This document shows, in pieces, positions 1 through 64,000 of a DNA stretch of 64,000 bases. The stretch's first letter is position 1, and every line of letters begins with the position of its first letter. The stretch is taken from contig OZ316893.1 of NCBI GenBank assembly GCA_973895155.1, positions 22,541,844-22,605,843 on the forward strand, given 5' to 3'. The translations under genes were made by a program, and so were the position numbers. This stretch comes from Marsupella aquatica (taxonomy: Eukaryota > Plantae > Marchantiophyta). The notes below the pieces were generated by a model. The model made no database searches, was not told the DNA's origin, and saw nothing but the letters and a program-made list of their open reading frames with translations.

Positions 1-140
1 AAGGTTTTTGACCATAGCGTTAGAGAGCCAAGAGTGCGCTGTTGGGAATAATATGTAGTCTTTTTGAATGATTATATCGCCTTTGAAATTTAGACGGCCC
101 CGCAATTTTATTTTGCATGTCATTCACATCTTCGTTTTAG

Positions 141-661
141 TCCTGAATTTCTGCTTCAGCCGTCAAAGGTAACCTTATTCTCTGTGGTTTGCAGGAACAT
201 CGAATGCAGCTTGGACAAAAAAGTATTTTTCATTTAGAAGGTACTGCGTTTTGAACCCAAGAGGAGTAGTTTGATCAAACAGGGACTTCATAAGAATGAT
301 TGCTTATTGCGAAAGGTCACTTGATTATTGTATTTGAGCCGGAAGATTTGGGCTGGCGCCTTCTCTGGGTAATATGGCTTCAGAAGCTAGCAGGATCAAG
401 TCATAGCCGTCATTGAAGCAGCTGGAGGCTTGGTCGATAGAATAGTAAAATGAAATCCAGGGGGAAAAAAAACAGAAAGAAGTAAAATCTCGGTGAAGTG
501 TCATACCTGAAGCTCAGTTCTGAATTGTCCGCCGGGTTTGAATTACAAACATATGTTGGGACCGACAATATTATGTTTCATCTAATTTTTTAACTGACTC
601 TCTACTAACTTCAGGTGCTTTTGTTGGCTCTGCTGTGCAGCATTTGTGGCCAAGTTCATGA
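141..661 (+). CDS. Possible 3' exons of an unidentified host gene (141-168, 195-240, 615-661)
   Basis: Three short AG..GT-bounded segments join in frame (PEFLLQPSK-EHRMQLGQKSIFHLEG-AFVGSAVQHLWPSS*). No recognisable domain. Confidence 0.3.
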
Positions 662-754
662 GCATCTACAAGAGATTTCTGATTGCGACTTTTGGTTGAT
701 GAGAGTTTCTGAATTCTGTAATGCCATCCTATCCCACAAAATCACCTCCTCACA

Positions 755-1407
755 TGTAGCGACTGAAAAAGTGGCACCACCCAAGTGCCATTGGGGTGCT
801 TGGGTGTTTGGTTTGTGGTATTTATGGGGGAGGCCCCATCGTAGAGAGGGAGGACTCACTTTGAAGTTAGAGGGGAAGGATAGCGGATAGCATTAGGAGC
901 TTGAGAGTGTGTTCAAAGTAGTGAGGTGGAAGCCATACTCATTGTCCAGTGAGGCAGGAGTTGGGTAGACGGCAGAGGCCGGGTTACTCATGCAATGTGT
1001 ATCACTTTCACCAAAAGATATGGATCTGGACATTTTACTTGATGGATTTCTTTTGTGTGAGTCCTCTCCCTTTTCCTTCTCCGTAGTTGTGTTCTCCCTT
1101 GTATGATTTGAAGAAACTTGCATGGTTTGGGTAGTCCTTGTGAGTAGGGGTGGTGATAGCACCCTTTGGACAACCCTGAGTGGGAATGGGAAGAGAGTAG
1201 TTGGCAGGTCTTGATCAAAAGTTGTGGGGTGTAGTAGTCGGTAGACTGATCAAAATGTACATTTCCGGGAGCAAAAACTAAACTACTCATTCTTGGTGTG
1301 AGAATAATCCAAATAGTGACCTTCAGTCGTACCCCGTACACGATACAAACAATTTAGTAGAGAAAATCACATAATTGTCATCTTAATCGTTTGATAAGCA
1401 ATTGACA
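755..1407 (+). mobile_element. LTR-like sequence related to the 3' part of the family-B LTR (18859-23073)
   Basis: ~900-1407 aligns by eye with ~22575-23073 (e.g. CAGTGAGGCAG.AGTTGGG.AGACGGCAG, ACATTTCCGGGAGC, TTTGATAAGCA..TGACA). The left boundary (TGTAGC at 755) is a guess. Confidence 0.5.
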
Positions 1408-2709
1408 ATGGCAAGGGATTATTCCATTTTGACTATTGAAACAGCAGGAGTTCAATGCTACCAAGTATCCATATGAGTAAATTCAAAACAAAATCCAATT
1501 TCCAAGTATGATGTCAAATTGTCTAAGTATTAACTTCTCAACAGGAGAAGGAGTCTGCAGTTCTACTCACAGCAGGTCAAGGCTCAACAGGAGCACCTAA
1601 GGAGGAGCTTCTATGCTTCCAACAGAAACTGAGAACTGAAAAAGAAAGTTAATTGTCATCCTATTTAAGATGCTAGAGGAAAAGGGGAAAGATCCCAATA
1701 GGTAAGTATCATTTCCGGTTTTCATGGAAGGAAAAGTAACTGTCATTAAAATCCGAAAGTGATAAAGGAAGATCCAAAAATAAGTACAAGGCAAAATCCG
1801 GAAATGGATTTCCGGGTCTACTACAAAATCCAGATTTTGATCCTAATCGGATCTGGAAATGCTAACTCTAACTTCTAATGAACTACAAAACTACTGGAGA
1901 ATCATCTTCTATCTCTACTCTAACTGGCTCACGCCATGGGCCCTCACTCTATGTATACTAAGTGTACCCCCCTGCGCTCGAACCCCCCTTGCCTACCCCT
2001 TCTTAGTAGTTTTTCTTTCATATACATTACCCTTGTTCCATGTAAAAAATTAGTTTTTGATAATTTTTTACACCCTAACTTAGGTGCCTTATAAAATTGA
2101 AAAAAATCTATATTTGAAAACCCATTGTGGAATTATAATAAGGAAAACCCAAGATAGGGCTAGCATACAAGATCCAATTTGAGATACACAAATTTTTTGG
2201 ACAAAAATGATGCATACAACACCCTAGTGGGGCATACAATCACTCACATAGTGTAGATATGTTTTGCCAGTTTGGCTTTAAACTAGTATAGGCAAGACTA
2301 CGGACAAGACATGGATTGGTAGACAGTAGGTGGGCAGTGGCAACATCCCCACAAGCATGGGCACTGCTTGCACCGGGTCTGCACTCTACATTGGAGAGAC
2401 TATTACAAACGGGATTACAAACCAAATAATCAAGCTAAGGTATGGGTCTAGGTACTAATAGAGTGACTCACTCTCGGACTCACTTGGGACACTATGTTCC
2501 AATGATTGAGACCTTGCCACGTGGCCCCCTTATACAATGACGCGTGTCACATACATTATAGGACTCGTTTGGCTGAATTAATATGCCACGGTTTTGGAAA
2601 TACCCTTCTTCCTTATCAACCCAAATTTGTATTTGTTGGTTCTAATTGTATTATAATTATTAGCCACAAATGGATTAAAAATACCCTTCAACACTAGTAC
2701 ATTTTTGGC

Positions 2710-3180
2710 ACTTTTCCGATACTCAAAACACGCATTTCTCAACACGCCCAATACTAAACACGACGAAAAATGTCCGATACTCCCAGCTACGGAACTTCCA
2801 ATACTACTAACATCGGACATTATTATCCGATATGTTTTGTATCAAAAACTTTGTCCAATACCCCGCATATCGGACAATGTTTGAAACCTCCTGTATTGCA
2901 AATTGAGAGCCAAAATGTTTTTCAGACGTCCGATGATAATAGTATCGGAAGCCAATTCTGATTGGTTTGGTTTCGGACATTTACCGATACAAGTATTATT
3001 GGACATATTTTTGCAATACTAATTACAACGGAAAACATTTGCGAAGGCTAAGATATCAGTGACTATCCATTGGAATTGCTATCGGACCCCTCCTCGGTTG
3101 CGGGCTTAAGCGTCCAATCCGTGGAGTATCGGATAATGGCTTCCGATTGTTATAGTATTAGAAAATCCGATACTTTGAGG
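2710..3180. repeat. Left CACTA subterminal repeats (TCCGAT/ATCGGA), continuing at 18765-18858 after the Gypsy insertion
   Basis: Many direct and inverted copies of TCCGAT(A)/(T)ATCGGA, typical of CACTA subterminal binding arrays. Confidence 0.85.
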
Positions 3181-3195
3181 ATGGGAAGGGGTTTT

Positions 3196-6100
3196 TGTGA
3201 TGCCTAGACAGGAATCACTCGGCCGGTTAAGTGGGTAAAGCAGGAAGGCACCCTAGGAACACCTTAGTATAGGGACAAAACAATGAAAATATAAACAATT
3301 AGGGGCAACCATGGAACCCGGGCTGAGGCCGGAGGTAAGGCTGAGGGTGAAAACCCGATTAGGGTTAGGGCGCGTTAAGCGTCGGCGGCTAGGAAGGATC
3401 AACGGGAAGAAGGACCGGCAGAGGAGAGGGGTAAGGAGCGCTTGCAGGAGATGGTGGCTCATTTGCGAGCACGAACTAGGCAGACGACTACGGGAGGCCA
3501 ACTACTGTCAGCTGCTTAGGCAAGCACTCGGGGAGAGAGTAGATACCGACGATCGACCTAAGGAGGGTATGAGCAACGTCAATCAAGCGGCACATTTCTG
3601 GGGATGCCTGTTCGAACGGGCAACTGAGTACATCAAGACTTACGAGGACGAGGAATCAGAAAGGGCAGCTCGAGAACGGCAGGAGCTCGCTTGATTGTGG
3701 GAGCTGCAGAAGACGGCTTTCTTAGGAGGCGAACTCATCAAGGACGAGTTCCTGTGGACGCCTACTTCCAATCAACTCGACGATCTTCTGTTTTGCAAAG
3801 ACAGCGTCGTCGGCATCCGAGAGGCCATCAAGAACTGCAACGATATACACTGGGAATTAAAGGGAAGCACGGAAAGGTGGACCCAGGCAACGGTGCTAGG
3901 AGAAACCTCCACGGCAGCAGAGATGAAGAGGAAGGGAGCCGTCAACGATGAAGCCACCCCGGCAAAAAGAACGAGGTCAGCGGCACCAAAGAAGCCAGCC
4001 GAGCAGCAGAGCAGGAGGCAGGGAGAAGCCAAAGAGGAGGAGGTCGATCCCATCAAGGCCATTCCAACCAGGGATGACACCTGGAAGGGCTGGGCGGCAA
4101 CCCTACCGGTGGAGGTGCAACTACATTTTGCACGGAGGAGGATGCATGCTTTACGGCCATGCAGACCAAGAAGTACCAAGGCTTCATGGCCGGATCCGGC
4201 TTAGAGGCCTTTGTGAGATTACCATGGCTGAAGCCGGAGGTACCGGAGTCAGACCTATTAGAATTCGTGGGGTCATGGGAACCCGAGACCAATTGCACGA
4301 GGATATATGGGAAGGATTTCTATCTTACTCCCAAGGTAATTGCCGAAGTGTTTGGCTTGCCGATAGGCAATAAGACCAAAGTTGATACCAGGAAGACCTT
4401 GCCTGACAAGGAGTTCCGGTCGTTCCCCGGGCCATCAACGAAGAATGGCTTCTTCCGGAACACCTGCACCAACCCGCACATAGGAGAGATGATCGACTTC
4501 TTGCGGGTGACCATGCATTGTAACTTGCCGAGGGCAGAGATCGGCAAGGCACAGGTCTATCTGGCAGAAAGGCCAGACCCAAGTCGGGACTACAACGGGT
4601 ACCTCCTCAACCAATTGAAGAAGATCTTAAAGGAGGAGCAGCAGGTAATCGGCATGGGGAGCGTGTCGCGGCTTGGCTATCACATGCCGCTGTTGTGCCG
4701 GTATGCCAGAGGTCAGACTTTTGCCCCAGTACTTCCCCTGCAGGTAAGGGCACCCGAGGAAGCTCCAACGCCGAGGCCGTTGGCTGAGAAGCCTCAACCA
4801 CCTGTTAGCCCTACAATCGAGCAGGTGTTTAGGCCCAGGAAGGAGGACTTGCCGATGCAGCAACCAGGCATGCAGAGTCTGCTGAAACTACTGGAGAACG
4901 AAAAGAAATTGGCATCGGCAACAACAACGGCAACGGCAACAATGCAGGACACTACTACAGAGGTAGGCCTACACCGGCTCACAAGAGAAAACCCCTTTGC
5001 TGGAGACAAGGAGAGGATCAGGCCTGAATCCAAGTCAGGTGTTCGAATGTATGTGGGAATCTCAAGCTCCGAATCTGAGGCAGAATTGCCTGAAGCTCCT
5101 ACCGACGAAGAGGAGAGGGAGAAGCCGGACGTCCAAGAGGTAGAGGAGGCAGTGGAGGACTGCAGCCATGATAATTCCGGCTATGGGTCGGACCATCACG
5201 TTCCAGGAGTAAGGACCTGTGGCCGGTTTGTCCCCACACTTCCAAGGGTAGTGCGAGGGGACCCCAACCAGCAGAGTAGCCCTGAGTCTCCCCCACCAGA
5301 TGTTGCTCCCCCGAGCTTCGACGGCATAAAACAGACGGTGCAGGAATTTCAGGAGCGAATCAAGCAGGAGGAGGAGGCAGCCCTGGCTAAGGAAAAGGAT
5401 TTACCAGGAGGAGATTGGCCGGAGGACATCAGGCGGCTAGCCAAAAAAGGAAGCAAACCTCTAGCCACGATTGAAGAGATCCGCAGGACGGCTTGGGAGC
5501 AGAGGCCGCGATGGGCGATGCCGATCACTTCTACTTACTCCACCTACGCTAAGAATAGAGCCATGGAGTATGGTGAGATGTGTGGGGAACTTGCGCTCGG
5601 CATCTTTGGAGAGGAGTTGGAGGTAGGACCCTTTTTCCATAGGGAGCAGTTGGAGAAGCACCAATTAGAAGAAGCGGTGGCTTTAGAGAGAAGCAAGAAG
5701 GACGAGGTCATTCGGCGGCTTAGGAGGATGGAAGCCGAGATTGAAGATCTAAGGGCGGCCAAGAAAGCCCAAGATGAACTGCGGATTAAACGACATGAGC
5801 TGAACATCATGCAGGGGCAGTTGGACACCGCGCAGGCTGATAATCAGAATATCAAGGATAAACTGACTCAGACGCAGGGAGAGTTGGCCGACACGATCAA
5901 AGAGAGGGAGAAGTGGAAGCAAGAGCTGAAGAATACAGAGGAGGCCCACATAACAGCCAACAGCCGGGCCATGGCGGAGACCCAAAGAAAGGAATGGGCG
6001 TTGAAAGGGGAGCTCGAGAAAATCCGCGGAGCCCTTGAGCAGAAGGAGGCCGAGTTAGGGAAATCCTATCAAGGGATTATGGCGCTGCAGCAGGAGCTTG

Positions 6101-7873
6101 CGTCCCTGACGGCCAGCTTCAAGGCCGACCTAAGGGAGAAGGACGAGATGCTCGAACAGACTTACGCCAAGATGAACCAGATGGAGTCTGTCATCATTGC
6201 AGAGCTCGACAAGGAGCTAAGAGCAACCCGGGAGGAGAGGACTACCTTGAAACAAGAACGGGAGGAAGCCCAGAAGGAACTAGAGGAGGCACGCAAGGAC
6301 CTGGATGAGACCCAGGAGGAGTTGGAGGAAATCACGAGGAAGATGGAGAACCTCCAGCGGCGGGCCGACAACCAAACGGAGCGGCTGAAGAAACAAGCCG
6401 CAGTATTTAAGTGCTTGTCTTCATCAGGCCCAACTCCAATTGGGGCAACCAAGTTACCAGGAGTGGTACTGGCCGAAGAAAAAGCCGCGCCAACTGCACC
6501 AGTGCCGGAAGTAAGTGGGAAGGGGAAGGGACCAGCTGCCGAACCAGAAAAGAAGAAAAAGCGGAAACCTTCAGGGTCAAGGAGTAATCTGACTCCACAA
6601 GCCATGGTGACCAAAGAGGTAGAACCAGCACCATCCTCCGACATGAATACGGCAATAGATCCCGCTATGATCACAGGTGGGGGTGGTGCGGCCCAAGCCG
6701 AACTACTCAATAAGGAGGCCGGTATTCCAGATCCGCCTCTTGAGCAGGCCGGGGAGACCGTAGCCGAGGCTGAGGCCGTAACCGATTCCCGAGCCGATGC
6801 CGACGCCGATGGTGGACCCAGTCAGGCCGATGGAGAGTTGACTCAGTCAAGGGCAGGTAATCTGTCAGGGAATGAGCCTACGGCAGTGGCTGAGGAGGAA
6901 GCGTTGGGGGCGTCCATTAAGGATCCACCACCGGTGTCGTGACGGTGCAAGGGTGCCGTTCCTTTTAGGGAGGGCGGACGTGGAGGGAGGAGGCGTGAGT
7001 GGGCAGGGCGGGCGCGGATCTCCACGTTTAGGATTAGGATCAGAACCAGGAGCGGCCCTGACACTTAGCTTAGTGGGATTGCGGTCCCACTGGTAGGAGC
7101 AACACTTGTGCTCCTGCCTTGCTGTACATAGGTAGATTCGGGCAAGTAGATTACTGTTAAGTAGATTAGGCTTACGATGCAAAGAATGGCGGATCCACTA
7201 CCAGGATAAGTACCTGGGCAGCGGGGAGCTCAGGGCCTCTTCTTTAGCAAGTTTTTAGTTTGCACCAGCCGGGCTGGGATCAAGTAGTACGAGAAGCTCT
7301 CGGTTAGTCATACAGTGACCCTTGTGTATATTCATGTTTCCTCATGCCTAAGAGCTGAATAGAGTTGGCCTCACGTCTTAGTTCGCAGAACTTGTGTATG
7401 AGATGTACTGTTTGTATGGCAAGTGCATGGTATGACTCAGTCAGAATGAGTCATTTTGCTATTTGTGTGTCGCATTAACTTGTGTGAAGAGTGCCCACAT
7501 CAACCAAAGGAAGGAAAGTAAGCAGGGGAGTGAGAGTTGGATGTGTCAAGCTGAGAGAGGTCTTAGCGGCTTAACCAAGCCTATTGGGGATCATTCCGGC
7601 GGCGGAATCCAAACATACCTAACAAGACGAAGGGGAAGACAGGGGAAGACAGGGGAAGACAGGGGAAGGCCTAGATTAGGCCGGCTACGTATCTCATGAC
7701 CCGATGAAGGATCTGTCCAGTATATGTGTGTAAAATGTTAATAGTAGTAGTAGAAGGTTAGCAGCGTCCCATGCCGCTGAGCCGCGGAAACGGCCTCGCC
7801 AAGCGCAAAACCCGCGGGAATCGACTTGAGCTGGGGGGTTTCTTGGGTTTAGGGAGCCATGGGACGCACCACA
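3196..7873 (+). repeat. 5' LTR, family A (4678 bp, TG...CA)
   Basis: Starts TGTGATGCC, ends CACCACA and is followed by the PBS. Differs from the 3' LTR by about 18 substitutions counted by eye plus one extra 10-bp AGGGGAAGAC unit. Confidence 0.97.
3311..6942 (+). pseudogene. LTR-encoded accessory gene, 5' LTR copy (~1,210 codons ancestrally; plant-transposon-type helical domain plus long coiled coil); 927-aa frame 4159-6942 remains open
   Basis: ATG in strong context (gcaaccATGG). Premature TGA at 3692-3694 (CGA in the 3' LTR) and a 1-bp deletion at ~4134. GLEAFVRLPW..LLEFVGSW..IYGKDFYLTPKVIAEVFGLP motif, then an E/K/Q-rich heptad region. Confidence 0.85.
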
Positions 7874-7877
7874 TTTT

Positions 7878-7894
7878 TGGCGCTAGATGGAGGG
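7878..7894 (+). promoter_or_regulatory. Primer-binding site, complementary to plant tRNA-Asn 3' end (1 mismatch)
   Basis: TGGCGCTAGATGGAGGG 4 nt after the LTR. Plant tRNA-Asn(GTT) ends ...CCCTCCTTCTAGCG-CCA (recalled, not looked up). Confidence 0.75.
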
Positions 7895-7942
7895 GGCATT
7901 TCTTAAGCCGTGAGATATGAAGTTAGAACGGAAGCATAGGTA

Positions 7943-10930
7943 ATGACTGACCTTACGCCAAGGGAAGAAAGAGTGATTCAACGGGAGAGAGCTCGACTGC
8001 AGCAGCTCGCCGGGTGGCATGATACACAGCGACTGAGAGGGGCAGAAAGAGCTGGTAGCTCTGAAACTGGAAGTGGTGTCGAAGAAGACATACCAGAAGA
8101 AGAGTCGGTAAGGAGAAGTGAGTCTCCAACCGACATGGGGGAACCAGAGGCACGGCCAGACGAGAGGCCAGGGACCAGATTGAGCCAGCGGTCGCGCATA
8201 CATTACAAGGCATTTCATGGGAGAGGAGATGAGGATCCGGACGAATGGTTGGATGATTTCGAGGGAACCGCTGCAGCAAATGGAGAATCGGCCATCAAGA
8301 TGCAGATTCTTCCCGGCCTGTTCAAGGGTGAGGCTAGGCCTTGGTACAGAGCATTAGATGTGGAAGATCAAGCCATCTGGGATATCTTCAAAACACTCTT
8401 TGTTAAGGAGTTTTGACCCATTGGAACTTCAGAACTAGCAGTGCTGGAGTTGGGACAACTTCGGTTCAAGGAGAACAAATCCTTCAGGAAGTTCTTGCAA
8501 CGCTTTCAGAAACTGGTAAGACGTACAAAGACCAATGCATCTGAAGGTATGCAACTTCAATGGTTGGTGAATGCTTTGCCACAGAAGATGAGTTTTGCAA
8601 TTAGGAAGGAGAACCCAGAGACTTTAGCCGAAGCAATTAAGGATATTCAATTATACATTAATGCAGATATCACAAGCCGGAAGAAACAGCTTAAGTCTGA
8701 GAGTTCCTCATCAGAGGAGGGATCACCCCATAAGAAAAAAGATAAGAAGAAGAAACATTCTAAGAAGTCTAGAAGTGATAAGTCAAGCTCGGATAGTGGG
8801 AGTAGCAAGAGTGAGTCATCTTCTAGTTCTGAAGAAGAAAAAACTAGGAAAAGGAAGGGCAGAAGGAGAGGGAAGACGAAAGTCAAGATGGAGGCTAAGC
8901 CACCAGATAACATCGTAGCCCTTACCGAGCAACTTAAGGCTATCATTGCAGAGGTAAAACCAAAGAAGAAGGTAGTACAGGAGGACAGCTCTGTATGGTG
9001 TGCCTTATGTTATAAAACCGGACACCATAAAGATGCGTGTCCTAAGCTTAATACTAATCATGTTCGGCATGTGGCCGAGATCAGACCATGTCAAGGAGAA
9101 GTAGAGTACTTTTTAGGAGATGCCGCTGATAGTGTTTTCGGCATCAGTGAGACTGGAGCACGAGACCTATCCAACAGACCTGCATCTCTATGGTCAGGGT
9201 TAAGGAACAATCCAGGAGAGATGTATCCTCGGATTATTCAGAACCCGTCAGTACCTCCTAGGCCAAATGTGCAAAGATTTGCGGCGTGCTATAATTGTGG
9301 TCAACCTGGCCATTTTGCTAGAGAATGCCCGAATGCACGCAAACAGGGTGATGGACAACCAGCTCAGCTATGTATGGGATGCCGACAGGAAGGTCATATG
9401 CTAGGGCAATGTCCTACTTGGTTGGCAGGCCTGGCCGCAAATCATAAACTTTTGCCGGTCAAGATCCTACCGCCAGGCACTACCCCCGGAGGAGTTCAAA
9501 TCAACCACATCGAACTAGGATGGCAAGAGGATGCCGAGGCAGAGTTCGTACCATCTGATGATGAGGCTGAAGCCCTATCAACCTTCTCAGAGGAGGATTT
9601 AGATCATGATTGCTACCGGGTCTCTACTCGATCTACCAGAAGGAAGGAAAGGTGGGATGGGCTGGCCAAAAATAAAGGGAAGGTTACGGAGGAAAATATC
9701 GACTCTTTGTCAACATCAACAGAAGGAGAAGGGAGGGCTCCGGCAATACAGGTAAGCCATGAGCCCACCAGTGAAACCAATCCTTCACAAGATAGCGACT
9801 TCAATCGAGATCATCCTAAGTTGTTCTACCCCTCTGTTACGGCTAGTGTTAAGGAACAACTAAGAGAATTAGAAACCCTGGAGAATACCGAAGCCATTGC
9901 CAAGGATGTAAAACGAGCAAAAGCATTGTTTGCTTCGGAAGACCCAACAGCTGTGAAGACTAGCGTGGCAAAACTGGCCGAATCCAAGACGGAAACACCA
10001 CCAGAGGAGAAGCCGATTGTTCCCTATGACCTGGCTAAAGATGTACTAGAATCTAGAGTCTCGGCAATAGTAGGTCAACTATTGAAAAATAGCCCATACT
10101 TCCGGAAGCAATTAAGGAAGGCTATTCTCGGCAAGCCGAGGTTACCCAAGGTAGCAACCAGATCCGACGTACTAATGATAGAAGAAGATCAAGGAGCCCC
10201 AGCATTACCCTTAATGATTCAAGGAGAATTATTACTATGGGTACCCATCGATGGAGGATCAGGGGTATGTATTATGATTGATTCAACAGCAAAAGGGTGG
10301 GGTCCAACACTGGAGATGACTGAAAGAGTGTTGAACATGGCCAATGGATATCAGGTCATTCCCACGGGAGTGTTAACCGGCATCAAGACAGAGATAGGAG
10401 GTATCTTCTTTAGCATTAACTATGTAGTAATGAAGCCGGTAAATCCTACGTCATTCCGGCTATTGATTGGTAGGCCATGGCTGTACCTAGCCGACGTAAT
10501 AGAAGATTGGGGTAAAAAGTAGTTCACTTTCGGGACCCCCTCTATCACGGTATCCTGGGACACTAAGGATGACCGTAGGAAAAGCATAAGGGAAGTAGAT
10601 GGGTACGACAGTGGACTGGAGTCAGCCGATGAAGTACGTTGGTTAGAATGCCTCACTGACCTAACCGAAGAAAGTGTCTTTGGACCAGAGGTACCCCCCA
10701 GCGGATTATGGCAAGAACCAATGGAAGGTGACTTGGAAGACGAAGAGGTCGAGGACTGCTTTACAATAGAATCCACCTTTTTAGCTGCAATTCCGGAGGA
10801 AGTAAAGGATGTAGACCAATTGGATGAAACGACTAAGTGGGGAGCAGTAGCAGGGATAGTGGATTTTCTGCAGGCGTTGTGGCAGAGCCGGCAGGGTTCA
10901 CAACGCTATCGATCATCGGCAAGGAATTAA
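7943..10930 (+). pseudogene. gag: Gag-protease reading frame with two in-frame stops (TGA 8414-8416, TAG 10520-10522)
   Basis: One frame throughout. Retrotrans-gag motif FHGRGDEDPDEWLDDF..GEARPWY. Three CCHC knuckles (CALCYKTGHHKDAC, CYNCGQPGHFAREC, CMGCRQEGHMLGQC). Aspartic protease IDGGSGV...LLIGRPWL. Confidence 0.9.
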
Positions 10931-13900
10931 ATACCAAGGGATCGGCATACAAGCCGATTACGAGGGCAGAACAAATTGAGGCCCTATTAGAAGCCGAGAG
11001 AGCACAACGGCCTAACTCTCAGGAGCAAGAGGTGGATGAGATGGACAGACACGATCCAGAGCCAAGGCAGGAAGGGGTGCCGACCACCAATTCAAAACCG
11101 AATAGACCGGCAAGGGGACAATCTATGGACACCAAGGACGGGACCGACTCGGCTAGTCCAGCCGAGATCCCAGTTTATGGAGGTATGAGATTAGAGAGAC
11201 TGGAAGCCAAACTGGACCCGAATTTGAAGAAGCAGATTAATATGATCCAAGCACGGCAATATCGGAAGCTCGACTTAGGAGAGGGAAGAGAACTGAACTT
11301 AGGGAGAAACCTAGCACCTGAGCTCGAGAAAGAGATCAGTGACTTATTGATTGAATTTCAGGATGTGTTTGCATGGAGTCACCAAGATCTAAAGGGAGTA
11401 GATCCAACACTAGGGGAACATCGAATTGATCTCATGTTAGGAGCCAAATCATTTCGACAACCAATTCAAAGGATAAACCCGAAGTATTCCCTGCTGGTCA
11501 AAACAGAAATCGACAAACTAGTGGAAGCTGGATTCATCACTCCAGTCCTGCATTCAGACTGGGTGTCTCCAATTGTGATAGTTCCCAAGAAAGCTGGACC
11601 CGATGGTAAACCCAAGATCCGAGTTTGTCAGGATTACAAGAAGCTGAATGAAGCAACATTAAAAGACCATTTTCCTTTACCGTTTACTGATATGGTATTA
11701 GACATGGTAGCCAGTCATGAACTATATTCATTCATGGATGGATACTCTGGTTATAACCAAATCAGGATTCGGCAGGAAAACCAAATCAAGACGGCCTTCA
11801 TCACGGAATGGGGGATCTATGTCTTCAATCGTATGCCGTTTGGACTCTGCAACGCACCAGCTATGTTTCAACGATTAATGGTGAACATTTTTCATGATTA
11901 CTTGAGAAAATTCATGGAAATCTTCATTGACGACTTTGCAGTATTCGGGAAGGCATCGAAACATGCTAAATACCTCAGGAAAACCTTCATGAGATGTAGA
12001 GAGGTGGGTCTCAAGTTACACCCAGATAAATGTTTCTTTGCAGTAACCGAGGGGGTGCTACTAGGTCACAAGGTATCAAGGAAGGGCATTGAGATTGACA
12101 AAGGTAAGCTAGCAGTATGGCTAGATATCATGCAACCTAAGAACATAAAGGATGTAAGATCCTTCTTGGGATGCATTGGTTACTATCGCCGGTTCATCAA
12201 GGATTTTGCCAAGCTAGCTTTACCATTAACCAACATGCTCAAGGCAGGAGCAGACTTCGAACCCACACCCGAACGAGTCACAGCGGTGGTAGAATTGAAG
12301 CAGATGTTAGTAGAGGCCCCAGTCATGATAGCACTGGACTGGAACAAAGATTTTCATGTTTTTGTAGATGTCTCGGGCTTCTGTATTGGCTCAGTACTAA
12401 GTCAGTTGGATGAGAAAGGAAGGGACCATCCCATATACTTCGCAAGCCGTCAGCTTGCCGATGCCGAACGGAACTACTCTACCACAGAAAGAGAAGCATT
12501 AGGAGTCATTTATTCTTGTAAAAAGTTTAGGCATTATTTACTAGGGTACAAGGTAATCTTTCATACCGATCATGAAAGTTTGAAGTACCTAGTCAATAAG
12601 CCGGACCTTACAGGCAGAGTAGCAAGATGGATTTTGCTATTACAGGAGTTTGACTATGAGCTGAGAATCAAGCCGGGAAAGTTACATGCCAATGCCGACT
12701 TCTTTTCAAGGATCACAGGTAAACCTGCCACGGATTGCATCGATGATCGATTCCCCGACGAGGAGCTATTCGTTGTGGAAATAGCTGGTACATGGTACCC
12801 TGAGATTTTACAATTTCTCAGCACTTCCAGATTACAGCCAGGATTAAGCCGAGAGCAAGCCGCAGTCTTTGTGCGGAAGGTCAGACAGTATCAGTGCATT
12901 AAAGGCATACTGCACAAGCATGGAATCAACGGCACGATTCAAAGATGTTTGGAAAAGAGAGAGGTAAAACGAGTCCTACGGGCCATGCATGGAGAGGAGG
13001 CCGGAGGACATTTTGCCCAAGTAACCACGTCTAAGAAGATATTAAATGCCGGTTACTGGTGGCCCACCTTGCACAAAGATGTCTATCAGTTTATCAAACA
13101 ATGCGATCCTTGTCAACGAGCGGGAGGACCAAGGGCGTCCACCAGGCATCCACTGCACCCTATTCTACCTCTGGCACCATTCGAGAAGTGGGGTATTGAT
13201 TACATTGGACCTCTGAAACCACTGACCCACCCTCGACGGAACAAGTACATAATCCTGGCTACGGATTATGCAACTAAATGGGTAGAGGCCAGACCAACAA
13301 CGAAGGATGATGCAATTACTACGGCTAGATTCATGTATGAGCAGATCTTCACCAGGTATGGAGCACCCCTAGAATTAGTTAGTGATAGAGGAACCCATTT
13401 TTTGAATGATATAATTAGTCGTTTAAATGAGCAGTATTTAGTTAAACATAGGCCTACTACTCCCTACCATCCAAAGGCAAACGGGTTGACAGAACGAGCA
13501 AATGGAATTATAGGAAAGATATTGAACAAACCAGTAGCTCAGAACAAACTTGATTGGGACGATAAATTGTTTGCTGCTGTTTTTGCTTACAATCTTGCCT
13601 ATAAATCCACTACCGGTCATACACCCTTCTTCTTAACCTTTGGACAAGAAGCCCTGGTACCCATGCAACTTGAGACACCGACATTTCAAGTTACAATTGA
13701 GGAAAGAGCCTCAGCGGAGGAGAGCCTAAAGGAGCGAGAATATAGGTTAGAAGCTTTAGAGGAAGCGAGAATGATTTCAGCCGAGAGAGTAGAATATAGA
13801 CAGAATATCATGAAGCAGCAGTATGATAAAAAGTTGAAAGTAGTTAGTATTCATACCGGTGATCTTGTGCTACTTTATGACAATAGGTATAGTAGGTTTC

Positions 13901-14103
13901 CAGGAAAGCTTTACACTCGCTGGTTAGGACCCTTTAGAGTAACCATGATGTTCCCCAATGGCTCCGTACAATTGGCCAACATTACGGGAGAGGTATATCC
14001 AGTTCGCATCCATTATGACCGCCTCAAGAAATACTATATGGACGAAGATGAAGTTGTTCGCGAGGACGCTTCACAATTAAGTGGGGAGCTATGTGATGCC
14101 TAG
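10837..14103 (+). CDS. pol: Pol (RT-RNase H-integrase), intact 1088-codon frame at -1 relative to gag-PR
   Basis: RT: RVCQDYKKLN, MDGYSGYNQI, MPFGLCNAP, FIDDF. RNase H: DVS..IGSVL..NYSTTEREAL..TDH. Integrase: H-H-C-C, WGIDYIGP, SDRGTHF, NGLTE and WLGPF (GPY/F). The stop codon lies inside the 3' LTR. Confidence 0.96.
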   Translation: MGSSSRDSGFSAGVVAEPAGFTTLSIIGKELNTKGSAYKPITRAEQIEALLEAERAQRPNSQEQEVDEMDRHDPEPRQEGVPTTNSKPNRPARGQSMDTKDGTDSASPAEIPVYGGMRLERLEAKLDPNLKKQINMIQARQYRKLDLGEGRELNLGRNLAPELEKEISDLLIEFQDVFAWSHQDLKGVDPTLGEHRIDLMLGAKSFRQPIQRINPKYSLLVKTEIDKLVEAGFITPVLHSDWVSPIVIVPKKAGPDGKPKIRVCQDYKKLNEATLKDHFPLPFTDMVLDMVASHELYSFMDGYSGYNQIRIRQENQIKTAFITEWGIYVFNRMPFGLCNAPAMFQRLMVNIFHDYLRKFMEIFIDDFAVFGKASKHAKYLRKTFMRCREVGLKLHPDKCFFAVTEGVLLGHKVSRKGIEIDKGKLAVWLDIMQPKNIKDVRSFLGCIGYYRRFIKDFAKLALPLTNMLKAGADFEPTPERVTAVVELKQMLVEAPVMIALDWNKDFHVFVDVSGFCIGSVLSQLDEKGRDHPIYFASRQLADAERNYSTTEREALGVIYSCKKFRHYLLGYKVIFHTDHESLKYLVNKPDLTGRVARWILLLQEFDYELRIKPGKLHANADFFSRITGKPATDCIDDRFPDEELFVVEIAGTWYPEILQFLSTSRLQPGLSREQAAVFVRKVRQYQCIKGILHKHGINGTIQRCLEKREVKRVLRAMHGEEAGGHFAQVTTSKKILNAGYWWPTLHKDVYQFIKQCDPCQRAGGPRASTRHPLHPILPLAPFEKWGIDYIGPLKPLTHPRRNKYIILATDYATKWVEARPTTKDDAITTARFMYEQIFTRYGAPLELVSDRGTHFLNDIISRLNEQYLVKHRPTTPYHPKANGLTERANGIIGKILNKPVAQNKLDWDDKLFAAVFAYNLAYKSTTGHTPFFLTFGQEALVPMQLETPTFQVTIEERASAEESLKEREYRLEALEEARMISAERVEYRQNIMKQQYDKKLKVVSIHTGDLVLLYDNRYSRFPGKLYTRWLGPFRVTMMFPNGSVQLANITGEVYPVRIHYDRLKKYYMDEDEVVREDASQLSGELCDA
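14079..14091 (+). promoter_or_regulatory. Polypurine tract
   Basis: AAGTGGGGAG(CTA) immediately 5' of the TG of the 3' LTR. Confidence 0.8.
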
Positions 14104-17100
14104 ACAGGAATCACTCGGCCGGTTAAGTGGGTAAAGCAGGAAGGCACCCTAGGAACACCTTAGTATAGGGACAAAACAAGGAAAATATAAACAATTAGGG
14201 GCAACCATGGAACCCGGGCCGAGGCCGGAGGTAAGGCTGAGGGTGAAAACCCGATTAGGGTTAGGGCGCGTTAAGCGTCGGCGGCTAGGAAGGATCAACG
14301 GGAAGAAGGACCGGCAGAGGAGAGGGGTAAGGAGCGCTTGCAGGAGATGGTGGCTCATTTGCGAGCACGAACTAGGCAAACGACTACGGGAGGCCAACTA
14401 CTGTCAGCTGCTTAGGCAAGCACTCGGGGAGAGAATAGATACCGACGATCGACCTAAGGAGGGTATGAGCAACGTCAATCAAGCGGCACATTTCTGGGGA
14501 TGCTTGTTCGAACGGGCAACTGAGTACATCAAGACTTACGAGGACGAGGAATCAGAAAGGGCAGCTCGAGAACGGCAGGAGCTCGCTCGATTGTGGGAGC
14601 TGCAGAAGACGGCTTTCTTAGGAGGCGAACTCATCAAGGACGAGTTCCTGTGGACGCCTACTTCCAATCAACTCGACGATCTTCTGTTTTGCAAAGACAG
14701 CGTCGTCGGCATCCGAGAGGCCATCAAGAACTGCAACGATATACACTGGGAATTAAAGGGAAGCACGGAAAGGTGGACCCAGGCAACGGTGCTAGGAGAA
14801 ACCTCCACGGCAGCAGAGATGAAGAGGAAGGGAGCCGTCAACGATGAAGCCACCCCGGCAAAAAGAACGAGGTCAGCGGCACCAAAGAAGCCAGCCGAGC
14901 AGCAGAGCAGGAGGCAGGGAGAAGCCAAAGAGGAGGAGGTCGATCCCATCAAGGCCATTCCAACCAGGGATGACACCTGGAAGGGCTGGGCGGCAACCCT
15001 ACCGGTGGAGGTGCAACTACATTTTGCACGGAGGAGGATGCATGCTTTACGGCCATGCAGACCAAGAAGTACCAAGGCTTCATGGCCGGATCCGGCTTAG
15101 AGGCCTTTGTGAGATTACCATGGCTGAAGCCGGAGGTACCGGAGTCAGACCTATTAGAATTCGTGGGGTCATGGGAACCCGAGACCAATTGCACGAGGAT
15201 ATATGGGAAGGATTTCTATCTTACTCCCAAGGTAATTGCCGAAGTGTTTGGCTTGCTGATAGGCAATAAGACCAAAGTTGATACCAGGAAGACCTTGCCT
15301 GACAAGGAGTTCCGGTCGTTCCCCGGGCCATCAACGAAGAATGGCTTCTTCCGGAACACCTGCACCAACCCGCACATAGGAGAGATGATCGACTTCTTGC
15401 GGGTGACCATGCATTGTAACTTGCCGAGGGCAGAGATCGGCAAGGCACAGGTCTATCTGGCAGAAAGGCCAGACCCAAGTCGGGACTACAACGGGTACCT
15501 CCTCAACCAATTGAAGAAGATCTTAAAGGAGGAGCAGCAGGTAATCGGCATGGGGAGCGTGTCGCGGCTTGGCTATCACATGCCGCTGTTGTGCCGGTAT
15601 GCCAGAGGTCAGACTTTTGCCCCAGTACTTCCCCTGCAGGTAAGGGCACCCGAGGAAGCTCCAACGCCGAGGCCGTTGGCTGAGAAGCCTCAACCACCTG
15701 TTAGCCCTACAATCGAGCAGGTGTTTAGGCCCAGGAAGGAGGACTTGCCGATGCAGCAACCAGGCATGCAGAGTCTGCTGAAACTACTGGAGAACGAAAA
15801 GAAATTGGCATCGGCAACAACAACGGCAACGGCAACAATGCAGGACACTACTACAGAGGTAGGCCTACACCGGCTCACAAGAGAAAACCCCTTTGCTGGA
15901 GACAAGGAGAGGATCAGGCCTGAATCCAAGTCAGGTGTTCGAATGTATGTGGGAATCTCAAGCTCCGAATCTGAGGCAGAATTGCCTGAAGCTCCTACCG
16001 ACGAAGAGGAGAGGGAGAAGCCGGACGTCCAAGAGGTAGAGGAGGCAGTGGAGGACTGCAGCCATGATAATTCCGGCTATGGGTCGGACCATCACGTTCC
16101 AGGAGTAAGGACCTGTGGCCGGTTTGTCCCCACACTTCCAAGGGTAGTGCGAGGGGACCCCAACCAGCAGAGTAGCCCTGAGTCTCCCCCACCAGATGTT
16201 GCTCCCCCGAGCTTCGACGGCATAAAACAGATGGTGCAGGAATTTCAGGAGCGAATCAAGCAGGAGGAGGAGGCAGCCCTAGCTAAGGAAAAGGATTTAC
16301 CAGGAGGAGATTGGCCGGAGGACATCAGGCGGCTAGCCAAAAAAGGAAGCAAACCTCTAGCCACGATTGAAGAGATCCGCAGGACGGCTTGGGAGCAGAG
16401 GCCGCGATGGGCGATGCCGATCACTTCTACTTACTCCACCTACGCTAAGAATAGAGCCATGGAGTATGGTGAGATGTGTGGGGAACTTGCGCTCGGCATC
16501 TTTGGAGAGGAGTTGGAGGTAGGACCCTTTTTCCATAGGGAGCAGTTGGAGAAGCACCAATTAGAAGAAGCGGTGGCTTTAGAGAGAAGCAAGAAGGACG
16601 AGGTCATTCGGCGGCTTAGGAGGATGGAAGCCGAGATTGAAGATCTAAGGGCGGCCAAGAAAGCCCAAGATGAACTGCGGATTAAACGACATGAGCTGAA
16701 CATCATGCAGGGGCAGTTGGACACCGCGCAGGCTGATAATCAGAATATCAAGGATAAACTGACTCAGACGCAGGGAGAGTTGGCCGACACGATCAAAGAG
16801 AGGGAGAAGTGGAAGCAAGAGCTGAAGAATACAGAGGAGGCCCACATAACAGCCAACAGCCGGGCCATGGCGGAGACCCAAAGAAAGGAATGGGCGTTGA
16901 AAGGGGAGCTCGAGAAAATCCGCGGAGCCCTTGAGCAGAAGGAGGCCGAGTTAGGGAAATCCTATCAAGGGATTATGGCGCTGCAGCAGGAGCTTGCGTC
17001 CCTGACGGCCAGCTTCAAGGCCGACCTAAGGGAGAAGGACGAGATGCTCGAACAGACTTACGCCAAGATGAACCAGATGGAGTCTGTCATCATTGCAGAG

Positions 17101-18759
17101 CTCGACAAGGAGCTAAGAGCAACCCGGGAGGAGAGGACTACCTTGAAACAAGAACGGGAGGAAGCCCAGAAGGAACTAGAGGAGGCACGCAAGGACCTGG
17201 ATGAGACCCAGGAGGAGTTGGAGGAAATCACGAGGAAGATGGAGAACCTCCAGCGGCGGGCCGACAACCAAACGGAGCGGCTGAAGAAACAAGCCGCAGT
17301 ATTTAAGTGCTTGTCTTCATCAGGCCCAACTCCAATTGGGGCAACCAAGTTACCAGGAGTGGTACTGGCCGAAGAAAAAGCCGCGCCAACTGCACCAGTG
17401 CCGGAAGTAAGTGGGAAGGGGAAGGGACCAGCTGCCGAACCAGAAAAGAAGAAAAAGCGGAAACCTTCAGGGTCAAGGAGTAATCCGACTCCACAAGCCG
17501 TGGTGACCAAAGAGGTAGAACCAGCACCATCCTCCGACATGAATACGGCAATAGATCCCGCTATGATCACAGGTGGGGGTGGTGCGGCCCAAGCCGAACT
17601 ACTCAGTAAGGAGGCCGGTATTCCAGATCCGCCTCTTGAGCAGGCCGGGGAGACCGTAGCCGAGGCTGAGGCCGTAACCGATTCCCGAGCCGATGCCGAC
17701 GCCGATGGTGGACCCAGTCAGGCCGATGGAGAGTTGACTCAGTCAAGGGCAGGTAATCTGTCAGGGAATGAGCCTACGGCAGTGGCTGAGGAGGAAGCGT
17801 TGGGGGCGTCCATTAAGGATCCACCACCGGTGTCGTGACGGTGCAAGGGCGCCATTCCTTTTAGGGAGGGCGGACGTGGAGGGAGGAGGCGTGAGTGGGC
17901 AGGGCGGGCGCGGATCTCCACGTTTAGGATTAGGATCAGAACCAGGAGCGGCCCTGACACTTAGCTTAGTGGGATTGCGGTCCCACTGGTAGGAGCAACA
18001 CTTGTGCTCCTGCCTTGCTGTACATAGGTAGATTCGGGCAAGTAGATTACTGTTAAGTAGATTAGGCTTACGATGCAAAGAATGGCGGATCCACTACCAG
18101 GATAAGTACCTGGGCAGCGGGGAGCTCAGGGCCTCTTCTTTAGCAAGTTTTTAGTTTGCACCAGCCGGGCTGGGATCAAGTAGTACGAGAAGCTCTCGGT
18201 TAGTCATACAGTGACCCTTGTGTATATTCATGTTTCCTCATGCCTAAGAGCTGAATAGAGTTGGCCTCACGTCTTAGTTCGCAGAACTTGTGTATGAGAT
18301 GTACTGTTTGTATGGCAAGTGCATGGTATGACTCAGTCAGAATGAGTCATTTTGCTATTTGTGTGTCGCATTAACTTGTGTGAAGAGTGCCCACATCAAC
18401 CAAAGGAAGGAAAGTAAGCAGGGGAGTGAGAGTTGGATGTGTCGAGCTGAGAGAGGTCTTAGCGGCTTAACCAAGCCTATTGGGGATCATTCCGGCGGCG
18501 GAATCCAAACATACCTAACAAGACGAAGGGGAAGACAGGGGAAGACAGGGGAAGGCCTAGATTAGGCCGGCTACGTATCTCATGACCCGATGAAGGATCT
18601 GTCCAGTATATGTGTGTAAAATGTTAATAGTAGTAGTAGAAGGTTAGCAGCGTCCCATGCCGCTAAGCCGCGGAAACGGCCTCGCCAAGCGCGAAACCCG
18701 CGGGAATCGACTTGAGCTGGGGGGTTTCTTGGGTTTAGGGAGCCATGGGACGCACCATA
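14092..18759 (+). repeat. 3' LTR, family A (4668 bp; terminal CA mutated to TA)
   Basis: Direct repeat of 3196-7873, followed by the TSD GTTTT. Confidence 0.97.
14207..17838 (+). CDS. LTR-encoded accessory gene, 3' LTR copy: 297-aa and 927-aa frames separated by one 1-bp frameshift (~15030)
   Basis: ORFs 14207-15100 and 15055-17838. The solo-LTR copy reads through this junction (HFAREEDACFTAMQTKK), giving a 1210-aa ancestral ORF. Confidence 0.85.
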
Positions 18760-18858
18760 GTTTTTTGCTTTGGCAGTACTGATGTGTGTCCGATATGTTT
18801 CCGATGTTATTTGAATGGGATATGGTATGGGACTTTAGTGTTTTACAATGTCTAGGTT

Positions 18859-21800
18859 TGTGACGGGCCCCCGTCACATAAAATCATGAATAATGGGTCG
18901 TAGAGTGTTGTGCAGTGTAAATAAGCATTGTAAATAAGCATTTTTTTTCAAATTTTTTAAGTTAATTTTGTCACTTGTGACCAAAGTACTGTATTTATTT
19001 TTATCCCCTAATTGTTTTGCAAATATGTTGGGCCCCTTAGAAATAGAATCAGTGAAGAACTTTGCCTTGGGAGGACTCCCCATTATTTTATGACCATTTT
19101 AGGAGACCCCGGCAATGGACGTTGGGGGAAGTTTTTTTTTTTGGCAGGAGGGCGTGGCCCCGGGTGTGAGAGGACGGGAGCGGCAGGCCGCAAGCCCTGC
19201 ATAGGGCCGCGTGCTCGCCAATGAGGCACGAGCCAAGGTTGTAGCCGGGGGCAATAAGAGGCTGCTAAAGGGGGATTAAATTCCCCAATTCGGGGCTGTA
19301 GGGGCGAGCCATAGCGAGGCGCACGGTGCCAGGAGGTATGGCTGGGGTAGCTGAGGCGCAGGTGTGAGGTGGCGCCCCTGCATAGGGAGTCGCGCCCGGG
19401 CGCCAACGAGTGAGTTGCCAGGGCGAGTTGGAGGCTTGGCCGGGGCGAGCTCCCTCCATAGGGAGGCGAGCCCTCCATTATGGAGTGCCGTGGCGGGGGT
19501 GGCCGGGAGCCGGTGAGCCCGCGAGTGGGCAATGCAGCCGGGGTGCGAGGGGGAGTGCGGAGGCAGCCGGGCAGTGAGCGAGCCCTGCATAGGGCCGCGT
19601 GCCGAAGGGCAGGCAGCCGGAGAGCGCAGGAGGCCGGGACGAGCTGCATGGGCAGCCGCAGGATGAGCCGGGGCGCGAGTAAAAAAAGAGCCGCGAGCGC
19701 AGCAGGGCTGCCGGGACACAAACGTGGAGGCCGGGGTGAGCTGCGGAGGCAAGCCGGGCATGGGTCGACCCGGTGACGAGGTGATGGGCGGGGAGGCCGC
19801 GAGTGAATGGGGGCAAGCCTCCATAGGGAGGAGCCAGGTGCCAGCCGGGGTGAGCTCCCACCATAGGGAGGCGTGCCATGGGGCGAGCCTAAGGGGGGGC
19901 AAGCTGGGAAATGCCATGAGCCGGGGGTTGAAGAAGGAGGCTTAGGTTCTTTCTTCTCATTTCTTTCTTTCTTCTCCTTCCCGTTCTTTTTCCCATTGCC
20001 GAAAGCAACTTTGCCTTGGGAGCAATTTCTTCCATTCTTTTTTAGCTCCCTCTCTTGTAATTTTTCCTTTTCAATGCTCTCTCTTAGGTGATGGTTGGAG
20101 CATGGGGGTTCTGAAGTTTGGGGCCTCCGCAGTGGGCATGTTGAGTGAAGCTGAGGGGAAGTAGAGTGGACTCGAGATTGTGGTACGGGGGCTATACGGG
20201 CCAGGAATTGTACGGTGTGATGGGAATTATGGTGATAGTAGAATTTTTTTAGTGTGGATGTTTGATCCACCTGAGTTTAGTACAGCCCGTGTTCGTCGAT
20301 ACAAGGCTGCTTACCGGGATTACATTGCCACACAAATTAGGGAGGAGGGAGAGAAACAACGGTCAGCAGCCATGAGTACCGGATCCGGAACGCCTAGCAC
20401 TACGATTGTACGGAAGGTTTTCCGTAGGGTGTACCCCCGCACCTCTGCCAAGGTGATGGAAGAGGGCAAGGAGATTTTTCAGGCTACAGGGCTCACCAAC
20501 TTCATGGGTGTAGAGATTAGGATTCCTCCCGACAGGACTTGGGACATTGCGGCTGGATTGGAGTGCCGTATGGAGGGGATTTATTTTCATTGTAACAAGC
20601 AGTTGATCCCTCACGTGGAGTTGGCCAAGCTCTTATTTCTCGACAACCAGGACTTCACGTTTCAGCCAGTAGAGCCCTCTGGTGTTTTCACGCTGGAGGA
20701 GCTAGCTGAGGTGGTGAAGGATCCCACTTCCGTAACTACCATTCCCCTCTCAACGTTCAAGGATCCAGCGTACAAGGTGTTTGTGGCCAAGGTGCACCAG
20801 CGGGTACTTGGGCGGGGGCAATCAGGGACGGTGAGTGGAGATCAGTTGGCTATTGCCAATAACATCAAAACTCACCCACGCCACACGTACGGATGGTGGT
20901 ATTTCGGGATGAGAAAGTCATTGGCCATGGATCCTAAGAGTGTGAAGGCGGGAGGAGGCATGTACTTGATGGGGTCCTTCCTATTGGCCAGGCGAGAAGG
21001 GCTTCTTCCCTCACCAGGAATTGAAGGGGAAACGGTGCCACCCTTCATCACGGAAATACAGAGGATAGCCACCACCATATTAGGAAGCTTGGTGAAGGGG
21101 CCACCGTCTGAGCCAATAGCCCTTGAACCTACTACGGAAGATGACCCAGTTAAGGATAGCGTTATGGAGTGGTTGGAGTCACTTGTGGGGAACCCGGAGG
21201 AGTCTCTTGATTACAATGTTCCCGAGGTGTACTTGGCTGAATTACGTGATTTTCATGATGGAGTGCATGAAGGGCTTAAGTTGTGCCGAACGTTGAAGGA
21301 GGCCATCAACCAAGGCCAGGCCAAGGTGGAAATGTTACAAGTAAGTAATGAGGCCTTGAAAGAGGTGGTCAAGGCAAAGGAGGTGGTGATTCAAGAGCAA
21401 GGGAGGTCGCTCAAGGAGTCACATATTCAGGTTTTACAGCTGGAAGGAGCCTTATTTACTAAGGCTAAGGAGGCGCTGGAGGTGGGAGTATTGAGAGATG
21501 AGGTGGCCAAGCTCAAGCAGGGCACTAGTGAGGTAGAGAGGCTCAAGACCAAGGACCAAGGTCCAATCACCAAAGTCCTCCTAACTACCAAAGTCACACT
21601 ACAACAAAAGTCCAAGAAGGAAGTGGTGGAGTTACGGGGTCAAGTTGGACTCCTTGAGACCAGGGCCAAGAGGAACGATACGTTGAGGCTAGGGAAGAGG
21701 AAGAGCCCATCTCCCTCTAGCCCTACCCTCTCCCCAAATTTGATCTCAAAAGCCATTGAGATGGTGGTAAGAGAAGTAACTCAACGGTATGGACCAATGT

Positions 21801-23073
21801 TGGAAGCGGCCAAGAGGGAGAAGGAGAAGAGTAAGATGTTGGAGAAACAGTTGCGGGAGACCCGTAGGTCATCACGAGAAACCCCAGCTGGTCATGGTGC
21901 CACCGTATCAACTAGTCATGGTGCCAACATTTCATCACCCTCATTAGTACCTGCGGAGGCTCCACTGAGTCACGGAATCCCGGTGCCAGGGATGCTACCC
22001 CGATCCATAAACCCAGGGACTCCTCTGGCTACCGGCCAGGTCTTACCTTTGCAATTGCAGGGAGGTGAAGAGGTTGCCTTATGGAAGGACACTATTAGCC
22101 AGGGTTATGTGAAGGCTTGGCAAGCCTTGGCTGCATTGAGGAAGCGGAGCACTTCCGGTCGGACTCCCGCCCAGACTCCCCCGGTACGGTAGGTTAGGAG
22201 TGAGGCCTCCCCTTCTGGGGGAAGCGGTGGAGGTGAGGATTCCAGGGGGTGGAGCCCTGGTTCAGTCAGTGAGTCTGGTGAAGACTAGTGTAGGACCTTG
22301 TTTTTATGCACTACGGATTGGATGTTAGTACCAGCAAAGGCACCGTTGGTACCGTAGTGGGTTAGGGTTTTTCACAACGTGTGTGTGCCGCATGCTCTAG
22401 GTTAGTTTATCTCTTAGTTGTTTTTTGGCGGCGCCGCTAGGGTTGCCGCCGTTGTTGCCACTCCGTGAGGGGTGCTTTGGTGTTTTTTTCAGTATTTAGG
22501 GGGAAGCCCCATAGTGAAACAGGGGGAACTCAGTCTAGTGTTTGCTTAGGGAAGTTAGCTCATAGCCAAAAGAGGGAATCAAGCCAGAGTAGTGAGGTAG
22601 AGGTGTAGCACTTGCCCCAGTGAGGCAGTAGTTGGGCAGACGGCAGGAGGCCGGGTTGCCCTTGCAATGTGTTACGATGTTTTGCCAAAAGATATGAATT
22701 TGGTTTGATTCCTCAAGTTTTGGTGTGGTGTTACCTTTTCTGGTTCACGATTGTGTTCTTTCCCCAAGAAGCGTATAAGGAATCCTTGCACGGTTTGGTC
22801 AACCATGTGAGTAGGAGGGGTGGTGACAACACTCCACCGACGACCAGTAGGAGTGTGTGTGTGGTGTAGTCCATGGGACTTGATCAAAAGTAGAGCGGCT
22901 AGTCGGTAGACTTGATAAAAAATTACATTTCCGGGAGCGGATATAAACATACTCATTCTACATGCAATAGAATCCTAATAGCATCCCTCCACATTCCCGT
23001 CATACGATAACAAAAAATTTTAGTGGGAGTAAATACGTATTTGTCGTGTAAATTGTTTGATAAGCAGGTGACA
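18859..23073 (+). mobile_element. Probable 4.2-kb solo LTR of a second family (B) containing a long ORF
   Basis: Starts TGTGACGGG, ends ...GGTGACA, flanked by AGGTT (18854-18858 / 23074-23078). Interrupts the CACTA between its subterminal region and the transposase 3' end. No gag/pol. The 3' part is homologous to ~900-1407. Confidence 0.65.
20258..22192 (+). CDS. Family-B LTR ORF (~644 aa from first ATG; possibly to 22288 originally): helical domain plus coiled coil
   Basis: Open 670-codon frame. FQATGLTNFMGV..IPHVELAKLLFLD region resembles the family-A LTR protein. Coiled-coil C-terminal half. Confidence 0.75.
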   Translation: MFDPPEFSTARVRRYKAAYRDYIATQIREEGEKQRSAAMSTGSGTPSTTIVRKVFRRVYPRTSAKVMEEGKEIFQATGLTNFMGVEIRIPPDRTWDIAAGLECRMEGIYFHCNKQLIPHVELAKLLFLDNQDFTFQPVEPSGVFTLEELAEVVKDPTSVTTIPLSTFKDPAYKVFVAKVHQRVLGRGQSGTVSGDQLAIANNIKTHPRHTYGWWYFGMRKSLAMDPKSVKAGGGMYLMGSFLLARREGLLPSPGIEGETVPPFITEIQRIATTILGSLVKGPPSEPIALEPTTEDDPVKDSVMEWLESLVGNPEESLDYNVPEVYLAELRDFHDGVHEGLKLCRTLKEAINQGQAKVEMLQVSNEALKEVVKAKEVVIQEQGRSLKESHIQVLQLEGALFTKAKEALEVGVLRDEVAKLKQGTSEVERLKTKDQGPITKVLLTTKVTLQQKSKKEVVELRGQVGLLETRAKRNDTLRLGKRKSPSPSSPTLSPNLISKAIEMVVREVTQRYGPMLEAAKREKEKSKMLEKQLRETRRSSRETPAGHGATVSTSHGANISSPSLVPAEAPLSHGIPVPGMLPRSINPGTPLATGQVLPLQLQGGEEVALWKDTISQGYVKAWQALAALRKRSTSGRTPAQTPPVR

Positions 23074-23231
23074 AGGTTGCATGGAATTAATTGATTCAGA
23101 TATGGGGCATACTTTAAGCAATAGACATGTATACTGCATGAAATTGTGGACAATGAGAAAAATTGTAGAATGTCGATAAAAAGATAATGCCGATAAAAAT
23201 ATACATGAAGATGGTAGGGTCTACAATTTAT

Positions 23232-26200
23232 ACTAACTCGTGGGGGGCACGTCTCTATCTTCCACTACAACTACGTTGGGTCTCTCTTGGACTATGGACC
23301 ATGATTTGGGAATATACGGCATGACAATGGACCACTCGGGGTCATTGGGATAGGGTAGGTAAAAGCATTGCTCAAGGTGATGTGGGAAGCCAAAGGGATT
23401 GAGGACCTCCAGTTGGAACTGATGACACTATTTGCGGATGTCTTCAAACGAGTAAAACCGCATGCATCACCTTCACAAGTACGATTGTAGCCTACAAGAT
23501 TCATCTTGAACCATTTTCACTTGAATACCACTTCCTCAAAAGTAGTATGTGCATGGTACTTCACTGTTAGGATCTCCTCAATCTTCCCATAATGGGCCAT
23601 AGTGGAGCAAATGGGATTCATGTCTGACATGCTAGCTACTATGGGAATCTTGGGTGAACCAACCCATCACCCCACAATCCTGTGTAGCTGCCCTCTTCTC
23701 ATCAAATTGTTCCACATGAAAATGTCTCCCCTTTGACCACATGGCAGTCCAAGTCGTGACTATAAGTAGTGGACCATGAACCAAGGTACAAAGTTTATCT
23801 GTCACGTTTGGGTAGTGTAATACACTCTCCCCGGTACACACCATGGCATCCACTTCTAACAACTTCTCCTTCATGTATGGGTGAAACTTGGGAAATAACC
23901 ACGGGCGTCAACTGCTTTGCTTCTCCTCCTCATAAAATGTTGTCCACTCCCCAAAAACCTCGGGTGAGTTATACAACATAAATGTTGTGAGCTGTAAATG
24001 CTCCGCTGAGCCTATGAGACGCTCTCCAGATGCCCTAGTGAGTCTATCATCCTTGTAGTCAGCCTCTCATGCCGCCTCATCTATCCATCCCCTAGGAGCA
24101 CTAGGATCTAGTGTGGCAACTATGTTTGTAAAGTAAAACATAAGTCTCTATACTCTAAGATGACGCTCCGCAATGCTACCTTCCACCCTAGCACAATTAA
24201 AGACATATGACTTCATCACCCCCATATAACACTCTACCCAATACATCCATCGACAATGTACTAGGCTTGCAATTGCAACCTTGCGCACTAAATGTATGAG
24301 GAAATGAACCTGACCATCAAAGAATGAGGGAGGGAGTGCCTTCTCCAACTTGCAGACAACCTCTACTCCAAATATCTCCATAGTAGCAATGTCATCCTCC
24401 TGTACCTCCTTTTGACATACCCATCTTAAGAGCTTACCCAATGACCAAAGGGCATCACGAAGTTCCTCACTACCCAATCCATAATAGCAATTGGAAGAAC
24501 ATGTTCAAGCAATCGATGATAATCATGTATCTTCAAGAAAGATGGCCATTTTGGAGAATCCTCCCCCCCAAAATGCCTTCCAAAGATTGGTACCATAACC
24601 TGTGGGAAACCTCATCGACCCAATATGTCTGCGAAACTCAATGCACTCTGCCCTTGTCAAAACCCCGGGTCAAAACCCAAGGAGGATGGATGCTAGGGGG
24701 AGCACCAGGGGGTCCAAAGATGGCCAAAAACCCAAAAGACCATGCATCCCCATCTCCTCACAACTTTCTCTCCAATTGTTATTTTTCTCCCCATATAGAT
24801 GGCGAATCAATGATTTCCCCACATTCCTCTCAATGTGCATAGGGTCTAACAAGTGATTAATGGGCATATTTGACCAATATGGCAATTGTGACAATGCAGA
24901 CAAACGGGTCATGCCACATCTGAATAATGGTAATGGATCACTCGGATCCTGAACTCTCCCCCATATCTCTCTCCAATATGCTGGATCCTTCCGCTGAGGT
25001 TGAGGACGAATATCAGGTTGGCCCTCATCAGTATCATAAAGGAATGGATCACTCCTCCAAGGATGGTCTGGTGGAAGATATTTAGTATGACCAATGTAAA
25101 CAATTTTTTGCAGAGTACTTGACTTGGGCCTGGCCAGTACCCCCTCCAAATTGGGTTCACATGTAGAGCAAGCCGGATAGCCTGATGTTTTCAATCCAGA
25201 AACATATCCAAACCCTGCCCAGTGCATAGAAAACACATTCATAAAATAAAGTTCATCCGGGGGTTCATCAAGGCAAAAATCTGCATAATTGCAATTATGC
25301 AAGGTTTAGGTACTAGAGGAAATAAGGGTTTACCATACCTGGTAAATCATGCATGGTCCACATAAGGATGGCCTTTAGAGTAAATGCGCGGGATAAACCT
25401 CCTATGTTGTGACGTCCATCATAACAATCCACTCCTCTCCACAGTTGTATCAACTCATCAATCAATGGCTACAAGTACACATCAATCTTTTTAACCTGCT
25501 TAGGACCCGGAATAATCATGGAGAGTAGTAGACCGTGACCTTTCTTCATGGCCATCCAAGGATGGATGTTGTAGTTTGTCAACACTACTGGCCACACCGA
25601 ATATGGTTTGGCTTTTCCTGCCAATGCAAAAGGGCTGATACCATCTGCCGCCAAGCCTAGTCGAACATGTCGTGGGTCAATTTTGAACTCTCCCCATCTA
25701 TCCTCTACAAATCGATTGGCAGGAGAGTCAACCATCATGTACTCAGTTGCCCGTTCGAACAGGCATCCCCAAAAATGTGTCGCTTGATTGACGTTGCTCA
25801 TACCCTCCTTGACTCGATCGTTGATATCTGTTCCCACCCAGAGTGCTTGCCTAAGCAGCTGACAGTATTTGGCTTCCCGTAGTCGTCTGCTCAGTTTGTG
25901 CTTGCAAATGAGCCACATGGCACTAGAGGGTACATCCATATTAGAACAATTTTTTGAGTGCCATACCATCATCTCAACCGACTCTGCACATCGGAATTGA
26001 TGTCGCAATCGAGGGATACGAGGAAACTTGTACCTCATAACCTTTTGCGGTACCTTCCCCGTCAACATGTCATCACGGTACCGTGGCTTATGACATTTAG
26101 GACATGTACTCGCATTTTCATGCTCACCCCTAAAAACAATGCAATCATCCACACATGCATGTATCACCTCATACTTCAGGCCAATGGACTTCAACACCTA

Positions 26201-26685
26201 TTTAGCCTCTTTCCAAGAGGCTGGCATTGCGTTGCCTACTGGCAAAATACGATCATGCAAGGTACGGAAAAATCATCCAAAAGTAGATTGCTTGCCCCAT
26301 GTCTTTGCTGCAAGTTGAGCAACAACATTATTGATGAGAGCCGAGATAACCTACTCCCCTCAAATATGCGAGTACGGGCATGACGTTGCGCCTCCTCCCA
26401 TTGCTTGTCTTGGGACCCCCTAGAAGGATATGGATGACTAGTATTTTCATGGGTTGAACCATGGTCCTCCAAACCAATGTCATCATGATCATCATAGAAT
26501 TGGTCCATGAGCTCATCCATGGCCCTCTCCTCATCAAGATGGTCTTGGATAGGATCATCACCATCATGTCGTACCCCATCTTCTTGCCTTTGCGGTTCAT
26601 GCCCACGGTTGGCCACCATGGCCTCAACAAGGTGTTGTCGCATAGCTCGTGATATTACCCCAATATCAGGAGTTACATATTGATT
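23232..26685 (-). pseudogene. TNP2/TNPD-like CACTA transposase (Transposase_21, DUF4218 and DUF4216-like regions), with frameshifts, stops and a 180-bp LTR-derived insertion
   Basis: IHACVDDCIVFRGE..CPKC..RY, DPRHVRLGLAADG.SPF, SVWPV..NYN..PW, IIPGPKQ..IDVYL, WTMHDLP, LPYW..HLLDPMHIERNV, PPSFFDGQVHFLIHL, RWMY.VE.YM..KSYV.N.ARVEGSIAE, HYGKIEEI. Intron at ~25245-25340. Splice acceptor at 26686-26687. Confidence 0.93.
25737..25916 (-). mobile_element. 180-bp fragment of the family-A LTR ORF inserted in-frame in the transposase
   Basis: Encodes WLICKHKLSRRLREAKYCQLLRQALWVGTDINDRVKEGMSNVNQATHFWGCLFERATEY, homologous to LTR 3454-3633. Confidence 0.93.
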
Positions 26686-26809
26686 CTATCATACAACATC
26701 AATTAATTAATCTCATCAACACATGCACTGTTGAACAACATCATTCTCATGTAAACATGTAAAATAAACTAACATGATATATATACATGTATTTAAGTCC
26801 AAGAAACTA

Positions 26810-27585
26810 TCATGGATGACAACGCAAGGACAATTTTGGTGCATCCCATTCATACTCACACAATAACTCCTCACCAGCTCTAATGGTCCTAACAGCTACT
26901 GTCATGATATGGTTGTCCATATGTTTCACAAAATATGGATGTCTAGGTGGACCAAACATTTGAATCCACTCTATATTAGCCTCCAAACCTCTATCTCTAC
27001 TTGTGGTACTATTGATGTACCCTGCTAAATTACCGTTCCAAATAGGATCACCATCAATCATTCGGCACTGCCACGGCCTAGTGAAGACCTCATCCGGGTC
27101 TGAGTCCATCCTCCATGCATACACCCCCCAACTTGGGTGTTGACGCAACAAAATATTTCAACTCTTGGAGTTATATACAGCCCCAATGTAAGGAAAGAGG
27201 TGCTCTCCATCATAACCATGTCTCCATGGCTTTGGAGGGACCACAATATGCTCCAAAGCAAAAAGACCATATCCTATATCAGGACCAATAGAGGATGCCT
27301 TCACTATCCAAGGGCGACCCCATATCTAAACTGGTTCATCAGTAGGAATAAAATCTGGAAATTTGAAGAGACTTGGAGAAAAGTCCTTCAAAACTTCGGC
27401 AGCCCTACCAGTGAGATAGGATAGTCCAAACCTGCCCTCAATGCAAATATAATCTACGTTGCCGGCTGGTTGATCAGTAGTACCTAACACCTCCTCTCGG
27501 CTGTCTACCTGGTCCAGTGGTCCATACTGCCGTCTATGTGACCTACGAGATTGTGGTCGTGTACGTAGGACCCTAGTAGTACATC
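26810..27585 (-). pseudogene. SET-domain (lysine methyltransferase-like) gene carried by the CACTA element; two premature stops
   Basis: One frame: WIVKASSIGPDIGYGLFALEHI..FPYIGAVY..IDGDPIWNGNLAGYINS..AN..HIMTVAVRTIRAGEELLCEYEW, i.e. SET motifs GxG, GN.A.(F/Y)IN(H/S) and GEEL..Y. Stops at 27326-27328 (TAG) and 27158-27160 (TGA). Confidence 0.85.
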
Positions 27586-28471
27586 ACAACCTTGGGCCGA
27601 GAGACCGGTTCCCCCTCTACATGCTCATGTGTGGGCATGCGAGTGGGGATAGGAGTAGGTGGGCTAAGAGGCATCTGGGCAGGAGGAATTGCAAGCAACT
27701 CCCTGGCCCTTGTTAGAAACCCTTCCAACCACACAGCTTCAGGAACCAAAGGAGGTGGGGGCCTACGAGGCACCTATCTCAACACACGTACAATGGTTTT
27801 ACACAAATCAATAAATTAAGTAGTGGGATGTAAATGCAAGATAATTAAGCAATACCCTAAATTGGAATGCATATATGGAATGAATAGGGGACATAAACAT
27901 ATCTGTACCTGGCTAGGCAAATACCCTGGCATCTCGGGGATTTCACTTCCACAAAAATGACATATCACGTGCGATGAAGTATAGGGTCATTTTATTGGTT
28001 CAAAGGGAAGACTTAAGAATTTTATGAGAAGAACAATAGGGTCTTTTAAATCCAATTTTGAGACTTATAAGAACATTAGGGTCCTTATAACCAAAATTTT
28101 GGAATATTCCAAGAATATTCTAACTTTATAGGGGTTGAAAAAATAATTTTTTTTCTTACATTTTAGGGGGTCCAAGGCCTAAAAACGTTGCAAGTGATGG
28201 GGAGGCATCCATATAGTGAGACCCCCGAGCCTGGCATATCACCCTCGTGGCGGCCATAGTTCTCGATGTGCTCACAAGTCTCCCACGCATGTCGAACCAC
28301 AAGTCCCTTACATCTCACACACCAGCAAGGTATGGGTCCTAGTGGAGCACAAGGACGATCTGGAGGAGGGGGTGGAGGAACCACCCCCTCAGACGAGCTT
28401 GTGTTTGAGTCTGAATCTGACGTAGAACTATCAGAAGTAGACATCTGCATGCATGAAGTACACTCATTCAT
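27573..28471 (-). CDS. Putative upstream exons, including a transposase-associated C-x-C-x2-C...H zinc motif
   Basis: IPCWCVRCKG...CEHIENYGRH resembles the N-terminal transposase-associated domain of CACTA proteins. AG acceptor at 27774-27775 precedes PRRPPPP. Confidence 0.55.
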
Positions 28472-29860
28472 GTAAGCTGCATAAAAGAAGACAAGTGTTG
28501 GAGTATCAAAATAGAATTAATTAATGCATGAGATACAAAAGTCCTGTTGCACCTCAATGATACCCGCGCTTTGCCATCCTATTGTGTCGTATTTTCTACG
28601 TGACACAAGGTGTGGGACATCCAAAATCTCTCCATATATGGGTGAGCATTTTGCTAATGAGCATACATAATCTGTAAGTGCGAAAGAGTGTAGAAAGAAC
28701 ACACCACATATAAAAAATGCCAACATACAAATTAAGTGTAAATGATGCGGCTCATGAAGCGGGGACATCATACCTCTTGGATGCGCGGTCTCACACTATG
28801 CATAGTGCATTGTCCAAAACAAAACCTACCTACCCCCTCACAAACATCGAACCACCCCTCCAAATGCAAGGTACTGTGCATCAAATCCAACACAACCATT
28901 AGCCTAATATATGGAGGTTGCACCTTATCCTAAGAAAAGGTGTGGTGCGTCCCATGGCTCCCCAAACCCAAGAAACCCCCCCGTACAAGCCGATTCCCGC
29001 AGGTTTTGTCCTCGGCGAGGCCGTTTTTACGGCTTAGCGGCATGGGACGCTGCTAACCCACCTTCTACTACTACGATTAACATCTTATGTCCACACATAT
29101 ACTGGACAGATCCTTCATCGGGTCATGAGATACTTAGCCGGCCTATTCTAGGTCCTCCCTTGTATTCCTCTCCTGGTCTTCCATTAGGTATGTTTGGATT
29201 TTGCCACCGGAATGATCCCCAATTTGGCTTGGTTAAGCCGCTAAGACCTCTCTCAGCTCAACACATCCATCTCTCACTCCCTTGCTACTTCCCTTCATTG
29301 ATGTGGGCACTCTTCACACAAGTTAATGCGACACACAAATAGCAAAATGACTCCTTCTGACTGAGTTATACCATGCACTTGCCATACAAACAGTACATCT
29401 CATACACAAGCTCTGCAAACTAAGCCGTGAGGCCAACTCTATTCAGTTCTTAGGCATGAGGAAACATGAATATACACAAGGGTCACTGTATAACTAACCA
29501 AGAGCTTCTCTTACTACTTGATCCCAGCCTTGCTGGTGCAACTAAAAACTTGCTAAAGAAGAGGCCCTGAACTCCCCGCAGCCCAGGTACTTATCCTGGT
29601 TGTGGATCCACCTGATTCCTTGCAGCGTAAGCCTAATCTACTTACTGTAATCTACCTAACTGTAATCTACCTATGTACAGCAAGGCAGGAGCACAAGTGT
29701 CGCCCTCACTCGTGGATCCGCAATCCCACTAATCTAAGTGTCAGGGCCGTCTCCTGGTCCTGATCCTTAGTCTAAACTTGGAGATCAGCGCCCGCCCTGC
29801 CCACTCACACCTCCTACCTCCATGTCTGCCCTCCCTAAAAGGGACGGCTCCCTTGCACCG

Positions 29861-32800
29861 TCACGACACCGGTGGCGGGTCCTCAATGGACGCCCCCAAC
29901 GCTTCCCCCGCAACCACTGTCGTTGGTCCGTCCTCTGACAGATTACCTGCCCCGGACCGAGTCAACTCTTCATCGGCCTGACTGGATCCACCCTCGGCTT
30001 CGGCCTCAGCATCGGCCACGGCCTCCCCGACATGTTCTAGTGGAGGATTTGGTACCTCGGCTTTAGTACTGGTTGTCCCAGCCTCGGCCTTGCCATCCCC
30101 ACTTCCTAGGACTGGTGGATCCACCGCCGTGCCGATGCCGGAGGTTGGTGCCGGTTTTATCTTCTCGGTCACAACGGCTTGAGAAGCCGTATAACTCCCA
30201 GACCTAGAAGGTTTCCACTTCTTCTCCTTCCCTATTTCGACAGCCGGTTCCTTCCCCTTGCCACTTACCTCCGGCACCGGGGTGAGTGTCTTGGCTTGTC
30301 CTTCGACCAATACTACCCCTGGTAACTGGGTTGCCCCAATTGGAGTTGGACCTGATGAAGCCAAGCATTTAAATACTGCGACTTGTTTCTTTAGCCGCTC
30401 CGATGGGTTGTCGGCCCGCCACTATAGGTTCTCCATCTTCCTCGTGATTTCCTCCAACTCCTCCTGGGTCTCATCCAGGTCCTTGCACGCCTTCTCCAGC
30501 TCCTTTCTGGCTTCCTCCAATTCTTTCTTTAAGGTAGTCCTCTCCTCTTGGGTTGCTCTTAGATCCTTGTTGAGCTCTGCTATGACCACAAACTCCATCT
30601 TATTCATCTTGGCATAAGTCTGGTCGAGCTGGTCGTCCTTTTCACGCAGGTCGGCCTTGAAGCTGGTCGTCAGGGATGCAAGCTCCTACTGCAGCGCAAT
30701 AATCCCTTGATAGGATTTCCCTAACTCTGCTTCCTTTTGCTCAAGGGCTCCATGGATATCCTCGAGTTCCCCCTTTAATGCCCTCTCCCTTCTCTGGTTC
30801 TCCGCCATGTTGGCCTGATTGTTGGTTGCTAAGTGGGCCTCCTCTGCGTCCCTTAGCTCCCGCTTCCATTTCTCTCTTTCCTTGACTGCGCCGGCCAACT
30901 CTCCTTGGGTCCGAGTCAGTTTATCTTTGATAATCTTATTGTCAGACTCAGCGGTATCCAACTGCCCTTGCATGATGTTTAGCTCATGCCGCTTAATCCG
31001 CAGCTCATCTTGGGCTTTCTTGGCCGCCTGTAGGACTTCCACCTCGGCTTCCTTCTCCCGAAGCCGCCGGATGACCTCGTCTTTCTTGCTTCTCTCCAAA
31101 GCCACCGCTTCTTCTAATCGGTGCTTCTCCAATCTCTCCCTCTGGTAGAAAGGTCCCTGCTCCAACTCCTCCCCAAAGATGCTGAGCGCCAGGTCCCCAC
31201 ACATCTCCCCGTACTCTATGGCTCTATCCTTAGCATAGGTGGAGTAAGTAGAAGTCATCGGCAACAACCACCTCGGCCTCTGTTCCCAAGCCGCCTTGCG
31301 GATTTCTTCTATGGTTGCTTCTTTTTTTGGCAAGCCGCCTGATGTCCTCCGGCCAATCTCCTCCTGGTAAATCTTTCTCCCTAGCCAGGGCTGCCCTCTC
31401 TTCCTCCCTGAGTCGCTCCTGAAAGTCTTGTGCCGTCTGCTTTATGCCGTCAAAGCTCAGGGGAGCAACCTCTGGTGGGGGAGACTCGGGGCTACTCTGC
31501 TGGGTGGGGTCCCCTCAAACTACTCTTGAAAGTGTGGGGATAAATCAGCCACAGGTCCTTACTCCTAGAACATGATGATCCGACCCATAGCCCGAGTTAT
31601 CATTGCTGTAGTCCTCCACCGCCTCCTCCACTGCTTGGACTCCCTGTTTCCCCCTCTGTTCCCCTGGTCCTGCCGTGCTGTCCTCTCTCGTTGCTCTCCG
31701 CGGGAAGGAGCCTTAGGCTGCTCTGCCTCCGATTCGGGGATTGAGGCTCCCACATACATTTGCACTCCTGGCTTGTGTTCCGGCCTCCTTCTCTCCTTGG
31801 CTCCGGTAAAGGGGTTTTCCCTCTTGAGTTGGCTTAGGCCAGGCAGTGTCCTATACTGGTGCCGTTGCCGTTGCTGGTGCCATTCTCTCCTTCTCCAGCA
31901 TTTTCAGCAGATTCTGCATGCCTGATTGCTGCATCGGCAAGTCTTCTTTCCTTGGCCAAAACACCTGCTTGATCGTAGGACTGACAGGCTGGTTGGGCTC
32001 TTCTGTTGCCGGCCTCTGCTCTGGAACCTCCTTCGGTGCCCTTGCCAATAGGGGAAGAACTGGGGCAAAGATTTGACTTCTGGCATACTGGCACAATAGC
32101 GGCATGTGATAGCCAAGCCAGGACACGCTTCCCATGCCGATCATCTGCTGTTCCTCCTTCAAGATTTTCTTCAGTTGATTGAGGAGGTACCCGTTGTAAT
32201 CCCGGCTTGGGTCTGGCCTTTCTGCCAGGTAGACCTGAGCCTTGCCGATCTTTGCCCTTGGCAAGTTACAATGCATGGTCACCCGCAAGAAATCGATCAT
32301 CTCTCCGATGTGCGGGTTGGTGCAGGTGTTCCGGAAGAAACCATTCTTCGTTGATGGTCTTGGGAACGACCGGAACTCCTTGTCAGGTAAGGTCTTCCTG
32401 GTATCAACCTTGGTCTTATTACCCATCGGCAAGCCAAACACCTCGGCAATCACCTGGGGAGTGAGATAGAAATCCTTCCCATACACCCTCGTGGAATTGG
32501 TCTCGGGTTCCCATGATCCCACAAATTCTAATAAGTCTGAGTCCGGCACCTCCAGCTTCAGCCATGGTAATCTTACAAAGGCTTCCAAGCCGGATATGGC
32601 CATGAAGCCCTGGTACTTCTTGGTCTGCATGGCCGTAAAGCATGCATCCTCCTCCCGTGCAAAATGTAATTGCACTTCCTCTGGTAGGGTCGCCGCCCAA
32701 CCTTTCCAGGTGTCATCATTTGTTGGAATGGCCTTGATGGGATTGACCTCCTCCTCTTCGACTTCTCCTTGCCTCGTGTTCTGATGCTCTGCTGGTTTCC

Positions 32801-33840
32801 TTGGTGCCGCCGACCTCGTTCTTTTTGCCGGGGTGGCCTCTTCATTGTTGTTTCCTTTCCTCTTCATCTTGGCTGCCGTGGATGTTTCTCCTAGCACAGT
32901 TGCCTTTGTCCATCCTTCCATGCTACCCTTCAATTCCTAGTGCGCGTCATTGCAACGGTTGATGGCTTCCCGAATGCCGACAATTCTGTTTTTGCAAAAT
33001 AGAAGGTCATTGAGCTGATTGGCAGTAGGAGTCCACAAGAACTTGGCCTTGATGAGTTCTCCTCCTAAGAAGGCAGACTTCTGCAGCTCCCGCAGTCGAG
33101 CGAGCTCCTGCCGCTCTCGAGCTGCTCTCTCCAATTCTTTGTCCTCGTAAGTCAGCCTGCATATGAATCCTGAATTTTATTTGCAAGTGTACACAGATGA
33201 TTTCTGCGAGCCATGCCGTATCTTGTTCGCAGTTCCAGTGAGCTCTTGGCTGTAAGCTGCAAACATACAGCAGCCGCGAGCGCATAACCAACTTCCTCGC
33301 GGAAAGCAAAAGCCCCAATAACAAACATAGGTTCAGCGTGTAGTAACCAAATGTTCGAATCATAAGCGAGGGAAAAAACGTATTTCATTTTATGAGCGCC
33401 TCGTATACTTGGCAGGTTGGGAGGCAGTGGAGGAAGACCTATATATAGGTACTCCTCGAAGAGCTAACCTTTTCTTTTATTGGCTACCAACACGATTTGT
33501 TTATGCCTATCAAAGAACCTTTAGAAGCTAATTCACGAAAAACTATACGAGAAATGCGAAATAACTTATATACGGAACGAGGGCGCCCTGTGAAAATACA
33601 CCGGTTTCTTACTCGTGTTTTGGAACTATTTCTTGGCAACTTAGACAACTTAGAAAAATATTCATAACGGTTACAGTAGACGTGGAATTTCCTCTATTCC
33701 TTGCGAGCGGTCCTTATCCCTCTCCTCCTCTAGTCTTCCCTCCCGTTGGTCACCCCTAGCCGCCGACGCTTAGTGCGCCCTAACCCTAATCGTATTCTCT
33801 CCCCCAACGTGTTTACTTCCAGCCTCGGCCCGGGTTCCAT
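29861..33840 (-). pseudogene. Degenerate LTR-encoded accessory gene in the solo LTR
   Basis: Fragments 32937-33134, 31851-32933, 30686-31333, 30422-30607 and 29861-30364 are homologous to the 297+927-aa protein. Several stops and frameshifts. Confidence 0.9.
33154..33690. other. ~537-bp non-LTR filler DNA of unknown origin replacing ~180 bp of the solo LTR
   Basis: Homology to the family-A LTR stops at ~33153 and resumes at ~33691. No match seen elsewhere in the window. Confidence 0.8.
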
Positions 33841-35215
33841 AGTCACCCTTAATTGTTTATATTTTCCTTGTCTTGTTAGTATACTAAGGTGTTTCCAGGG
33901 TACACTCCTGCTTTTACCATGTAAACCGGCCTAGTGATTCCTGGCTAGGCATCACAAAAGGTGTAACCTTATCCTAGTAAAACCCCATAACCCTAAACCC
34001 ATAAACCCCTCCAAAGAAATGATCCAAATAGCTTTCACCCAGAAATGGTTTGTACAAAAACTTCTTGTCAGCAGTATTTTGTCTATCATATATCATAGTA
34101 TTGATTTCCCATCACCACAACCATCCCTAAACTTGCAAGGAACTTGCAAGAGGACATCATACCTCCTGGATGCGCGGTTTCATGCATAGTGCATTGTCCA
34201 AAATCAAAACCTCCCTACCCCCTCAAAAAAAGTTAACCACCCCTCCAAAAGCAAGGTACTACACATCAAATCCAAACACAAAGATTAGCCTAATGGAGGG
34301 GTTTAATATTATCCTAACAAAAGGTATAATGTTATACTAATAAAACCTCTACGTACACCCATAATCCCCTATAAAGAAATGAAACAAAAGGCTTTCACCC
34401 GAAAATGGTTCATACAAAAACTTATTGTAGTATTTTCTTGATCCTATATTACATATCATAGTATTGAGTTCCTATCACCACAACCACCCCTGAAACACCA
34501 AGACTCTATACACAATTGCATCATTAATTAGAGCCCAATATATTAAGCATGCAAGACCATAGCTTATCAAAAAAATTACATAGTCCAGTACAAACCCCAA
34601 AATTTGTTCTCCGCAACAAAGAAACTTGCAAGAGGTCCCTCTACATGCATAACACGTTCACTATCCCGTTCACATATGTAGAGCCCTACAAAACGCCGAT
34701 TCAAATATGAAAGCAAATAATAACTCCAACCATGTGCCCTTACCCCATACAAAACCTAAATATCCTAAATTATACTCTAAACCCTCCAATTCCATACCCA
34801 ACCCAAATTCAAAACATTATATTGGACCCCCTTTGGGAAAGCCAAGAGGTATCTGATATAACTTCGTGAGGGGTCCGATGCAATAGGAAACGGGCCACAC
34901 TTAGTAAATACAGGGCCACAAGAAAAGGACGAGGGGTCCAAAGCAGATAGTTTTGGAAAGTCCGATTGTATGTCCGATACCTGTGGTTTTGCAAAGTCCA
35001 AAACAAAAAGAATCAAAAGTAACAGGTTTCATTTTGGAAAAAAGAACCGATGCAAGTGCAAAGACCCGCGCGTCGGGCCCTGTTTTGCACTTGGTGTTTT
35101 TCAAATTTTTTGAAGTTGGATCAAGGAGGAGAGCTTGAAGGAGGAGGAGAGATAGAGGGGGGGATCAGGTGGTGGGGGAGAGCAAGGGGGACCGTCCCAG
35201 CCATACAATGAGGTT

Positions 35216-37458
35216 ATGAGGGACATTTTCGTGGCCAAGGCAGGGCTGAGTGTGGAGGACGCGGAGAGAGTAGTCCCACTCCTCCAAACGCTGATTGATG
35301 CCTCTTGGCGTGAGGCAGAGAAGACTGCTGCTGCAAGCATTGCAAGTGAGAAGGAGGCAAAGAAGAGGAAGAAAGAGGCAAGGGGGATGCAGAGGAGACA
35401 CTGTCTCCAAGAAAATGAGAGAAAAAACTTTGAAAAGAAGCTAGGGCAATTGAGAAGGTGTGATTGGTCCAGGAGCAAAGGCAAAAGGAGGCGGAGAGAG
35501 CTCTCAGGCCTGAGCTAGCTCTCAATTTGGGTGGTGGTCCATTGCCTAAGAGCTACCATCTATTCCAAAGCCAATTCAAGCAGGTGTTGAGGGCCAATTT
35601 GGGGCCACTGAATTATTGGGGCAAGAAGGAGGAAGAGAGATTGAGAATCAGAGAGCAGGTGAAGGAACGGTTCAGGAACGGGGCCTACATTGATGACAGG
35701 TTCCTAAACAAACAAATTTCAGCATCACTCTCAGACATGCGCAATCATCAGCGAGAGAAATTCAGAAAGTACCTTGGAGATATGGCAGTGGATGCAGAGG
35801 TGATCAGGGAGGAGGGTTGTCCAGACAATGTTTCCCCCGATGAGTGGGCGGCTTGGCTTGAGGAGGAACTCTCAGTCCAAGCCTGGCTGAAAAGAAGACA
35901 TTGGGACAACAAAATTAGGCTGGCAGAGGAGAAGCAAAAGGCTGGGGAGAATGTTGATATCCTCCCCCTTCAACAGAACCTACAACAATGGGCAGCTCAG
36001 GCAGCAAGACTCCCCAAACCACCAAGGCACATCATAGCAGCATTGGAGAGAGTGCAGGGGAGGCCAACCATCACTCACCGGATGGGGCAAGGCGGCTCCA
36101 ATCGATTGAAGGCTGAGTTTGTAAGTGCCCTCCCTCTCCTCCCCACCTTGACTCCCTGATCACCTGACTCCTCGCACAAAGAATGAGTTTTTTGTGCCTT
36201 ATGTTTTTTGTTTAAACCCTTTGCAAAACTCGTTTTTGCTCTCGGGCTTGTTCTTTCCGATACTCATCCGATAGGTTTTGCATCAAAAGCAGCATCGGAC
36301 ACCGTGTTATGCCATTTTGCCTGTTACGCATCCAATAGACGTCTGATGCAGGCTGTATCGGACTCTGCATCGGACCCCTTGGCAAAATATTTAAATTTTT
36401 GAATGAACGTACTTAACGTTAATTTTTACTAGGGTAGAGTATAAGTTAGGGTGAACTATGGTTTTAGATTACATTACTAGGGCTATGAAGGGTGGCTTGG
36501 TTTAGGGTAGGGCATGCTAATACTAGATTTGTTATTAACCTGGCCTCTATGGTTTGGATCTTTAAATTTCAGGAGCGGGAGTATGGTCGCCCTATTGCAC
36601 CGTTGGAGAGGAATTTGGCGAAGACGGATGGACCCCGCGCTCTAAAGCGCCACCTTGAGGATGAGTTGGGAGAGGTAAGTGTTCACCCTAGGGTGACATA
36701 ACGTTTAAGGTTGTCATGAATTTGTTAGAGTTATGGTCGGGACCATTCATTCTAACCGCAATTAAATCCCATTGCGCAAGATGAGGAGGGGTCTGGGTCA
36801 GAGGAGTTGGACTCAAATTCTGAGCAAGATGGTGAGGCAGGGTTGGGGAGGGTGCCCATAGTCACCCCTACTCCTCAGGTCCAAGGTGTTGTTGCCCCAT
36901 GTGGTGCCGTTGCCCCATCAGCAGGGAGGGGTGGGTCACATGCTGCTGATGGTGTGGGCTCCCATAGCTCTAGAGCATCACGGGGTGCGGGGCCCAGGCA
37001 CTCAAGGGGTAGTAGAGGTGATGGCATGGGACCAGGCGATTGCGCAGTAGTATCTGGTGCAGGTGGCCCTTCCTGACAAGGTAGTGGCGACGCGCCAGAT
37101 GGTGGATCTAGAGGGCGCGCACCATCTCGTGAGTCTGGTGGGAGTACAGCATGACATGGGCCACCCACAGGATCTGTTGGCGCACCATCCCATCACTCTA
37201 GCAGGTCTGCGGGAGGAGCTGAGGCCTCCTTTCACTCTGCCGTGTCGGGGGTTGGTGGGACATCTACCTTGCCTGACCACCCTAGTGGTGCATCTAGTGG
37301 GTCAGGGGCTAGGCCTGCATCAGGCCAACCCATGCCATCTGGTGAGTAGGTGGCTGCCACAGTTGTGGGCAGCCAAAGGGAGGAGGGCTCTCATGATGCC
37401 AGACCTGTACCCACCCTTCGTTCTCGCCCAAAGAAGAAGAAGGGACACACCTTTTTAG
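35216..37458 (+). pseudogene. TNPA/Ptta-like second CACTA gene, multi-exon, one frameshift near 35470
   Basis: F.NKQI...L...R...GCPDNVSPDEWAAWLE...HRMGQGG resembles the En/Spm Ptta (Transposase_24-like) region. GTAAGT donors at 36121 and 36675, acceptor at 36571-36572. Gly/Ser-rich last exon. Confidence 0.6.
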
Positions 37459-37799
37459 AGGTTAGTTGCATTTAGGTGGGTATCTAGTGCTAGACAGCTT
37501 TGATCAGACACTCACTAGGAGGTACGTTGTATATAGCTAGTGTGGTCTCTAGTCAAAGCTCTCTTTACATCTTCTATCATGCCATCACGACCAGGATGGG
37601 TCTACCCGGTAGGCCTAATCCATTTTGTACATATTGGGGTGATCCCCTTTTTGAATATGATATTTTGACCTCGTGTTTAGAGCATTATCTTTGGTTCCTA
37701 ATTGGTGTATGTCACCTTCAACCCTAAACCAATACCCAAACCCCCAAAAAACCACCCATGAAACCCTGTATTCCACCCCCAGAACATTTGATAATTCGT

Positions 37800-38286
37800 T
37801 GCAAGTCCGTTACCATCCGTATCGGTAATACAACAGTGTTTGATATTGTTGCCTTTGAACTTTCCCATCCCCAACGCATCGGACCCCTCCTTCAAGGTTC
37901 CCATATTAAATCTATCGGATAGTCCGATACAAAAAATAACGCACTTTCCATTTTTCTAATTAACGCAATGTTTGATGCTAATTACTTCGCAAATTGCCAT
38001 ATGAAATCTATTGGACATTCCGATTTAAATAGGATCGGACAAAGGAAGTCATCGTGTGCCGTCGCGTGTTAGTTATCCGATTCATTTTACATCGGACATA
38101 AAATATCTGTAACACATTACAACGGAACATCCGTTGCTCAAAACATCAGAAAGTCTGATGGAAGTCCGATGGTCGATATGCAATGGTTTGGGCATTGCAA
38201 AGTGCGTTGGGAATTGCATCGGATGATAGAATTTTTTGCGTCAATTTTCCTGAAGGGATCCAATGTAAATCCTATCGAATAAATGC
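37800..38286. repeat. Right CACTA subterminal repeats
   Basis: Dense ATCGGA/TCCGAT motifs next to the right TIR. Confidence 0.85.
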
Positions 38287-38732
38287 CCAAAAATGTACTA
38301 GTGCAAGCGGGCGCACGTGTTTCCGGGATTATGTAAGCTAAGGGCCCAGGGGGCTCACATGCAGTATCAACTAGACTAACAGACTAGTAGCCTCCAGGTC
38401 CTTCAAATCAAAGGGGGAACCGCGTGCTGGATTGATAGTTAAAGGTGACACTGACGAAAAATGGAACTCAACCTTCTCAAACCCAGGTGGGGTGCCTTCT
38501 GCTTTGGTTGCATCTGGAATCACAGGGGACATACCGGATTCTAGCAAGGGTCAACATGGACTTTGCATCTGAAATCACTTTCTCCACCTGGTTGAATGCT
38601 CCTGTGATCTTCTAGGTAAAGCGGTTATTGCACTCAATAACCTTAGCAAGGGTGCCTGGGTTGGCTGTTGCCAAATACTTATCAATCAAATTGGCTTCCA
38701 ACAAGCCCAAGATCGGAACATGAAACGCTGCC

Positions 38733-39170
38733 CTAAATAGTAGTGACAGTTGCATTCACTAATTTCTGGATTTTTAGATTCTTCTCCAACCTCTTTTGTG
38801 CAACATCTAACTGGTCTACCGGGGAATCAATCTTTCTTCTATCCTTGTCTGCTTGGTCTTCCAAGTCCCAGATTCTCTTCTTGGCCTGACTTTTAGTCAC
38901 CATATCCAAAGTGGAAATGATGATTACTGGACTGCAATTGAGCATCTCAGCAACCTTCCCAACCAGATCCTTGAGTTGCTTAGTCTTCCCGGTTGCACTC
39001 TCTACAAAGGTCCAGACATGTTCCAATTCTGCTGAGGCCGTCCACTTGGAACTGGGGATCACACCTAGAAGATTCCCTCTACTTTCCGGTCTCCGGACAG
39101 GTTCCAAATCTTCAGCTAGATCCGGTTCCGGACTCCGAGCTAATCTCTTCCGGGTCCTAGGGGGTCGCAC
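38733..39170 (-). pseudogene. Degenerate coiled-coil TE accessory ORF fragment
   Basis: 145-aa frame with heptad-like segments in a TE-rich context. No host-gene features. Confidence 0.35.
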
Positions 39171-40644
39171 TTCAACAATTGTAGTATCGCACTAGGGACA
39201 TAAATAAACATTTAAGATCCAAAACTCGGTATTCGTTCCCATGGAAGAACATGTAAGGAATGATTTTCTATGATTTAGCACTTATGAATGAATAAGGTGA
39301 CAAAAACACAAAGGTTGAGCCTTTTACTATGATTTCTCAGCAAGGCATAGTTTTGGATGTTTGCTTAACATTGTAAATAAAATTATCAAATGGAAACAAT
39401 TAATAAAACACAATAAAAATCTTGAGGTATGGTGAGGGAGTTAGGAAACAATCAAGGTGACTCCTCAACATAACTTCATTTGATATGATTTAGGTGGTAT
39501 ATCCGCAAGAACATTTCTGGAAAGGATTACGGTACTAGGATGATTACTAAAATGTCGTCAACATGTCTCAACTTTTCCTTCCAAGGTACTGAGTGGAGAC
39601 TAGTAATCAATCACTTCTGTATCCAATCAGTACTTTGTGTCACAAATAAGAGACACCATCATGATCAAATTTGAAGCCATAAGTAATTGGTAAGTAACAA
39701 TCTTTGCATCCCGTGCACAAGCAATGTCACGTCAAAAACTATGCATCAAGAACTAAGGAATATGTGAAACATCACCAACAAGGAATCTATTTCCACATAC
39801 TCAAAAGATTTAACAATCACATTAATTTTACTTCAAGGGGTCCAAACTTCTCATTCATTTAGACTTGAAGGGGGAAGAATTCAGTTGTATTAAGTACTCA
39901 TATGCAATGGAGTGCTTGCTACAAATGGAGGTAACAAAGTTGCAATCTTGCAACTGAGCGCTCATGAAATTTCTTCACACAAAAAGTGACAAAGTCTACT
40001 ACATATAGGCTAGCAAGAACTAAAGGGAAAAGAGATAATGAAAGGACATGCCCTTTCATATCTTAAGGGTCATAAACTAAAGTAAAAAGTATGAAAATAT
40101 GCTACAAGAGTACTCAAGGTTCACTAGATTGTTGGTGGAATGAAAAACTAACCAAAAGTTATCCCTAGTGTAAACTGGAGTTGCACTTTTGTGGTAAAAC
40201 TAATAAATAACAACTTTGTCTAAATTTTAATTTCTAACATAAAGGTCAAAATTAGGTGAAACTTTTCTAGGTGAAAAATTTACATATATGCTTCATGCTG
40301 GAAAAGTTTCAGGCTTTTTGGAGGTGTCTAAGTGCCTTAATAAAATCGGTGAAAAGTGCTGTTGGATATAAAATACACTTTTCCGGAAAATTTTCCAAGT
40401 GTTGGAAGCGCCGTTGCGCCTTTGCGCTTTGGAGCACTAGCGCCGTTCCTTTGCACAATCACGCTTAAGCAAAATTAAAATGCGAATAACTTCTAAACTA
40501 CATGTCGGTTTTGACCGATACTTTCAGGGTATGGTCTGCTACATAAGAGCTGCCTACTGAAAAAGTATGAGACTTTTCTAACTATGATAACTATTTAATA
40601 AAATGGTGGAGATTGACTAATCCTGACTCGAAGGATGGAGTAGG

Positions 40645-43219
40645 TCAATCCTCTTGAAGTAGTGCTGACTGGTCCGGTTGTTGAAAACTCCTGAATGTCT
40701 CAGTTCGAATCACTTCTCGAAGGAAATCCATAACCTGCGTATCATGTCGAGCAAATGGAAGAGACCTGATTTGTCGTTCAACATTTAGAATGGGGAGTAG
40801 GCTCCTGTGAAACATAGTGTTCACCTTGCTAGCTTGCATATAGATGTCGACCAGATCATAACTACAACAAGTAGTGTGGTAGTTGCGTGGAAACTTGTTG
40901 ATGAAGGTGTCAGAGTCCTTGGCTAGTGATAGAAGTGGGGTGACACGAGGTAATAGTTCCCGCCACTTCAGGGTGTAATCAGCCAACCGCTGGGAAGTGA
41001 TGTTGTTCCAGATTCTCTGACTCTCAGCAACTGGTGAGGTAAATTGTTGAACAATAAAAGGTTTCTCTGGTAGGACACCATGGTTGACCTGATATCGTTT
41101 GTTGGTTTGTCTCAAAAAGTTGATGATGAATTCCAAGACATAGGCAGGTAAATTCCCGAAGTATGCCAGGGCCAGATCTCCATTCTCCAGTACAATGTGT
41201 CCAACCAGGATTATGACAGCAAGAATAGGGCAAAAATATTTAGCCTCTGTCCAGATCTCATCCATCTCTGCTATCTCTAGGCGGGTGACATCCTTCAGAT
41301 GAAGCTTCAGGATATAAAGACATTCAACTCTCTTCTTATGATAGTACTGCCAAAACTCTAAAATGGGAGGATTTCTAAGGTCTGAAACTCTGACAAACTC
41401 AGCAAATTGTGTAATGTTCTCCTGAGGGGTTTTAGGGTCAATATGGAGTGTGGGAATGAAATGGACTTGGCAGGATTTACCTTGACCTGGTGGAAGGATG
41501 TCAGGATAGGAAATGGCAAGATGTTCACCTGTAGGTGTGATCTCAGGTTCTGGAAAACTAGGGTAGAGCTATTCTGGTTTATTTGAAGGACTGTAAGGAG
41601 AGGGGGGTGAATGACTAGAAGGAGGAGTAGAATAGTAAATGGGAGAGCCAGATGCTGAGGTATGATAACGGACAGCATAATAGACTTGCTTGGTGCTGCA
41701 TCCGAAAATCTGTGTAAGTCTGTGGACTAAATCCTCACAATATTCTTGATGATGATCACGGGTAAGTAAAGCTGATGTCTTATGCAGAAGATCATCTAAG
41801 ACATCAATTAAGTGTCTCTCATCACACTCCAGCATGTCAGTCATTTTATTGACAAGAGTAGAATAGTGTTCAGCAAAATGATCTAGGGAGGTAGATAGTG
41901 TCTGTTGAAGCTCTAACCTGGGTGATGCATCATTTTCCTCCATTGGTTCAACTTCGGTAATATTTGTAACCCTAATATTGGAGGTGGGTCGAAATAGCTC
42001 CATCACCTCAGGATAGAACTGAGTAGGACCTTGGGTTGGAGAGTCGGGACTACTAGGTTCAGGCAGAGTCACAGAGGCTGCTCTTAACCTCTCAAATGAG
42101 TCAACTATCTCCTCAGGTTCACAGATCAATAAGTTACTTAACCTATCAATAATTTGCTGATTAGATTCTACTCTCAGTTCATCAGCCGTTGGTTTGCTAA
42201 ACATGAAGGGTCTCTTGCGGGATCTCATAGAAGGGGTCAAGTTGTCTACAGATAAATTTTGAGTTGGGACTGTAGATGAGCAAAGAGTAATAGGGACAGA
42301 GATGTCAACTACAGGTACAGGCGGTGGGGGAACCTCTGGTTCAGATGTATACTCATCAAGATTGGAATTGAAGGGGGTGTAAAGTATTCTATCCTGATTG
42401 AGATCTTCAAAATTAAGGGGATAGAGGGTTATCAAGAATTGGTGAAGAGATACTTCTGGGTTCCACAAGTGGTTCTCCTTGGGCAAGAGGGGTAACCTCT
42501 GGTTCAACTTCATCAGCATCTTCTCCTTCAGTATCCTCGTGTCCTGATTCACTAAGATCAAATTCATCAAGCAGTCTGATCCGCTCCTCTTGTTTGCATG
42601 GAAGTAAGCAATTCCCATGAAAGTATAACTGGCAAAGATAAGCAGGGAGAGTAGTGAACTCGTCCATTTTCACCTTCTTTACTTGAGATAAAATAACCTG
42701 TCTTAGCAACAAGGCCCAATTTATCTGAGCAACTCCCTTCCAACTTGCCACAATAGTATTGGCAAGTGACACAGGTACGGGCACAGGTATCATATGTGGC
42801 CGAATGGGATGGAGAATTGGAATCAAAAACTCTAAAATGATTTTAAGAGTATAATCGGTGCACTGGTCCATTTTCCATCCATGGCGAACGTTTCGAGTTC
42901 CAGAAAATTAAGGCCTCGCAGTCTCTCCTTGTCGTGAGTGTAGGCTGTCACCTTCGGCAGGACAGCCGAAAGCATCAGCAACAAATTGCAGAGTCCAGAA
43001 TTCTAGATTCGCCCGAGCAGTTCCCACCATACCAACTTCGATTCGTGCCCCATCACTGAAATCCTTCAGAAAACTCAATGAAATTGCAGACCAAGGCAGA
43101 GTGAGTAATTTACTCAGGTGCATGACAGCCAGTGCTTCCTTCAAAACGTGCAAGCTTCTTTTCATCGTAGGGTATGTCACAGGGACGGCCTTAGGTAGAG
43201 GAACTCCTCTTGCGGTCAT
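40645..43219 (-). pseudogene. Frameshifted retrotransposon accessory ORF with the same N-terminal domain family as the LTR proteins
   Basis: Successive frames 42908-43219, 42413-42871, 41569-42618 and 40645-41265. LSKLLTLPW..WTLQFVADAFGCP..GWKMDQC...ILEFLIPILHP..LANTIV..INWA..LPAYLCQLY. Confidence 0.6.
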
Positions 43220-43662
43220 CTATCCCCCTTCGTCTGCCATAGTAACAAGAAACAAGGTGTTGTCACCAACTATCGATCCGAAGAGGTCTATGCCACTTGA
43301 TCCGTTGTTGTGCTTTTGCTCTGTTGCACCCTTGCGCCTTTGCTCCGGAATGTCATTGCGCAGTTTCTCCAAAGCGCCGTTGCGCTGTTGCTCCAAAGCG
43401 CCATTGCGCTTTTACGCCAAAACGCTCTTTGCGCCCTTGGTCAAACTTGGCAGCACCAATCTTCCTTTCGCACTTTGAGAACATCGATAGTAGTTTCTTC
43501 TGACTTGTCTCACCCCTACCTAATTACTCAGGGTATTATCCATTAATCTGTCTAACTTAAGTCTTAACCTTACTTATATCTAAAGGTAGATTAATTGGCT
43601 ATGTTTAATCTATTTCTAACTACAAAAATTTTAAAATTTTTCATTATTTCTAAGTTTCTAAT

Positions 43663-44529
43663 TTAGACAGCTATTACAACAACCGGCTCTTCTTCTGATT
43701 TAGTCCCCTCTAATGGCTGTCGGTCTGGATCTCCAAGTTGAGCCAACATAGCTTGGTTCTCATACTCCTCTGCTTCTTTGTCTGTCAGCACCCGGTCCAT
43801 GGAGTACAGGTTAGCCAGGTAGCACGAAAGGGAGGTGGGAGTCTTCAAATGAAGATTCTGGACTTCCTTAGCAATGACCTCCTCCAACACCTTCGCCCAA
43901 GAAATCTTCTTCTCACCAACGTAGGAAGCAACAATGGTGTTCCCAATCCGGATTGTAACTTGATGAGGTTTGGCAAAGGATAGAATTGGTAATAGGAAGG
44001 ACAAGATATCAAAGAACTCCTCATTACAGAATTGAGACACCTTCCAGCCATCCTTCGGATCTACTTTGCCATCAAAATTGTTGTTGGCAAAATTCTCCTT
44101 CGAGGTCAGAAAACTCTCTCCCTTCAATGGCACATCCAACAAAGATGAAATGACAGCCACAGTCCACTTTTCCGGATTTCCTCTGATAGAATCCAGAACA
44201 TCCAAAGCAAGGGTCACACAATTTTGGACCTCCTTCACAAAGACTGCACTCTGGTATCCCCATGGTAATTCAAGTAGCTTTGTGCAGCCCATCGCCTCTA
44301 AGTTGCTCTGAAGGCGGTCCTTTCTTTCTGGATCCAATGGGATCTCAGGTTGCAATGGCTTCTCATTAACAATGACAGTCCGCTCCTTGGTTGTACGCTT
44401 AGGCATTGTCTGAATTCCAGATTTGTCTGGGGTGAAATCTGAATCCTTTCTCTTCACCATGATGAGGCGATGGAGGGAAAGAAACCAAATTAGAAGTTCT
44501 TCACAAAAATTTGGAAATCGCAAATCCAA
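43663..44529 (-). pseudogene. Truncated paralogous retrotransposon accessory ORF
   Basis: LEAMGCTKLLELPW..IRGNPEKWT..GWKVSQF..ILSFLLPIL..IGNTIV..ISWA..LSCYLANLY aligns with the 42413-43219 product. Confidence 0.6.
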
Positions 44530-44889
44530 AAATCTGAATCAAGTCGCCACTTCCCCACTCAATCAAACGATCACCCACTTCCCCCCGTAACCAGTTCTCC
44601 TCATGACTAGTGCCTCAAAACGGCAGCCTCATCCGGCTCTATTCTTTCCTGTGGTTTCTCGCAAAAGATTTTTGCAGCAGTTCGGTGGTGTGCGGAATGC
44701 CCGGTCTACAGTGGCCTTAAGAACTTGTTTGCCAACTTTCGGTCTCCGGCTGGATGTTGAACTTATGGTTTTAATCATCATTCCCATATGCCTTCTCTCG
44801 TGGTGCAATGGTGCCGCTATTTTCAAGTTCTAAAAAGGGTGCTATCCGGATAATTCTGGATTTCATACTGCAAGTTAGTTTTTATTGTC

Positions 44890-45235
44890 ATTACCTTTCG
44901 AATGAGTGTGATAGTAAAGAAATTTTGATCATGAGTTCATGAATTCCTTTAGCTTTTCAGCATTGAGTCCGACATTTCATGTTAGATTTTTTCATGGTAC
45001 TAAAGAGATCATGAGGTTTCAAATCTCTCTAGCTTTCTAACGTGTGACATTGGGAGTATTTGTCCAGAATTAGAGAGATCATGAGTATTCAAATTTCTCT
45101 AGCTTTCCAATGAACCTAACATTGATAAATTTTGTCAAGTACTAAGGAAATGATGAGTTTCTAATTTTACTCTAGCTTTCCAATGAGTGTGACATTGAGA
45201 GATTTTATCAAGTATTAAGGAGATTGATTATTTAG
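44890..45235. repeat. Degenerate ~72-bp tandem repeat, 4-5 copies
   Basis: Recurring GAGATCATGAG...CTCTAGCTTTC.AA..GTGTGACATT at ~70-80-bp spacing. Confidence 0.65.
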
Positions 45236-46937
45236 TTTTACAAGTGGTGCCAAAGGGGTTCTAACTATGATCGTACATTTCTGTCGATTGGTTTATTTCA
45301 AACTTGCAAATAATTAAAGCATACAAGCATTTTGATGTAAAACACTGATATATCATTGACAAACACAAAATGGTAACTTTATTTTACTAAATGACATTTC
45401 TTCCTTTGTATTCTAGTTTTTTTACGCTTAATACTTACGACATGGCGCCCCAAAAATTACACTACTTTTGCCACAAACGTGAATTGTGCATTTTTGAAAC
45501 TATCAAAAATAGTAATTTTTGTGTTTGTGATGGATTTTGCTGATGTGGTGCAACCTCGTGACAGGGAATTTGCAAGGAACCTCTCATGGGGGTCCATAAT
45601 CAAAAATTGTGCAAATAAGGTACAAATGATTCTCCCTTGCCTTAGGTTATCACAACAAAAACCATAAGTTTAGCAAATAATAGTTTGAGGAGTCTGGACT
45701 TAATTAACCCAGGAGGAGTCTACCCCCAAAGAATCAATTCTCTCTCTCCTTCACTAGAATTGGCAGAAATTCCATAAAATATGTGAAAGGGGGTGAATGC
45801 GCTATATTGAAAACTAAATGTAGTGGGGAATGAGAGCCCTAGCATAGGAAGATAAAAAAAAACCTTAGAGGGGTGCCAAAGTAATCTAAAGTCTAAATTG
45901 TACAAGTGGTGCACCTTGTTAAGGCACATTAAACTAAAAGGATAATAAAAGACAAAACAGATAGCAGAGTCAAAATTAAAGGTTAGCTCTAGATACTTGA
46001 CTGCCTGATAATAACCTAGTGTCGTCTTATTTCACCACCAATAATAGCCTTAGTAATGAAGAGGATAACCTCTTTTGATCTATCGGGATATTTGGCCTAT
46101 CTATCTCTAGACACAACATCTTAAACAGTATAAATAATCATCTGAATGGTGAAGATTTTATTTTGAAAAAGCTACCAACCGAAGGCATGCATTAGCCCAT
46201 ACTGGAACATTATTTGTTGTTTAATTTGTCTTGTAGCACAATAAAAGTGGATCTATTTGTTCTTAAAGAATTCTACTAAAAAGTGAATTATTCTTAAAAA
46301 TTATTATGAAAACTCTTGAATAGATTTAATGTGGAAATAATGACAAAGCATATGACTATTAGTGCATGAAAGAATTAACACATACACATGAAACGCTATG
46401 ATTGAAACTTCGTGAGACAAACTGAACATTCTGTAAGATTCACATTACCACAATTATATGTGCCTGAAATTTTTAATTCAAAAATTTATATGGGGTATTG
46501 ACACTTCCTTGGAATAGATTTTTTATAAATAAAAAATTCAACAAAAACCCCACGGGCAGGGCAAACAAGCCACACGCCAATCACCCTATTCATTAAAAGT
46601 TGTATTTTATTTTGTTCACTTGTGGGCCTCTAAATGTTCACTTTTTGGTCTTTAAATATATACTTTTCAACCCCAAAAGGTACACTATAATTATACTACA
46701 ATACACTAGACCTAAATGGTCAATTCTAAACTTGAGGGGGCAAAAAGAATATTTACTAGAACTAAGGAGTTTCATCCTAGTTCATTTACAAAAGATGAAC
46801 ATGGTGGTACGTCTAATGGCCATCACCTTTATTTCTTGCCCAAATGTAAACATTTTGAAAGCCAAATGTGCACTTTCTAAATTTCCCAAATGTTCATAAA
46901 TCAAATAATAATTCACTTGTAATGAATAGATTGACGG

Positions 46938-47830
46938 TGTGACAGGGTCCCCGTCTCGAAAAGTCATCATTAGGTGTTATTGGCAAGATGCATGTAAATA
47001 AATAAGCCAATATACACAAGGGTTTTTTAATTTTTTCTAATTTCTTAAAAGTTAATCATCCCGATGTGTGTTCATGTTGCTTAGGAAGGCCGAAGCTATT
47101 TGAAACCAGGAGTAACTATTTTTTTGACCCTTTGCTCTTTTGGGTCTTGTCTTTGTGGGAGAATAAAATAGAGATTCTTATCATGGGGTACCACCAAGTG
47201 AGATATGGAGACCCTGACAGTTTTTCCAGGCCCTGTGTAATATTGGAGAGGGGCTAGGTGAGGAAGAGTAGTTGGGAGGAGGCGGCTATGCAAACCTTTT
47301 GTGGAAGTTTTTTTTGTCTAGTAGGGAGGCGCGCTTTAGAGGAGTTTAAAACCTCTTGTTTAAAACCTCTCTATTAATGGAGAGGCCGACACCTGGCGAC
47401 TCCGCCATAGGGAGCCAAGCCGCGAAGAAGGAGCGCAGCCGGGAGGCAGTGGCCGGGGCGCAAAGGAGGGCGCAGCAGGGAGGCAGCAGGCCGAGCCGCG
47501 AAGGAAGGCGCAGCAGGTGGCAACCGCGAGCCGCAAGCAGGAGTGGGGGACCTAATAATTAAGGCTCCCCTGTTCTTGAGGAGGCCTCGTGCGCTGCAAG
47601 CCAGATGGAGGGCTGAGCGGGAATTAAGGCTCCCGCGAGCCAGGGGACAGGTGGCGGCCATGGGGGAGGCGCCCGGAGGGCAGCCGCGAGCTATGAGGGC
47701 CGGCCTGAAGATGGAAGGGATGGACTCGGGTGTCTTTCCTTTTGGTTTTTTTCTTTTTTTTCTCTCTTCTTTCTCCTCCGCGCTCGATTTCCCATTGTCC
47801 AACCCTAATGATTGAACTCCCTCCATGACC
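46938..47830 (+). mobile_element. 5' fragment of a family-B-like LTR
   Basis: Starts TGTGACAGGGTCCCCGTC (compare TGTGACGGGCCCCCGTC at 18859), then GGAGACCC, a GC-rich CCATAGGG tract and a pyrimidine tract in the same order as 18859-20090. Confidence 0.45.
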
Positions 47831-48995
47831 ACCTAGGCAAATGGTAGGTTGCAAGCAACGCCTATGGCATCACTTGCTACGAGGTAGCTTTGGCCAAAAA
47901 AAGGCAAAAAAATAAGCAATAAGAGAGGACAAGAGAAGACAGGAGAATGAGAAGAATGAACTGAGAGACTCTCCCTTTTATGCTAATCATCTCTAAGTTC
48001 CTAATTAATGTCACACCTAACTTCATTAGTTACTAATTAATATTATACTGAACCTAATTAAAAGCACACCCACCCATTCTTCTAGAATTACTCAAATAAA
48101 AATATATATCTATGTTGAAAAATGAGTGAGAAGTTTACAAAAGGAATAAAAGCACATTTTTTTGTTTTGATGTTGACCCCCTCTTACAAGAAAAAGGAAA
48201 GATTTATAAAACCTGAAATCTCTCTCTTCTTTGTCTTTTTTGTTCCTCCCCTTAAAAGATCCTTAAACCATCCCTCGCTCCCCACTTCTAACGCTCCCCA
48301 CTTCTAAGATAGAATATAGGGGTTAGCTAGTTCGATACACTCAACTAGTGTCTGCCCCTCTAGCAAGAAAAAATAAAAACAAAGACCATTTTGAAAATCT
48401 CTCCCTTCAATACCCTTAAACGTCTCAACAATTCAAGAAAAAATTCTTTAAACCCTTTTTATTTCTCCCCTTAAAGTAATCCTCCATCCAGGCCAAAAAA
48501 TAAAAATGTCTCTTTTTATTTTTTTGATTTTCCCCTTCTTTAAAATACCCTTCATTCTCTATCTGTTTTAATTCTCAAAGAAAATAAAATAATGAGATCA
48601 ACCATGGGGCATGCTCTTTTTTCATTTTTTTTCTAAACAAAACAGAAGCCCCTTCAAAAATCTTTTCGAGGTGCATGGATCCGAATGCATCTCCGGTTTA
48701 CTAAGGATTGCTGTCAGATCTCAGTTGCTTTAAAACCGTGTTTGGAGGATCATCTCTGTAATCGTTACATGCGTCCGAATTCTCCACTGATTGATCCCGG
48801 ATTGTTTTCATATCTCAGTTTCTGTGAAACTGTGTATGTGATAATCCGATCTCCTTTCTTTCATTCTTTCAGCAATCTAGGTTTCTGCATCGCCCGGTAA
48901 CGTTGGGGATATGGGATCTGGGATCGGAGAATAGGACCCCTGCATTGTCCATAGAAAAGCCGACCCAGCGAGTGAGTGTAGCGAAAGAATTAGAC

Positions 48996-51900
48996 ATGGC
49001 ACTTTCAGAAGTGAATGCCGTGGTACATCTCGTGGTGAAAGCCACTTCGTTTATCGCTCAGCTGCAGTATGGGTCGTACAAAGGTTCGGTGGAGCTCGAT
49101 GCGATGCAGAGCAAGCTTTGGGTCCTCAGGGCAAGGCATGGGCAGTGGAACGAACAGCTGCAGAGATATGGGATTTCCGAGGACAAGTATATACTACCTT
49201 TAGTGGAGGAAGCTACGAAAGCTCTCGAGAACTTCCAGCAGACGGTGGAGAAGCTCCAGAAATCCCTATTAAGGCGATTGAAGAAGAAGGTGTTCCCGGG
49301 CCAACTCTTTTACTTTGAGGATAAGATCTTTGAAATAGTGGATGCTGGCCCTCAGTTGCTTGCAACCAGTGTTGCCAACAATGATCTATTGGATAGATAT
49401 TTGGCACAGACTCCCGCGTCATTGCCTTTTGGTCCGGATAGAAACTATGTGCCAATTGCAAATTCGATTTTGCCTGTACGAAATGCACTGGAAAATACAG
49501 AAGGGCCCCGAGTAGTGACAGTTTATGGAGGCCCAGGAATCGGGAAGAGCAGCCTAGTGAAATACTTGGCCATTCACTACCAAGAAGAGCAGAAGCGACT
49601 TGGAATGGACGCATATTTCCCTCACGGTGTCTATTACCTCTGGTGCGGACAGGATGCAAGGAACAGAGTACAGCAGCTGCAACGTGAACTCCTGGAGAAT
49701 CTTGGGTTTGGAAGTAGATCTGCAACTCCAAATGGCTCTACCAGCACTGGTACTGATGTACAAGAAGCGGATTACACTGCTTTGTCTTCAACCAAAATCA
49801 AACTCAGATCTCGCTTGGCTGAGCAGGAGTCGCTGGTCATCTTGGACGACTTATGGCAGCCAGAGGTATTGCAAGAGCTCATCGTTCCTGCAAAGGGGGT
49901 TAAATATTTGGTCACATCCCAAATCAGAGACATTCACCTTTTAGCTGAAAAGATCCAGATAAACAGGCCCACCCTCAGAGAATCTATCCAGATCTTGGCT
50001 AATTATACCGACGGACTTCCAACAAAGGGTGAATTTCCTGGCAATATTAAGGTATGCTTTACAGCTCTGTTTCGTCTGATTTTCAGTAATTGATGTTTAC
50101 CGCTAGCGGCTAAGGTTTTGGCAATGCTCTATTTCGAGTACCTAGGCTTTGGATAGATGAAGGCGCGCATGAGCCCAATTCTCATATGTAAGGCAGCCGC
50201 TGTGATAATTCCAATTAGCGTAGTCTTGTGACTGATATTTAACACTATTACTTGCCTCAAGCAGAGCATTGCAATGAATATTATTGGACTGTTAGAGTTC
50301 CACCTGCTGTCTTTGGCCAACATTTGGCATCAGCATAAACAGGAGTCGGGCAACTGATATAAAACAGTGGAATGTGATAAAGAAACATATATACAACCAC
50401 CTTGATGAGAGTGATTACAGTCCACCTGCCTATGAGAAGCCATACGGTCTTCCCGTGTGTGTGTCGATGATGCTGATGGTGGAGTCGCTACCTGCAGAGG
50501 CACAACGGCTCCTTTTCCAGGTGGCTTTGTTGAAGGGTGAAGAATTGCCTGAACCACTAGTGAAGTATTTCTACAGCTTTATACAAAAGAAGAATTTTCT
50601 GTTGAAGTTTAATCATCATGAGAGGTGTTTAGAAGACAATTCACTGCTTCAATTGGCCATACGAGAAGATGGCACAATTCTGGACATTCATGGGTTGAGG
50701 ACGCACTACATTTTAGACAGGAAAAAGCCTGAAGTGAGATCAATAGGTTGTCAAATATTTAGCTGCCAGTGCGGATCAAGATGTAGCTAAGCTTGTGAAG
50801 ACGGGGGAAGCAGAGGAAACACTAGTTGCTGTTTTGAGCGCAATGTACTACGATGAATCGCTCGAAGAAATTGCAGCGGGCACTTTCGCGAACCATGTTC
50901 GTTTGATCTATGATGCGGTCGTTCCACGGAACTTGAATATGGAGAAAGACAGACTTGATCTCGTTAAGAGTGCACGACGAAAACACTACGGAATCCGAGA
51001 CCTTGTTTGGCTCTTGAATGCTGATCATGAAGAAGACAGTTGGGAACGACAAGCCCACGAGTCCACCAAGAAGGTATGGTTTATCATTGCCTAGGAGCAA
51101 GTTAAATTGTCGAGATTACAATGAATTTTAATCAGAACTTGTCTCAGTTGTTTTGATATATTGATTCGAAATCAGTCGTGCAGTGCGGCTTATTATTAAA
51201 GATGTTCTTCGGTCAAACCAAAGATGTGATTAATTTGGCGTAGACCTAACTGTTAGTCCAAGAAGAAACGCGATGTCCTTAATAGGCTCTTCGTACCCAT
51301 CACATTGTATAATTCTGAAGTGAGTGAAGTTTCCTTGCTGTTTGGATAGTACCCACATTTATCAATGACTTATCATTCGGGGTTTTGGTGATTGTGACAG
51401 ATTATCATCAAGTACGTTTGCCAAGGAAAATTGGAGGACCATAGTATGGCACACCTACTACGACTTCCCCAGGCCACCTCAGCAGCATGTAGAGCACTCA
51501 GGGCTCTTTATCATTGCCATGCAGAAGATTTCTTTCAGCACAATATAACTTTTTCAGAAGCATATGTTGAGACGATGCACAGTCTGTTGAATCTATTCCA
51601 CAGCAATGCCATATCAATGGACGAACGAATAGATGTCATCAATGCTCTTCTGCATATTCTTGATTACGAAAGCAAGGACTACATCCGCAAATTTGCCGCA
51701 GAGTATGAGAAACTCTTTGCCATGAAGTCAAATAATTATTTAAGTGAGTGGACAACATTTGCTTTGCGATCGGATTGGCGTGGTAGAGGGATTCTTACGA
51801 TGGCAGAGTTTCCTGGACTTTTGGAGTCAATCGTTGTGGTACTAGTAGAACCTGAGAATGACGAGTTAAAAAAAGAGGCAGTATGCCTTTTAAGTTGTTT

Positions 51901-53321
51901 CTGTCAGCACAGGCATTTGGCCACGAGAATTGCTGCTTTGCCGGATGCTCTTAATGCGCTCTTCAAGCTTTTCTTATCCGAGGATGAGCTCCCTAATCGC
52001 TTCCTCGATGGCGTCCCCGATGGGTTCTTATCAATTGTACGAAATGGGTGCGCGGGAGCTCTCCTGCTTAACCTTTCACATATACCGGAAAACAGGAGTA
52101 AACTGGGGGCAATCTCAGGCATCTGGGATGGCCTCGGAGGTATTCTCAGTAAGCTGGAGAGTCAGGAAGACCTGCACTACCGTCAGAAGCTACAGGCTTG
52201 TGACGCCGCCGGGATTCTGGGGTATCTGGCATTGGAGGAGGATCTTAGAACCACCATCGCTTTATGGAAGGTTTGTTTGTCTTGCAGTGGATCGAGATAG
52301 TTATCGAAGCTACTTCCACTGACATGACGGCTAGATATTATTATTCAACAAGAGCATTGATAATACTGTACTCCAAGGAACTGGCTGACGCAGAATTAAC
52401 TGACATGCCACCGATAGAAGACTTGGAGAAGTTGTTTGCTTCCCACAACCTTAATGTGTCGAAAGCCATGATACATAAATCTTATTTCAGTCTGTATTGG
52501 ACTCGAGTTCTGGCATGTATTCAGATCAAATCCTATGCAGAAGGCTTGAAGAATCTGGATCTAGCTCACTATCATGCCGATCTGATCCGAGAATTCGGTT
52601 CGGAGAATCTGGTCTGTCAAATTAGCAGTTTCGAAATCCAAAATTCCATTCATGTCTCCCCCGCAAGCCCATTAAGGTGAGGAAACCTTTTCCTTTGTAT
52701 TTAAAAAGCCACGCTAGTCCCTGCCAGTTCATTTTGCCTACAGTGTATTATTTTTGAGATGGAATATCTCGTCACAGGTCGTTAGTACTCAAGGTAATAA
52801 ATTCATCGCTGACCAGAGTCCTGAAATTTCTTTGCTAAGAACCGATAACTCCCTTAGCGTCTTCCAACCGCTGTGATACCTTCGGCTTGTCTCTGACTTA
52901 CACTACCAACTGCAGGGACTGTCGGATATTTCTACAAGCTATGGTTGAGGACTACTCAGGAGCCTTGCTGGCTACAAACAGGAGAGTTGAGGAGTATAAA
53001 GAACCTTCACGGGACGACTTGGCTGAGAGGGGAGTACTGAAGAGGCTTTCTGGAGATTTGCAAGGAAGCCTGGATGACTTAAATGCTGCCACGGTCGCAC
53101 GTTCCGGACTGAGTGACGAATGGGATGTCCTGTGGCAACGAGGTTACGTGAAGTATTTGATGGGCGACAAGACAGGGGCCAAGGATGATGCAGAATCTGC
53201 CCAACGCTTGAAACTTGATGACTTTTTAAGGAAGTCCGTAGACTGTCCTTGGGAGCTTAGGAAAATACCAGTAAGTTATTTGGGGCTTTCGCTGGAGGTT
53301 CCTCTGAAATGGTTCTCGTAG
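48996..53321 (+). pseudogene. NB-ARC (STAND ATPase)-ARM-TPR NLR-like gene; exons ~48996-50051, 50265-51073, 51401-52676, 52916-53321; apparently three frameshifts
   Basis: Helical N-terminus, P-loop GGPGIGKSSL, Walker B LVILDDLW, KYLVTSQ, MHD-like IHGL, ARM-like repeats (EAVCLL..., AGALLLNLS..ENRSK) and C-terminal TPRs (LAERGVLKRLSGDLQGSLDDL, LWQRGYVKYLMGD). GT-AG introns. Frame changes at ~50324, ~50755 and ~52263. Confidence 0.85.
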
Positions 53322-54759
53322 ATCTTTTTCCGGCCACATGACCTTGGCTACGCCTAATATTTCTGTGTTGTTACGATTTGACCTTTAAATCATTTGACGA
53401 GATCTTGACGGGATAATTTGGCTGAGACGTTACTTAGGTAGACTGACTGTTTGACTTATCGACTCAACGGCAAATTTATTTCAAATTTTTTTTGGGTACC
53501 TTTCTGGTCAATGCCTTGATATCCTGCATTCCACTTCAATGGTCCTGGCTTAATACAGTTCAGATAAGAAAAAACATTTTCTCCCAATTTGTCAAAAATA
53601 TCAGGACTACCCGTTGACTTGTGGATGGATTCGTTGGTTAGATTTTCTTTCACTCAAATTTTCTACAGAGCGAGAAAAGTCATACAGCTGAGGTACATAT
53701 ATCCTCACCTGAGTCTTGACCCTGAGATTCAAGGGAACAGACGCATTAGAGACCGTGGTCTTCCTCCAACTATGCACGTCTTTGACTGAACTTTCAAGAT
53801 ATTAGAGTAAGTTGATAAATGATCTCAAGACAATATAATCATGGTCTGATAGTGGTCAGTCATCCTTTTAAAAAGCCACTTTTGATTTTAGTTTTAGTTT
53901 CCTGCACACACATCACCACGGGAAATGAACAACATTTTCAGGCTGAATTATCATTCACTCATGACCTCAGGTTAGTCGTATAATCTAAATAGAAGCTCAG
54001 TTTAAGACACAGTTTATATATCTTGAAACAAAACCGCCCAGATGTCAAGGATTAGAATGCAAGAGCTTCACATATTAAATAGTAACTGTGTTCAAGGTTG
54101 GACGTGATGGAAAGAAATGATTGCTTCGTTGGTTGTCATATATAGACTGGTAAGATAGATCTGTCGGGGCTCATGTACAATCATCACTTTCTGTCAGAAA
54201 ACTCACCGAGAGCTGTTTAGCCAGGCCGTACTAATGCTTGTCCACCTTCACAAAGAAGGCATGGGAACAGCCTTCGGGTGTTCCTGACACTGAAAATACC
54301 TCCTCTTGTTGAAATCAAATATTATGGAGCAGGTTATCGGCCCCCTTGGTTGGAGGCAAGTCATATTTCCCAACATTCTGCAAAGCTCCCTATGCCCTAG
54401 TGACGTCTCCTTGATTCTCAAGGTCGAGTGGAGTGGTCAAATTATCTCCAAATCTCTGCATATGATCAATGATGACAATGATAAGGCCAGAATAACATAT
54501 GAAAAGGGGATACCACCGTCTTCACCTTACTTAACCAAATGAGTTGAAATTTTCTTGAGAGAAGAAGAGCTAGTAAGGGGATACCTCCACTTTATGTTAC
54601 GCCAACCTTACCCTAAGCGAACTTTACCTAAGTTGAGTAAGTCAAAGCCACGTTCATAATTTAGGTCATGTCTTTGCATTTTTAATTATGAAAAAATGGT
54701 GATGAAAAAATATGTTCAGATGATGTTAATTTTGTGTTGGGAATTTTGAAAAGTTTCTT

Positions 54760-55110
54760 GTACCTTATCAAATGATTTTAAAGTTACAATTGGGGTCAAA
54801 CATTACACCAACCCTTAAGGATGTGTTCACTAAAGAATTTCAATTTGCAACCTTATCAATTTTAAAGTTACAATTGGGGTCAAATAGTACACCGACCCTT
54901 GCAGATGTGTGCACCAGAATACCTTAACTTGTAAGCTTGTCAATTGTAGAATTACAATTGGGGTCAAACAGTACACCGACCTTACGGATGTGTGCACCAG
55001 AATGCCTTAGCTTGTAACCTTATCAATTTCAAAGTTACAATTGGAATCAAACCGTACACTTGCAAATGTGTGCATCATGATGCCTTAACTTGGAACCTTC
55101 TTGATTTTTA
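54760..55110. repeat. ~84-bp minisatellite, 4 copies
   Basis: TTACAATTGG(G/A)(G/A)TCAAA cores at ~54786, 54870, 54954 and 55037. Confidence 0.85.
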
Positions 55111-58100
55111 AGGTAATGGTTTGTTATGTTAAGAGTAGTATCAAATATAGATCTTGCTTCTGCTATTTCTATTGGAAAAGGAACAAAATGAAATACTCTC
55201 AAGCTTAAGTTTTCTTATGCTTTTCTTTGTAGCAAAGCTCCTTAGATAGAGTATTAGTGTTTACATTTTCTTTATTTGTTAAGATTTGAGAAAACATTTA
55301 CAAGTCAAATTTGAAGCTCCAATATTCTGGTCAAACAGTACACTAAGTTTAGATCTGAATATCAGAATGTTGAAAATTAGAACTTTATACTTTCTTTTAT
55401 TCACAAATAATTATCACAAATCAATATACTAGAGGTGAAATCTTAGAACTGCATAAATGTTTGATATTGGTTTATCACACAAAAATATTAGCAATCACAA
55501 CTATTAACCATATAGTGAGAAGAGAAAGAAATCAAACCTGTATTTCAAGTGTTGTAATAAAGTTGAGTTTGCTATTGATTGCCAAATAATTTGTAAACTC
55601 TCCCAAGCTTCTCTAGCAACCAAGAAGAAAATGTTCATCTTAAGAAAGGGTCAATGGGCTCAAGAATTGAATTCAAAGGTCATTGGGTCACTTCACAACT
55701 AATAAAATCCATACAAATTGTAATCATCAAACAAAACATGCAATCATACAAACCTACCTGGTCACACCATGAGAGCCCTACAAAAATACTATAGCACTTG
55801 CTGTCTGCCTCCAAGCTTGAATGTCTCATGTAAACTCTCCTCACACCTAGTGTGAAGTATGTTGTAATCCTCACTATAATCCTCCCTAGGCACACCAAAA
55901 GAGTAATGACTGAGTCAAGCCTCCAATCAATCTGCACAAGCCCCCAAACATTGAATACAACATCACTAATCTTCTATCCAACCTATTTTTATTCATATGA
56001 TTAGAGTTATTCATTTCTACATAATGAAGAAAGCTACATATAATAATAAGACAAATAATATCATAAAGTACAATTTATTATATAATCTACATCATGCAAG
56101 GAAATGAGTCTTCATACTCCCATGAAAGGTGGTCTATATATATAACCTCTCTCCCCACAACACTTGTGATGATTATACACTTATGGTTTTTGTCATTGTT
56201 TCCACTTGCCATGATATTAGGATAATGGTGAGAATTTTCTTTTACTAGTATGTATCAACAAATTGAATCTTCAAACTAAGTTGCCCAAGACTGTATTAGA
56301 GATAGTTATAACTAATGGCTGAATCCAAGCCATTATTTTTCTTATGGCTTACTCTTGTTATTGTAGGTGAGCTTTGATGTCAATTTAATTTAATGCACGT
56401 AAATTTAATACAAATTTACAACACTACTCTGCATGTACTTTGGCTATATAATTTACGTGAAAGAATTGAGTTGGACCCACATACTAGTTTTCTCCGGGCC
56501 CTTAGTATATAATGGCAATCAAAAACTAATTAAAGGGCATAACTGAAAGTGTGGGTGCAGACCAAAAAAAAACAAGGATGGAGCCAAAGGTGAATTGGAG
56601 ATAGAGAAAAATCCTTTTTCTGCAAAGTCCTTTTTTTGTTCTCACCTTTATTTAAATTGAAGGAACAAGTAATCAGGCCAATACTTAATTGTTATATATC
56701 ACAACTAGACAATGTTGTAATCGTCATTGATGAAGTGTGGTTGTTGCAGCTGTGTTGTCATATCTGGTTTTCATAGTGGCTCTGTCATAGATGGGGCAGC
56801 ATTGTGGTTGTTGAAGTCAATTGTTGTTTTACTGGGTGTTTTGTTGTTACCGTATTTGCACCAGGGTGGTCGTTGGGGTTGTGTTGTTGCTGGGGTAATA
56901 GAGCAATGCCCATGCATTTCACAATATCATTGAGCAAAGGTGACATTGTTGTGGAAATGTGGTCATTGCGGATCTGGAGTCTTTGCACTGAAATTAAACA
57001 GGCAGCATAAATAGGGCATGGAATGAAATGGATAAGGCCAGGAGAGTTGGGGCAAGAGATCAGGCAAGAGATCAGGCAAGAGCAGGAGCAAGGCTAATCA
57101 AAATGTAGGGGAAGGTTGAGTGAGTCTAGTACAATTAGGACTCCCTTAAATTATCCCCTTTCCAATGTGTGCTTGTTTACTTGTAGGTTTGGAGCAAAAT
57201 GACTCTCCAATTTGAAGTATCAAAAAGAACTCACAGCCAATTTCCCCTAGCCTCCTAGATTTCTTGAGCTACCTCCTCCCCCTTGCAAGTCTTCCCCCTA
57301 TTTTTGTCCTTGGTTTTTTTGTTTCTTGTAGTTCCTTTCATCCCCCCACCCCCCAACTGCTCAAATCCTCCTTTTCCCTTTTTTCCTCCCTCTCCAGTCC
57401 CATGTTCTACTTTATTTCCCCTCGAAATATATTTTCCCCAACTTCACCCAGCTTTCGGATCATTCTTCCCTCCCTCGTCACCCAATTCCTTTAGGCCCGC
57501 ACATGCTACCTGGCCACCTGCTGCCATGGGCAAAGGTCAATTGCCTTTCTTGGACTCTGTCCTATGCAATCCCACCAAAACCGCTATACTATGTAATCCC
57601 ACCAAAATTGGTCCATACTCTGTTTACAAATGGAGTTGTCGGTAGGAACCAATCTGACTAGGCCTATTTTCTAACCATAGACCATAGCAGTGCCCCTAGA
57701 CCTCTCCTAAAGCCTACTTCCTTGGACTGCCAGCCAGTGTGCAACAGTTTGCCTCCCTGGCCAACGCCTGTGCAGGAATGGGGAGGAGAGGCAGAGGAGG
57801 GGAGAGGGGGAAAAAGGGAATACCTCATGCCTCCTTCCTTGCCATCGCCTCCCTAGCTTTGTCCCTGCCCTGCACAACCCCCCTCATCCCTCCCTTGCTC
57901 ACCCTCTTCACAATTGGTCAGCAACATTGCATGGTGCCATGGGCGGACCCTGCCCTTGACCCCACTCTCAACATTTCACAGCACTTTTGCATGAACCAGA
58001 TTATCAACAATACCCCTGACCCCACACTTGACAATTTCCTTGTCTCCATAACTCTCCTTTGTTTTCTTCTTTGTCTCACCTGGAATTCTTTGCCTCACCT

Positions 58101-60086
58101 CAACAATTTCTCTGCAAAAGGCATTGGGTCCCTATATTATAGATGTATAAGTACAAAGGTCCAATCTTTGGGTAGTTTCGTTGAAGTTGTGTGATGACTT
58201 TGGTGGAAACACGGGCAGGACCACCTAAACGTGTTCCAGGCATTCTGTGCATGTTCTGTAGCTAATTTCAGAACCTATATCCAGAATTGTTAGGAACAGT
58301 CCTAAAGATGAGAAGGTGCCTAAAAAGTCTACGTTCAATTTGTATGATCCAATCTTAGATATAGCATGCTCATCCCGGAACATGTTTGAGTTTTGATTGA
58401 TTTGAAAGTAAATAAAATATGAGAACATAATTAGAAGGATTGGTGCACATTAGAAGACACCAGGTTAAATCAACATCGCATTAAGGCTCCCCAGCCTTCT
58501 TGGGGACCGTACCCTGCCTGTCACAAATCCCAAAGCTACTGCCCGCAAACCCACTTGACCGTCAATCACCGTTCTGGCGAACTCTAAATGTATTAGCCCT
58601 CTATAGCCCACTCTCAAATAAAGAAGATAATCTAAAAGTGATCATCCATGTGTTCCATGTCCGTCATTTCTCCTAGAAGAGATCATCCATGTGTTCCATG
58701 TCCATCCTTTCTCCCAAACAGACAGGATGAAGAAGAAACAGAAACTCAAAAAGTTTCCTCCTTTTTATTTCTGCCCTCTTACTTAGCCCCTTCAAAAGCG
58801 TAGTCCCTTTTCCAAGTGAAGAATAAAATTTCTTAATTTCTTAACAGCTATTCCTCCCTTTTTTAATTCCTCCCCTCTAATTTAGCTCCTTAGGTGACTC
58901 ATTTCACCCAAAGGAAAAAGAAACCAACCAAAAAAAAAAACACACATTGAAAGTTGGAGACAATAAAGTAAGAGGGAGCCATTGATGATAGTATACACTA
59001 AGAAGGGCATTGATGATAGTATATTTCTATATCTAACAAGAACTAACGAGTGTTGGAGAGTGTATATTGTATTTTGGAGAAATGTATGTGGAGAAAAGGA
59101 TAAGTAGGTAGAAAAAAAACTTAGACTCATTTTTGAGCCCCCACCACAAAGATGAACTTAAAGTTCATCCAACACTAAGAAGGGCATTGATGATAGTATC
59201 TACTTACTATAATATATAATCCCGCCTTTTTGTGCTCACTTTTGGAGGGAACTCATTATGACCATTGGATTTAAAATTTAAATTTTCCTGCCCATCAGAT
59301 CTGAGTAAGGAAGAATAAAGAGTTTGTCCTAGCCTGAGGCAGGGATCCATGGGCTTCCACCCACACCTAGACTCATATACAAACATCTTGAAAAAGGTCA
59401 TTGGGAATTGAGTTGACATGTGGCTATCATGGGTAGATGGGTCTGACAAGAAAATCTAAGTAGACCCCACATGATTGCCCCATTCACTTAAAGTAAGAAG
59501 TATAGACAACCTACAATACAAATTAAGTTGTGAGTTCAAAAGGGATGATTTATAGGAAAGTGGAAAAAAATTAAGTCTACTAGGAGTAGTGAAAACATTG
59601 TTTTTTTCTAATCTCTATAAAGTACTTTTTCCAGGTTACATTAACATTCAATCCTATATTCTTTATTGCAATAACCTTATTGACCAAAGACACAATGGCC
59701 CCAAGAATAAAATGACCCCAACAACGAAATGGCCGGAGTGATAAATGATTGTAACAATAAAATGGTTATAAGGACAAATGTGCAATGCAAGTTAGGGCAA
59801 TGGGTTTCTATATATGTCATATTTCAAATCTAACACTATAATATGCAATCCCGCCCATTTGGCCACTTTCATCCGTCGTCCCATTATGAATTCAAATTTC
59901 AGCGGGAATCAATCTTAACCGTCAGATACAAGCATCTCATTTTTTGTAGCCGTCCGATCGTGAAACGAGGCATGCACCAGATTGAATGAGGCACTCAGGC
60001 ACACGCAGCCCCCTCCATAGGGCTTCGCGCCCCTCCTGGCCCCGACACCCCTGCTCCCCGTCCGTGGCGAATGAAGGAGGCACGAG

Positions 60087-60258
60087 CCTCGCTCGCCCCC
60101 CTCCATAGGGCTTCGCGCCCTCTTACCTCGCTCGCCCCCCTCCATAGGGCTTCGCGCCCTCTTACCTCGCTCGCCCCCCTCCATAGGGCTTCGTGCCCTC
60201 CAGCCTCGCTCGCCCCCCTCCATAGGGCTTCGTGCCCTCCTGCCTCGCTCGCCCCCCC
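60087..60258. repeat. 39-bp GC-rich tandem repeat (~4.4 copies)
   Basis: Unit CCTCGCTCGCCCCCCTCCATAGGGCTTCGCGCCCTCTTA. Confidence 0.9.
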
Positions 60259-60919
60259 ATAACATGCGATTGATTGAATTCTCCCTATGGGACCGGCCCT
60301 CCTTGCACAGTGCAACGCACTGGCATAGGGCTCGTCACATTATAAAAAACTATCTCATCTCAAAGAGTCAGTGCAATCTACAAAAGTGGAAAAGGAAGGA
60401 ACAAACCAATACCATCAATATATTTCAATGATTTTGACACCCTTGGATTGAGTGAATGGGATCACCTATGGAAGTGAATACCATGGATGTTTTTGCTCTT
60501 AAAGTAGGTGTTTTCAAAATACATGTGCTGGCTAACTACTTTCAAAAATGACATGTGCATAACATTGGTATCAGATTTGTTTTGTTTTTTTTGCTAAGGA
60601 GAAGAGTAAATTTCATTTTTTTGAGAGATCATTTATCTTTTGCTCCATGTTGATTCTTCTTCTCTTTCTTAATCATGTTGGAAAGGGAGGGGGTGCCAAA
60701 GAGCCAGGATGGAAGACTGGAAGGAGAGAAAGGAAGGGCACAGAAGAGGAGATTGAAGAAAAAAGGGAAAAAATGTGAATTTATCTCCCTCCATATAGCT
60801 AAGGGCAACCACACTTGACCCTATAACACCCCAGCCGCCCCTTGTGTTGCGTTCCCTCCCATGCTCTCACCCTTGCCACAACATTGCTTTCACAATAGCA
60901 CCTTGGGACATACATTGCC

Positions 60920-62090
60920 TCAATATCTTTGCCTCAACTTGACAGTTTTTCTCGCCTTGATATATTTTTATCTCCTCAACTACTTTTTATCATATTGACA
61001 AGTTTTCTCTCCTTGAGACATTTTCCTCACCCCAATGTTCTTTTCAATCTCACATTGACATCTTTTTCTCACCTTGCCATCTTTCCTCTCTGCACCTTTT
61101 TTCTCCTCAACATCTTTTATCACCTGAGCATTTTCTCATGCACCTTGATATATTTTCTCTTCTTGGCATCTCTACTCATCTCACCATCATATTTTATTTT
61201 CACATTTTTTTTCTCTCATGGACATGATTTCCTCGCCTTAATATCATTTTCTCACCTTGACATTTTTTCTTCTCTCATTTAACATTTTTTTCACCTCAAC
61301 ATCTTTTTCTCTCCTCGACAAATTTTTCTCATCTCAGCATCTTTTTATCTCCTCGATATCTTTTCCTCACCTCAATGATTTTTTCTCACCTCAACATCTT
61401 CTGGGCAACGCATGGGCATTGGGCTATTTGTATATATATATTGTGCCAAAATAATGAGACTTCACACCCATAAACTATGACAAATATTTCTATGGTTTTT
61501 CATCACAATTGTCTCACAAAATTTGACTTTTATTGTCCCAAAGAAAGCCTTGGAAGCAAAGCAAAGAGGGGGAGAGGCAAGGAGGAAGGGGAAGGGGGGC
61601 ACATGGATGAGAAAAGAGGGAGGTAGAGGCTTCATCTTGCCCCATCCGGTCACAGGTAAGGGGTGGAAAAAGTGTCAAGTTTATTTTCTCACCTCAAAAT
61701 CTGTTGCTCTACTTTACATCTTTTTCTGCTCAAAATATTTTTCTCTCCTTTGCACACGTTTCTCTCCTTAACATCTTTTGTTCACCTAGACATATTTTCT
61801 CTCCTCAATTTTTTTCTCATCTCAACATCTATTTCTCTCCTCAATATCTTTTCTCTCCTGGACATATGTTTATCATTTGGACATCTTTTCTCTCTTTGAC
61901 ATCTTTTTCTCCCCTCTACTTCTTTTATCACCTCAACATCTTTTCCTCACCTCAACATTATTCTTACCTCGACATCTATTCTCTCCTCAACATCTCTTCG
62001 CTCCTTGACATCTTTTATCGCCTCAACATCTTTTCTCTCCTCGACATCTTCTATCACCTTGACATCTTTTGCTCACCTCAACATCTTTCA
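60920..62090. repeat. Two arrays of degenerate ~19-bp CTCAACATCTTTTTCTCTC repeats inside the Helitron
   Basis: Arrays at ~60920-61400 and ~61685-62090, each ending at a Helitron-type 3' terminus. Confidence 0.8.
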
Positions 62091-62285
62091 TGCAACGCAC
62101 GGGCATTGGGCTAGTATTTCTATAAGTAACAAGAACTAACGAGTGTTGGAGAGGGTATATTGTATTTTGGAGAAATGTATGCAGAGAAAAGTATAATTTG
62201 GCAGGAAAAAAACTTTAGACTCATTTTTGGGCCCCCACCACAAATATGAACTTAAAGTTCATTCAATAAAACATCACCAACGCGC

Positions 62286-62375
62286 GTTACGGTGGGCCTC
62301 CCGTAGCCGCCCGGTGTGATGACCAAAGTCACCAGGGACCTTCAAGGGAATGACTTGACTGCTGGACCTATATTA
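62286..62375 (-). mobile_element. Short 3'-end copy of the RLE non-LTR element at 63192-64000
   Basis: GTTACGGTGGGCCT.CCGTAGCC.CCCGGTGTGA.GACC.AAGTCACCAGGGACCTTCAAGG matches 63195-63275. Confidence 0.75.
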
Positions 62376-62669
62376 TCCATCCTGGCCCTGAAAGTCACCA
62401 CCGTGCATGCAATATTAAGTGCATGAATCTTATTCGACGGGAAGTGGTGGGGAGAGTCAAGATATACTCTTTGTTATTGGATCCATATTAGGGACACCCT
62501 CTTTGGTCCCTTTTCAGCACCCGAAGGGGGAACCTGTTCTCTGTCATCTGGCTGTGCATTATGGCTGAGCAGGAAGACATCAGATAATATTCTCATGGGT
62601 TCCCATATTTCAAGACTACAAAAGTGAGAGGCTCTAGGGGAGCACAAAGGGATTATTGGGATCTGAGAC

Positions 62670-63139
62670 TTGGTCAGCAGGAGACATATGGCTTTGGCAC
62701 AAGGATTTTATTGGGATCTGAGACTTGGTTGGCAGGTGGCATATGGAGATGGTGGTGAGTGGCAGTCTGGGGAGAATGGAGTATGCCTGTTGCCCAGTCT
62801 CTTTCCTGGCTGTTTCCTGATTGGATGGCTGCTATTGGTGCATGGTGGCTGCATTTGGTTGCTTGGGTTCACCCGGCTTAGTTTTTCCTGTTGGTCCCCC
62901 TTGTTCGGGGGTTCCACCTTCCCACTGTTACTGCCCCTTCTTTTTGGCAGTATGGGCTGGTGGATCCCATGGATTTCTCTATGGGGGTGCTCCTTCTCCT
63001 TGCCCCCCTTAATTGCTTCTTTTTTCTCTGCCTCCTTCCTTCAGGCAGTTTTTTTGGGGGGTTTCCCTGGTTTTTCTTGTTTTGTGCCCACGGGCCCTTT
63101 GCGGAATAAAGTTTCGGGGCTCATTCCCCTCAAAAAAAA
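62670..63139 (+). mobile_element. Probable 5'-truncated LINE 3' end
   Basis: T/G-rich UTR-like sequence ending AATAAA...CCCCTC followed by a poly(A) tract. Confidence 0.45.
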
Positions 63140-63180
63140 TAATAATAAAAATAATATATATATATATATATATATATATT
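63140..63180. repeat. (AAT)n/(AT)n microsatellite
   Basis: TAATAATAAAAATAATATATATATATATATATATATATATT. Confidence 0.9.
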
Positions 63181-63191
63181 AAGAGCTCCAA

Positions 63192-64000
63192 CTTGTTACG
63201 GTGGGCCTACCGTAGCCTCCCGGTGTGACGACCGAAGTCACCAGGGACCTTCAAGGAAATGACTGCTGGACCTCATATATCAGACTGCCAAAGAGCAGGG
63301 GCGCTGAACCGGGAGACAGGATCCCACAGGCCAAAAAACCCAATCAAGGGAAGACAAGAAAAAAGGCCAAAAGGCCAAAGAGCAAAAACAAAAAAGACCA
63401 GGCACAAGCCCAGCCCAAGGAGAACAAAGGACACACAAACCTAAGGACTACCCAACTGCAAAGTGAAGGGCCTGATAAAGCTCCGTCGTGAACTGCATAG
63501 GGGGGTCAAGGAAGGGAATCCGACTAGACGCCCTGACTCCAACCACCTCTCCTCTACGAAGGATAGTGAAGGCCTGTGCACGCTGAAGTGCAATGGACAC
63601 CCGCTGTCTAAAAAAGGCTGTGATAACAGAGATGGGTGGATAAGGCCGCCGCTCGACGTAATGAACCGCACAGGAACGCAAGAAATGGTCAAAAGTCGGG
63701 TGTAGCGCTCCAAAGACCTCCACGGCAAACGGGTAAAAAAGGTCCCTTGGGTAACGCGTAGCATAAGCCTCCTCCTTGAGGTGAGCAGCCCTCGTGGCAG
63801 CATGACCGGGGATATGGGCCGCGGACGCCAAATTGGCTCCACTTGTGGGGTCAGCAACAACCACATCCCCAAGGGCACGAACACCAGCACGAGAGAAAAC
63901 CAAATCAGCCCGACACCTGTCCGGAACTCCATCCTGGGGTGGTAACACATGTTGTTGCTCCATCATAACATGATACCCGGAATCACGAGCAATGGCGGCT
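63192..64000 (-). mobile_element. 3' portion of an RLE-type (CRE-clade-like) non-LTR retrotransposon; ORF C-terminus at 63448-63966
   Basis: R-ADL...DVVVADP...AA..AA..K...Y...FYPFAVEVFGALHP...RVSIALQRAQA matches the PD-(D/E)xK restriction-like endonuclease tail of CRE-type elements. The element continues beyond the window. Confidence 0.8.

Follow-up and report, generated by a model that had tools for sequence, protein, structure and literature searches.

A Ty3/Gypsy retrotransposon of the liverwort Marsupella aquatica with a large, apparently selected gene inside its LTRs

Results and Discussion

Structure and lineage of the element

The DNA analysed here (the window) is a stretch of 64 kb from the liverwort Marsupella aquatica, in which positions 3196..18759 are occupied by a young non-chromovirus Ty3/Gypsy retrotransposon (Table 1). 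In line with the original prediction, it has paired LTRs, a PBS (which we take to correspond to tRNA-Asn), a PPT and the TSD GTTTT, and 9,346 of its 15,564 bp (60%) are LTR. The proposed TG...CA ends were found at the 5' LTR, whereas the 3' LTR terminates with TA instead of CA (C>T at 18758). The two LTRs are 99.6% identical, differing by 18 substitutions (17 of them transitions) and one 10-nt indel (JC distance 0.0039). The internal region of 6.2 kb consists of gag-pol alone; gag begins 69 bases past the 5' LTR, and there is no extra ORF between the PBS and gag. The Pfam domain order is gag-zfCCHC-RT-RH-INT, with a weak Retrotrans_gag match, while the protease was recognised by eye only. Pol ends at 14103, and the Pfam search revealed neither a chromodomain after the integrase (E<=0.1) nor a second RNase H match indicative of an additional RNase H (aRH). 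In this copy gag-pol is broken by two stop codons (Table 1) and by a frame change between the protease and RT.

Table 1. Features of the element and of related sequences in the window
Feature	Position	Strand	Remarks
Left TSD GTTTT	3191..3195	+	
5' LTR, 4,678 bp, TG...CA	3196..7873	+	
TATA-like box, LTR +95, 5' copy; likely LTR-gene promoter	3290..3295	+	single TATA[AT]A match of the LTR; surrounding stretch unchanged in the solo LTR; putative function
LTR gene, 5' copy, from likely start Met87	3569..6942	+	TGA at 3692; 1-nt frame break ~4133; longest open part 4159-6942 (927 aa)
PBS: four T, then TGGCGC...	7874..7895	+	sequence
gag (Retrotrans_gag weak, zf-CCHC) and protease region (by eye)	7943..10930	+	stops at 8414 and 10520
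pol frame: RT, RNase H, integrase	10837..14103	+	reads through the PPT; stop codon at LTR +10 to +12
PPT, short, within the final pol codons	14079..14088	+	sequence
3' LTR, 4,668 bp, TG...TA	14092..18759	+	
TATA-like box, LTR +95, 3' copy	14186..14191	+	motif and conservation in the solo LTR
LTR gene, 3' copy, from likely start Met87	14465..17838	+	~1,124 codons read across the 1-nt break ~15029
Non-coding LTR tail	17839..18759	+	TGTA-rich to ~18430, candidate 3' UTR/poly(A); rest candidate U5; putative roles
Right TSD GTTTT	18760..18764	+	
180-nt LTR piece (+259 to +438), 89% identical, within a CACTA Tnp2 pseudogene	25737..25916	-	
Solo LTR, diverged subfamily, 5,016 bp, ~83% identical, TSD AAAGG	28941..33956	-	carries the LTR gene

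In a tree of 43 RT rows, 42 of which were hand-picked from the 120 matches listed and which contains no labelled Athila, Tat, Phygy, Selgy or other REXdb references, the RT of the element is sister to four Calypogeia fissa RTs (support 100/99) in a liverwort clade. Calypogeia also provides the nearest named relatives of the LTR-gene domain described below. Tat in the sense of REXdb has the aRH that is absent here; Tat in the wider sense is compatible, given that the aRH-less Tat Z1/Z2 of liverworts were reported to be present in Marchantia (PMC10508981, PMC13468544). Like Z1/Z2 and like Phygy/Selgy (PMC6317226), the element is a non-chromovirus with no aRH and with liverwort RT relatives, and it shares with Phygy/Selgy a polyprotein across nearly the whole internal part. 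Compared by description, Tat Z1/Z2 and Phygy/Selgy are presented in the relevant sections of these papers as short or with no mention of LTR genes. Non-chromovirus LTRs of up to ~5 kb are known (PMC6317226, PMC7264820, PMC11963269, PMC3485330).

A large gene lies within the LTR ends

A gene in sense orientation is located wholly inside the LTR ends, in both LTRs of the element and in a solo LTR ~10 kb away. It has been selected as a protein and is broken in all three of these local copies. It fills 72-78% of the LTR and is present twice per element. A single reading frame over ~78% of the LTR had been predicted, and indeed the frame beginning with the ATG at LTR +116 ends at +3747, which corresponds to 78% of the LTR, but this count ignores a 1-nt frame break that both LTRs have near LTR +938 (window ~4133 and ~15029); the 5' LTR alone harbours an extra TGA (Table 1). 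The actual ORFs comprise 927 aa in both LTRs and 297 aa in the 3' LTR only. Thus, the protein of ~1,210 aa originally assigned to each LTR is obtained only by reading across the break, and none of the three copies encodes it intact. In our view, the common break does not prove that the element can do without the gene in cis, since a single reverse-transcription error reaches both LTRs and an assembly error is possible.

It is unlikely that the ATG at +116 is the start codon, because codons 1-45 show a dN/dS of 1.17 against the solo LTR, and codons 50-86, when compared to a displaced 180-nt LTR piece, contain 12 nonsynonymous and 2 synonymous changed codons. Codons 1-86 thus look unconstrained, and the protein probably starts at Met87, resulting in ~1,124 aa.

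The solo LTR retains the gene, as had been anticipated for solo LTRs in general, but this copy is decaying: although in frame at the +938 site, it contains at least three internal stops and three frame changes. In addition, +259 to +438 is swapped for ~530 unrelated bases, and the displaced 180-nt piece corresponds, give or take a few bases, to the segment that the solo LTR lacks. Another repeat of the same window contains distant relatives of the domain. The 644-aa ORF at 20258 shows no detectable kinship (hhalign E 0.21).

The encoded protein and its possible relatives

In the 3' copy, a conserved alpha/beta domain (~14950-15620) is followed by an acidic/proline linker, a predicted coiled coil of ~250 aa (charged, proline-free, ~16555-17305), a basic KKKKRK run and an acidic tail. 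Since a transmembrane helix was not found (maximal Kyte-Doolittle values over 19 residues of 0.92 and 0.46), we do not consider the protein env-like. An env-like cell-to-cell movement protein that ended up in the LTR would be in keeping with the location of the gene, in sense and immediately behind pol on the genomic RNA, which is the env slot (PMC7264820); in addition to the hydropathy, the lack of a signal-like N-terminus by eye and the basic, nuclear-type runs speak against it, and we regard this explanation as extremely improbable. Further, the Athila env-like sense ORF has a transmembrane segment and is located between pol and the 3' LTR, whereas here pol stops and the gene starts inside the LTR.

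Homology searches yielded 17 proteins at E<=0.001, one of them spurious, and for four of the 17 the alignment starts upstream of the frame break. Of the ten domain homologues looked up, two are named, and both come from Calypogeia fissa (CAM6122807.1 and CAM6090539.1). The helicase-associated repeat protein P0133 was rejected from the alignment, and P0132, a short, frameshifted-looking fragment, was left out, while P0138 was included. Among Pfam models, neither PMD (PF10536), DUF1985 (PF09331), Athila ORF-1 nor Transposase_28 matched the domain at E<=10 or the 17 homologues at E<=1, and the TRP28 model PF04195 did not match the LTR gene. With the 927-aa ORF as phmmer query against a set of 5.8 billion sequences, none of 7,995 candidates scored; a profile search among proteins of 1,303-3,720 aa was also negative (0/2,751), and the best match of the profile in a PDB sequence search had an E of 0.64. 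AlphaFold models were poor (pLDDT 35 for the single sequence and 48 with 18 rows), and the fold search with them was uninformative on the fold (Foldseek best E 5; VIA best Z 4.4, no Z>=5).

Two leads point to PMD proteins, which act in silencing (PMC5418596). First, the pattern W-x-P-E-T ... T-x-Q ... G-L is identical and gapless at 8 of 28 positions to one PMD row (supplement of PMC5418596), as counted by eye for a self-chosen motif and without a statistic. Second, in the language-model-based Atlas, DUF1985 and PMD are the sole Pfam-named sets among the 30 listed matches of the homologue P0134, both with 0.85; being below 0.9, with 128 and 143 shared features and at ranks 14 and 20, these scores are a lead only. 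The by-eye motif match, the weak Atlas link via a homologue and the Gypsy association suggest a resemblance to MAIN/MAIL1 and the Gypsy PMD-A proteins (PMC5418596), from which the LTR gene differs in the lack of an HMM match, in the fusion of a ~200-aa domain to a long coiled coil and in its location inside the LTR. The folded domain is rather probably a remote PMD/DUF1985 group member; behind it come a coiled coil that is predicted to mediate oligomerisation and basic runs predicted for nuclear import.

Selection on the LTR gene and its occurrence in public sequencing runs

The original prediction of a large accessory gene inside the LTR and duplicated in the element held up. The dN/dS over 901 codons, determined as a point estimate from one sequence pair only (the element LTR and the solo LTR), is 0.285 and thus not near 1. 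When calculated by part, it is 0.11 in residues 1-190 of the 927-aa ORF (the folded domain), 0.17 in codons 112-272 upstream of the break and 0.21 in the coiled coil, in comparison to 0.80 and 1.42 in shifted control frames and 0.85 in the non-coding tail. Differences to the solo LTR affect 212 of 908 third codon positions and 94 of 910 second positions (Fisher p 8e-14). The two subfamilies are separated by a dS of ~0.4 and a dN of ~0.1, and since the gene has the same position and is bounded by the same LTR ends in both copies compared, selection must have acted after its entry into the LTR. Judging from these substitution patterns, the gene is genuine and under purifying selection between subfamilies.

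In four public runs, contigs cover all 30 bins, and the gene is covered like the rest of the LTR in each of them. The in-frame form at 15029 is present among the contigs of all four (18, 17, 2 and 1 contigs). An intact full-length gene copy was not seen among these contigs, which are short. Joints of the LTR end to the PBS were found in three runs and a near-identical joint in the fourth. Further, the tail from 17856 is common to 38 and 6 contigs that differ in the upstream sequence, showing that mosaic exchange occurs. The summed contig depth of the LTR is ~3.8x that of the internal region in the runs X1 and X2 (hand-averaged, 12 and 16 bins), but this depth is no copy number and was therefore not taken to reflect the number of solo LTRs. 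Of the 17 runs listed, none was an RNA run with matching sequence. In metagenomes, none of 42 stretches found with the domain was confirmed, and the RT led to two loci of ~1 kb, which are too short to show LTRs.

These data also bear on the idea of a passenger gene, from a DNA transposon or another source, that was captured by or nested in the LTR, so that the dN/dS below 1 would predate the capture or reflect recombination of unrelated sources. Such an origin could explain why all three local copies are broken, and it would agree with the presence of PMDs in MULEs (PMC5418596), with the mosaic contigs and with the domain relatives in another repeat of the window. Between the subfamilies, the tail is also less diverged (5-13% per 100 nt) than synonymous sites (23% at codon position 3; p 3e-18). 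However, no nested element with own termini was found, as only short chance-level repeats exist within the LTR and neither terminal inverted repeats nor an internal duplication flank the gene. Together with the common location at the given dS and dN, and with the even contig cover in all four runs, this makes a passenger very unlikely.

Position of the gene in relation to the predicted LTR transcripts

The motif TATA[AT]A occurs once in the LTR, at +95, and is conserved in the solo LTR. Past the stop codon, TGTA is found 8.4 times per kb, in comparison to 0.7 times per kb within the ORF. The most conserved non-coding part extends from +4050 to +4450, and TATAT motifs are located at +4132 and +4516. 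We consider it likely that the gene is in U3 and that each LTR is a self-contained transcription unit with the TATA box at +95, Met87, the stop at +3747 and poly(A) near +4,300, while the genomic RNA would have its own promoter, a second one within the conserved tail.

Alternatively, the selected gene could be in R or U5. Then the TATA box at +95 would start the genomic RNA, the gene would be its first ORF and gag-pol would be expressed by splicing or by reading through the first poly(A) site. Such an arrangement would resemble that of Ogre ORF1 and the PMD ORFs of Ogre, which lie upstream of gag, between the PBS and gag; here gag follows the LTR after 69 bases. PMD is present in 57% of Ogre elements (PMC6317226), and many spliced, LTR-contained transcripts originate from maize LTR retrotransposons (PMC13192763). 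The conserved TATA box as the sole one of the LTR also fits this arrangement. However, an R or strong-stop DNA of 4.2-4.5 kb and an RNA of ~15 kb with two gene copies would be needed, and the conserved region with its TATAT motifs would suit a U3/R junction. In addition, an initiator is found in about one fourth of the transcribed maize LTR promoters, half of those without TATA (PMC13192763). We therefore consider a location in R or U5 unlikely.

Comparison with other extra genes and possible function

The extra ORFs of plant OTA Gypsy elements (Athila env-like/ORF-1, Ogre ORF1 with PMD, Retand/Grande antisense TRP28 and Retrosat2 ORF0) are, like the LTR gene, large, lineage-specific, fast-evolving and selected, and the coiled coil, nuclear features and a PMD-type lead are also common to both (PMC6317226, PMC7264820, PMC11963269, PMC3485330). 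As described there, they sit in the internal region, whereas here the gene is in the LTR, present twice per element and kept in solo LTRs, and no Pfam model of those ORFs matches it. In Retand/Grande, the TRP28 ORF is antisense and lies between pol and the 3' LTR; here the gene is sense, located in the LTR and not matched by PF04195.

The protein encoded by a U3 gene could also serve replication, as a coiled-coil scaffold for particle assembly, for nuclear import or for tethering of the integration complex. The extra ORFs of Retand and PvRetro13 encode SMC-like coiled coils, Grande gene23 is nuclear and import roles were proposed (PMC7264820, PMC11963269). The charged coiled coil of ~250 aa, the basic runs and an integrase with no chromodomain would be in line with such a role. 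However, the sole family leads, PMD and DUF1985, point to silencing-related proteins, and an own promoter per LTR would be a better match for a diffusible regulator than for a particle protein needed in stoichiometric amounts. On balance, a function in replication seems quite improbable.

We slightly favour the overall interpretation that this young Gypsy element carries in its LTR a sense-strand accessory gene under purifying selection for a PMD-like, presumably nuclear regulator acting in trans on its own chromatin. On the genomic RNA, the LTR gene directly follows the pol stop and would thus occupy the slot of Athila-type sense extra ORFs, and a shift of the PPT upstream into the integrase end could have drawn it into the LTR. 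One may speculate that the protein, supplied in trans by intact copies, counteracts the silencing of the family by the host or modulates it, but this is tentative and has somewhat less than even chances. The most far-reaching version is doubtful, namely that liverwort Gypsy elements have made the LTR into a self-contained gene for a PMD-group anti-silencing factor of ~1,100 aa, doubled per insertion and left as a promoter-to-poly(A) copy in every solo LTR.

An LTR-borne gene is known from retroviruses. MMTV sag, which encodes a much shorter membrane superantigen, is also an ORF within the LTR ends that is kept in solo LTRs, but there is no sequence relation (no Pfam match), and the element described here is a plant retrotransposon with no env. 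Most of sag, as of related betaretroviral LTR genes, lies in U3, and one of several promoters is internal to U3 (PMC4667437). Survival in solo LTRs is already documented for sag: among the contigs with fossil copies, 490 of 527 are solo LTRs, with a pooled dN/dS of 0.289 and neutral decay after insertion (PMC4667437). In line with the original prediction, our literature search found no earlier description of a plant element whose LTR harbours a gene, although Repbase or REXdb may contain one.

The LTR gene is of interest for several reasons. Plant LTRs count as non-coding, and surveys of extra genes address the internal region. Consequently, a selected 3.4-kb LTR gene would escape notice in an abundant family, or at solo LTRs be taken for host genes in annotation. 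Further, LTR-LTR recombination removes gag-pol and spares the LTR gene, which affects how element removal is to be reckoned. If the PMD link is real, the domain group, reported for angiosperms (PMC5418596), extends far outside them to liverwort Gypsy elements. This would favour the view that the host silencing genes MAIN/MAIL1 stem from a transposon, a matter called 'fully open' in PMC5418596, and offer a way to test the descent of Arabidopsis MAIN/MAIL1 from a transposon counter-defence protein. Last but not least, a coding LTR provides an alignable marker for dating solo LTRs.

The gene inside the LTR and its selection

The Ty3/Gypsy element (Table) belongs to a plant family that carries a real, selected and unusually large gene within its LTRs. 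The original prediction of a protein of ~1,210 aa per LTR holds only when the frame is read across a 1-nt break near LTR +938 (counted from the LTR 5' end), which is common to both LTRs; as a single frame it does not exist here. The open frames comprise 927 aa in both LTRs and, upstream, 297 aa in the 3' LTR, while the 5' LTR alone has an additional TGA at 3692. The break represents damage rather than the normal state, since the solo LTR of a diverged subfamily is in frame across this site, contigs from 4/4 public sequencing runs (18, 17, 2 and 1 contigs) have the in-frame form, and four of 17 protein homologues start matching upstream of it. In the solo LTR the gene is itself broken, with no fewer than three internal stops (32939, 30688, 30424) and three shifts of frame; thus, none of the three copies in the window is intact.

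Comparison of the LTR gene with the solo LTR copy (a single pair, without confidence interval) yielded a dN/dS of 0.285 for the 927-aa frame (901 codons; dS 0.42, dN 0.12), in contrast to 0.80 and 1.42 in shifted frames and 0.85 in the non-coding tail. This bears out selection on the gene as a protein. Along the frame, the successive ratios were 0.11 (residues 1-190), 0.40 (linker), 0.22, 0.21 (coiled coil) and 0.53 (tail of the frame); upstream of the break, codons 112-272 gave 0.17. Differences affected 212/908 sites at codon position 3 vs 94/910 at position 2 (p 8e-14). In both copies the gene occupies the same position relative to the same LTR ends, so selection acted inside the LTR. A nested transposable element with own termini had been considered as a possible refutation, and no terminal repeats of such an element were found flanking the frame.

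The first 86 codons look unconstrained. Codons 1-45 showed a dN/dS of 1.17 against the solo LTR, and in a displaced 180-nt piece (located under the other features) the changed codons before Met87 were 12 nonsynonymous vs 2 synonymous, and after it 1 vs 2 (small numbers). Between +116 and codon 112, Met87 (+374) is the sole in-frame ATG, and translation from it would yield a protein of ~1,124 aa; splicing at the 5' end is a possible alternative.

Table. Features located in the window
Feature	Position	Strand	Remarks
Gypsy element	3196-18759		GTTTT duplication on either side
Solo LTR	28941-33956	minus	TSD AAAGG, ~83% identical
CACTA Transposase_21 fragments	24670-26068	minus	Pfam
Host NB-ARC gene and downstream ARM-repeat-like ORF (by eye)	48996-52300	plus	
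3.1-kb unit	59022-62266		~150-bp direct repeats at bounds; 39-nt and 18-19-nt tandem arrays inside
Array of ~70-nt repeats	44900-45600		highly repeated in public runs

Structure and relatives of the element

Between the LTRs (4,678 and 4,668 bp) there are 18 substitutions, 17 of them transitions, and a single 10-nt indel within a short repeat; the JC distance of 0.0039 shows that the insertion is young. The 5' LTR is followed by a PBS, and the 3' LTR is preceded by a short PPT. The internal region of 6.2 kb is nearly all gag-pol, with Pfam matches in Gypsy order (a weak gag, zf-CCHC, RT, RNase H, integrase); neither a chromodomain nor a second RNase H was found in the element by Pfam. The pol frame continues across the PPT and has its stop codon at LTR +10 to +12. 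In the window copy, stops at 8414 and 10520 disrupt gag-pol; at the latter position, contigs from three of the four runs have a sense codon. Protease and RT are in different frames, overlapping at 10837-10930 with a -1 offset, and of the 15 indels in the run contigs, the 12 that were listed include no frame-restoring variant. Thus, this break may be a family feature. The overlap may correspond to a programmed frameshift or to an intron, as known for Ogre.

Among the matches listed, the RT was most similar to that of Calypogeia fissa (69%), followed by Riccia (55-59%) and by ferns and seed plants (45-49%). In a 43-row tree, for which 42 rows were hand-picked among 120 listed matches, it is sister to four Calypogeia rows (support 100/99) in a clade that also holds two Riccia rows. 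C. fissa also accounts for two of the ten homologues of the folded domain of the LTR gene protein that were looked up. These relatives make a liverwort the likely host. Candidate lineages are Athila, aRH-less Tat and Phygy/Selgy.

The encoded protein

HMMER searches with the domain (230 aa) against 1.84 billion representatives revealed 17 proteins at E<=0.001, one of them spurious; the best showed 38% identity (E 2e-44). No relevant Pfam model matched the domain or its homologues, and PDB sequence and fold searches gave no match, the fold search being based on a model with pLDDT 48. Two separate leads, both weak, agree on a PMD-type relation. The domain core aligns by eye without gaps to one PMD row (PMC5418596 supplement; 8/28 identical), an alignment without statistic since the motif was hand-picked. 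Further, among 30 Atlas matches of the domain homologue P0134, DUF1985 and PMD are the only sets with a Pfam name; both score 0.85, below the tool's mark of 0.9. The domain is followed by a proline/acidic linker, ~250 highly charged, proline-free residues, a KKKKRK run and an acidic tail. An env-like identity was ruled out, since hydropathy does not exceed 0.92 over any 19-residue window.

Candidate transcription signals and proposed function

TATA[AT]A occurs once in the LTR, at +95, within a stretch identical in the solo LTR, and is followed by a conserved TAGGGTTAGGG, which we take to be telo-box-like. Transcription starting 25-30 bases downstream would begin no earlier than the ATG at +116, in agreement with this ATG being unused. 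3' of the stop, the LTR tail diverges by 5-13% per 100 bases, below synonymous sites (p 3e-18), and TGTA density is 8.4 per kb from behind the stop to +4340 vs 0.7 in the ORF; UGUA-rich upstream elements belong to plant poly(A) signals. Judged from these motifs, each LTR could be a full transcription unit, and the genomic RNA would start at a second, putative promoter in the tail. A serious rival is a transcription start at +120, with the gene lying in R or U5. Two sets of contigs (38 and 6) share the tail from 17856, 18 bases past the stop, and differ upstream, which hints at diverged versions of the gene being combined with a conserved tail.

Reverse transcription places an LTR copy at both ends, and LTR-LTR recombination leaves one. 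Thus, as originally proposed, each insertion doubles the gene and solo LTRs retain it; in one of these we found it. On a genomic RNA starting in the tail, the gene would directly follow pol and occupy the slot of sense extra ORFs (PMC7264820). A new PPT within the integrase end would have drawn it into U3.

For the product, we propose that a predicted nuclear PMD-like oligomer may modulate silencing of the family in trans, by analogy with MAIN/MAIL1 and with the idea of anti-silencing put forward for MULE PMDs in PMC5418596. The main functional rival is that the protein serves replication or tethering.

Non-chromovirus Gypsy elements frequently have extra ORFs, and their LTRs can reach ~5 kb (PMC6317226); in the available passages of PMC7264820, PMC11963269 and PMC3485330 these ORFs are placed in the internal region, whereas here the gene is inside the LTR. 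In this it resembles MMTV-type sag genes, which are located in U3 and persist in solo LTRs (PMC4667437). The accessible text of liverwort genome and Tat papers (PMC12885004, PMC9985172, PMC10508981, PMC13468544) has no mention of LTR genes, that of PMC11656987, PMC13558583, PMC13192763 and PMC1560396 no such case, and in full-text literature searches we found no plant element with a gene inside its LTR.

Other features of the window

The 180-nt LTR segment absent from the solo LTR was found at 25737-25916, inside a CACTA Tnp2 pseudogene 7.4 kb off, with ends matching the solo LTR gap within a few bases. At 33160-33700 in the solo LTR, ~530 unrelated bases take its place; these include a TATATATA box and have an acceptor-like end. 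This looks like a local cut-and-swap repair event. Repeated subterminal-like blocks (28816-28890 and 34201-34275) bracket the solo LTR.

Two ORFs of a second family (43663-44460 and 42416-43240, minus strand) are 32% identical to each other and, by hhalign, distantly related to the LTR domain (E 6e-4; probability 28%). The latter starts ~270 bases after a purine tract and TG at ~43511, a possible LTR start. Public runs show this region to be repeated; no LTR ends were found. Two more ORFs of 206 and 349 aa (40645-42618, minus strand), without Pfam match, belong to the same moderately repeated region.

An ORF of 644 aa (20258-22192, plus strand), without Pfam match, showed no detectable relation to the LTR gene. 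It has a coiled-coil-like middle and lies upstream of a region with 68% similarity to 793-1421. The ORF probably represents an accessory gene that belonged to a now decayed DNA transposon.

What the first reader, a model, noticed from the sequence alone, without database searches (positions are those of the whole stretch)
26810..27585. CACTA transposon carries its own SET-domain methyltransferase-like gene
Seen: a complete intronless SET core (GYGLFA, Y.G.VY, IDG..GNLAGYINS, TIRAGEELLCEY) with no pre- or post-SET cysteine cluster, co-oriented with and directly upstream of the transposase. The only lesions in the core region are two transition-type stops. Established: SET domains methylate histone lysines, plant CACTAs usually encode TNPA/TNPD and sometimes a Ulp1 protease, and TE-encoded anti-silencing factors exist (VANC, TnpA). 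Inference: a transposon-encoded chromatin writer that may modify its own silencing state. It looks divergent from host SET families, which favours long-term cargo over a recent capture.
Basis: partly seen in the sequence, partly recalled or inferred. Interest (0 to 1): 0.82.

Follow-up and report, generated by a model that had tools for sequence, protein, structure and literature searches.

The report
Bryophyte CACTA transposon carrying SET gene
A broken copy of a plant jumping gene carries, just in front of its cut-and-paste enzyme, a two-exon gene with the predicted fold of a histone-marking (SET) enzyme; unbroken relatives occur in mosses and liverworts, and the element likely makes both proteins from one transcript and may use the SET protein to mark chromatin.

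Summary
Confirmed in substance, corrected in detail. A SET domain (Pfam above cut-off; confident SET-fold model) lies on the minus strand 121 bases before a CACTA transposase exon, inside an element bounded by CACTA inverted repeats and a 3-base target duplication (2692-38303). The gene is not intronless: it has an upstream Cys/His exon (28471-27909) and a SET exon (27773-26813). This copy is dead: two stops (one transition, one transversion), a 4-base frameshift and a 305-base MITE; contigs of related copies lack these lesions. It belongs to an old family: 87 clusters at 50% identity; every organism-named relative is a bryophyte (Sphagnum, Calypogeia, Riccia), several gene models run from SET into a CACTA transposase, dN/dS about 0.27 in one pair. 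Exon 1 is in phase with both downstream exons, so it likely serves both proteins by alternative splicing (no RNA seen). Catalytic Tyr, Asn and GxG are conserved, but the usual His and a post-SET region are missing, so activity, substrate and anti-silencing are untested. Transposon-borne SET genes are known (HarbingerS, MuDR, red-algal Plavaka); I found no paper on land-plant CACTA. The scan noted this arrangement four times before in peat moss; this copy is another sub-lineage.

The parts
38284..38303 (-). CACTA terminal inverted repeat, 5' end of the element; CAA target duplication at 38304-38306
2692..2711 (+). CACTA terminal inverted repeat, 3' end of the element; CAA target duplication at 2689-2691
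27909..28471 (-). Coding exon 1 (258 coding bases without the MITE): Ser-rich start, proline run, CxCxxC...H motif; phase-0 GT donor at 27908. Start codon at 28471 is the first in-frame ATG after an AG, inferred
   Evidence: same layout in L001 and in gene models P0114, P0118, P0121
27925..28229 (.). 305-base MITE inserted in exon 1: short inverted ends, 8-base target duplication (hAT-like, inferred from the duplication length)
   Evidence: skipped by contigs in 3 of 4 runs (table 5)
27774..27908 (-). Intron 1, 135 bases, GT..AG, 32% GC
   Evidence: related contigs diverge beyond 27787 (table 7)
26813..27773 (-). Coding exon 2: proline-rich linker, family-specific N-flank, SET core; ends in TGA TAG (26812-26807). 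Lesions: 4-base insertion near 27580, TAG 27328-27326, TGA 27160-27158
26686..26806 (-). 121-base AT-rich spacer (26% GC) ending in an AG acceptor
24103..26685 (-). CACTA (TnpD-type) transposase, beginning at a phase-0 acceptor; Transposase_21 and DUF4218; broken by stops and frame changes; homology probably continues to about 23250
28941..33954 (-). Solo LTR inserted upstream of exon 1, 5-base target duplication AAAGG
3196..18759 (+). Ty3-type LTR retrotransposon nested in the 3' part of the CACTA element; LTRs 99.4% alike, 5-base target duplication GTTTT

Best explanation
This is a dead copy of a bryophyte CACTA family whose conserved accessory gene encodes a small SET-fold protein, likely made from the same transcript as the transposase by alternative splicing and predicted to be a lysine methyltransferase that would act on chromatin at the element. 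Shown: SET fold, position inside the terminal repeats, two-exon layout, lesions absent from related copies, old conserved family tied to CACTA transposases (about 0.93). Inferred: exon 1, with its CxCxxC...H motif, is spliced either to the SET exon (short protein, stop after the SET core) or past it to the transposase exon, so the SET exon sits in the first intron of the transposase gene, as TnpA and TnpD share one gene in maize En/Spm (about 0.65). Inferred: the SET protein binds SAM and methylates a lysine, probably needing a partner to complete the pocket because it has almost no post-SET region (about 0.5). Least supported: the target is a histone at the element's own chromatin and the effect is relief from silencing (about 0.3).
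For: Pfam SET above cut-off; model pLDDT 87.8, pTM 0.84; 199 PDB chains at E<=0.001, all listed ones SET. Terminal repeats plus target duplication, 1 of 4349 pairs. Related contigs read Trp at the second stop (99.7-100% of summed depth in 4 of 4 runs) and mostly Glu at the first (48-99.7%); 4-base and 305-base insertions are absent in contigs of 3 of 4 runs. 87 clusters at 50% identity; 35 of 53 scanned hit Pfam SET at E<=0.05; 13 of 62 hits carry an organism name and all 13 are Sphagnum, Calypogeia or Riccia; dispersed near-identical copies on five chromosomes in each of two Sphagnum species. 7 of 204 stored family proteins also match this window's transposase, 4 more run into the same downstream exon. 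In 61 non-redundant relatives chosen by coverage: GxG 59 and 60, Tyr106 61, Asn160 55, Glu208 59, terminal Tyr213 56. dN 0.58, dS 2.1 against L001. Exon 1 donor, SET acceptor and transposase acceptor are all phase 0; L001 has the same phase-0 intron. The transposase exon opens with a similar P-D/E-x-x-x-x-x-R-R-like stretch ahead of its first ATG in the window and in Riccia-type models, and 10 of 11 fused gene models join it from differing points that cut the SET core, as expected when a predictor meets an exon that has only an acceptor. A solved SET enzyme, Legionella LegAS4 (one entry bound to a histone H3 peptide), also lacks His after the Asn.
Against: No transcript was seen, so neither splice form is shown. 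The exon-1 motif matches Pfam Transpos_assoc only in 1 of 16 proteins, weakly (E 0.031, below cut-off), and no protein with exon 1 joined directly to a transposase was found (small search). Ser replaces His after the Asn in 59 of 61 and Gly stands three residues before the Asn in 56 of 61, where Arg is usual (MLL1 row). 32 of 52 relatives end within 7 residues of the terminal Tyr, whereas the post-SET region helps form the cofactor and substrate sites in solved SET enzymes (PMC3868588, passages). No SET subfamily stands out, so no substrate can be inferred. Most relatives have no genomic context here; L001 ends 228 bases after the SET stop and shows no transposase; two Calypogeia relatives have other N-termini, so not every family member need sit in a CACTA. 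dN/dS rests on one pair near saturation.
Confidence: 0.5

Rival explanations
1. Same cargo gene, but the protein is not a histone writer: it is a catalytically weak or dead SET fold that reads or shields a histone tail, or it methylates a non-histone target such as the element's own transposase or a host silencing protein.
For: No His after the Asn, Gly for the usual Arg, post-SET tail of 7 residues or fewer in 32 of 52; PRDM domains, several of uncertain activity (recalled), score as high as any (Z 11.0); a family-specific N-flank is as conserved as the core.
Against: Terminal Tyr 56 of 61, Asn 55 of 61, GxG 59 and 60 of 61 kept across sequences under 70% alike; LegAS4 lacks the His too.
Confidence: 0.3
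2. The SET domain is made as a fusion with the transposase (SETMAR-like), by a splice donor near the end of the SET exon, or the two are separate genes with separate promoters.
For: Riccia model P0051 holds a whole SET end followed by Transposase_21; a GTGAGT donor-like word lies at the end of the SET core in the window. Some Arabidopsis EnSpm families have split TnpA and TnpD genes (PMC13547354, passage).
Against: That donor is phase 1 and the acceptor phase 0 (sequence); 10 of 11 fused models cut the SET core at differing places; most complete relatives stop right after the core; only 121 AT-rich bases lie between SET stop and transposase exon, little room for a promoter, and conserved coding sequence precedes the first ATG.
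Confidence: 0.15
3. A neutral fragment of a host SET gene recently captured by one element (Pack-CACTA type).
For: This copy is decayed; gene capture by CACTA elements is common (recalled).
Against: Open frame in related copies; family spans mosses and liverworts with several sub-lineages per genome; dN/dS about 0.27; no named host SET gene among the hits.
Confidence: 0.03

Closest known systems
Plavaka (EnSpm/CACTA superfamily) accessory gene PAG2 of red algae, bioRxiv 10.1101/2025.02.11.637652 (passages read)
   Same: EnSpm-superfamily DNA transposon carrying a Pfam SET domain as long-lived accessory cargo; function proposed, not tested
   Different: PAG2 joins SET to an N6-adenine DNA methylase and is one of three separate accessory genes; here SET is alone behind a Cys/His exon, nested in a Transposase_21 (plant CACTA) gene. 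Sequence relation to PAG2 not tested (no sequence in hand)
HarbingerS and Phytophthora MuDR families with SET genes (Kojima and Jurka, Repbase Reports 2014, cited in PMC12730594; passage and reference list seen; the reports themselves not seen)
   Same: DNA transposons that encode a SET-domain protein
   Different: Other superfamilies and hosts; no shared-exon layout described in what I saw
Maize En/Spm and Arabidopsis EN/SPM3, EN/SPM7: TnpA and TnpD from one gene by alternative splicing (PMC13547354, passages)
   Same: CACTA element making an accessory protein and the transposase from one transcription unit (inferred here)
   Different: The accessory product here has a SET fold; that paper states TnpA-like domains are found only in flowering plants, so the SET protein may fill the accessory slot in bryophytes (inference)
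VANC of VANDAL (MuDR) elements and fungal TET/JBP transposons (PMC12730594, passages)
   Same: Transposon-encoded factors that act, or are thought to act, on the element's epigenetic state
   Different: VANC is shown to act; TET/JBP works on DNA methylation; here nothing functional is shown
SETMAR/Metnase (search listing only; otherwise recalled)
   Same: SET domain and transposase in one locus
   Different: SETMAR is a single-copy domesticated host fusion of a host SET gene with a mariner transposase; this is multi-copy mobile cargo, and fusion is the less likely reading

Membership tests
CACTA (En/Spm) DNA transposon | Terminal inverted repeats starting CACTA/CACTG | tested here: met
   17 of 20 alike at 2692 and 38303
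CACTA (En/Spm) DNA transposon | 3-base target site duplication | tested here: met
   CAA on both sides; 1 of 4349 pairs has both features
CACTA (En/Spm) DNA transposon | TnpD-type transposase (Transposase_21, DUF4218) | tested here: met
   E 6e-22, 3e-8 and 2e-22; broken in this copy
CACTA (En/Spm) DNA transposon | Transposase-associated N-terminal domain (PF13963) | tested here: inconclusive
   Exon 1 has a CxCxxC...H motif; Pfam hit only in 1 of 16 proteins, E 0.031
CACTA (En/Spm) DNA transposon | TnpA-like second gene | tested here: inconclusive
   No Pfam hit in 12 read-through frames of the remaining element; an unassigned plus-strand frame lies at 35464-36159
SET-domain lysine methyltransferase | SET profile and fold | tested here: met
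SET-domain lysine methyltransferase | GxG motif, cofactor-binding Asn, terminal catalytic Tyr (roles recalled) | tested here: met
   59-60, 55 and 56 of 61 non-redundant relatives
SET-domain lysine methyltransferase | Canonical R-x-x-N-H motif | tested here: not met
   G-Y-I-N-S: Ser 59 of 61, Gly 56 of 61; LegAS4 also lacks the His
SET-domain lysine methyltransferase | Post-SET region completing cofactor and substrate sites | tested here: not met
   32 of 52 end within 7 residues of the Tyr; 13 residues in the window, low confidence in the model
SET-domain lysine methyltransferase | SAM-dependent lysine methylation | not testable with these tools
   needs an assay
Host plant SET classes (E(z), ASH1, TRX, SUV, ATXR5/6, SMYD) | Class-specific flanking domains and close similarity to one class | tested here: inconclusive
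   No pre-SET, AWS, PHD or SRA domain in Pfam scans; structure scores tied at 17-29% identity; no tree with host SET sequences could be built (none in hand)
Viral SET proteins (vSET, giant-virus SETs) | Close sequence relative in virus genomes | tested here: inconclusive
   0 of 26 and 6 weak partial of 100 candidates in viral contigs; BFVD matches at 21% identity or less
Plavaka PAG2 / HarbingerS SET | Homology to those SET proteins | not testable with these tools
   Repbase and the preprint's supplements were not available

The most novel reading that the evidence does not exclude
Bryophyte CACTA elements have, since before mosses and liverworts split or by repeated transfer between them, replaced the TnpA accessory slot with a self-encoded minimal SET enzyme of a new subfamily, spliced behind the same Cys/His module that starts the transposase; that module steers it to the element, where it writes a histone mark that counters host silencing: the first chromatin-writing enzyme encoded by a land-plant transposon.
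Probability: 0.25. Interest if true: 0.88.

Novelty: new variant of a known kind. Interest (0 to 1): 0.62.

Why it matters
Transposon-borne SET genes have been listed in oomycetes and red algae but, in what I could read, never tested. This family is intact and multi-copy in mosses and liverworts, where PRC2/H3K27me3 takes part in silencing transposons (bioRxiv 10.1101/2022.10.24.513474, abstract) and where transformation models exist (recalled), so the question of whether a transposon can write its own histone marks becomes directly testable. The protein is also a structural oddity: a SET core with no post-SET region. It further warns that some bryophyte 'SET domain-containing' gene models are transposon products.

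Tried and rejected
No whole genome is held for this window, so copy number and dN/dS across sister elements could not be computed. Sequencing-run search: no RNA holder listed; all runs laid were contigs, summed depths are no copy number, and the best holders may include the source sample. Metagenome scan gave 1 locus of 69 candidates, too short to show a transposase. Viral contigs: no close relative. Single-sequence PDB search gave only E 0.3-0.7 hits to SETD8; not used to assign a substrate. A first conservation count selected rows by the motifs themselves and was circular; replaced by a coverage-only selection, 146 of 206 proteins, reduced to 61 under 70% identity. The tree is the quick search, midpoint-rooted, with no host or viral outgroup: used only to place the window, not to name a donor. 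The model of an intact full-length Sphagnum protein leaves the Cys/His module as one helix at pLDDT about 65: no fold assigned. ESM Atlas gave no result. No dimer or cofactor-bound model was obtained. The 675-aa frame at 20165-22192 is not related to the LTR frame and no flanked insertion was found around it. Literature: nine full-text searches; six of them aimed at SET genes in plant or bryophyte transposons showed no paper on a land-plant CACTA SET gene; subscription journals, Repbase and bioRxiv supplements are not covered and may hold such a description.

Full report
Observation. Read with X at the stops it hits Pfam SET at E 2.8e-5, 24.9 bits against a cut-off of 22.4. An AlphaFold2 model on a 46-row alignment has mean pLDDT 87.8; Foldseek gives 199 PDB chains at E<=0.001, all listed ones SET domains, and the wide structural search gives Z 11.0-11.8 for yeast SET1, SET8, PRC2, PRDM3/5 and SET7/9, tied, at 18-26% identity. 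Downstream on the same strand lie Transposase_21 and DUF4218.

The element. CACTA inverted repeats at 2692 and 38303 agree in 17 of 20 bases and are flanked by CAA on both sides; this is the only one of 4349 candidate pairs with both features. A Ty3-type retrotransposon (3196-18759) and a solo LTR (28941-33954), each with a 5-base target duplication, are nested inside. The transposase has several stops and frame changes. This copy is dead.

Gene structure. The SET frame is the second coding exon. Exon 2 starts at an AG acceptor at 27773 in a neighbouring frame and is shifted by a 4-base insertion near 27580 that contigs in 3 of 4 runs lack. Exon 1 (28471-27909) encodes a Ser-rich start, a proline run and a CxCxxC...H motif, and is split by a 305-base MITE with an 8-base target duplication; contigs in 3 of 4 runs skip exactly this piece. 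The metagenome locus L001 (43% identity) has the same two exons and a phase-0 intron, and the Calypogeia model P0114 joins the equivalent exons. At the stops, related contigs read TGG at 27160-27158 in 99.7-100% of summed depth in 4 of 4 runs, and GAG at 27328-27326 in 48-99.7% (two studies, two organism labels; depth is no copy number). So one stop is a transition and one a transversion, and the lesions are largely private to this copy.

The family. A search of 1.84 billion cluster representatives gave 87 hits at E<=0.001, 55 at 1e-10; 35 of the 53 I scanned hit Pfam SET at E<=0.05. A profile search gave 62 hits; the 13 with an organism name are all Sphagnum, Calypogeia fissa or Riccia sorocarpa. 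One Sphagnum cluster has 360 members, and listed members fall on five chromosomes in each of S. fallax and S. magellanicum, as expected of a transposon gene. 7 of 204 stored family proteins also match this window's transposase, among them Riccia P0051, P0074, P0156 and Sphagnum P0190; four more continue into the same downstream exon. 23 of 206 stored proteins carry the Cys/His motif. In a quick tree of 66 rows the window groups with P0002 and Calypogeia P0114 (SH-aLRT 100), apart from the Sphagnum clade, which holds another Calypogeia protein: several sub-lineages coexist in one genome. The host is therefore probably a bryophyte, perhaps a liverwort (inference). More distant members (P0079, P0083, P0086, P0151-P0155; Calypogeia P0063, P0071 with other N-termini) have no known context here. 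No close viral relative was found.

Constraint. Among 61 relatives under 70% identity, chosen by coverage only (146 of 206 passed), the GxG glycines are kept in 59 and 60, Tyr106 in 61, Asn160 in 55, Glu208 in 59 and the terminal Tyr213 in 56. Window against L001: 199 codons, position identity 0.55, 0.67, 0.38; dN 0.58, dS 2.1, ratio about 0.27, one pair near saturation. Against activity: Ser follows the Asn in 59 of 61 and Gly replaces the usual Arg in 56 of 61, and 32 of 52 end within 7 residues of the Tyr, while the post-SET region takes part in cofactor and substrate binding in solved SET enzymes (PMC3868588, passages). LegAS4, a solved SET protein, also lacks the His.

Mechanism. The transposase exon begins at a phase-0 acceptor (26685), 121 AT-rich bases after the SET stop, with a stretch similar to relatives ahead of its first ATG, and it lacks an N-terminal Cys/His domain of its own. 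The exon 1 donor is also phase 0. Ten of 11 gene models that fuse SET to the downstream exon do so from differing points that cut the SET core, the pattern expected when a predictor must supply a donor. The simplest reading is one transcription unit with two products: exon 1 plus SET, and exon 1 plus transposase, like TnpA and TnpD in maize En/Spm and two Arabidopsis families (PMC13547354, passages). This is inferred: no RNA was seen, the motif matches PF13963 in only 1 of 16 proteins at E 0.031, and no direct exon 1-transposase protein was found. That the SET product methylates histones at the element, and in which direction, is untested; the tied structure scores give no substrate.

Comparison and novelty. 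SET genes in DNA transposons are known: HarbingerS and Phytophthora MuDR families (PMC12730594, passages and references) and Plavaka elements of red algae, which belong to the EnSpm/CACTA superfamily (bioRxiv 10.1101/2025.02.11.637652, passages). Six searches aimed at plant or bryophyte cases showed none in print; Repbase, subscription journals and preprint supplements were out of reach. After reaching this reading (stated, which found no look-alike by sequence), I found four earlier scan notes with the same layout in peat moss; they are AI notes, not independent proof. This window adds a different sub-lineage with intact termini. Verdict: real, conserved, a new variant of a known kind; interest 0.62.

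Noticed in passing
window 3454-3633 and 14350-14529: Both LTRs of the nested Ty3 element hold a 180-base piece 89-90% like the CACTA transposase (25737-25916, opposite strand); the related solo LTR lacks it. A retrotransposon LTR carrying an antisense transposase fragment; contig depth over that stretch is about ten times its surroundings.
   Followed up: partly
window 3196-7878, 14092-18764, 28941-33954: Very long LTRs (about 4.7-5 kb) that each contain a 954-aa open frame with no convincing Pfam match.
   Followed up: no
window 35464-36159 (+), with more decayed frames to about 37500: Plus-strand frame inside the CACTA 5' part, divergent from the SET/transposase unit; by eye resembles TnpA-like proteins (recalled), no Pfam hit.
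   Followed up: partly
window 20165-22192 (+): Intact 675-aa frame inside the CACTA boundaries, opposite strand, no Pfam hit, unrelated to the LTR frame, no flanking duplication found; second cargo gene or nested insertion.
   Followed up: partly
window 793-1421 and 22469-23089: A 650-base stretch just 3' of the transposase is 68% like a stretch outside the element.
   Followed up: no
window 48828-50093 (+): NB-ARC (STAND NTPase) frame, E 3e-9, a possible immune-receptor gene.
   Followed up: no
proteins P0063/P0099 and P0071/P0110: Calypogeia members of the same SET family with different N-termini (one weakly DUF5763-like): the SET module may have moved to other elements or to the host.
   Followed up: no
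window 60900-62100: Degenerate array of 18-19-base pyrimidine-rich units, and 39-base and 84-base tandem repeats at 60048-60281 and 54775-55064.
   Followed up: no
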